Shown piece after piece: positions 1 through 64,000 of a stretch of 64,000 bases of DNA (position 1 is the stretch's first letter; every line of letters starts with the position of its first letter). The notes under the pieces are model-generated. The model saw nothing but the letters and a program-made list of their open reading frames with translations, did no database searches and was not told where the DNA came from. This DNA is from Heptranchias perlo (Eukaryota): positions 4,340,001-4,404,000 of the forward strand of contig NC_090340.1 of NCBI RefSeq assembly GCF_035084215.1. The letters are read 5' to 3'. The position numbers were made by a program, and so were the translations under genes.

Positions 1-13094: not shown

Positions 13095-16000
13095 CAAACC
13101 AAAAGGTAACCTATGTGTGGAGGCAGAAGATGTGGGTATGGTTCTTAATGAATACTTTGTGTCTGTCTTCACAAAAGAGGTTGGCGATGCAGAAATTGTA
13201 TTTAAGGAGGAGGAGGTTGAAATATTGGAAGGGATAAACATAATGAGAGGATTAGCATTTTTGAAAGTAGATAAACCGCCAGACCCGGATGAAATATATC
13301 CCAGGCTGTTAAGAGAAGTAACGAAGGAAATAACGGAATCTCTGGCCATCATTTTCAGATCCTCTCTAGCTGCAGGCGTGGTGCCGGGGGATTGGAGGAC
13401 TGCGAACATTGTACCATTGTTTAAAAAGGGAGAAAGAGATAGGCCGAGTAATTATAGGCCAGTCAGTCCAACCTTGGTGGTGTGCGAATTATTGAAATCG
13501 ATTCTGAGAGACAGCATAGAAAAAAAATAGGAGCAGGAGCAGTCCATTCGGCCCTTCGAGCCTGCTCCGCCATTCAATAAGATCATGGAGGATCTATTAT
13601 CGCAATACCATATTCCCATCCTCTTCCCATACCCCATGATGCCTTTGGTGCCTCGAAATCTTTCGAGATCCTTCATAAATGTATTCAGTGATTTCGATTC
13701 CACAGCCTTCTATGGTAGAGAATTCCACTGGTTCACCACCCTCTGAGTGAAGAAATTTCTCCTCACCTCAGTCCTAAATGATTCCCCAGATCCTGAGACT
13801 GTGACCCCTTGTACTGGACCCCCCAGCCAGGGGAAACATGCTCGCTGCATCCAATCTGCTTAGCCCAGTCAGAATTTTATATATTTCAATGAGATCCCCC
13901 CTCATTGTTCTAAACTCGAGTGATTACAGGCCAGGTCGACCCAATCTCTGCTCATACGAGAGTCCTGCCATCCCAGGAATCAATCTGGTGAACCTTCGCT
14001 GTACTCCCTCCATGGCAAGTATATCCTTTCTTAGGTAAGGAGACCTAAATGGCACACAATACTCCAGGTGTGGTCTCACCAGGATCCCGTATAACTGCAG
14101 TAAGACATCCTTGCTCCTTTACTCAAATCCTATTGCAATGAAGGCCAACATACCATTTGCCTTCCTAACTGCTTGCTGCACCTGCATGTTTGCTTTCAGT
14201 GATTGGTGTACAGGGACACTCAGGTCCCTTTTTACATCAACATTTCCCAATCTATCAACATTGAAATAATAGTCTGCCTTTCTGACTTTCCTTTCGAAGT
14301 GGATAACTTCACATTTATCCACATTATACTGCATCTGCCATATATTTGCCCAGAAAATCAACTTGTTTAATCATCTTGAAGCCTTTTTGCATCCTCCTCA
14401 CACATTACGATCCACCTAGTTTTGTGTCGTCAGCAAACTTGAAATTATTACATTTGGTTCTGTCATCCAAATCATTGATATATATTTTGAATAGCGAGGG
14501 CCCAAGCAATGATCCCTGCTGAACACCACTGCTCACTGCCTCCCACCCCGAAAGAGACCCATTTTTCCTACTCTCTGTTTCCTGCCTGTTAACCAATTTT
14601 CAATCCATGCCAGTATATTACCACCAATCCCATATGCTTCAATTTTGCACAATAACCTTTTATGACTTCATCAAAGGCCCTCTGAAAACCCAAATAAACC
14701 ACATCCTTATCTAATCTACCAGTTACATCCTCAAAAAAAGCTCCAGTTGGTTTGTCAAACATGATTTCCCTTTCATAAATCCATGTTGACTTTGTCTAAT
14801 CCTGTTGATATGTTCTAAATGTTCTGTTATCACATCCTTTACAATAAACTGTAGCATTTTCCCTACTACTGATGTTAGGCTAAGCGGTCTATTTCGCTGT
14901 TTTCTCTCTCCCTCCCTTTTTAAATAGTGGGATTACATTTCCCGCCCTCCAATATGCAGGAACTGTTCCATAATCTATAGAATTTTGGAAGATGACAACT
15001 TCCAAAGATGGTAGATGGAAAATGCACTATATCCATGGATACCTCTTTTAGTACTCTGTGATACAGGTTGTCAGGCCCTGGGGATTTATCGGCTTTCACT
15101 ATCATTAATTGCTCCAGCACTCATTTTACTAATTCTAATTTCCTTTAATTCCTCCTCCTCACTAGTCCCTTGGTTCCCTAGCACTTCTGGGAAGTTATGT
15201 GTGTCCTCTTCCTTGAAGACAGAACCAAAATATTTGTTTAATTGCTCTGTCATTTCCCTGTTCCCCATTATAAATTCTCCCGTTTCTGACTGTAAGGGAC
15301 CTACTTTTGTTTTCACTAATCTTTTTTCGTTTTACTTATTGTAGAAGCTTTTAAGGTCCACTTTTATATTCGTCATTTAGAATAGCACCGGTTAATCAAG
15401 GACAGTCAGCATGGATTTTTTAATGGAAGGTCGTTTCTGACTAACTTGATTGAATTTTTTGATGAAGGAGGTCGATGAGGGTTGTGTGTTTGATGTATTA
15501 TACATGGACTTTAGCAAGGCTTTTGATGAGGTCCCACATGGTGGACTGGTCAAAAATGTAAAAGCCCATGGAATCCAAGGGACTGTGTCTAGTTGGATAC
15601 GTGGCAAGAAGCAAAGGATAATGGTTGATGGGTGTTTTGCGACCGGAAGGCTGTTTTCAGTGGGTTCCCACAAGGCTTAGTACTAGGTCCCTTGCTTCTT
15701 GTGGTATATATTAATGATTTGCACTTGAATGTGGGGGGCTTGATCAAGAAGTTTGCAGATGATACAGAAATTGGCCCTGTGGTTGATAGTGAGGATGAAA
15801 GCTGTAGCCTGCAGAAAGACATGACTGGACTGATCAGGCGGTCATAAAAGTGGCAAATGTAAATCAATCGAGAGAAGTGTGAGGTAATGCATTTGGGTAG
15901 GGGAAACAAGGCAAGGGAGTACACAATAAATGGAAGGATACTGAGAGATGTAGAGGAATAATGTGACCTTGGAGTGGATGTCGACAGATCCCTGATGGTA

Positions 16001-16480
16001 GCGGACAGGTAGATAAGGTGGCTAAAAAGGCATAGGGGATACTTTCCTTTATTAGCCAAGTCGTAGAATGTAATAGTAGGGAGTTTATGCTGGAGCTGTA
16101 TAAAACATTGGCTAGGCCACAGCTTGAATATTGTGTACAGTTCTGGTCACCATATTACAGGAAAGATGTGATTGCACTGGAAAGGGTACAGAGGAGCTTT
16201 AAGAGGATGTTGCCAGGGCTGGCGAATTTTAGCAATGGGAAAAGATTGGATAGGCTGGGATTGTTTTCTTTGGAACAAAGGAGGCTGAGGGGAGATTTAA
16301 TTGAGGTATACAAAATTATGACGGGGCGAGATAGATTGGATAGGGAGGACCTATTTCCCTCAGCAGAGTGGCAATCACCAAGGGGCATAGATTTAAAGTA
16401 ATTGGTAGAAGGATTAGAGGGGAGCTGAGGAGAATATTTTTCTTGGGAATATTTGGTGCTCTGGAAACTCACCGCCTGGG
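13095..16480 (+). mobile_element. CR1 LINE ORF2 fragment interrupted by a minus-strand CR1
   Basis: DKPPDPDEIYPRLLREV...NYRPVS (13095-13515) continues as QHGF...MDFSKAFDEVPH...KFADDT (15385-16480). Confidence 0.92.
13515..15375 (-). mobile_element. CR1 LINE nested in a plus-strand CR1
   Basis: KADKSPGPDNL and SGVQQGSLLGP...KFADDTKLGG; 3' end near 13515. Confidence 0.92.
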
Positions 16481-17790
16481 TTATATTTTTCCAGAGCTCC
16501 ACTGATCACCGTTTTAAATGTTTCAATACTGCTGTTCTGTTTGTTTCTTTCTTTATCAGTAAATTTTCCAGTTTATTTCCCCTCATTCTATTCTCATCCG
16601 CTGAATATCATATTTTTTCCAATTTACTACTTTGCTTTTTGACTTACTTATATCCTTCTCAATTTTCATCTGAAGCCTTATTTTGTTGTGATCGATTTTG
16701 CCTCGATGTACCACTAAACTTACTTCTCTTATCTGTTCACGTTCATTGGCCATTAGTCGTTCCAGCAGCGCTTCCTCTATTCTTGTGCTTTTTACATCCA
16801 GGGTAAGAAAAGAGTCCTGCACATATTGTAATAACTTAATTCCTTGTACGCCTTTACCTACCTCTTCTTGGCAATTTTTTGGTGATAGTTAAAATCTCCC
16901 ATTATTATTCTTGTTTGTCCTTTACTCGTTTCACATATTTGCTTGCATATTTCTTCCTCCATCTCCTTTTCACTATTACGTGGTCTGTAGTATACCCCTA
17001 TTGTCGTGATCGGTCCATTATCTTTTGTTTCAATCCATATGGATTCTGTTTCTATCCTTCTATTAGTTATGTCCCCTTTTACTGCTGCTGTTCTGTTATC
17101 TCTAATTAGTATAGCTACTCTATCTCCTACTTCCTTCCCTATCCTTACTGATTATGTTATAGCCTGCAATATTTAGTTGCCAGTCCTGTCCTTTATATAG
17201 GCATGCTTCAGTTTTCCCTACTACATCTGGTTCCTGACTACGGATCATTGCCTCCATTTCCTCCGTTTTATTTTGGACGCTGTGTACATTGCTGTACATG
17301 CAGCTTAATTAATTTTTAATAATTCTTCATTTTACTATATTTTTAACAATACTTTTATACTTCTGTTTGATAACTGTATTTTTGCCTTGACCGTTTATGC
17401 CATCGTCATTCGTTGCCCTGCTCTGATCTTTACATTCATTTCCTGTTCCTCTTAACTTTAAGCTTTTGTTATTCCTACCAGAACCGCCCCGACGCCCCCC
17501 CCGCCCCCCCCCCGCCATCTCGCTAGTTTAAAGCCTTATTTATCCTTCCCGCTAGGTCTCTGGTCCCATTCCTGTTCAGATGCAGCCCGTCCCAATGGAA
17601 CAGCTCCTTCCTGGCCCAGTACTGGTGCCAGTGTCCCATGAAATGGGACCCCTCTTTCCCATGCCAGTCTTTCAACGACGCATTCACCATTCTGACCTGC
17701 ATATCCCTCTGCCAAATCGCAAGTGGCTCGGGTGCTATACCTGAGATTACCACCCGTGAGGTCCTGCTTTTCAATTTAGTTCCAGTTCAT
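16480..17790 (-). mobile_element. CR1 5' portion (ORF1 esterase end and decayed endonuclease)
   Basis: SRVVISGIAP...FMGHWHQYW...WDGLHLNRNGT matches the CR1 ORF1 SGNH block DGLHL. Confidence 0.85.
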
Positions 17791-18115
17791 TTTCAAATAA
17801 TTAAATTACTGATACCTGACCGATCACGATGATCTGTGGCCGGTTAGAGCAGAGCTTGGACAATTCTGTCATTGGGATTTCTATAATCCATTTCATCCGA
17901 AACTTCTTAAACAAGGCAAAGGGGACAGTCAGACAGGAACGCCGCTTTTTAATCCATGCTGGCCGTTAGTTATGAAATGTTAATAAACGGGTACCTGTCA
18001 CCATTCTCCTCAGAATAGTTGCAATTATTTTTCCTGTTATTGATTTTAGGCTAATGGACCTGTAGTTAGATATACAGGCACACAAATAAAACGGGTTCCG
18101 CATTGGTCACAAATA

Positions 18116-18277
18116 TTAATTGGCTTTCCGTTCCGTGTAAATAACGTCTGATCTTTGGTTTTTCATCCGTAGCTGAGCGTATTCCGTGTTCTTATGAATA
18201 GGCTTTGCAGTCTTCTTGGAGCCAGTCATATCTAGTGAAGCATAGGTCAGCTTGTTCTCAGGTGCCCTTTGCTTGGT
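18116..18277 (-). CDS. Exon 6: terminal cytoplasmic exon with ITIM/ITSM-like motifs
   Basis: Acceptor gatttcacAG. Phase 0 reads TKQRAPENKLTYASLDMTGSKKTAKPIHKNTEYAQLRMKNQRSDVIYTERKAN*, with TAA at 18118-18116. Confidence 0.88.
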   Translation of the reverse strand, partial: TKQRAPENKLTYASLDMTGSKKTAKPIHKNTEYAQLRMKNQRSDVIYTERKAN

Positions 18278-19124
18278 CTGTGAAATCAATGGTTGGACAT
18301 CTCATGAGTTCGATAATTTACCTGTATGTAGGTTAGTGTTAATCATTAGAATAGCCGGAACCTCGCAGAATCAGGGTTAAATACAAAAGAGTAGCAAAGT
18401 TCTATTAACGCTAGTTCGTGCACTACCCCGCATGCCCGTTTATTACAGGTAACTCGTGTCTCTTTGATCGACTCCTCGGCCGTACCTGGGCATATACTGT
18501 CCTCTATTGATGCTTTGATCCTGGGCCTTTCCAGGAATTAGTCAAATTTACTGCAGCATAAGGCGCCATCAGAACTTCTGTTACCTGCATGGAATAAAAG
18601 TAAAAAATATACCATTTTTATGCTATGCGGTCAGGCACTCCCTCCGCAGAATGACGCGCGCAGGCCCAAAAATCGCGCGAAATTTCCAGGTCAAGAAAAT
18701 GAAGAAAAGTAAGGGGTCAAAGTTCATTCCAGTAGTCCATTTATATGAATAGTCTGGTTGAAATAACCTGCAGCTGGCGAGGTTTATATACTTGAAGTTT
18801 CACTTTCGTTGCAGCAAAAAGTATCAAAACAATTTAGATACTTTCTAAAATTGAGGTTTATACATAAGAAGAATTGTGTTTTATAGTTATACAGTGCATG
18901 GGATTGAATTAGAACAGGGACATTTAGAAAGGGGGTCTGAGGCTAACTTTCAGCAGACAGTTCACTTTCAACATACAGAAAAGTAAACATCATACAGAAT
19001 TCTGAAATCAATAATACGAACACGGAATACAAGAGGTTATTTTTAGCTATAATGTGAACACCTGGTCCACATTTAGAATCCTACCTTTAGATTTCAATTA
19101 ATCCTAAATGTCACACGATCTACA

Positions 19125-19190
19125 GATATATATATGTATATTTACTATGTTTATGTCAATTGATATATATATATATATATTTATTTATTT
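19125..19190. repeat. (TA)n/AT-rich microsatellite
   Basis: Visible tatatata and tatt runs. Confidence 0.8.
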
Positions 19191-19819
19191 ATGCATATTT
19201 AATATTTCTCTCTATAGCTATATCCACCTCTCTCTGTCTCTGCATGACAGACTCTGATGACTCAAATGCGGAGATGAAGTAGGATCAGGGATACAAATGG
19301 ACAACAAACGTAGAAAAGATAGCGGGAAAACATTTTTACTGAGTCAGATATGTTTAACAGTACTTTCTTGACGACTTGCAATTTTCTGGGACACTAGTCT
19401 GGATCGGAAATCACACGCAGTAGACGGCACATATTGGAAAATAACGAGTTATTGCACACACATTTCTGTCCATTCATTTCAATAAATGGAAAATGGCGTA
19501 CAAATAACCCTCAATTTTCTGATAAGTGTTGCCGAGCTTGCTCGGACTCTCGGCTGTTGCGGCGAACCTGCAAATTGCGTCAAAGAGTTGGAGGTAAAAA
19601 CATCGGGATTGTTCCAATATCAATTGGATACTATAATGGGAGAATGAGGCAATTAAACGAAATGTAAATTTCTCACCATGGGTCTCCGCGTGTTCTTAAC
19701 ATCGCAACAAATTCGGTTAACACACAGTATAAAAATCAATTTCCGTACTCCGGTCACAGCGGGAAACGCAAATCGCTAAACTAGCACTGCGAGCCTGTGA
19801 CTATCTGCCGTTTTCTAAA

Positions 19820-22800
19820 AAAAAAATCATTCTCGAGATGTGGGCATCGCTGGCAAGGCCAACATTTATTGCCCATCCCTGGTTGCACAAAAAAGGTGAT
19901 GGTGGGCTTGATAGGACACTGCAGAGGTCAGTTAAGAGTTAGCCACACAGCTGTGGGACTGGAATCACATGTAAACTAGGAACATAGGAACATAGGAACA
20001 GCCGTCTGCCATTCAGCCCCTCGTCCCTGCCCTGCCATTTGATAAGATCATGGCTGATCTGTGATCTAGCTCCATATACCTGCCTTTGGCCCATATCCCT
20101 CAAACATTTGGTTGCCAAAAAGCTATCTATCTCACATTTAAATTTAGCAATTGAGCTAGTATCAATTGCCGTTTGCGGAAGAGACTTCCAAACTTCTACC
20201 ACCCTTTGTGTGCAGAAATATTTTCCAATCTCACTCCTGAAAGGTCTGGCTCTAATTTTTAGACTGTGCCCCCTACTCCTCGAATCCCCACCCAGCGGAA
20301 ATAGTTTCTCTCTATCCACCCTATCCGTTCCCCTTAATATCATATAACCTTCGATCAGATCATCCCTTAACCTTATAAACTCCAGAGAATACAACCCCAA
20401 TTTGTGCAATCTCTCCTCGTAACTTAATGTTTGAAGTCCGGGTATCATTCTAGTAAACCTACGCTGCACTCCCTCCAAGGCCAATATGTCCTTCCGAAGG
20501 CGCGGTGACCAGAACTGCTCACAGTACTCCAGGTGCGGTCTAACCCGGGTTTTTTTATAGCTGAAGCATAACTTCTGCCCCCTGTACTCCAGTCCTCTAG
20601 ATATAAAGGCCCGCATTCCATTAGCCTTATTGATTATTTTCTGCACCTGTTCATAACACTTCAATGATCTATGTACCTGAACCCCTAAGTCCCTTTGGAG
20701 ATCCACTGTTTTTAACTTTTTACCATTTAGAAAGTATCCTGTTCTATCCATTTTTGTTCCAAAGTTGATGACCACACATTTGTTTACATTGAATTCCATT
20801 TGCCACAGTTTTGCCCATTCACCTAATCTATCAATATCCCGTTGTAATGTTATGTTTTCATCTACACTGCTTATATTGCCACCAATCTTTGTGTCATCGG
20901 CAAACTTAGATATGAGACTTTCTAAGAGTCTTCATCTAAGTCGTTGATAAATATTGTGAATAATTTAGGCCCCAAAACAGATCCCTGCTAGCCTCCACTA
21001 GTCACATCCTGCCAGTGTCAAAACGTACCCATTATCCCTACACTCTGTCGCCCTTTGCTCAGCCAACTTCCTAACCAAGTCCACACTTTTCCCTCGATTC
21101 CATGGCCTTCTAACTTAGCTAACATTCTCTTTTGTGGGACCTTATCAATTGCCTTCTGGAAGTCAATATAAATAACATCCATTGACATTCCCCTGTCCAA
21201 TACTTTAGTCACCTCTTCAAAAAATCCAATCTGATTTGTCAGGCACGACCTACCTTTCACAAATCCATGCTGGCTCTCCCTGATCAACTGAAAATTCTCG
21301 AGGTGTTTAGTCACCCTATCCTTAATTGTAGACTCCATCAAATTCCACAGAACACATGTTAGGCTTACTGGTCTATAATTCCCCGGTTTCCGTCTCTCTC
21401 CTTTTTGAAAAAGCGGAGTGACATGTGCAATTTTCCAATCTAGAGGGACAGTTCCTGAATCTAGAGAACTTTGAAAGATTATAGTTCGGGCATCTGCAAT
21501 CTGCTCACATACTTCCTTTAAAACCCTGGAATGGACACAATCTGGTCCTGGGGATTTATCAATCTTCAGTGCTATTATTTTCTTTATTACTATTGCTTTA
21601 CTTATGGTAATTTTATTGATTCCCTGTCCCCGATTCAATATTAGTTTTCTTGGGATTTTCGGCATGCTATCCTCTTTTTTCTACTGTAAATACTGACGCA
21701 AAGTAATTATTCAACATGTCCACCATTTCCCCATTGTCAATGACAATATCCCCACTTTCAGTTTTTAAGGGGCCAACAATGCTCCTGACCACCCTCTTTT
21801 TCCTAATATAACTATAAATGTTGTTTGTATTGGTTTTGATATCCCTTGCAAGTTTATTTTTGTACTCTCCTTTTGTAGCTCTTACTATCTGTTTTCTGAC
21901 CCTTTGTTGATCTTTGTATCTTTCCCAATCGCCAGGATCTGTGTCATGTTTTGCCTTTTTGTATACCCTTTCCTTACGTCTTATACTGTCCCTTACCTCT
22001 TTAGTTGTCCATGGCTTTTTTTTTTGGCAAGTAGAGTTCTTGCCCGTCAGTGGTATAAACCGGCTCTGTATCTCGTTAAATGTTTCTTTGAACATTTCCC
22101 ACTGATCATCAGTCATTTTGCCCATTAACAGATTGGCCCAGTTTACTCTGGACAGTCTCTGTCTCATCCCATTGAAGTCGGCCTTACCAAAGTCTAGAAT
22201 CTTAGCAGCTGATTCACTTTTTTCCCTTTCAAAGATTACATTGAAGTCGATCATGTCATGATCGTTATTGGATAGATATTCACGCACAGTTAAACTGTAA
22301 GCTAAGTCTGGTTCATTACTCATTACTAAATCTAGTATGGCTTGCCCCCTTGTTGCCTCTAGGACATATGGCTGTAGAAATCTATTCCGGACACACTCAA
22401 GAAATTCACTACCTTTCTGAAAGTTGCTAGTCTGCTTTCCCCAATCTATGTGAAGGTTAAAGTCTCCCATTAATACCACTATGCCTTTCTTACACGCTTA
22501 TCTAATCTCTGCATTTATACAATCTAGCACTTCAGAGCTGCTGCCAGGGGTCCTATGCACAACTCCCACTATAGTCTTAGATCCTTTCCTATTTCTCAAT
22601 TCAATCCATAAGGTCTCTGTTGGCTGCTTATCTCTCGTTCTATCCTCCTTTATCAATGAATTGATTTCATCTCGAATCATTAAGGCTACTCCTCCACCTC
22701 TTCCATTTTCTCTATCTCTCATGTAGACCTTATAACCCGGTTTATTTAGTTCCCAATCCTGACCATCCTGCAGCCTTCTCTTAGTAATAGCTATCAAGTT

Positions 22801-23330
22801 ATACCCTCCAATTTGATTTTGAACCTATAGTTCATTTAATTTATTCCTTACACTCCGTGCATTTGTATATAGAGCTCTTAGTTGGGCCACACACCCTAGC
22901 CTGACCTTCAGCTTTGATGCTCGTGTAATCGCCTTACGCCTTCTAGTTTTCACTTCATCTGTAGTGTCTAACTACACTTTCTTTCTGTTGCTCTACTCTT
23001 TTCCCTTTCAATTGTTCTTGAACAACTGTTTCTACTATTTGTTTTGTAAATTTTCCCTGGGTCTTCCCTCTCTTGCTGCTCTCAACTTTACTCCCTTCTG
23101 ACTCACCGCTAAGGTTCGAGTAAGGACGGCAACTTCCTTCCCTGAAGGACATTCGTGAACCAATGGGATTTAAGGCTATCGAACAGCTTCATGGTCACTT
23201 TTACTGATACCAACTTTTTATTTCCAGATTTTTAGAAACTGAATTCAAATTCTCAAACTGCCCTGGTGGAATTTGAACACACGTTCTGTAGATTTACTCC
23301 AGAGCTAATTAATGGGGATAACATTATGAA
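19820..23330 (-). mobile_element. SINE (pieces ~23115-23330 and ~19820-19975) split by a 3.1-kb CR1
   Basis: B-box-like gttcaaattcc on the minus strand near 23270. The tail (gatgtgggcatcgctggcaaggccaacatttattgcccatccct) is the reverse complement of the LINE 3' end at about 51745-51800. Confidence 0.6.
19975..23115 (-). mobile_element. CR1 LINE, near-complete ORF2 (endonuclease + RT) with frameshifts, in intron 5
   Basis: RGGGVAL, MGDFN, AILDLV, NDH (endonuclease); DKSPGPD, QHGF, DFQKAIDKVP (RT); (aacatagg)n tail. Confidence 0.96.
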
Positions 23331-23686
23331 CTGCGGTAGCAGCATTTTTCAACAAACGTGTCAGTTGTTTCCAGGAGGCAAAAGCAGATTTTTTTTATTA
23401 TTCGCCGTAGCTGATGGTAAGTTTTAAGCGATATGTTGTTTTACAATCCATAGGTGACTGTTCTATATCGGCTGCCACTGACCTACTGATACAGACATTA
23501 AAACATCTAGTGTTTCCTTGTATGTGTGTGTGTGTGTTGCATAAGTGCTGATACTCTGCACTAGTTTTGTGAGAATCTTTACAGTGTTAGACTAAAACGG
23601 GGCAAATTATTGCATTAAATAGATTACAACTCTCTTATCTAAATATTTATAAAATAAATATATTAGGATGAATTGTGGAAACTTAC

Positions 23687-23730
23687 CGGCTGTTCGCGAT
23701 GGCCTGATCTTTCAGCATCGTTCTGAGGTC
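23687..23730 (-). CDS. Exon 5: short cytoplasmic linker (G)PQNDAERSGHREQP
   Basis: Acceptor ttcattcattaccAG, donor CCG|GTAAGT, 44 nt, phase 1-0. It converts the phase-1 TM end to the phase-0 start of the terminal exon and lies in non-repeat sequence. Confidence 0.75.
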
Positions 23731-24324
23731 CTGGTAATGAATGAAGTTCAAGATTTTACATTGGAGCATTTTAACAACGTAGAAGGACACTTCCGGGTAG
23801 ACTCAATGTAAAGTATAAAATGATCTTGATATCACATTTTACGGAATTGCTTGGATTCTGAACTGTGTTTGGCAATAGGGCTGGCATTGTTCAGCTGACC
23901 GCGGGACTTTGCGTGCAGCAGGAGGCTGATTGGAAACTCGCTGGATCACTACCCGCAATTCTATGTTCACTGTCCTGAATGGGACAGAAAATCGCACGCA
24001 ATGTAAGGTGATTTTATAAAAAAGCTCCCGCTGAATGCCAGGCTCCAACGGCGGTTGTGGGACCTTGGGAAATTACGCCCCATTTTACACAACACTTTCG
24101 AAATCCGAATCTACCGCTACACCGGTAGTGCTGAAATTTTATTCAAAATATTAGTTGTTGCAATTAGTATAAATAAAGCAGACTGGAATGACTCTCAAGT
24201 ATCCCTCATATTTTAAACCCAAGGTCAAGCTGTTATATTCAACAATCGATCCAGTAACTGTGACACAATGTAAATGTACTTTCAACCGTTCAGTTACAAT
24301 TTACTAACTTTTTCTCTCGATGTA

Positions 24325-27200
24325 TCATGGTATCATAGCAGGTACAGCATAGGAGGAGGCCTTTCGGTCCATCCTGCCTGTGCCGGCTCTTTGAAAGAGC
24401 TATCCAATTACTCCCATTCCCCTGCACCATAACCCTATACTTATCTATTCAAGGATTTTTCTAATTCCCTTTTGACAGATATTATTGAATCTGCTTCCAC
24501 CACTCTTTCATTGCACATAATTACAACTCGCCGTGTAAAATAATGTCTCCACATGTCGCCTATTGCTCTTTTGCCATCACCTTAAATCTGTGTCCTTTGG
24601 TAACCGACCCTTCTGCCACTGGAAACAGATTCTCCTTATTAATTCTGTCAAAATTGTTTATTATCTTGAACGCATCTATCCAATCTCCTAGTAACCTTCT
24701 CTGTTGTAAGGAGAACAATCCCAGCTTCGCCAGTCCCTCTACATAACTGAAGTCCCTCATCCCTGGAACCATTCTAGTAAATCTCTTCTGCACTCTCCCT
24801 AAGGCCTGACCTCCTTCCCAAAGTGCGGTGCCCATAATTGAACACAATTCTCCAGCTGAGGCCATAAAAGTGTTTTATGCCTTTGTTACCTCTAGACTTG
24901 ACAATTCCAATGTTCCACTGGCCGTGCTCCCATCTTTCACACTCCATAAATTTGAGCACATCCAAACCTCTGCTGCTCGTATCCTAAGTCGCAACAAGTT
25001 CCGTTCACCCATCGCCCCTGTGTTCGCTGACCGACATTGGCTCCCGGTCTGAGAAAGCCTCGAAATTAAAATTCTCATCCTTGTTTTCAAATCCCTCCAT
25101 GGCCTCGCCCATCCCTAACTCTGTAACCACCTCCAGCCCCATAAAGCTTTGAGATCACTGTGCTCCTCCAATTCTTGCCTCTTGCGCATCCCAGATTTTA
25201 ATTGCTCCAACATTGGCGACCGTGCCTTCAGCTGCTTAGGCCCTAAACTCTGGAATTCCATCCCTAAACCTCTCCGACTGTTATCCTTTCTATCCTCCTT
25301 TATGCCGCTCCTTAAAACCTACCTCTTTGATCAAGCTTTTGGTTACTGTTCTAATATCCGCTTATGTGACTCGGTGTCAAATTTTGTTTGATATTCGCGC
25401 CGATGAAGCGCCTTGGGACATTTTACGACATGAAAGGCGCTATATAAATGCAAGTTGTTGTTGCTAGCATGAGGTCCTTGCTTTTGTACTCTATGCCTCT
25501 ATTAATAAAGCCCAGGATCCCATATGTTTTTTTTAACAGCCTGGTCAAGTTGTCCTGCCACCTTCAAAGCTTTGTGCATAATATGCGCCACCAGGTCTCT
25601 CTTTTCTTGCACCCCTTCAAAATTGGGCTCTTTTGTTTCGATTGCCTTTCCTCATTCTTCCTACCAAAATGCATGACTTCACACTTCAATGTGTTAAATG
25701 TCATCTGCCATGTGTCTGCCCAGTCTCTCTATGTCTTCCTGAAGTCTGTTACTATCGTCCACATTTTTTGCTACATTTCCGAGTTTTGTGCCATCTGCAA
25801 ACTTTGTAAGTATATCCAGTATACCCAAGTCCAGTTCATTAATATATATCAGAAGGAGCAGTAGTCCTAACACTGACCCTTGGGGCACACCACTGTATAC
25901 TTTCCTCCAGCCTGAAAAACAACCATTCACGAAATGCTCTCTGCTTTATGTCCCCTGGCCAATTTTGCATCCACGCTGCCACCGTCCCTTGAATCCTATG
26001 GGTTTTAATTTTGCTAACAAGTCTATTATGTGGTATTTTATCAAATGCCTTTTGAAAGTTCATATACACAACATCAACCGCACTTCACTCATTAACCCCT
26101 TCCGTTACTTCATCAAAGAACTCAATCAAGTTAGTTAAACACGATTTTCCTTCAACAAATCCGTGTTGACTTTCTTTTATTAACCCATACTTTTCCAAGT
26201 GTCAATTATTGTCTCGAAAAGCTTCCCCACCACCGACGTTAGGCTGACTAATTGCCAGCTTTATCCATCTCCCTTTTTTGTGCAGTGGTGTCAGATCTGC
26301 AATCCTCCAGTCCCCCAGCACCGCCCAATATCTAAGGTTGATTGTAATATTGTGGCCAGAGCCTCCACAATTTCCCCCTTACTTCCCTCAGTAACCGAGG
26401 ATGCATCACATCTGGACCAGATGACTTTTCTAATTTGAGTAGTGCAAATCTTTTAAGTACCTCCTCATTATCTATTCTTATCCTACGCAATATCACTACC
26501 ACCTCCCCCTTTACTGCTACAATCGCAGCATTGTCTTCTCTCGTGAAGACAGATGTGAATTATTCATTTAGCACCTCAGCTATGCCCTTTGCCTCCAAAA
26601 GAAGATGTACATTTTTTCCCTAATCGGTCCCATCCTTCCTTTGACTGCCCCTTTACTGTTTATATGTTGAGAAAAGACCCTTGGGTTCCCTTTTATCTTG
26701 GCCACTAATCTATTCGCATAATCTATCTTTGTCCCTCATATTCCTTTCTTTTAGATCTCCTCCATACGTTCTGTGTTCAGCCTTGTTCTCCATTGTAGTA
26801 TGAATGTTACATTCGTCATAAGCCTCATTTTCCTGTTTCATTTTAATCTCTATATCTTTATTCCTCCAGGGAGTTCAAACTTTGGATGCCCTTCCTTACC
26901 CCCTCGTGGGGATGTGTCTATTATGTATCCGAACCAAATCCTCCTTGAATGCCTCCCATTGTTCAATTACTGTTTTGTCTACCAATTGTTGATTCCAATC
27001 CACCTGGGCATGATCCCTTTTTAACTCACTGAAATTTGCCCTTCTCCAGTTAAGCATTTGCATATTTGATTATTCCTTCTCCTTTTCCATCTTCTAAACC
27101 TAACGATATTATGATCACTATTCCCCAAATGCTCTCCCACTGAAACATGCTCCACCTTCCCCACTTCATTCTCCAGAACTTGATTCAGCAGTGTTTCCCC
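24325..27200 (-). mobile_element. CR1 LINE, degraded, in intron 4
   Basis: GVPQGSVLG...KFADGTK, NFQKAFDKIPH and RRLLGDWIDAFKI. Confidence 0.92.
24857..25465 (+). mobile_element. L2 LINE 3' fragment nested in CR1
   Basis: AFVTSRLDNSN...IQTSAARIL...HWLPV and GDRAFSCLGPKLWNS; tail aaggcgctatataaatgcaagttgttgttg. Confidence 0.9.
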
Positions 27201-27214
27201 TTCCTTTCATTTGG

Positions 27215-28070
27215 CATGGCCCTCGACAGTATCCGTCCCATTTCCTGCACTTACGTCCTCACTCGTCCCGCTTCTTCCCAGAACCATGATAGAGTCCACC
27301 TTGTCCTCACCTTCCACCCCACCAGCCTCCACATTCAACGTATCAACCTCCGCCATTTTCGCCACCTCCACCGCAATGCCACCACCAAACACATCCTCCC
27401 CTCCGCTCTGCTTTCAGGAGTCCATAGGGAACGCTCCCTCCGAGACACCCTGGTCCACTCTTCCATCACCCCCAACATCAGCTTTCCTCCCCATTGCACC
27501 TTCCCGTGCGAGTACTGGAGATGCAACACCTGCCCTTTCACCTCATCCCTACCCACTGTTCAGGGCCCCAAACATTCCTTCTAGATGAAAAACAGATTTA
27601 CTTGTACTTCATTCAATTTAGATACTGAATTCACAGCTCCCAATGCGTATCGAGACCAAACGCAGTTTGATTGATCGCTTTGCTGAACAGCAACGCTCAG
27701 TACGCAAGATTGACCCTGACTTGCTGGTCGTTTGCCATTTTAATTCCCCCTCCCATTTCCACTCTGACCTCTCTGATCGCCACCTCTAATATTGTTCCAA
27801 TGAAGCTCAATGGAAGCTCGAGGAGCAGCACCTCATCCTTCGATTCGGCACTTTACAACCTTCCGGACTCAACATTAATTTCAATAACTTCAGATCTTAA
27901 CCACTGCTCCCATTTTTTTCGGAGACCTTTCCCTGTCTCTGTACTTAGTTAAAAACTGTTTAATCTGTAACTTGTACCAGTTCTGATGAAGTGCTATCGA
28001 ACTCTCTTTCTCCACAAATGCAGCCTGACTTGCTGAGTATTTCCAGCGTCTTCTGCTTTTGTTTTAAATG
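27215..28070 (+). mobile_element. Penelope-like element (GIY-YIG-proximal region and terminus)
   Basis: RVHLVLTFHPTSLHIQRI...RERSLRDTLV...TFPC..RCNTCP...GPKHSF, the typical Penelope RT-to-GIY-YIG linker with Cys motifs. Confidence 0.88.
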
Positions 28071-29030
28071 CATTCTGTCTTTGACCCCCGCAACTACATC
28101 ATCGCTTTCCAGTGCAGTAATAGTTTCTTTGATCAATTTGACCCCCGCCTTTCTTTCTACCCTACCTTTCCTGAATACATTGTAGCCAAGAATATCAACA
28201 CCCAAATCCTCCCCTTCTTTGAGCCAGGTCTCTGTTATTGCCACTATGTCATAGCACCATTTGGCGACTTCAGTCTGCAGCTCTCCATCCTTATTTACCA
28301 TGGTACATGCGTTTACACAAATGCACTCTAAACTTATCTTAAATTGCCTGGCATTTGCCCCCAATCTGATCCCTACTGATGCAGAACTATTCTTTACCCT
28401 AGTGCTACTTGTCTCTTCCAATCCTCTGTGGACCTTGTTTCCCGTCTCACATGTTTCGTCCTGGTGCTCATCCTCCTTTAGTTTAAACCCTACCCCACAG
28501 CAAGTTAACATCCCCGCAAGTACATTGGTCCCAGCTCTGTTGAGGTGCAACACATTCATCTCGAACAGATCCCATCTGCCCCAGAAATAGTCCCAATGCC
28601 CCAGGAATCTGAAGGGCTCCCTCCGGCACCATTGCTCCAGCCACTCTTTAACCTGTCTTATCCTACTAGGCTTATACCAACTAAAGCATTGAACTGGGAG
28701 TAATCCCGGGGACTCCAGTACTCCCAGGGGACTCCTGCACTTCCTGCCTGTTCTTCCCAGTCTGTCTGTCCCACTTCCTCTCCGCCTCAATTCTCTGTAG
28801 CTGCGAGGTAACAATCTTCTGAAACGTGCTGTCCATGAAACTCTCAGCTTACCCTATTCATTGTAGTGACGCCAGCCGCGCCTCAAGCTCAGAAACTCTG
28901 AGCACAAGCTCGAGCAGATGGCGGCATTTCCTGCACATGTGGTTTTCCAGGACACACCAAGTGTTCTGGAGATCCCACATGGGACAGGATGTGCATGCGA
29001 CAGGCCCCTGCTGTCCTGCCATGTTAACTC
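28070..29030 (-). mobile_element. CR1 5' portion (ORF1 and endonuclease start)
   Basis: WCRREPFRFLGHWDYFWGRWDLF...LHLN (ORF1); YDIVAITETWL (endonuclease). Confidence 0.88.
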
Positions 29031-29069
29031 CAGTTATTTAAACTGTTTGTTTACATTTAAGGCAATTTA

Positions 29070-31210
29070 ATATAGAAAATACGAGCAAGAGTAGGCCATT
29101 CGGCCCTTTGGGCCTGCTCCCCCATTCAATATGATCATGGCTGATCGTCTAACTCAGTGCTCTGTTCCCGCTTTATACCCATATCACTTGATCCCTTCAG
29201 CATTAAGAAATGTGTCTATCTCCTTCTTGAATACATCTAATGACATGGCCTCCACTACCTTCTGTGGTAGAGAATTCCATAGGTTCACCACCCTCTGAGT
29301 GAAGAAATGTCTCCTCATCTTGGTTCTAAATGGTATAGTCTCTATCCTGACACTGTGACCCCTGATTTTGAGCTCCACAGCCATCGGGAACATCCTCCCT
29401 GCATCTAGTCTGTCTAGTCCTGTTAGAATTTTATATCTTTCGATGAGGTCACCTCTCATTCTTCTAAACTCCAGTGAATATATGCCTAGTCGACCACTCT
29501 ATCCTCATACGTCACTCCTGCCATCCCAGGAATCAGTCTGGTAAACCTTCGTGGCACTCCCTCCATGGCAAGGACATCCTTCTTCAGATAAGGGGACCAA
29601 AACTGTACACAACACTCCAGATGTGGTCTCACTAAGGCCCTGTATAACTGCAGTAAGACATCCCTTCTCCTGTACTCAAATCCTCGTGCAATGAAGGCCA
29701 ACATACCATTCGCCATCCGAACTGCTTGCTGCACCTGAATGCTGGTTTTCAGCGACTGGTATACAAGGACACCCAGATCTCGTTGCACCTCCCCTTTTCC
29801 CAATCTATCACAATTCAGCTAATAATCTGCCTTTCTGTTTTTTGCAACCAAAGTGGATAACCTCACATTTCTCCATGTTATACTGCATCTGCCATGTTCT
29901 TGCCCACTCACGCAACTTGTCTAAATCACATTGGAGCTTCTTTGCATCCTCCTCAAAGCTCACATTCCACCCCAGCTTTGTGTCGTCTGCAAACTTGGCA
30001 ATGTTACATTTAGTTCCCTCATTTTAGTCATTGATATATATTGTGAATAGCTGGGGCCCAAGCACTGATCCCTGCGGTACCCCACTAGTCACTGCCTGCC
30101 ACCCGGAAAAAGACCTGTCTGTCAATTAATTCTCAATCCATGCCAGTATATTCTCCCCAATCCCATGTGCTTTAATTTTGCACACTAACCTCTTGTGTGG
30201 GAACTGATCAAAAGCCTTCTGAAAATCCAAATACACCACATCCACTGGTTCTGCCCAACCTATTCTACTAGTTACATTCTCAAAAAACTCCAGTAGATTT
30301 GTTGAGCATGATTTCCCTTTCATAAACCCATGCTGACTTTGTCCAATCCCGTTAATGCCCACCAAATGTTCTGTTATCACATCGTTTATAATATATTCTA
30401 GCTTTTTCCCCACTACTGATGTTAGGCTAACCAGTCTGTAATTCCCTTTTTTTCTCTCCCTCCTTTTTTAAGTAGTGGGGTTACATTTGCCACCCTCCAA
30501 TCTGTAGGAACACTTCCAGAGTCTATAGAATTTTGGAAGATGATCACCAATGCATCCACTATTTTCAGTTCAACTTCCTTTAGTACTCTGGGATATAGAT
30601 TATCATGCCCTGGGGATTTGTCAGCCTTTAGCCCCATTAATTTCCTGAGCACTTTTTTTTACTAATACTCGTTTCCTTCAGTTCCTCCCTCTCAGGAGAC
30701 CCTTAGTTCCCTAACATTTCTGGCAGGTTATTTGAATCCTCCTTTGTGAAAGTATGTGTTCAATTGTTCTGCCATTTCTTTATTGCCCGTTATAATTTCC
30801 CCCATTTCTGATTGTAAGGGACCGACCTTTGTCTTCACTAATCTTTTTCGTGGGAATTTACCCTTTATCTAACACTAAAACACTAACCACTAAAAAGCAA
30901 TAACCAACCATTAAGGCACTAACCACAACAACAATAACCACTAAAAACACTAACCAATTAACTAATTAATGGCTGACTTGCACGCGACGCTCCTCTTTGT
31001 CTTGTGACGTCACTTTTTGACTTTCTCGATTTTTGATTTCTTGCGCCGCTCCCTTCACGCTCCGCTTAATCATAGTTGTTTTTAATTAAGTTTTATAAGT
31101 TGATAGATTAGTTTACAGTTCCTTGATTTAAATCGCGTAGCACCCCTTTCCCCCTTTGCACCTAATTCCCACACTCACCAAATTCCCAATTGAAAGTCGT
31201 CAGTTTGTCA
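29070..31210 (-). mobile_element. CR1 LINE (RT region plus 5' UTR-like remnant)
   Basis: KADKSPG, QHGFMKGKSC, LDFQKAFD, RPHLECCVQFWSP. The assignment of 30850-31210 is less certain. Confidence 0.88.
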
Positions 31211-31411
31211 GCAATTAATTTACCTTACTATTTACCAGTGAATGCCCACACTCTACAAATTCCTGATTGAAGGTTCTCACTCGGTTAGCAATCCACCCAT
31301 TTACAGGTTCTCTCTCTGTCTTTGCCAACCTCTGTAGGCAAGCTTAGGACGTTCTCGCTCTCTCTTTGAAAGTTGTGTTCACTTTGTTAAAAAGACTAAA
31401 TGATTTCTTAC

Positions 31412-31522
31412 CTTTATTTTTCTTTGAGAGACATCGCTTTCCAATGATGAGAGCCAACGCCAGGAATATCAATCCGCCCGCTGCAGATGCTGAAATCAGC
31501 AAGTAACCGGTGAACTCACCAC
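31412..31522 (-). CDS. Exon 4: transmembrane segment
   Basis: Acceptor tcttgtAG, donor G|GTAAGA, 111 nt, phase 1-1. GGEFTGYLLISASAAGGLIFLALALIIGKRCLSKKNK is an uncharged hydrophobic helix followed by basic stop-transfer residues. Confidence 0.92.
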
Positions 31523-32127
31523 CTACAAGATTTAAGTGAAATGTACAAATATGAAGCAGTGCACTGTTCAATTGAACAATATCATGACTTAAAAGGTCAT
31601 CAACATTTTAATCAATTGTTGCTATTTTAGTAATGTTATATTTAAGGTATAGTTTTATGAAACAAAATACAAAATGCAGAGCTATGTTTTTTTTCATGCG
31701 TGAGGAACACATTACTGTTATATTATCTTGCTTTAAACTCAAATCTGATTGAAATAAGTTTGCGATATAAATGTGATAATGATTAATTTGTTACTTGTTA
31801 TGACGGCTAACAGTAGTAGCTAAAATTGCAGCTTCCTGCAGATTTCGAGCAAGGTTTGAAGAATGCAGCAGGCAGCGGTCCCGCCTCTCGGCGTAACGAC
31901 TTGGAACTGCAGGACGCGAGTTACTGCTCGATGTTGTCCCAAGCGTCAGTTCCATGTCTCGACCGTGACTCCCACTGGGGCAAGGGGTGCCGAACAGCGT
32001 TGGCTTTGGAGCTGAACACCTGGCAGAAATCCATGGATAATTATATTTGCTCTTCGCAAACAAATGATGGGGGAGGCATCTCAGAAAATAGTTTTACTTG
32101 CAGGATAACTGAGATCTGCAATCTTAC

Positions 32128-32436
32128 CTGTTGGGTAGAGGAAAATGTGAGTGGCTATGGCAGGAATTTCGATGGTATTGTGAGACACCAGGCAGGTATA
32201 CACAGTCCCGGTTCGGACAGGCTGCGTCTCTTCCAAACGGCTGGAAGCTTCATATAGTCCATCGGTTTTGAGTTGAATAATGCTATTTATCCCTGGTGTA
32301 GTTTTAGTCCCATTTTTATACCAAGTGAAGGTGATATTCTCCGGGTAAAACGGATTTGTCGCACACACAACAGTTAGAGACGAAGATGAATCCTTTCCAG
32401 GTTCCCGAGAGATAATTTTCAGTGGAGTTGGCGGAA
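32128..32436 (-). CDS. Exon 3: Ig C1-set domain
   Basis: Acceptor ccatttttctAG, donor G|GTAAGA, 309 nt, phase 1-1. C1 hallmarks: LTVVCATNPFYPENITFTWYKNG ... DGLYEASSRL ... YTCLVSH. Confidence 0.95.
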
Positions 32437-32599
32437 CTAGAAAAATGGAGGAAAATAACGTTACTGGGGCATCATTCAAGGTTATCAACATGTCGTTTTG
32501 TTTCGGCCCATTACTGACAGCACAAAGAGGGAGTTGTTCACTGTGTGTTATCCGTAGCGAAATCGTTAACGGCATCTTCATAAATTTTAACTTTATATC

Positions 32600-32735
32600 G
32601 GGGGTAATTTAAACTTTTATCGCAGGGCGAAAAACGGGTACAACTGATGGGAAAAAAATCGAGCGGGTTCTAAAAAGGGCGGCCGATTCACTATCGCCTG
32701 TTTTGCGCTCACCGCCGAAGCCCATATTCACTCTC
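32600..32735. repeat. MITE-like element in the V-C1 intron
   Basis: Begins gggggtaatttaaactttt, the same terminus as 47913-48021; internal similarity to about 11590-11745. Confidence 0.6.
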
Positions 32736-33371
32736 AAGTATAATAACTGACAAGAAAGTACAATTGAACAAACGCGAGGGGCTTTGGCACACAAGTTCTG
32801 GGTGATATCTCATTTACTGAAGAGTGAAAGGATGATGAAAATGTGGAGTTTGTGGTCAGGTAAGTTTTCGGAATTTAACTGTTAATAACATCGGAGTTGC
32901 AAGCATCTTAACATATAGACCATTAAATTATAAACGCGGGAAGCTGAATTTTAATAGAAACTGTCAGCCCTCCTTAACCAACGCAAACAGAATAAACCAT
33001 CATACAGGATAAGATCCGTGCTTACCGGGCAAATGCGCGCTCGTGTGCAATTCAGTCGAGACACATCCTTTAATCAGCAATTTTAACTTCACATGCTGAA
33101 TGTGCACTTTGAGGTAAAATTATTAACTCCTGTTAATGAATATTGGTGAAATATATATCTTTCTACCGGATAATTGGAATGTATACAAAAATACAACGAT
33201 TGTTATTTGAGTTTCAATGTGAATCCTTCAAAGCACAACCGACAAATGCGTATACAAGTGTGAAACAGTGTAGAATGTAAACAATTCTAAAGCATGATTC
33301 ATGCGCTGGATAAATCTGCTGTGAAATGTTACGGTCACGTTGATCTTCTTCGCCGCTATTGTTATACTTAC

Positions 33372-33692
33372 CCCATACAGTTAAATTGGATCCCGTTCCG
33401 TTTCCAACTAGACTCCCTTGATGGGAGATAGTACAATAGTATACTCCCGAGTCCTTTACACTCACATTGAGTAGCTGAAGGAAGCCGCTGAACTAAGTTC
33501 TGAAGCCAGTTAATTTTCTGTCATCCAGCCCTGTACTTAGATATTCATTGTCACCCTGTTTCCACCAGTTCACCTTCACACGTGGGCCATATCGAAAGAA
33601 GGAAATCGAGCAATGAAAGGAGACGTTTGCACCCGTATTTCTGCTCACGGTTTCGGGGAATTGAGTCACTTTGACCGAAGTTTCAGCGGAGC
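33372..33692 (-). CDS. Exon 2: Ig V-set domain with J-like G strand, interrupted by TAG
   Basis: Acceptor tcttttctgatAG, donor G|GTAAGT, 321 nt, phase 1-1. Reads [28 protein letters not shown]...VNWWKQG...[44 protein letters not shown], with B-strand Cys, C-strand Trp, DSGVYYC and GxG motifs. ORFs 33493..33708 and 33214..33465 share one frame. Confidence 0.93.
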
Positions 33693-33859
33693 CTATCAGA
33701 AAAGACAATCACAATATAATTAGTGAGGTTATATTTCAGGACGAAAAGCTCGAGGTTAGTGGAATCAGGCAAACAGTCCAAAAGGCAATGATACATTTTA
33801 TGTGAAGGAGAAGCTATGCAATTATGCGTTTTTGCGAGAATGCAGGATATAGAAGGAAC

Positions 33860-33914
33860 CTGTGAAAATGATCCCCAGAACAGAGATGCATTGGAGTACA
33901 ACACTCGCCAACAT
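33860..33914 (-). CDS. Exon 1: signal peptide MLASVVLQCISVLGIIFT(G)
   Basis: ATG at 33914, hydrophobic 18-aa leader, 55 nt ending in phase 1, 167-nt intron before the V exon. The donor CAG|GTTCCT is weak at +3..+6. Confidence 0.7.
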
Positions 33915-34010
33915 TCTGACCCAATTGATCACTCAGACCGGGAGCTGGCTGATGGTTTGTAAGAACACTGAGTGGGCGGACTTTGATATACGTCACCGTG
34001 AAGCGTGTCC
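33915..34010 (-). promoter_or_regulatory. Putative proximal promoter/5' UTR of the IgSF gene
   Basis: GC box GGGCGG near 33974 and CRE half-site TGACGT near 33990, about 60-80 bp upstream of the proposed ATG. Motif match only. Confidence 0.35.
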
Positions 34011-36711
34011 TGTGTATGGGTACAGAAAATGCCTTTTTTGTCCCTTTTGTGAGATTTGCTGAAACAATTTTATATTCGCCAGAAGAGGGCGTAGCTCGCA
34101 ATTTGAAGTTTTTACACGGAGCAGCTGGACGAGCCTCGCCCCCCGACCTTCCAACCTGAGGAAAACCATGATGCACACAGCGGGAATTCGAGCTTTCAGT
34201 GCTCGGTGCCTGTAAGTTCCATGCGCGCTCTGTGGCGGCAGACCGACGGTCCCTGGAAAACGGCGAGAATTGTTAATCCTGGCCATTTACCCTGTCTGTT
34301 CAGGGTTTCCGCTGATCATTTGCCGAAGAAACGGTGGGAGATTGTGAGAACTCCGGCAAAATTCTCCATCAGTGTCTTACAATAGCTCAGATGAGACAGG
34401 AGAGATGTTTTGGACAGTGATGTAGGAAATTGTGAAAGGCTTAAAGCACTACGTTCCATAACTTCCTTGAAAAATCTCCAGATTTTCCGCGGTAGCTTCG
34501 GAGACTTGTGCTAACCTCGTAGAAACGAAACGCCACTGTTTTTAATTGATGTTAGACAAAAATATCTAGGATAAATAACTATGAGTATTCGATCAGAGCT
34601 CTGTGATTGTACAATCAAGATCTCATCAGCAATGCCGATCTTTCCCATATTTCAAACACACGTTGAAGCGTCTTTACTGTTATTCAATGATGCAATTCGA
34701 TTACTGTGGAAGAGGGCGGACTTGTCTGTTGCAGCATTTAACGGCTTGCAGATGCTCCAAACGGCAAGGACACACATATAAACTGAACAAATTTGTGTAA
34801 AAGCACAAAGGTTTATAGGAAAATAATCTCTGGCACGTGTGCAGGTGGATAGAGAGGCACCAAGTGCATTAATGCAACTGATGACTTGAGACAGAGGCGG
34901 CGGTGGGGGCTGCGGTATGGTGGAGGAGACACGGGGCGCTGGGCACAGAATAGCGTAGGGCCCGAAAGAAAGAAGAACAGGGAAAATAGAAGGAGATTGC
35001 CAGGACAGTCAGTACTAAAATATCCACCATTCCCAACAAGAAAGAACAGTTGGACGTTCAGCGAGTTTAAAACGTTAGCCAAAATCAGAGTAGCCAGCAT
35101 AACCTAAAAGAATGGACTCTTATAGTCACTTCCCCAGCTCGGCATCGTACGGTTTAATTGTTTACCATCATGCTCAAGTGGTGGCATAAGTTTGTTATGC
35201 CCTATTCTTCATCTAACAGCCTCCCTTCACTGGGAGTTCGGTGAGACCCCAATTTTTGCCGTTTCTCCAGGATTTCCACCAAAATTCCACCGAAGTTACG
35301 GGAGGAGATTAGGAGGACCCCATGGAAACTCGGGGCTTTTATCATGAAACCCTAACCACTCCTTTTTCTGAAAGTGACATATCCTCAGTAGCCTATTCCA
35401 ACATATCTTCATGTTTTTCTCATCCAGCTGGGCCTAAAGAGGACGAACCCGGCCATAGCAGCTTTAGCCCTGCCAACGCTTCAGAGGATGTGCTATTGCT
35501 CGTTCTCGCCATTGCAAACACTAAACAAGAGACATGCACCGTGGGGAATTAGAGAGCAGAATGCATTGGCTGACACAGAGAACTGAAGTTGAGCAAAAGC
35601 AGCGGCTCGTGATATATGCAGAAAAGGCATTGCTTAACAGAAGGTTCGAATATAACACCCCTTGGATGCGGGGACTTGTTACTCATTTTTCATGGAACCT
35701 GATTTTGTTAATAAAGAGAGTTTATAGATCTCAAACACACGTACAGGTAATGGAGACGATACTGGATGATGTGCACAGATGGCAGTTCATAGGGAGAACT
35801 CCACTGCCCGCATGTGCAGTATATTATCAGATATCTTGACGGTACTGAAGTCCACATTGGAGATTATGACAGTTCCAAAGAGAGTCCTTAAGGGCAGTCT
35901 GTCGTTATTCCGTGAATAATTACACATCTGCCATAGAAGCCTAGGGTAGCATATTGGAAAGGAGCTATGTCATCCAGCGCCCAAGTTATTAGAATTGTGG
36001 TATCGAAGGCCGTCAGACGTTGTTTCGCTGAGCTTGTTGCTGCTGTTAGGCTTGTTCTTTCACACTTCAATGATCATGTGGGGGCAGCACACAGTACTCG
36101 TGGTACAAGACGAATGGAAATAGATGATAGTGCTGCCTCTCAGAATGGCAAGCCATGTCGGCCCCTAGCAGCCATCTGCATTGCATGCACGTGACAAAAG
36201 AATGCAAAATCAGGCTGCGCCTCATGCAGCACAAGATTCCGTTTACGGAAAATACTTCTCAGGACTCAACTGCCACAGAATGAGGGCCATCTCAGTCCCT
36301 GAACGTCCCAATAGCAAAAGATAAGCTAGTTACCTCATGCACTCCAGTTACTTGAGCTGGCATCTAAGGGAAGTACAAGGCAATTATTACAAGCACTTTC
36401 ATCATACACTAGCACCAATGGAGAATAGCAGCGCCTGAAAGCACTGTTCTTGGTCAAAATATAGGTTTCCATTAAACGAATTGTCGCGGTTAAGCTATTG
36501 CACTACAGGTATTCTTGCAAGGTTTGACCGTTGTTTTCATCAGGTGGCACGTATTACGTGTTAGTGCAAGGTATGTTCTCCTCTCTCTGCATATGTTGAC
36601 GTTGGAGTATGAGCCACTGGTCACAGAGGAGCACTCATGTAGCTTGACCTGGCTAGTAAAGTTTGTTTGGCCCTCGTTTCCTTCCAAACATTCCCGATAG
36701 CGAGGTTACCA

Positions 36712-37132
36712 TTGGGAAACCACTGGTAGCAAGCCTTTGTGTCAGAAGATCATGGATTCAAAGGCCTTTCCAGGATTTCCAGCACCTAATGCCAGCTGAC
36801 ACTTCAGCGCAGTACTGAGGGGGTGCTGGATTGTTAAAGCGGTAACATTAAACCGAGATCGTTTGTGCCTGTTCAAGCAAAAAATCCAATGTCACTTTTT
36901 GGAAAATAGCAGACGAGTTCTCCTGGTGGGCTGGCGAATGTTTCTGCTTCAGCTATACCATGACAACGGATTAACTGATTATTTATCCTCGCGATATTTA
37001 TGGTATCTTGCTGCGAGCAAATTGGCTGCTGAATTTGCTCATGTAACAATAACCACATCTCAACGGCAGTTCTTTGGCTGCAATGCGCTTTGGGACGCCT
37101 GAGAAGGTTATAGGCTATATGTAAATGCCTAT
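36712..37132 (+). mobile_element. DeuSINE-type SINE
   Basis: Same body and tail as 8411-8870 (aaattggctgct...gcgctttgggacg...tatatgtaaatgc). Confidence 0.7.
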
Positions 37133-37444
37133 TTTATCTACCTTACCTTTTTTCTTTTCTTTCTTCTTTCTTTTTCTCGCTCTTTCTTCCTTTATTAATG
37201 CAGAAATGGCGCTGGGACAAACAAAAGCGGTTTTCCTGACCTCCTCTCACTCAGTCCCTTCACTAGCGTTTCCAACGGTCTCGGCTGAAATTAGTGAAGG
37301 AGACCGGCGATAACCCCATGGAATTTCAGAACCGTGACAACGGATTATAGATTGAAGTTGTGTCAGTGAAAGTGTTAATTGACTCTGGATACCTCAAAGA
37401 ATCATTCGACCACTTCAACAGAATAGAATGAAACGTTGCTTCAA

Positions 37445-37610
37445 CGCTGCTAAATAAACAATTTGCATTGATATAGCGCCTACCTCGGGACGTCCCAAAG
37501 CGCTTTACAACCAATGAAGTGCTTTGAAATGTAGGGAAACGTAGCAACTAATTTGGGCAAAGTTTATTCCACAAAAATTCAAATCATCACATCTGTTTTA
37601 GTGATGTTGG
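37445..37610 (-). mobile_element. SINE 3' fragment
   Basis: ttgcattgatatagcgcc...gacgtcccaaagcgctttacaaccaatgaagt is the reverse complement of the SINE tail. Confidence 0.7.
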
Positions 37611-38509
37611 TTCTTACAATCTACCGCTGTATCTCGGGCGATGGTTGCCGATCCACTGGCGGGTTCCACTGTCCGCCCCTTCCATTGCCTACTCGAGATG
37701 GTCGAGGTGAAGTGAGGGTATAACTTCCGCCTTTAAAATATTTCAACCAAATTAGCCTAAATAATTAACGTTATGAATATGTATTCTAGTTAAACATCTG
37801 TCCCAATTTTAATTTCCATTCAAGTCGATGGAGATGAAAACCGGGAGAGATGTAAAACGGGCTATTAACACCAGTTTTACAGTGTCGTCACAAATCAAAT
37901 GCATCCCCTTTCTCTAATATTATCCATAGGACGTGCTTTTCTCACTCTAATATAATCCGTTATCGATTCCTTCATGTGTCTCCATATTGTGGACGCGAGA
38001 CTACCATGTCTTTTGTGAATTCTCTTTCCTAAACTCAACTCACATACAAAGAACGTTGCAGTAACTGTGCTGCTGATGAATCTTTTATTAATTCGATCGA
38101 AGATGAAAAAGGACCTATTCCCTTCCCAGTCGTGGAGAGTATCCCAACCCCTCGCCTCTCACCTCTCGCCGAGACATCCACCCGAGCCTTCAGCCTAGCT
38201 TGCAACCATTTCGAGAAATGACCTTCCCTACAATTGGATCGACAGTTTTGGCCGCGGGACCTGCATGATTACAGAAGGAATAACAAAAGCACCTGGGCAA
38301 AAATCCCCGGCGCTGAAAGTTTTCCGACGGAAATGTCTCGCAAAAAAAAAATGTCGTTTGCTGCGAAATGAATGCTAAGCCAAGACATTCTGGAATACAA
38401 AAATGAAAGATGATAGAAGGTGATCTGTGAGCAATTACTTCGAACACCATTTGGTTAACAGTAGGCAAGGAAATAAGTTGGGTTTGTATAGCGCCGCTTA
38501 ACCGGCTTT

Positions 38510-38775
38510 TTTGTCATGTTAGTTGAGGGATAATTTTTGGCCAGGACACCGCGGAGAACTCCACTGCTCTTCTACTAATATTGCCATGGGATTTTTTACG
38601 TTCACCTACAGGATGGACGAAGACTTGGTTTAACGTCCCATCTGACAGTGCAGACTCCCTGAATGCTGCACTGGAGTATCAGCCTGGATTATGCATTAAA
38701 GTCGCTGGAATGAGGCTTCAACCCAAAACCTTCTAACAGAGGCGAAAACGCTACCACTGAGCCAAGGCTGACACA
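38510..38775 (-). mobile_element. SINE 5' portion with tRNA-like head
   Basis: Minus strand reads gtgtcagccttggctcagtggtagcg...gggttgaagcc. Confidence 0.72.
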
Positions 38776-38864
38776 CTTTAAGTGCGAAATAAATAAATTT
38801 AAGCAGTGGTGCATAGTCCTGTGATTAACGTAGATTGGTGCTGTTTTCCACACCAAAATAAGTA

Positions 38865-39497
38865 TCATAGCATCATAGTGCCAAGGAAGGTACAGCACAA
38901 GAAGAGGCCATTCGGCCCATTGTGCCTGTGCCGGCTCTTTGAAAGAGCTATCCACTCCGCCTGCTCTTTCCCCATAGCCTTGTAAATGTTTTCCCTTCAA
39001 GTATTTATCTAATTTCCTTTTGAAACTTATTATTGAATCTGCTTCCACCACTCTTTCAGGCAGTGCATTCCAGATCATTACAATTCGCTGCATAAAAAAA
39101 TGTTTCCTCATTCGCCTTTGGAACTTTTGCCAATCACCTTCAAACTGTTTCCTCTGGTTACCAACGCTTCTGCTACTGGAAACAGTTCCTCCTTATTTAC
39201 TCTATTAAAACCGATCATGATCTTGAACACCTCTATCAAATCTCCCCTTAATCTTTTATGTTCTAAGGAATGTAACGACAGCTTCTCCAGCCTTTCCACA
39301 TATCAAGAGGCAGCGAGTGGCAGTGGCATATAGTCCCTCATCCCTGGTACTATTCCAGTAAATCTCTTCTGCATCCTTGATAAGAAACTTACATCCTTCC
39401 TAAAATGTGGTGCCCAGGACTGAACACAATACTCCATCTGATTCCTAACCAGTGATTTAGAAAGATTTAGCATAACTTCCTTGCTTTTGTACTCTAT
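38865..39497 (-). mobile_element. CR1 3' fragment
   Basis: LEHKRLRGDLIEVFKI and FFMQRIVMIWNALP. Confidence 0.92.
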
Positions 39498-41130
39498 GGG
39501 GGGAAAATTCGATAGGGGTCGTTTTTCGACGCAGGTAGCGCGATGTAGTAGAACCCCATGCCGACTGGCCCCTGCACAAGCAGGACGCAAGTTTGGACAC
39601 ACCGGAGCACTGACCTGCAATCAGAGTTCCTTTCCAGGCCTTGCACGAGGAATCAATGGAATTCGCACTTCCCACCACCAGAGGGTGCTAAATCTCTTAA
39701 CGGGAGGATGTTTCTTCGAAATCTCTTCAAGGTAGCTGGTACATTTTATTTGCTGAAAATATCAGTCCACTGCCTGCACGGAGCCTGAACGGAGATCAGA
39801 CATCGCCCTCGTAAAACACAGATGCAGGTCCCATCCCTATGTTTACACACTGATGAGTTATGTTAAAACATTGAACAAAGGTTGTGCACTGCTAAATCAA
39901 ATAACCTCCAGATCTGCATGGCAGACTTCACCAATCTGCCAATCTGAGTTGGTACCAGATCTGCGAGAGTGCTTGCAGCAGGGTTCTCTGCTGATGCACT
40001 AGAGACGTTGGGTGCAAGGGGTGGACAGAAGGAGGGACATCGTATATCTGCTGGGCGGGGGCGCGGGGGTGGTGGGTGGGGCGAAGAGGCCCTCCAAACA
40101 TATACTCAAAAGGCAGTGGGAGGCAGCGGGGGACAAAGTCAATGCCAGGTGCACAGTATCATGAACCTGGATGCAGTGCAGGAAGAAGTTCAATGCTTTG
40201 ACATGAGTGATCATGGAGAGTGAGGTCAACTGTCAAGTGGCGTCCCCTACCAACTGCACCACGCACTACACCCACATCCTCCACATACCAATAAACTGTT
40301 TCCATCAGTCCTGAACTCTTCCAATCAGATGCTTCCTCTCACCCTTAAACATTACCACTGTTTCAAGCCACCCACCTACAACTCACGTGCCACACACAGA
40401 CAGCTATTCAACCTTGACAGGTGCATCATCCAGACACGCTTCCCGCTTTCTTGCAGGAGAAAGTGGCGCATATCAAGAGGCAGCGAGTAGCCGTGGCATT
40501 TATTCCCTCGAGCCTGTTCCACCATTCAATGAGATCATGGTGGACCTGTGACCTAACTCCGCCTTTGCACCATATCCCTTAATACCCTTTGGTTCACAGA
40601 AATCTATCAATCTTAGACTTAACATTCACAATTGAGCTAGCATCAACTGCCGTACGCAGAAGAGCATTCCAACCGTCTCTCATCCTTTGCATGTAGAAGC
40701 ATTTCCTAACTTTGCTCCTGCACATCCTGGCTCTAAATGTTAGGATATGCCCCTGCATCCCAGTATTGAAGCCGAGGAGACCTCCAAATACAGTTAGAAA
40801 TATCTCCACAGCCAGAAGCAATACTCCAGCCACTAACCTGTAAATCCTGCATGGTCCCTTTTAATTGTGCCGATGGGCGTCCTCCGGGCTCTCTAAAACA
40901 CGTTCAGATGGTCGGGGTTAAGAATGTGCGTTGAGTTGAGCTTTGTCCTAAAATGGTGTCTATCACTTTAAATCAGCGTTGCGCACTCATTGAAGCCATT
41001 TTCTCCCTACGTTACATGATTCTGGCGTTCTTTATCGAAACGTGCGTGTGCATCCAAGACACCATTTGGATGTCGGAGAGGCCGAGTAGCGCTGAAACAA
41101 CGGGCACTACGTGTCCCAATTTAGCGTCCT
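39498..41130 (+). mobile_element. PIF/Harbinger-type DNA transposon remnant with Myb/SANT-like ORF; contains a small CR1 piece at ~40505-40760
   Basis: 39980-40215 reads FSADALETL/VQGVDRRRDIVY...QWEAAGDKVNARCTVS*TWMQCRKKFNALT*VI, and a second exon follows ttgcAG near 40455 (EKVAHIKRQR). The ends are degenerate. Confidence 0.7.
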
Positions 41131-43619
41131 GATTCTTTTCTTGGGGCTGTTGGAAAAAAATAAATCAGTGTTTTCTTGGTGATGAGCGGGTGATGTGAGA
41201 GGGGAGTATAAGATTGAATAATCAAAATGCCGTTTGGATCCAGTGGGGGTCAACTAGGCTGAATGGAATGTTCTTGCTTCGAAATTTCGCAAATGAATTA
41301 TTATCCTAGGGATAATTGGGCGAATATTAATACAATAGTGGACTACAATCATGAATGCGCTTTTAATCTGAAGACTTCAGACGTCCGAATGTGAAGCTAA
41401 TGCACTTGTTCAGAATAGTGAATCAAACGGTTGACAAATGTGTGTAAAATATGCTCCAAATGTCCAGCATGAACATAACCGTGATCTACATGTTGGGAAC
41501 TGGACAGAGTTTTCCTATTATCCTTATCACTGAGATCCCTCGGAGGAGGGCAATGAATTTGAAGTCGTGAAAGAGCATAAGAAATAGGACCAGGAGTAGG
41601 CCATACGGCTCCTCGGGCCTGCTCCGACATTCAATCAGATCATGGCTATTCATCGACCTCAACTCCACTTTCCTGCCCAATCCCCATATCACTTCATTCC
41701 CCTAGAGTCCAAAATTTATCTATCTCAGCCGTAAATATATTCAACGACTCAGCATCCACAGCCCTCTGAGGCAGAGAATTCCAAAGATTCACAACCCTCT
41801 GAGTGAAGAAATTCCTCCTCATCTCAGTCTTGAATGGCCGAACCCTTATCCTGTGACTATGCCCTGTAGTTCTAGACTCTCCAGCCAAGGGAAACAACCT
41901 TTCAGTATTTACCCTGTCAAGACCCCTCAGAATCGTATATGTTTCAATGAGATCATATCTCAGTCTTCTAAACCAAAGAGAGTATAGGCCCATTCTACTC
42001 ATCCAATCCTCAAACGACAACACTCTCATCCCAGGAATTAATCTAGTGAACCTTTGTTGCACCGTCGCTAAGGCAAATATATCCTTCCTTAGATAAAGAG
42101 AGCAAAACTGTAAGCAGTACTCCAGGTGAGGTCTCAGCAAAGCCCTGTACAATTGCAGCAAGACTTCCTTACTCTTCTCTTCCAACCTCCTTGCAATAAA
42201 GGCCAACATACCATTTGCCTTTCTAATTGCATACTACCTTTTGGTGTTTCTTGTACAAGGATACCCACGTCTCCCTGAACGTCGGCATTTAATAGTTTCT
42301 CACCACTTAAAAAATAATCTGCTTTTCTATTCTTCCTACCAAAGTGAATAATCTCACAATTCCCCACATTATGCTTCACCTGCCGCGTTCTTGCCCACTC
42401 ACTTAACCCGTCTCTATCTCTTTGCAAACATTTTGTGCCCTCCTCACACCTTACTTTCCCACCTAGCTTTGTATCGCCAGCAAACCTGGATAATATACAC
42501 TCGGTCCCTTCATTCAAGTCATTAATATAGATTGTAAAAAGCTGAGGCCCAAACACCGATCTTTGCAGTCCCCCAATAGATACAGCCTGCCAACCTGAAA
42601 ATGAGCTATTTATCCCTACTCTCTGTTTTCTGTCCGTTAACCAATCCTCTATCCATTCAAATATGTTGCCCACAATCCCATGAGCCGTTAAGGTGCGTGA
42701 CATACTTTTATGTGGCACCTTATCGAATGCCTTTTCGAAAAATCCAAAAACACGACATCCGCGGGTTCCCCTTGACCTACGCTGTTAGTTACATCCTCAA
42801 AAATCTCTAATAAATTTTTGAAACACGATTTCCCTTTCATAACACTATGTTGACCTTGTCCAACCATATTATGATGTCCTAAGTGCCCTATTACCACTTC
42901 CGTAATAATGGATTCCAGCACTTTTCCGTCGACGAGTGCCAGGTTAACTGGTCTGTAGTGCCCTGTTTTCTCTATCCCTCCTTTCTTGAATAGCGAGGTT
43001 ACATTGGCTACCTTCCAATCCCCTGGGACCGTTCTAGAATATAGTGAAATTTGGAAGATCATAACCAATGCGTCCACAATCTCTGCATCCACCTCTTTTA
43101 GAATCCACGGATGAAGGCCATCAGGTCCAGGGGATTTATCGGCTTTAAGTCCCATTCGTTTCTCAATTTCTTTTTTTCTACTGATAATAATTACTTTTCG
43201 TTCCTCACTCTCATTAGCCCCTTGGTTCCCATTATTTATGGAATGCTTTTTCTGCCTTCTACCGTGAAGACAGACACAAATTATTTTTAATACGTCTGCC
43301 ATTTCCTGATGCCCCATTATAATTTCTCCTTTCTCAAATTCTAGGTGACTTTTGCTACTCTCTTCCTTTTTATATACTTGTAGAAGCTTTTATAATCCAT
43401 TTTTATATTTCTTGCTAGTTTACTTTCATATTCTATTTTCTCTGTTCTAATCAATTTTTGGTCGCCTTTCCTGGTTTCTAAAATTCTCCCAATCATCAGA
43501 CTTACTAGTCTTCTTGGCAATCTTATAGGCCTGTTCTTTTAATCTAATACCATCCTTATATTCTTTATTTAGCCACGGGTGAATCACTTTTCCCCAGGAG
43601 TTTATATTTCTCAATGGAA

Positions 43620-46415
43620 TGTAAGGGCAAGGCTGGTAGAAGTAGGGAACCTTGGATGACTCGGGAGATTGAGGCCCTAGTCAAAAGGAAGAAGGAGGCA
43701 TATGACATGCATAGGCAGCTGGGATCAAGTGGATCCCTTGAAGAGTATAGAGATTGCTGGAGTAGAGTTAAGAGAGAAATCAGGAGGGCAAAAAGGGGAC
43801 ATGAGATTGCTTTGGCAGATAAGGCAAAGGAGAATCCAAAGAGCTTCTACAAGTACATAAAGGGCAAAAGAGTAACTAGGGAGAGAGTAGCGCCTCTTAC
43901 GGATCAACAAGGTCATCTATTTGCGGAACCACAAGAGATGGGTGAGATCCTGAATGAATATTTCACATCAGTATTTACGGCTGAGAAAGGCATGGATGTT
44001 AGGGAACTTGGGGAAATAAATAGTGATGTCTTGAGGAGTGTACATATTACAGAGAGGGAGGTGCTGGAAGTCTTAACGCGCATCAAGGTAGATAAATCTC
44101 CGGGACCTGAGGAAATGTATCCCAGGACGTTATGGGAGGTCAGGGAGGAAATTGCGGGTCCCCTAGCAGAGATATTTGAATCATCCACCGCTACAGGTGA
44201 GGTGCCTGAAGATTGGAGGGTAGCAAATGTTGTGCCTTTGTTTAAGAAGGGCGGCAGGGAAAAGCCTGGGAACTACAGACCGGGGAGCCAGACATCTGCA
44301 GTGGGTAAGTTGTAAGAGGGTATTCTGAGGGACAGGATCTAAAGGCATTTGGAGAGGCAGGCACTAATTAGGAACAGTCAGCATGGTTTTGTGAGAGGAA
44401 AATCATGTCTCACAAATTTGATTGAGTCTTTTAAAGGGGTAACAAAGAAGATAGGTGAGGGCTGTGCAGTAGACGTGGTCTACATGGATTTCAGCAAAGC
44501 CTTTGACAAGGTACCGCATGGTAGGTTGTTACATAAGGTTAAATCTCATGGGATTCAAGGTGAGGTAGCCAATTGGATACAAAATTGGCTTGACGACAGA
44601 AGACATAGGGTGGTTGTAGAGGGTTGATTTTCAAACTGGATGCCTGTGTCCAGCTTTGTGCCTCAGGGATCGGTGCTGGGTCCGCTGTTATTTGTTATTT
44701 ATATTAATGGTTTGGATGAGAATTTAGGAGGCATGGTTAGTAAGTTTGCAGATGAAACCAAGATTGGTGGCATTGTGGACAGTGAAGAAGGTTATCTAGG
44801 ATTGCAACGGGATCTTGATAAATTGGGCCAGTGGGCCGATGAATGGCAGATGGAGTTTAATTTAGATAAATGTGAGGTGATGCATTTTGGTAGATCGAAT
44901 CGGGCCAGGACCTACTCCATTAATGGTAGGGCGTTGGGGAGAGTTATAGAACAAAGAGATCTAGGAGTACAGGTTCATAGCTCCTTGAAATTGGAGTCAC
45001 AGGTGGATAGGGTGGTGAAGAAGGCATTCGGCATGCTTGGTTTCATTGGTCAGAACATTGAATACAGGAGTTGGGATGTCTTGTTGAAGTTGTACAGGGC
45101 ATTGGTGAGGCCACACATGGAATACTGTGTACAGTTGTGGTCACCCTATTATAGAAATGATATTATTAAACGAGAAAGAGTGCAGAAAAGATTTACTAGG
45201 ATGAGTCATAGAGTCATAGAGTTATGCAGCACGGATAGAGGCCCTTCGGCCCATCGTGTCCGCGCCGGCCATCAAGCCCTGTCTACTCTAATCCCATATT
45301 CCAGCATTTGGTCCGTATCCTTGTATGCTATGGCATTTCAAGTGCTCATCCAAATGCTTCTTGAATGTTGTGAGGGTTCCTGCCTCCACAACCCTTTCAG
45401 GCAGTGAGTTCCAGACTCCAAACACCCTCTGGGTGAAAAAGTTCTGTCTCAAATCCCCTCTAAACCTCCCGCCTTTTACCTTGAATCTATGTCCCCTTGT
45501 TATAGAACCCTTAACTAAGGGAAAAAGCTCCTTAGTATCTATCCTATCTGTGACCCTCATAATTTTGTACACCTCAATCATGTCCCCCCTCAGCCTCCTC
45601 TGCTCCAAGGAAAACAAACCCAATCTTCCCAGTCTCTCTTCATAGCTGAAGCGCTCCAGCCCTGGTACCATCCTGGTGAATCTCCTCTGCACCCTCTCCA
45701 AAGCGATCACATCCTTCCTGTAGTGTGGCGACCAGAACTGCACACAGTACTCCAGCTGTGGCCTAACCAGTGTTTTATACAGCTCCATCATAACCTCCTT
45801 GCACTTATAGTCTATGCCTCGGCTAATAAAGGCAAGTATCCCATATGCCTTGTTTACCAACTTATCTACCTGTTCCGCCGCCTTCAGGGATCTGTGAACT
45901 TGCACACCAAGATCCCTCTGACCCTTTGTCTTGCCTAGGATGCTACCGGGACTTGATGGTTTGACTTGTCGGGAGAGGTTAGACAGACTGCGACTTTTTC
46001 CCCTGGAGAGTAGGAGGTTAAGGGGTGATCTTATAGAAGTCTATAAAATAATGAGGGGCATAGATAATGTAGATAGTCAAAATCTTTTCCCAAAGGTAGG
46101 GGAGTCTATAACGAGGGGGCATAGATTTAAGGTGAGAGGGGAGAGATACAAAAGGGTCCAGAGGGGCACTTTTTTCACTCAAAGGGTGGTGAGTGTCTGG
46201 AACGAGCTGCCAGATGCAGTAGTAGAGGCGGGTACAATTTTGTCTTTTAAAAAGCATTTGGACAGTTACATGGGTAAGATGGGTATAGAGGGATATGGGC
46301 CAAGTGCAGGAAATTGGAACTAACTTAGTGTTATAAACTGGGCGACATGGACATGTTGGGCCGAAGGGCCTGTTTCCATGTTGTAACTTCTATGATTCTA
46401 TGATTCTATGATTCT
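43620..46415 (+). mobile_element. CR1 LINE, relatively young, nested in a minus-strand CR1
   Basis: Long ORF2 segments 43614..44315, 44349..44627, 44640-45203 and 45935-46323; (ctatgatt)3 tail near 46390-46415. Confidence 0.96.
45204..45934 (-). mobile_element. CR1 3' fragment, innermost insertion with 8-bp TSD
   Basis: ctaggatg at 45196-45203 and 45935-45942; uninterrupted 205-aa RT C-terminus; (agtcatag)n tail. Confidence 0.96.
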
Positions 46416-47344
46416 ATATTTGTTGAGAATATTGAAATATTTCTTTAAATGCATGTCATTGCTTTTCAACCGTCATAACCTTTAATTTATTTTCCCAATC
46501 TTCCTAAGCCAACTCACCATTCATACCTATGGAATTGGCTTTATTTAAATTTAAGAATCTAGTTGCAGACTTAAGTGTGTCACTATCAAACTCAATGTGA
46601 AATCCTATCATATTATTATCACTCTTCCCCAGAGGATCCTTTACTTTGAGATTACTAATTAATCGTGTCTCATTACACAATACAAGATCTAAAATAGCCT
46701 GTTCCCTGGTTGATCCCATGATGTATTGCTGTGTGAAACCGTCTCGAATACATTCCATTTACTCGTCCTCCAAACTACCTTTGTCAATTTGATTTGCCCA
46801 TTCCATATAAAGGTTAAAGTCCCCCATGATGACTGCTTTACCTCTGATAAAAGTTCCACCAATACTGATTCTACTTTCTGTTCTTCCGATCCAAGACCCT
46901 TTCTCACCATTTCCTTCTATCATCCTTTATTATTAGGGCTACACCACCTCCTTTTCCATTCTGCCTGTCTTTTCTAAACGTCATATACCCTGGAATTTTT
47001 AGTTCCCAATCTTGGTCACGTTGCAACCATGTCTCTGTAATGGTTATTACATCAAACCCGTTTGTGCAACTAATTCATCTAGCTTGTTACGAATGTTCCA
47101 TGCATGAAGATAAAGAGTCTTTAATTTTGACTTTCTACCATTTTTCCTGCTTTGAACGTACTTGATTGGTAAACATTCTGTCACACTCTGCTTATCTTTA
47201 CCCAAATCACTGCACTATTCTGTTGCCTTGAATTTTCTCATTAGATTTTTAAATTTCCCTTCGCCTGACTCCTCCCCTCCCCCGTTTTTAGTTTAAAGCA
47301 CTATCTACAGCCTTAGTTATTCAATTCGGCAGGACGCTGGTCAG

Positions 47345-47845
47345 GGTGCAGCGCAGGATTACCAAAATGATACCGGGGCTAAAAGGGTTAAGTTATGTGG
47401 ACAGGTTGCATAAACTAAGCTTGTCTTCCCTTGAATATAGAAGATTAAAGCATGTTCGAATTGAAGCGTTTAAGATGATTAAAGGATCTGATAGGGTAGA
47501 TAGAGATAAACTATTTCCACTGGTGGGAGAGTCCAGAACAAGAGGCCATAACCGTAAAATTAGAGCTAGGCCGTTCAGTTTGATGTCAGAAATCACTTCT
47601 TCACGCAAAGACGAGTGGAAATCTGGAACTCTCTCCCCAAATAAGCTGTTGAGGCTCGGCCAGTTGAAAATTTCAAAGCGAGGTTGATAGAATTTGTCAG
47701 GGAAGGGTATTAAGGGATATCGAACTAAGGCAGGTAGATGGAGTTAAGGTACAGATCAGCTATGATCGAATGGAATGGCGGAACAGACTCGAGAAGCTGA
47801 ATGGCCTATTCCTGTTCCTATGTTCTTATGTTCATATGTTCCTAA
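47345..47845 (+). mobile_element. CR1 3' fragment
   Basis: QRRITKMIPGLKGLSY; tail cctatgttcttatgttcatatgttcct. Confidence 0.92.
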
Positions 47846-47912
47846 GCCCACTGGAATATAGAATGGGTTTTAAGTTTTGACTTCTTCTAGTCGAGTCAGA
47901 AGCCCAGTCAAA

Positions 47913-48021
47913 GGGGGCAATTTTAACTTTTGGCGATAAGAGTTATCGGGCAAGATGTAAAACGTGCGTTTGTTCCGATATCACCCGTTTCACACAATAA
48001 TGAAAAGTTAAAATTACCCCC
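47913..48021. repeat. 109-bp MITE with terminal inverted repeats
   Basis: GGGGGCAATTTTAACTTTT ... AAAAGTTAAAATTACCCCC: a 19-bp inverted repeat with one mismatch. Confidence 0.8.
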
Positions 48022-49004
48022 GAGGTGTTGATTATTCATTGCTTGAAGAAGGCCTTCTCGACATGTCTTAGCTTCTCTTTTCACCGATTAACTTGACGGA
48101 TCATATCTTGCCTAATTCTGTAAGTTCCCCTCTCAGCTGGTCTTTTAAAGCTAACGGTCCCAAGCTTTTTTTCCCCCTAACTTCATCCTTTAACACAAAG
48201 AATGGGGCTTTCCCTGCGAGCCTGCAGAACATGAACTTCCCCGTAATATCTTGGTGATCAAAAACATAGTGCTCAAGGTGTGATCTAAATAAGGCATTAA
48301 TATGTATTCTTTGGAATAATATGTCGCAGTTTGTACTCAACTGACGTTGCACATAATTAGGCATTCTGCTTGCTTTGATTATTGCTGATCCACAGGCATT
48401 TCACATGTTAACTGTCGGGTGTGCTGCTAAGCCCAGATATATTTCGACGCCTTTTCCTTTTGCTGTTTCCAGAACATGCAAAATAATAATCGACCAGCCA
48501 TTCTCCTACCAAATGTGCAATAAATTTCATGCCCTCGTGAAAGGCGTATCATTCACGGGGCAAAGTGCGCACGCCCAATAAAGTGGGTTGAATTAAGTTA
48601 ATAAAGTCCCTTTATGACAAAGCCTTTGAATGTGTCTCTATTTGTCAGCGTATGATGCTGCAACAAATCAATGGGGACTTAGACAGATACCAGTGCAACT
48701 TACTATGAATTAAACATCTGGGAGCCAGCTGTGCCATGTGAAAGATGTAAGTCGGTTCGAAAACATTCAAAGAGAACTGAATGAATGAGGTAAATTTACT
48801 CATATGTATAACGCCGTGCATGACGGAACAGACTAAAGCGGAGGGAAATGGCACCAAGTGGATAATTATTTCAGAGGGCCGGTACAGAAGTGTGAGGCCG
48901 AAGCCATCCTTCCGTGTTACAAAATTAATGACTTGATCATTTTGACCAAGCTGCTGGGAACATGTTTACTCACGATGATTTACACGCGTACACACTTTTC
49001 ATGC

Positions 49005-50128
49005 AATTAGAATCATAGAATGGTTACATCACAGAAGGAGGCCATTCGGCCCGTCGAGCCCGTATCGGCTCTTTGAAAGACCAATCCAGCTAGTCCCTCT
49101 CCGTTGACCTGTCCTCGTAGCCCTGCAAATGTTTTTCTTCGAGTAATTATCCAATTGCCTTTTGAAAGCCACTCTTTCAGGCAGCGCATTCCAGATCTTA
49201 ACCACTCAGTACGTAAATACGTTTTTCCTCATGTCGCCTTTGGTTATTTTACCAATTACCTTAAATGGGTGTCCTCTGGTTCTTGATCCTTCTGCCAACG
49301 AGAACAATTTCTCTCTATCTACTCTGTCGAGACGTCTGATGATTTCGAACATCTCTACCAAATCTCCTCTCAAAATTCTCTGCTCTTAGGAGAACAACCT
49401 CAGCTTCTCCAGTCTATCCACGTCACTGAAGTCTATCATACGTGGAAACAGTCCAGTAAATATTTTCTGCACCATCTCTAAGGCTTTCACATACTTACTA
49501 AATTGTGATGCCCAGAATTGGACAGAGTACTCCAATTGTGGCCAAACCAGAATTTTTTAAAGGTACAACATAATATCCTTGCTTTTGTACTCTATGCCTC
49601 TATTTATAAAGCGAAGGATCCCATATGCTTTTCAACCTCTTTCTCAACCTGCCCTGCTAAATTCAAAGATTTGTGCACATGTAGCCGAGGCCTCTCTGTT
49701 CAGGACCACCGTTTATTTTACACTCTTCAGTTTATATTGCCTCTCCTCGTTCTTCCTACCAAAATGTATCATTTCACAATTCTCTGCATTAAATTTCATT
49801 TGCCACGAATCCGCCCATTCCACCATCCTATCTATATCCTCTTGAAGTCTACTACTATCCTCCTCGCTGTTCACTACACTTCCAAGTTTTGTGTCATCTG
49901 TAAATTTCGAAATTGTGCCCTGTACACCCAAGTCCAATTCATTAATATACATCAAGGAAAGCAATGGTCCAAGTACAGACTAATGGGGAACGCCACTGTC
50001 GCTCCCCCAGTCCGATAAACAACCTTTCACTACCATTCTCTGTTTCCTGGCACTTAGCCAATTTCGTATCGATGCAACCACTGTCTCTTTTATTCAATAG
50101 GCTTCAACTTTGTTGACAAGCCTATTAA
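49005..50128 (-). mobile_element. CR1 LINE, 5'-truncated
   Basis: YINELDLGVQGTISKFTDDTKLG; tail near 49005. Confidence 0.92.
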
Positions 50129-50129
50129 A

Positions 50130-51810
50130 TAAAGCCAGATTTGCCGAGTAGATGATCCCTCTCGGCCTCCGCCCAATATCCCCACCATCACAGATGCCAG
50201 TCTTCAGCCAATTCGATTCACTCCATGTGATATCAAGAAACTGCTGAGTGTACTGGATACAGCAAAGGCTATGGGTCCCGACAACATCCCGGCTGTAGTC
50301 CTGAAGACTTGTGCTCCAGAACTCTCTGCGCCTCTTGGCAAACTGTTCCAGTACACATGCAACACTGGCATCTACCCGACAATGTGAAAAATTGCCCAGG
50401 TATGTCCTGTCTAAAAAAGCAGGACATATAGAATCCGGCCAATTATTGCCCCATTAGTCCACTCTCAATCATCAGCAAAGTGATGGAAGTTGTCGTCAAC
50501 TTTGTAATCAAGCGGCACTTACTCACCAATAACCTGCTCACCGATGCTCAGTTTGGGTTCCGCCAGGACCACTCGGCTCCAGACCTCATTACAGCCTTGG
50601 TCCAAACATGGACAAAAGAGCTGAATTTCAGAGGTGAGGTGAGAGTGACTGCGCTTGAAATGAAGGCAGCATTTGACCGAGTGTGGAACCAAGGAGCCCT
50701 ATTAATATTGAAGTCAATGGGAATCAGGAGGAAAAATCTCCAGTGGCTGGAGTCATACTGAGCACAGAGGAAGGTGGTAGTAGTTGTTGGAGGCCAATCA
50801 ACTCAGCCCCAGGACATTGCTGCAGGAGTTCCTCAGGGCAGTGTCCTTGGCCCAACCATCTTCAGCTGCTTCATCAATGACCTTCCCTCCATCCTAAGGT
50901 CAGAAATGGATAGGTTCGCTGATGATTGCATAGTGCTGAGCTCCACTTGCAACCTCTCAGATAATAAAGCAGTCCGTGCCCGCATGCAACAAGACGTGGA
51001 CAACATCCAGGTTTGGGCTGATATGTGGCAAGTAACATTCGCGCCAGACAAGTGCCAGGCAATGACCATCTCCAACAAGAGATAGTCTAACCACCTCCCC
51101 TTGACATTCAACGGCATTACCATCGACGAATCCCCCCGCCATCAACATCCTGGTGGTTACCATTGATCAGAAACTTAACTGGAGCAGCCATATAATTACT
51201 GTGGCTACAAGTGCAGGACAGAGGCTGGGTATTCTGCGGCGAGTGACTCATCCCCTGACTCCCTAAATCCTTTCCACCATCTACAAGGCACAAGTGAGGA
51301 GTGTGATGGAATGCTCTCCACTTCTCCGGATGAGTGTAGCTCCAACAACACTCAAGAAGCTCGACACTATCCAGGACAAAGCAGCCTGCTTGATTGGCAC
51401 CCCATCCACCACCCTAAACATTAACTTCCTTCACCTCTGATGCAGTGTGTACTATTTACAGGATCCACTGCAGTAACTTGCCATGGCTTCTTCGACAGCA
51501 CCTCACAAACCCAAGATCTCTACCACCTAGAAGGACAAGGACAGCAGGCACATGGGAACAGCACCACCTACACGTTCCCCTCCAAGTCACACACCATCCC
51601 GACTTGGAAATACATCGCCGCGGCTTCATCGTCGCTGTGTTAAAATCCTGGAGCTCCCTTGCTAACAGCACTGTGGGAGAACCTTCACCACACAGAGTGC
51701 AGCGTTTCAAGAAGTGGGCTCACCACCACCTTCTCGAGGGCTATTAGGGATGGTCAATAAATGCTTGCCTCGCCACAGATGCCCACATCCCATGCACGAA
51801 TAAAATAAAA
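50130..51810 (+). mobile_element. Second non-LTR family (CR1/L2-related RT), 5'-truncated
   Basis: AQFGFRQDHSAPDL...AAFDRVW and [22 protein letters not shown]...FADD; distinct 3' end gcccacatcccatgcacgaataaaataaaa. A short tail copy lies at about 53600-53680. Confidence 0.9.
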
Positions 51811-54800
51811 TCCTCTACTGCCCCATGTGATCTCCTGACACCATTCATGGCTCATCCGTTTCTGGCGGAGCCCACAGCTGCTTTTTGGTCTGCCTTAGTT
51901 GTCTTGTACTGTGGCTCTTCACAACTGCCCCTCCCCTTCTGCCGGTCAAAGATTCCCCAAGTCGATTCCCTGGGGAGCAATCTCTCCAGCCTCTTCCTTT
52001 CAGTTTTCCGCTGTCCAATTTGACGACACAAAGGCGGATCTTTAGCGAACATACAACCCTCCGAAATGTCCACTTCATTGTGAACAAGGCTGACCCCGTC
52101 CATGAGCTCACTTTGAGTTAAGCTATTTACACTGAGCACCTGTTTACAATCTGGATAACTGTCAGTGAATTAATTCCGTTCATCAAAGCCACCTCATCTG
52201 ACTATAGTTTCTACAATGCTCCCGCGCAAAGCAGAATGAAAGGAGCACAGGTCTCATCATAACGTGCTATCTTTGTCTTTCCTTCACTCTTTTAGCATTT
52301 TTTTCTCTCATTCTCGTAACGTTCTATTTTTGACACCTATTTTTAAACATCCTCATTGTCTATCGTCGTTCGATGCTCCGTGGAGATATTTCCCCGGTTA
52401 ACTTGCTTTTCTCTGCTTTTGCGTTTACACTGAGAAACCCTTAATTAGTTTTGATTTGAACAATTGTCGAATTTCACTTCTCCCTCCTCCTCTGATTTTC
52501 TGCTTACTGCCTTCGCTCAAAGGTACCGTGCACATCAACTTGCTCAACCATATCCATTGAGAACCTCGACCTATTGATCAGTTGAATTTTCGTTGCCGCA
52601 AGGAACTGACACGATCAATTTGGATTACTTCTTCATCCCCATTACTATCAAAGTCGCCCTACCTACCTTCAATCCCATTACCCTCACCTTCTTGGGACAA
52701 CATTCCTCCCAACTTCATGGGTGAGAAGCTGTTGAATTGCCAGTCGCCTCTCTTCTGCTCCTTTGTGTGCTGTGACACTGCTGCTTCTCTTACCTTGCTC
52801 AAAAGCTCACTATATTCTGCCTCTGACACACTAATCCCGACCTAGCCACACAATAAATATTTCCTCGATACAGTTCTCTGCTCTACAAACTTCAGTCAGA
52901 GAGCTACAGACTTGAGTGCACCTGGTGAATGACGGACCTACCAGCAGAATGAGTGGGAGGGTGGAATAGTATCACGTTGTGCATGGTCAGCTCTCCCTGC
53001 TATCAACTGGAGACTAATGACGTTCCAGATTCATTCCCCAACTACTAATCGCTTCTGCTGACTCCCATCCCTGATTGATCTTTTCCCACTTCGAACACTG
53101 CGAGGAGCATCTGATCAGTTTGGACTTCCACGTGCCTGCCTCATCCAGCACGTGCACCTATCTCTAGCCTTCGCCAAATCCGCTGTCAACCCTATCTGAC
53201 TACTTGTCACTCTGTACCCTTTCTCTCATCTCTCGCAGCCATTACGCTCTTCACCTCCATGATATCCGGTATCCTGGATCGTTTCCAGCCCGAACCTTTG
53301 GGCAATGAACTTTCATTACCTCACTGCTCACCGACATTGTTCGTGGGTCGTTTATGACAGATATCATTTCGCCAACATCCAAACTATTGTCAACTCCCCT
53401 TCCTCAAAAATCCCACTGTGAATCCCTCTCACACTCCAGCACTATCCTCTAATTTGGTCCTTGAGGTTCCTTGAACACATAATTGCTAATGGAGGTCTGT
53501 GCTCAGCTCTATTGCTATTCTGTAAAATGCTTTCCAAAAGGAGCACCTGTGGATGAAAGGTACTATGAAAGACGCATTTGACTGGGGGATAAGGAAACAT
53601 TGCCCACAAGAGCAATTCGGGATTGGCAAAAATGCTGGCCTTGCCAGCGACGCCCACATCCCATGAACGAATTTTAAAAAATGAAGAGCATGGGAATATG
53701 TTTTTCATAACACCTGTGGAGAGTATGTGCAACCATTGGAGAACGTGTCAGCGTGCAGCCGATTTCAGATTGCTTGGAAAAATTCGCTACCTACCTGATG
53801 TGTAACCAGACACATGGGTTTACATGACTTCAGCACACCTCGCAACATAAGTCCTTTCCAAGCATAACTACTGCGGATACGCCCTGGACAGAGACCTTAG
53901 GGGTAGCCTGTGCTTCTTCCACGGATGGTCCAACAGATGCCATAAGGACACCGGTGCCATCTTGGAGAATGCTGTCTCCACCAGTTTCCAAATAATTGGG
54001 GCTCGGACAGAGAAAAGTATCTCACATTATGTCTGCTTTCCTGTTGAGATTAAGCAAGTGGGCCCATAGTCCAGTACTGGCGGCATGGAAGAATGGATAC
54101 CGATAATTATGCTTTTCGAATTGCAACATATGTGGGACATCCAGCCTGACTCTTTCAATGCCTGCACATACGGATGAAAGCTTATAGGGCCAGCCTTTCC
54201 ATGGAGCTACACAAGAGCTTCAGTTTGCAGCAGAGCCATCTCATTAAGACACGGGCCAAATCAGTCCTAACAATACGGATAACAATGCAAGTCCTGAATT
54301 TCACTTCACCAAAATTATGACTACAGATGTGTGCTCCTGGTCTTAGTGCAGACAACACGATATTTGGAGTCAACTAAGTGGCTTTATAAATCCAACTTTT
54401 TAAATCAATGTTGGATATTTCCTGTTAAGTTATAGTTATACAAATACTCTTCCAGTCGTTTGCTTAGAATAGCCGTCATTACTTTACTTGCGAGTAGTGC
54501 CATGTTAAAGGTCCCATAGTTATGTTGCTTAAATGTGGAGCCTGTTTAAGTACATATATATCTGTTGTCAGCTCTGTGGAATCACAACAGACTCCAATGA
54601 TTCCTTCATGCAAATAGCCAATGTCCAATAAATGTCCTCAATTAACTACAATACATCGGTGTACCAAGGAATTTGTTCGTTAATGTGTGAAATCCACTTT
54701 GATGAATTATTACAAAATACATTGGTTGAATAAATAACTGGTTTATAGTCTTCTTCAGCTAAAGATAAGGACAAACAGACTGAGCGACATAAATGAGCAA

Positions 54801-54933
54801 TTTTCTACAAATATTGTTAAACGCCTGAATGGTTGGGAATATCGGTTTGCAGAAAATCTGTTCTGAATTGAGACCATATTATGCGGTATCACAATGCTTA
54901 TTTTTACTGAGAGATGGAATATGTAATGTTGAG

Positions 54934-54997
54934 TTGCACTTAATGTGGATATTAGGCTAATATCTGCACTTAATGTGAATATTAGGCTAATATCTGC
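54934..54997. repeat. 30-bp tandem duplication
   Basis: tgcacttaatgtg(g/a)atattaggctaatatc twice. Confidence 0.85.
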
Positions 54998-55029
54998 CAA
55001 CAGTAATTTATTGACTAATACGTCTGAGG

Positions 55030-57865
55030 TACATAGGAACAGGAGTCGGCCATTCAGACCCTCGAGATTGTTCCACCATTAAATGAAATTATGGCTGATC
55101 TGTATCCTAACTCCATCCACCCGCCTTGGGGTCATGTGCTTTAATACCCGAAGCTAGCAAAAAGCTAGCAATCTCAGATTTAAAATTAATAATTGAGTTA
55201 GCATCTATTCATTTTTGTTGGAGAGAGTTCCACACTTATATTAAACCTTGAGTGATGAAGTGCTTCCTAACTTTTCTCCTGATTGGCCTGGCTCTGATTT
55301 TACGGTTATTGTCCTTGACTCCCCCACCAATGGAAAATATTTCTCTCTATCTACCCTTTCAATTCCTTACAAAATCCTAAGAAACTCAATCAAATCACCC
55401 CTTAACCTTCTATTAATGCATACCTAATTTATATAACGTCTCCTCATAACCTAATCCTTGTAGCCCTGGTAACATTCTGGTGAATCTGAGCTGCAGTCCT
55501 TCCACGGCCAATATATCCATTTTAGGGTGCAGTGTCCAGAACTGTACATAGTACATCAGATGTCATCTAATCAGGGCTCCGTATTGCAGTAGCAAAACAC
55601 CCTTCCCTTTATATTCTAGCCCTCTAGTTATAAAGGCTAACATTCCATTAAACGTGTTGACCGCTATATATTAGGTATGTGTTTACATTGACCTCTAAAT
55701 CTCGTTGGACCCCCACTGTTCCTAGTTTTTCACCACTTAAAAAATATTCGGATCTCTTTTTTTGGTCCAAAATGGATGACCTTACACTTACCTGCGTTGA
55801 CATCCATCTGCCACACTTTTGCCCACACACTTAATCTATTAATGCCTTATTGTAATTTTATGGTCCGGTCTACACTACTTACTATGCCACCAATATGCCA
55901 CTAATATCATCAACAAACGTGTATATATGACTTTCTATTTTGTTATCTAAGTCATTAATAAATATACTGAATATTTGAGGCCCCAGCACAGATCCTTGTG
56001 GGACACCACTATTCCTTCCAATTCTATACGCATAATAGATATATCCATATCCATTATGCGTAATCCCTGCCTGCTACCGCCTAACCAATCTCCTAACCAG
56101 GCCAATAATTTGCTTTCAATTCCAAAAGCTTTAATTTAGACAACAGTTTCTTACGTGGAACCTTATCGAATGCCTTCTGGAAGTCCATATAAAATACATC
56201 CATAAGCATTCCCCTTTCTGCTACTTTAATTACTTCCTTCAAAATTTCAATTAGTTTCGTTAGACTTGACCTACCCTTTACAAATCCATGTTGGCTCTCT
56301 CTAATCAGATCAAATTTATCTCAGTGCTCAGTCATACGACCCTTAATTATAGAGTCAATAGCTTCCTCACAACAGATGATAGACTAACAAATCTATAATA
56401 TACTGCCTTCTCTCTCGCCTTTCTTAAATAACAGAGTTACATTTGTAATTTTCCAATCTATAGGGGCAATTCCTGAATCGAGAGAGCTTTGGATGATTAT
56501 GTCTAAAGCATTTTCAATTTCCTCACCGAATTCCTTTAAAACACTGGGGTTGAATCCATCAGGTCCTGCGGATTTGTCAGTCTTTAGTGCCATTATTTAT
56601 TTAATATTGTTTTCATGGTTACGTTAACTTTAGTGAGTTCCAGTCCTTGTTTCGTTGTTAGTTTCCCTGCAATGTAAGGCATATTATCCACTTCCTCCAC
56701 GATGAAGACTGACATAAAGTAATTAACACTTCTGCCATTTCCGTATTTTCATTTGCAATATTACCCACATCTGTTTTTAAATGGCCCACATTACCCTTAA
56801 CTACAACTTTTCTTCTAATATAATGGAAACAAATTTTTGTGTTATTCTTGATATTCCTATCAAGATTTATTGGTAATGCCATCGATCAAATGCATTTCTC
56901 ACTATCTCCCCTCAGGTTCTTTTGATAATTATATTAAATCGGTGTCCTTTGGTTACCGGCCCACCTGCCAGTGGAAACAATTACTCCTCATATACTATAT
57001 CAAAACCCTTCAAAGTTTTGAACACGTCTATTGAAGCTCCCGTTAAGCTTCTCTGATCTGAGGAAATTAATTCCAGAATCTCCAGTCTCTGCACATAAAT
57101 GACGTTCCTTATCTCTGGTATCGTTCTGGTAAATTTACTCTGCACCCACTCTAAGGCATTGATATCTTTCCTAAAGTGTGTTGCCCAGAATTGGAGACAA
57201 TACTATAGCTGAGGTAAACCAGCGAATATCGAACCGTTTGGCAAAACTTACTGCTTTTGTACTCTATATCTCTATTTTTGGACCTCATTATCTGGTATGC
57301 TTCTTTTTAGCAGCTTGATCAAATTGTCGTGCCGCTTTCAATGATGTGTATGTGCACCAGCAGGTCTCTCTGTTCCTGCACCCCCTTTAAAATTGTACCA
57401 TTTACTTTAGTTTGCCTATCCCCATTCTTCGTACCAAAATGCAGCACTTCACACTTACCTGGATCAAATTTCATCTGCCGTCTGTCTGCCCATTTCACCA
57501 GTCTATGTCCTCCTGAAGTCGGCTACTATTCTCCTCACTGTTTACTACATGAGTTTCGTGTCATATGAAAATTTTGGAATTATGCCCTGTATATCCAAGT
57601 CCAGGTCAATAATATATCAAAAAGAACAGTTGTCCTAATACTGTCCTCCGAGGGACATCAATGTAGACTTCCCTCCAGTCTGAAAAGCAACCGGTCGTCA
57701 CTACTCCCTGCTCCCTGCTTATTAGCCAATTTCGTATCCACGCTGCCACTGCTCGTTTAATCCAGTGGGTTTCAATTTTGCTTAAAAGATTACTACGTGG
57801 CACCCTATCAAGCGATGTTTGAACGTCCTTATACACAACATCAACTGCACCAACTTCATCAACTC
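55030..57865 (-). mobile_element. Two adjacent degraded CR1 fragments (~55030-56880 and ~56885-57865)
   Basis: DKSAGPDGFNPSVLKE, VGVQRDL, GCFSDWREV. Confidence 0.88.
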
Positions 57866-59559
57866 TCTGAAATGCAATGATTGAAACCCTATCACATAAC
57901 AGCTACATTCTGGAACTTGAAGTATGAAAAATAAATATTTAATTTGTGCTCTTCTGCGTCTGAAAAGTGATTGAATAAATTTAAGAAAATGGGCACGAAT
58001 GTTCGGGAAGGGGAAGCGATAGGTGAGCGTTCGTAACTGGAACTTTATGCACCAGGCGTAGGGGATGGGGGAGGGGCACGGAGGGGGGTGTGTGGTTGTG
58101 GTGTGTTCAGGAAAAGTTTAGAAGAGGCATTACAGCAGAGCAGTTTCTGTAAACGTAAATGCTTCTTGACTAAAATAATCTAAAATGAGATAGCATGGAG
58201 AGAGTGAAGGGGCATGCAAGGTAGACATTTTACTAGTAAACTGTTTTGAACAGTTTGTCCGTGGGAATTGATATCTGATAGTGTCTGCTTCTATATATAA
58301 ACGAGCATTAATTTTTAATCCGTTAAACCAAAATCAGAGATTCATTTACTTCAGAGGTCCAAGGAAATTTATCCAAAAAATCCATAGACGTAGCCCTATT
58401 TATGGCTGTTCAGGTATTTGAGAAGCCGCAAGCAACCTATAGTCTTATTAGTTGTTACTTTGGCCCTGCCCTTTTCGGGAGGGTGGTGATGAAAGGCGCA
58501 GGATAACGGCTGGGAGAGAACGTGCTCAGTTTTCATTAGGATAACAATCACCAGCAGGAATAGCAGCCACAGTATCTGAACCAGGCCACATATCCCCATT
58601 GAAGTCTAGCTGACTCGCGGTATTAAACAGCCCTTGAACCGTAAAATTACCTGTTGTTACATAAACACTGGAATTTGGCAAAGGTGGTAATGGCCAGCTG
58701 CATTGGAAATTTAGATGCAAGATTTCTCAGCTCAGCTGTTGCTAGCCAAATCTTAAAATTGTTCTAAAATAATTGGGCTGCAACGTCGCTAGAAATAAAT
58801 TTCCCGTTGAGTTTACGATTTGCTAATATATGGTGACCTGACAGAAAACATCTCCGCAAATGTATAATAGTTAACATTAATGTCCGCACATCGTATTTCC
58901 ATCAAGTTGCAATCAGAAGACTTACATTCAATGCTTGAACTGCTGGTGCCCGGAAATGGACCAATGAACAGTTTATTTCATTGATCTCCAAATAGTGAGG
59001 TGCTTGTGATCACATCATTGCTCAACAAGACTTTAAAATAGGTCAGAAAGCAAACTGCTCCTCAGCTCAAAATCTCAGTTACTTCCGGCAGAATAATGTA
59101 CGTCCAAATAGGTAGAGTTTAGCCGAATAGTAGAAGCCACAAATGAACTATTTCACTGATGTAGATATAGTGCTTCAAAATGTATTGACTGGTGCAAAGA
59201 GACGCTTGATCTCTAATCCGAAACATTATCATGATCAGTAAATACATTTAAAAGAAACCCAAAGATAATAATGTACAAACTGCTATCATCATGAAACAAC
59301 TTTCCTTGTTAGCAAATACTTTGAAATGCAATGTATCACTGTAACTGAATGAGAAAATGAATAACACGAGATTTTTCATGGACTAGGGTCTGACGGATCT
59401 CGTCAGAAACAGTTTTCATTTCCAATAGGTAATGGGAAGTGACCCCGACGGTAGACAAAGGATGATAGAGATGGTCTCGTCGCTGATGTAAACCACAAAA
59501 TAAATTCATTGTAATCAGAGAACGGACTTATCACAGTGGCACTATTCTTGCCTAACAAA

Positions 59560-60760
59560 GCTAGGCGATTTTTTACGGAGGTAACTACCGTGGGAGAAAA
59601 GGGACTCTGTATAGATGTATTTATATGGAATTGCAGGAGGCATTCGACAAGGTTCCACATAAGAGACTGTTAACAAAAATGAGATCGCATAGAATTGTAG
59701 GTATCCTTTAGGCTTGGATAGGGAATTGGTTAGGTATTAGAAGACAGAGAGTAGGGATAATGGGTATGTACTCAAATTGGCAGGATGGACTACTGATGAC
59801 ACCTAGGCATCTGCACCAGGGCCTCAGCTCTACACTGTATTTATAAATGACTTGGATGAAGGTATATCTAATTTGCCTATGACACCAAATTAGGTGGCAG
59901 AGTAAATATTTTAGATTGGAGTGGGAAGTTGGAAAGCGTCATTGTTAGATCAAATGAAAGGGCAAAACTGTGGCAGATGGAGTTCAAGGTGGGAAAGTGT
60001 GAGGTCATCCATTTTGGAGCGAAGAAAGATCAGAATATTTTCTAATCGGCGAGAAGCTTCGAACTGTGGATGAGCAGAGAAATTTACAGATCCAAGAACA
60101 GTAATCATTAAAAGCCAGTGAACATTTACAAACAATAATTTAAAAGGTTAATGTAACGTTGGCCTTTATCTCAAGAGGGTTGGAATACAAAGGTGTAGAA
60201 GTTATGTTACAGCTGTGTAGAGATCTGAGTAGACCCCATCTGGAGTACTGCAGTTAGTTGCTGGCACTGCACCTGAGGAAGAATACATTGGCTTTGGAGG
60301 GGGTGCAGCACAGATTCACCAGTATTATAACGGGGCTAAAAGGATTAAATTATGAGGCCAAGCATTGAATAGGCGTGTATTCCCTTGCGTATAAAAGATT
60401 AAGGAGTGATCTAATTGAAGTGTTTAAGATTATAAAATGACTCGATAGAACACCAGCGGGAAAGTCCAGGACAAGGGGGCATAACCTTAAAATTCGAGCT
60501 AGGCCGTTCAGGGTGATGTCAGGAAGCACTTCTTCCCACAGAAGGTAGTGGAAGTCTGGAACGCTCTTCCTCAAAAAGCTGTTCAGGCTAGGTACATTGA
60601 AAATTTCAAAACTGAGATTGATAAATCTTTGTTAGGCAACGGTATTAAGTGTTATGGAAACAAACCGCTTAGCTGGAGTTAAGTTACAAATCAGCATGGT
60701 ATAATTGAATGGCAGAATAGGCTCGAAGGGCTGAATGGCCTACGCCTGTTCCTATGCTCC
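59560..60760 (+). mobile_element. CR1 LINE, degraded
   Basis: Decayed AFDKVPH...WQMEF...PHLEYC motifs; tail cctgttcctatg. Confidence 0.88.
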
Positions 60761-61474
60761 CATTTTCCAATGAAATTGTAAAAATACTAGCCTCATTCAT
60801 ATGAGGGAACCGATTAAGTGGAGTGACTGGGGGAGAGGATTTGTTAACTACAGGCTGTGCAGGATGCATTAGTCTATCTTATTCCAGCTTTTAAAATTAT
60901 TTTCTTCATTTCGGATGCTATTTATTTAACCTACGTTTACTGGTTTCATATATGTTGGTAAACAGAAAAGATAAGTTCTCAATTTTCGGGGTATACATTT
61001 TACAAATCGCCTGTAAGATCTACATGATGCCTTTGAATGCATTTTCTACACTGCCATTTTAGTTAAGAGACTCTACTTCTCCCAATCCATATGGCGAAGG
61101 AATGATAAATGCACAATTCTGTTGGGTGACAGAAAATAAAACAAAGGCCAGTGGATCAGAGTGACACAGCAGGAGGAAGATAAATGTCTGTCATTTGTTC
61201 GCAACAATTACCAACCTATCTGCTTCAAGACCGAGGATAGAAGAGCAGTTCATTTGTAATCTAACACTGAACTGTGGATGAACGTTTTGTTTTTGCAAAT
61301 TGAGCTGAAGTCATCTCCATCCACTTCACGTTGACTACAACCCAAGAGAGCAAGAAACGGGGAGGGTAGATTCCAATTCTTAGGCCTATGCCTGTGCCGA
61401 ATTGGAGTTGAGGTTATTGATTGAAATAACGTTCTAATCCGTCGTATTAGCTGGTTCTCATTACGTTTAATTGA

Positions 61475-63270
61475 ATCATAAAATCATACAGCACCGAAGG
61501 AACCCATTCGGTGCATCGTGACTGTGCCCACTCTTTGAAAGTGCTATCCAATTAGTCCCACTCCCCTGCTCTTTCCCGTAGCCCTGCAGTTGTTTTCTTT
61601 TTCAATTTATTTTTGAAAGTTACTAATGAATCTGCTTCCAGCACCCTTGGAAGCCGTTCATTTCAGCTCATTACAGTTCGCTTCACGAAAAAAAATCACT
61701 TCATCTTCCTTCTGGTTCTTTGGCTAATTATCTTAATCTGTGTCTTCAGTTCCCAACCCTCCCGCCAATGGAAACATTTTTTCTTTATCGAAGCCCGGCA
61801 TAATTGTGAACACCTCTATTAAATTTCACCTTAATGTATGCTGATCTAAGGCGATCAATCGCAGCTTGTCTAATTACTCCACATGATCAAATCCCCCCAC
61901 CCTGCTATAATTCTGCGCATCTCATCACCATCCTTTCCAAGGCTTTGGCATCCTTCCTAAAGTAAGGTGCCTCGACTTGAGCATAATACTCCGGCTAAGG
62001 CCTAACCAGTGTTTTATAATGGTTTCGCATAACTTCCTTGTTTTTGTACTCTGTGCCAGTATTTATAAAGCCAAGATCCCGAATGCTTTGTTAACATTTT
62101 GAACAACTTGTCCTGCCACCATCAAAGATTTGGGTATGTGAACCCCCAGGTCTCTATGAAAGTACACCCCCTCTAAAATTCTACCATTTAATTAATATTG
62201 CCTCTCCTAATTCATCCTTCCAAAATGCATCACCTCACACGTCTCCGTATGAAATTTCGTCTGCCATATGTTTGCCCATTTCACTCGTCTGTCTACGTCC
62301 TCCTGAAGTTTGCTACTATCATCCTCACAGTTTACTACATTTACGAGTTTAACATCATCTGCTAACTTTGAAATTATGCTCTGTATACCGAAGTCCATGT
62401 TATTAATATATATCAACTGGAGCAGTGGTCCCAACACTGAACCTTGGGGTACACCACTGTATTATTCCCTCCAGTCTGCAAAACAACAGTTAACCACTGC
62501 ACTCTGCTTTCTGACTCTCAGACAATTTTATGTCCACGCTGTCACTGCCCCATTAATCCTATTGGATTGCATTTTGCTAACAAAGCTATTATGTGGCACT
62601 TTGTCAAACGTCCTTTGAAAGTCCATTAACACAACAGAAGCTGCACTACACTCATCACCTCTTTCCGTTAGGTCACTGAAGAACTCAGTTAAGTTTGCGA
62701 GACACGATATGCATTTCACAAATCCGTGCTGGCTGTTTTTATGAACGCATGCTTATAGAAGTGACAATTCATTTTGTCCCGGATTATGGTTTCTAGAAGT
62801 TTTCCCGCCATCGACGTTGGGCTGACTCACCTGTTCTTACGGGGTTTATCTCTCTCCCCTTTTTTGAACAGGGGTTTGACATTTGCAACCCTACAATCCA
62901 CATGCATCACTCCCATACGCAAGGAGGATTGAAAGCTTGTGGCCAGAGCTTCCATTATTTCCACTCGTCCTTCCCTCAGAAACCTAGGATGAATACCATA
63001 TGGACGTAGTGACTTTTCTACATTGAACGCTGCCAACCTTTTAAGTACCTCCTCATTATCTATTTTCATCCTCTCCAATCTCTCTGCTCACTCCTTCTTT
63101 ACTGTGACATTGGCAGCATCCTCTTCTTTTGTGACGACAGGTGCAAAGTATTAATTTAGTACGTAGACCATGCACTCTGCCTCCACAAAAAAAAAACCTT
63201 TTGGTCCCTAACAGGCCCCACCCTTCCTTCGACTATCCTATTATTCTTTATATGTTTATAAATTACTTTT
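61475..63270 (-). mobile_element. CR1 LINE, degraded
   Basis: MDFQRTFDKVPH, LGPLL.LIYIN...KLADD, PLFKKGERDKP. Confidence 0.9.
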
Positions 63271-63321
63271 GTGTTCTAATTTCAACGTAATTTAAAAGGG
63301 GTAACTCAGCTAAGGCAAGTC

Positions 63322-64000
63322 ATGGCAGCAGACCTCGCACCCGTGATATGCTCCTCCTGCAAGATGTGGGAAGTCATGGACACTACCAGTGTCCCTGCCG
63401 ACCATGTGTGCGGGAAGTGTGTCCACCTGCAGCTACTGACCGATCGTATCTCGGAGCTGGAGCTGCGGGTGGACTCACTGTGGAGCATCCGCGATGCAGA
63501 GAAACTCGTGGATAGCACGTTTAGCGAGTTGGTCACACCGCAGGTAAAGGGTATACAGGCAGGAAGTGAATGGGTGACCACCAGGAAGAGGAAGAGATGC
63601 AGGCAGGTAGTGCAGGGGTCCCCTGTGTCCATCCCCCTCTCAAGCAGATATGCCACTTTGGATGCTGTTGGGGGGGATGACTTATCAGGGGAAGGCAGCA
63701 GCAGCCAACTTCCTGGCACCACGGGTAGCTCTGCTGCACAGGCTGGGAGGAAAAAGAGTGGCAGAGCTATAGTGATAGGGGACTCAATTGTAAGGGGAAT
63801 AGACAGGCGTTTCTGCGGCCGCAACCGAGACTCCAGGATGGTGTGTTGCCTCCCTGGTGCAAGGATCAAGGATGTCTCGGAGCGGCTACAGAACATTTTG
63901 GAGGGGGAGGGCGAACAGCCAGCTGTCGTGGTGCACATAGGCACGAACGATACAGGTAAAAAAGGGGATGAGGTCCTAAAAGCAGAATATAGGGAGTTAG
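63322..64000 (+). mobile_element. CR1 ORF1 (Cys motifs, coiled coil, SGNH esterase), open to the window edge
   Basis: MAADLAPVICSSCKMWE...CGKCVHLQLLTDRISELELRV...AIVIGDSIVRG...CCLPGA...VVVHIGTND; no stop in 226 codons. Not in the ORF track, presumably because it runs off the end. Confidence 0.93.

Follow-up and report, generated by a model that had tools for sequence, protein, structure and literature searches.

An apparently disabled copy of a cartilaginous-fish inhibitory receptor gene in Heptranchias perlo

Does the DNA of Heptranchias perlo analysed here (the window, a stretch of 64,000 nucleotides of contig NC_090340.1) carry a gene for an inhibitory immune receptor, and if so, in what state and from which family? 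The sequence-only reading had proposed such a gene, spread among retrotransposons and combining an NKp30-like V domain with one C1 domain and a SIRP-like tail. On the evidence given below, the window holds a real but apparently disabled copy of a gene from an inhibitory receptor family of cartilaginous fishes.

Exons, domains and introns of the locus

Six exons had been proposed, with canonical splice sites and compatible phases, and on reading the window sequence all six were found on the minus strand exactly where they had been placed, separated by GT-AG introns (AG...GT at every internal exon boundary) and with phases 1,1,1,1,0 for the six-exon model. The model was nevertheless incomplete, as it missed a conserved cytoplasmic exon of 99 nt in which a second premature TAG lies. 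The corrected minus-strand model consists of seven exons, given here with the two tyrosine motifs of the last one.

33914-33860, minus strand: exon 1, start codon (ATG at 33914) and split leader, MLASVVLQCISVLGIIFT followed by the first base of a Gly codon; donor GT
33692-33372, minus strand: exon 2, germline-joined VJ-type V domain with YYC; phase 1 to 1
32436-32128, minus strand: exon 3, C1-set Ig domain (LTVVCAT, FTWYK, YTCLVSH); phase 1 to 1
31522-31412, minus strand: exon 4, end of the stalk, uncharged transmembrane segment YLLISASAAGGLIFLALALIIG and stop-transfer sequence KRCLSKKNK; phase 1 to 1
23730-23687, minus strand: exon 5, cytoplasmic exon of 44 nt, PQNDAERSGHREQP; phase 1 to 0
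18584-18486, minus strand: exon 6, cytoplasmic exon of 99 nt, VTEVLMAPYAAVNLTNSWKGPGSKHQ, a stop, then RTVYAQ; boundaries ag/GTA...CAG/gt; phase 0 to 0
18277-18116, minus strand: exon 7, last coding exon; stop TAA at 18118-18116
18250-18233, minus strand: ITIM LTYASL in exon 7, at motif level
18187-18170, minus strand: ITSM-like TEYAQL in exon 7, at motif level

The queries of the homology searches were single exons, the two parts into which a stop divides an exon, or stored proteins of other species. Across the whole gene, exon by exon, 62-94% identity was observed to the predicted cartilaginous-fish proteins P0151-P0155. The closest relative is the Heptranchias perlo model P0155, which is 76% identical over 101 residues of the C1 exon and 81% identical in the last exon (81.5% over 54 columns; the corresponding figure for Mustelus P0011 is 72%). 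It is also 72% identical over 36 residues of exon 4 and 65.5% over 29 residues of exon 6. In the leader, 17 of 18 residues are identical to those of Heterodontus P0151/P0152, and the two pieces of the V exon are 68% and 77.5% identical to Heterodontus P0154/P0153. The short exon 5 aligns to residues 187-203 of P0155 (GAQNDDESSDHCKQPAT) with 8 identities in 13 positions; its E-value of about 0.2-1 is weak alone, but the alignment falls at the expected position. Exon 6 is homologous to the 'APYAxL...KHQERTVYAQ' exon of relatives, six of which gave tblastn matches at 18593-18438. Given these alignments and the match of the C1 exon to the Pfam C1-set family (E 1.6e-14, 54.4 bits), the gene structure is not a product of chance. 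The second piece of the V exon matched Pfam V-set at 1.8e-05 (25.4 bits, with a cut-off of 26).

The proposed order of leader, V, C1, uncharged transmembrane segment and tyrosine-motif tail is borne out, the tail carrying the motifs LTYASL and TEYAQL. Just one C1 exon lies between the V and transmembrane exons, the transmembrane segment is free of K, R, D and E, and a J-like strand GNGTGSxLxV is contiguous with the V domain in the exon that splices to C1. The tail is SIRP-like, as had been suggested, with one canonical ITIM and one ITSM-like motif whose tyrosines are 21 residues apart, and exon 7 ends in VIYTER. TEYAQL ends in L, the strict ITSM consensus in V or I. The last exon of the window found no match in Pfam. 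As a separate observation, a sub-threshold match to SIT (SHP2-interacting adaptor; E 0.02-0.035) was seen in the relatives P0155 and P0050.

The two 3' introns contain the following elements.

30652-24560, minus strand: mosaic of retrotransposon fragments inside the 7.7-kb intron
22797-19939, minus strand: LINE fragment with endonuclease and reverse transcriptase ORFs inside the 5.1-kb intron

Pfam recognised RVT_1 (2.1e-10, 21018-21665) and Exo_endo_phos_2 (1.1e-06, 21667-22479) in the 5.1-kb intron, and RVT_1 (2.3e-08, 30126-30413) together with a weak RVT_1 match (0.0078, 25694-25930) in the 7.7-kb intron, where the other six of the eight ORFs tested found no Pfam match. The presence of retrotransposons in these introns, noted earlier, is thereby confirmed, and LINE insertions have swollen both. 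Within the 64-kb window no flanking marker genes were found, only retrotransposon ORFs.

Two premature stops and the state of this copy

The gene lacks a full-length ORF, as two in-frame stops interrupt it.

33495-33493, minus strand: first in-frame TAG, midway through the V domain, exon 2
18506-18504, minus strand: second in-frame TAG, exon 6

The family alignment column at the first TAG holds K in 36 of 52 sequences, and at the second, seen in the assembly sequence, P0155, P0153 and P0151 have E (KHQERT). With TAG standing for a conserved lysine codon of the V domain and for a glutamate codon of a conserved cytoplasmic exon, the receptor would not be made from this copy. The exon that carries the second stop is missing from the models of some relatives (P0152, P0111), and a transcript skipping it would avoid that stop.

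Sequencing reads were compared with the window over 31300-33950. The first TAG is present in DNA contigs of run X1, in which record 7 covers 33396-33633 with 0 differences; this evidence comes from one sample, maybe the assembly's own source, and from contigs, which drop rare variants. Over the same 31300-33950 no contig was obtained from three small putative RNA runs of about 130 million letters each, and the listing of sequencing runs contained none of RNA shown to contain the locus.

Apart from the two stops the copy is well preserved. It keeps all 10 of the invariant family columns and 22 of the 23 nearly invariant ones, and all of its splice sites are intact. With Heptranchias P0155 the C1 exon shares about 76% identity, whereas the adjoining intron, read in frame, has 23 identities in 46 by hand count. 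The intact invariant residues, together with an exon more conserved than its intron, indicate purifying selection until recently, and since everything but the two TAGs is intact, inactivation should be recent as well. Most probably we are dealing with a pseudogene of young age or with a null allele. What had been called a receptor gene is a real locus, but with its two premature stops, and with no transcript found in the three putative RNA runs, it should probably be classed as the pseudogene, or as a null allele, of such a gene.

The same preservation could also be expected if the gene were functional in the species, the window representing a segregating null allele or a haplotype-specific change while other individuals would carry the lysine codon at the V stop. 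Such alleles and changes are common in fast-evolving NK-type receptor families, and the locus does vary: one contig of run X1 shows 8 differences from the window in 824 positions. However, the sole contig listed over 33396-33633 is identical to the window and offers no other letter at the TAG, and the gene carries the second TAG at a distance of 15 kb. That a single haplotype should have two independent stops suggests that selection has already ceased, and we regard a functional gene with a null allele in the window as unlikely.

A shortened product of leader, C1, transmembrane segment and ITIM tail, formed by skipping both stop-bearing exons, is less likely by a wide step. Skipping would keep the frame for the V exon (phase 1 to 1) as well as for the 99-nt exon (phase 0 to 0), V-less RefSeq models exist in Heptranchias (P0155) and Mustelus (P0011), and P0152 and P0111 lack the 99-nt exon. 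The start of P0155, however, lies within the intron upstream of C1 and does not resemble a signal peptide, so that this model looks like an annotation artefact and not a real isoform. A V-less receptor would also have no obvious ligand-binding part, and the three putative RNA runs gave no contig in favour of such a transcript.

We consider it probable that the locus is a seven-exon member of a non-rearranging type I receptor family of cartilaginous fishes, that this copy was recently inactivated, and that its intact kin are SIRP-alpha-like.

A receptor family of cartilaginous fishes

Searched exhaustively with HMMER, the C1 exon found 709 matches at E<=0.001, and many V-C1 proteins of 200-400 aa showed 40-66% identity. 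Every species-named match (in listings of 19, 44 and 19 rows) came from a shark, ray, skate or chimaera, and among ten lower-ranked representatives looked up, nine were chondrichthyan and the tenth had no name. As far as it was sampled, the family appears confined to cartilaginous fishes. In the V and C1 trees the window's domains both fall within the same starred clade (SH-aLRT 99; 13 rows for V, 18 rows for C1), which holds sharks and batoids.

The kind of gene found here had been described as hidden; in RefSeq, however, dozens of predicted models of the family are present from at least 15 chondrichthyan genera. Their automatic names are inconsistent: 'SIRP-alpha-like', the commonest, stands beside 'Ig lambda-like', 'Ig lambda-1-like', 'tapasin-related-like' and 'NCR3LG1-like', and further members are called 'NCR3 ligand 1-like', 'CD276 homolog' or 'butyrophilin-like'. 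The guess of a little-described cartilaginous-fish family fared better, and a search of the open literature found no description of the family, although the supplementary gene tables of PMC10751288 and PMC12227049 may list such genes. The accessible literature names UrIg, UrIg2, NKp30 and PRARP, without this ITIM-bearing family, and the terms 'ITIM', 'SIRP' and 'inhibitory' have 0 occurrences in the UrIg paper (PMC12227049).

In a census of the tails of 56 relatives, a transmembrane segment was predicted in 46, at least one canonical ITIM was found in 29 and the pattern TxYxx[VIL] in 18. Family members carry one C1 domain, the exception being P0003, in which it is duplicated. Other relatives have an arginine in the transmembrane segment and short tails, which suggests that they are paired activating forms. 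Intact members look like SIRP-alpha and probably work alike. The V domain would bind a ligand, Src-family kinases would phosphorylate the tyrosines of the ITIM LTYASL and of the ITSM-like TEYAQL downstream of it, and the phosphorylated pair would dock the tandem SH2 domains of SHP-1/SHP-2, thereby damping activation; this mechanism is proposed from the motifs and from the established behaviour of SIRP-alpha.

A broader view, which we put forward as possible and with less than even confidence, is that these genes form an undescribed chimaera-shark-ray lineage whose members are paired receptors, inhibitory and activating, of the non-rearranging VJ-C1 type. Such a lineage might be the cartilaginous-fish counterpart of SIRP and/or PRARP and another surviving relative of the antigen-receptor precursor, with copies spread over many megabases of one chromosome under fast birth and death, of which this newly inactivated copy would be an example.

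While a single disabled copy matters little, the multigene family matters more, being numerous in every chondrichthyan genome sampled and filed under at least five contradictory RefSeq labels. A proper description of it would tidy annotation, would test whether SIRP-type 'paired receptors' date back to the first jawed vertebrates, and, in genomes that evolve slowly, would yield a gene-turnover series made up of intact copies, activating ones and recently dead ones.

Affinities with known receptors and ligands

The features of SIRP compared here are those given in PMC12975943. Like SIRP, the window gene has an N-terminal V domain followed by a C1-set domain, a single transmembrane segment and an ITIM-type pair of cytoplasmic tyrosines predicted to recruit SHP-1/SHP-2. 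At motif level, its cytoplasmic ITIM tyrosines and uncharged transmembrane segment match the inhibitory form, and the basic-transmembrane, short-tailed relatives in the family recall the pairing of SIRP-alpha with SIRP-beta. The nearest ESM Atlas clusters are 'SIRP-alpha-like' (0.97) and 'Signal regulatory protein alpha' (0.96). However, SIRP consists of a V-set D1 and then two C1-set domains, whereas the window gene has one C1, and the C1 domains of lungfish and coelacanth 'SIRP-like' proteins are only 25-31% identical to that of the window. In the C1 tree the sarcopterygian SIRP-like domains stand in a polytomy and are not resolved as sister. The affinity to SIRP is one of similarity, which may or may not reflect orthology. 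Chicken SIRP-alpha is reported to consist of V and one C1, and the tail of human SIRP-alpha holds a closely similar motif, LTYADLDM.

PRARP, reportedly described by Fu and colleagues in 2019, is said to combine a non-rearranging VJ-joined V domain, a C1 domain (present in bony fish, in amphibians and in reptiles), a transmembrane segment and a putative ITIM, and reportedly it has been described from bony fish to birds and not from cartilaginous fish. By this description, its architecture of VJ-type V, C1, transmembrane segment and ITIM is that of the window gene.

UrIg and UrIg2 are also elasmobranch genes with a non-rearranging single-exon VJ domain, a split leader and C1-type domains after it. 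No single PDB entry matches the C1 exon better than UrIg2 (9dmx; 9.5e-18), but this score adds up three domain matches, each of about 20 bits, and per domain it is no better than that of Ig heavy chains. UrIg2 is also the second best match of the family profile, with 116.7 bits, above the 104.5 bits of SIRP-alpha chain 2wng. Membership in UrIg/UrIg2 is ruled out by domain number: one C1 exon is present here, while nurse shark UrIg2 has nine C domains, with other numbers in other species, according to PMC12227049.

The V domain had been likened to that of NKp30, and as a specific claim this was not supported. The germline-joined VJ-type V domain with its GxGT motif is indeed shared with NKp30/NCR3; however, neither the V pieces nor the family profile had NKp30 among their 60 best matches in the PDB, which are led by Ig light chains, UrIg2 and SIRP-alpha. 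NKp30 has no C domain and, in mammals, carries a charged transmembrane residue; the window gene differs in having a C1-set exon and an uncharged segment. The misfit noted earlier, with mammalian NKp30 on the one hand and with a V-C1-C1 SIRP-alpha on the other, is thus confirmed by the presence of a C1-set exon, and of just one. The paper on shark NCR3 is said to report eight NCR3 subtypes. That shark NCR3 genes are multi-copy can be seen from the accession list in PMC12227049.

With Ig light chains and TCR chains the gene shares the V-C1 layout, and most of the proteins that match the family profile in sequence are light chains. A rearranging antigen receptor gene was nevertheless rejected, as no recombination signal heptamer (CACAGTG/CACTGTG) occurs in 33200-33950 and no separate J segment is found, the V and J-like parts forming one exon. 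An Ig light chain ends as a secreted chain, whereas the window gene continues into a transmembrane segment and an ITIM tail.

Structural comparison was made with an AlphaFold model of P0153, the closest intact relative, built with alignment A2 (mean pLDDT 81.8). Foldseek returned antibody light chains as top matches (E about 1e-15), and VIA-align gave closely spaced scores with B7-H6 chain 4zso_E at the top (Z 15.0, rmsd 4.1, 193 residues). Structure was therefore set aside as a classifier, since neither method separates the candidate families. Although that best two-domain match and the RefSeq names 'NCR3 ligand 1-like', 'CD276 homolog' and 'butyrophilin-like' of several members could be taken to mean that the family consists of B7-type ligands (B7H6/NCR3LG1-like, V-C1-transmembrane with a signalling tail) and the locus of a disabled ligand gene, we hold this to be very unlikely. 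The Z of 15.0 is tied within 1 unit with many unrelated proteins of two Ig domains, and the 60 best sequence matches of the family profile include UrIg2, SIRP-alpha and Ig light chains but no chain of B7-H6. A receptor is also indicated by the ITIM/ITSM pair and by the J-like GNGTG strand, which is not typical of the V domains of B7 proteins. Sequences named 'NCR3LG1-like', finally, do not group together in the C1 tree but occur in several of its clades.

Exon structure and domain content of the probable receptor pseudogene

Reading of the regions 31200-34100, 23550-23900 and 17950-18450 reproduced the coordinates of the six exons that a sequence-only reading had proposed on the minus strand, with acceptors that all end in AG, donors that all begin with GT and mutually compatible phases (1,1,1,1,0); the window contains no N. 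A tblastn search of the whole window with 15 relatives gave matches at these six exons and additionally at 18593-18438 (6 of the 15 queries), where a 99-nt exon follows the 44-nt exon in phase and precedes the last exon. All six proposed exons are thus retained, but the model lacked this seventh one.

Exons of the gene (minus strand; sequence reading and boundary location)
33914-33860, minus: leader exon
33692-33372, minus: V exon
32436-32128, minus: C1 exon
31522-31412, minus: TM exon
23730-23687, minus: 44-nt exon, ending in phase 0
18584-18486, minus: 99-nt exon (seventh), ag/GTA...CAG/gt, phase 0 to 0
18277-18116, minus: last exon

The 99-nt exon translates as VTEVLMAPYAAVNLTNSWKGPGSKHQ followed by a stop and RTVYAQ, and the corresponding segment of the closest relatives is ...MAPYAALDMTKSRKDPRPKHQERTVYAQ (P0155, a predicted protein of Heptranchias perlo). 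Since the segment is absent from the predicted relatives P0152 and P0111 in the family alignment A1, some transcripts may leave this exon out, and the six-exon model would then represent a plausible isoform. No convincing family match was found by tblastn outside the gene in the 64 kb, so that only one member of the family lies in the window.

Pfam searches were made exon by exon, the V exon being divided into two pieces flanking its stop. The C1 exon matched C1-set (E 1.6e-14, 54.4 bits against a cut-off of 21), the second V piece matched V-set slightly below the cut-off of 26 (1.8e-05, 25.4 bits) and the first V piece gave a weak match only (Ig_3, 0.0028), while the TM and last exons had no Pfam match. 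The V exon ends in a J-like strand that is continuous with the V part and no recombination heptamer (CACAGTG/CACTGTG) occurs in 33200-33950, which identifies it, by sequence, as a germline-joined, non-rearranging VJ exon. The TM segment YLLISASAAGGLIFLALALIIG has no charged residue. Two tyrosine motifs lie in the last exon, a canonical ITIM, LTYASL (18250-18233), and TEYAQL (18187-18170), whose tyrosine is 21 residues from that of LTYASL; APYAAV, TVYAQT and VIYTER fall outside both the ITIM and the TxYxx[V/I] consensus. The proposed order of leader, V, C1, uncharged TM and tyrosine-motif tail therefore agrees with these results, and the ITIM part of the suggested ITIM/ITSM tail holds, but TEYAQL, which fits TxYxxL, is not a strict ITSM.

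Extent, naming and relationships of the family

In an exhaustive HMMER search with the C1 exon against 1.84 billion representatives, 709 proteins passed E<=0.001, of which 208 reached 1e-10 and 11 reached 1e-30. Many of the best 150 are 200-400 residues long with a single match (40-66% identity) at about residues 120-225, a position indicating a V-C1 architecture. Sequences of the relatives show the same layout as the window, namely a leader, a V domain with GNGTGS, a C1 domain with YTCLVSH and a TM segment, and their tails repeat LTYAxL, RTVYAQ and TEYAxL. Word-seeded searches, which score word-sharing candidates only and hence do not prove absence from other groups, gave 19 matches with the relative P0008, 44 with A1 and 19 with P0155, and all species-labelled rows were cartilaginous fish: Heterodontus, Heptranchias, Scyliorhinus, Mustelus, Carcharodon, Rhincodon, Stegostoma, Hemiscyllium, Chiloscyllium, Pristiophorus, Amblyraja, Leucoraja, Mobula, Hypanus, Hemitrygon and the chimaera Callorhinchus. 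Among ten lower-ranked single-match representatives, nine were chondrichthyan, adding Narcine, and the tenth came from Logan. Five of ten further representatives came from bony vertebrates, each with 2-3 matching stretches of 25-33% identity; 'SIRP-like' is the name given to the proteins of coelacanth and lungfish, and those of trout, a cyprinid and pig are simply named 'Ig-like domain-containing protein'.

RefSeq contains dozens of computer-predicted models of the family, to which this locus adds a new member; contrary to the earlier suggestion, the kind of gene is therefore not hidden. The models are named inconsistently. The commonest name is 'tyrosine-protein phosphatase non-receptor type substrate 1-like', besides 'immunoglobulin lambda-1 light chain-like', 'signal-regulatory protein beta-1-like', 'tapasin-related protein-like', 'CD276 antigen homolog', 'NCR3 ligand 1-like' and 'butyrophilin-like', with MHC class II beta-like names for fragments without V. 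Matches within a species lie on one very long contig, that of all Heterodontus rows measuring 99,651,266 bases. A search of the main texts of the open literature found no description of the family. The guess of a little-described cartilaginous-fish family is supported, and the family as a whole deserves proper study.

In a crude census of 56 relatives, a hydrophobic TM window was present in 46, one or more canonical ITIMs in 29 and TxYxx[VIL] in 18. The TM window of four includes a charged residue; among these, P0028 and P0170 carry an arginine and ITIM-free tails of 35 and 8 residues, and the Heterodontus model P0006 has the same segment, 'LLISRC'. From their sequences, these three arginine-TM, short-tailed models look like the presumptive activating half of a paired family. 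P0003 of Amblyraja radiata has two near-identical tandem C1 domains (V-C1-C1), reflecting either exon duplication that varies domain number in the family or merged gene models.

A quick maximum-likelihood analysis that covered 71 C1 domains over 102 columns, with SH-aLRT as the only support measure and teleost and pig Ig-like C domains as outgroup, placed the window C1 in a starred clade (99) of 18 rows comprising squalomorph and galeomorph sharks and batoids, the window and P0155 being basal. Callorhinchus members fall outside this clade, and 'NCR3LG1-like' clades are further away. The SIRP-like C1 domains of coelacanth and lungfish form their own starred group, in a polytomy with the chondrichthyan family on these 102 columns and few kinds of outgroup. 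The V tree (49 rows, window stop read as X) placed the window V in the corresponding starred clade (99) of 13 rows.

Against the PDB, the family profile A1 matched best a composite IgA1 model (2rcj, 126.3 bits), followed by UrIg2 V-C1-C2-C3 (116.7 bits), the chain 'CT3' 7t62_B (104.6 bits), SIRP-alpha 2wng (104.5 bits) and SIRP-gamma 4i2x (88.6 bits), the remaining matches being a few antibody chains and then chiefly antibody light chains (about 81-89 bits). Searched singly, the V pieces matched generic Ig domains and the V regions of Ig light chains. An NKp30-like V domain, as earlier suggested, was not recovered, neither NKp30 nor B7-H6 being among the best 60 matches in any of the three PDB lists (A1 and both V pieces). 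The AlphaFold model of the Heterodontus relative P0153 is light-chain-like by Foldseek, and VIA returned a flat list headed by B7-H6 (Z 15.0 at the top versus 13.3 at rank 50).

In the ESM Atlas, the Heterodontus relative P0151 is nearest to two SIRP-alpha clusters (0.97 and 0.96). The proposed SIRP-like character of the tail is supported. On the evidence of these comparisons SIRP would be the best-supported known relative of the family, although SIRP proper has two C1 domains and this locus has one. PRARP is reported to have the same VJ-C1-TM-ITIM build in bony vertebrates (Fu et al. 2019). Tandem ITIM-type motifs engage both SH2 domains of SHP-1/SHP-2. By analogy the family may work like SIRP: in an intact member, the phosphorylated LTYASL/TEYAQL tail would recruit SHP-1/SHP-2, as phosphorylated ITIMs of SIRP-alpha do (PMC12975943). 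UrIg2 differs from the family in its many C domains (PMC12227049).

Closest relatives and state of this copy

Closest relatives of each segment (identity; aligned residues; relative)
Leader: 17/18 identical; 18; Heterodontus P0151
V piece 1: 68%; 63; Heterodontus P0154
V piece 2: 77.5%; 40; Heterodontus P0153
C1: 76%; 101; Heptranchias perlo P0155
TM: 72%; 36; Heptranchias perlo P0155
44-nt exon: 8/13; 13; Heptranchias perlo P0155
99-nt exon: 65.5%; 29; Heptranchias perlo P0155
Last exon: 81.5%; 54; Heptranchias perlo P0155

A word-seeded search with P0155 found no closer protein in the collection searched. P0155 itself has no V domain in RefSeq, and the 46 residues at its start give an ungapped alignment to the window intron at 32437-32575 (minus strand, in frame), upstream of the C1 exon, so that the RefSeq model appears to start inside an intron. 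Over all 150 columns of the alignment identity is 68%, with 23/46 in the intron part and hence about 76% in the exon part; conservation of the C1 exon thus clearly exceeds that of the neutral flank. The lack of a V domain in P0155 may be an annotation artefact, or else it hints at a V exon damaged there too. An ATG-initiated ORF crosses the same intron in the window (32081-32581).

Two in-frame TAGs, in the V exon (33495-33493) and in the 99-nt exon (18506-18504), argue for inactivation, and the locus is probably a dead family member. The first stands where K is found in 36 of 52 family members, one base away from AAG; the second replaces a glutamate codon of the closest relatives and is one base away from GAG. 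Long decay is counter-indicated, as all 10 invariant family columns and 22 of 23 nearly invariant ones (the exception being L to I) are kept, no splice site is damaged and the exons are free of frameshifts.

About 0.75 of words were present in four DNA sequencing runs of one sample, possibly the assembly source, and next to none in three small runs of the same sample guessed, though not recorded, as RNA. Read contigs, which conceal rare variants, were examined over 31300-33950 for the DNA run X1 and these three runs. X1 contigs covered 30/30 bins, and since contig record 7 (33396-33633) shows 0 differences and no alternative letter occurs at the first TAG, an assembly error does not account for this stop. 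From the three runs guessed as RNA, 0 contigs were obtained over 31300-33950. About 1% of positions differ between the X1 contigs and the window (8/824 at full depth in 31438-32261), and in places two contigs of unequal depth overlap, as at 32351-32496 with 0 and 7 differences, a pattern suggestive of either two haplotypes or a close paralogue. At 31486 in the TM exon, a full-depth difference changes a serine to a cysteine codon, the same residue as in P0155.

Retrotransposons within and around the gene

The 7.7-kb and 5.1-kb introns contain LINE fragments on the strand of the gene, in keeping with the retrotransposon-filled span described before.

Retrotransposon features
21018-22479, minus: RVT_1 and endonuclease (Pfam)
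30126-30413, minus: RVT_1 (Pfam)
44640-45407: RVT_1 (Pfam, 5.9e-12), other ORFs there having no Pfam match
17966-18103, minus: start of a reverse-transcriptase-like ORF, 'NYRSISLKS…' (by appearance)
17523-17774, minus: ORF resembling the long-intron ORF 27960-28814 (by appearance)

Outside the gene, more retrotransposon ORFs lie at 42134-45905 and 63306-63944. The 10 ORFs of at least 180 aa in the window have reverse-transcriptase matches or none, and no flanking marker gene for synteny is present. In the V-C1 intron, X1 depth reaches about 113 at 32635-32723 and six loose ends cluster at 32671-32709, indicating a short repeated element. Retrotransposon-like ORFs at 17523-18103 (minus strand), 3' of the stop, start no more than about 15 bases from the TAA. 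Scanning downstream for AATAAA/ATTAAA first meets an ATTAAA at 17953, 163 bases beyond the stop, and the original 3' UTR may have been disrupted.
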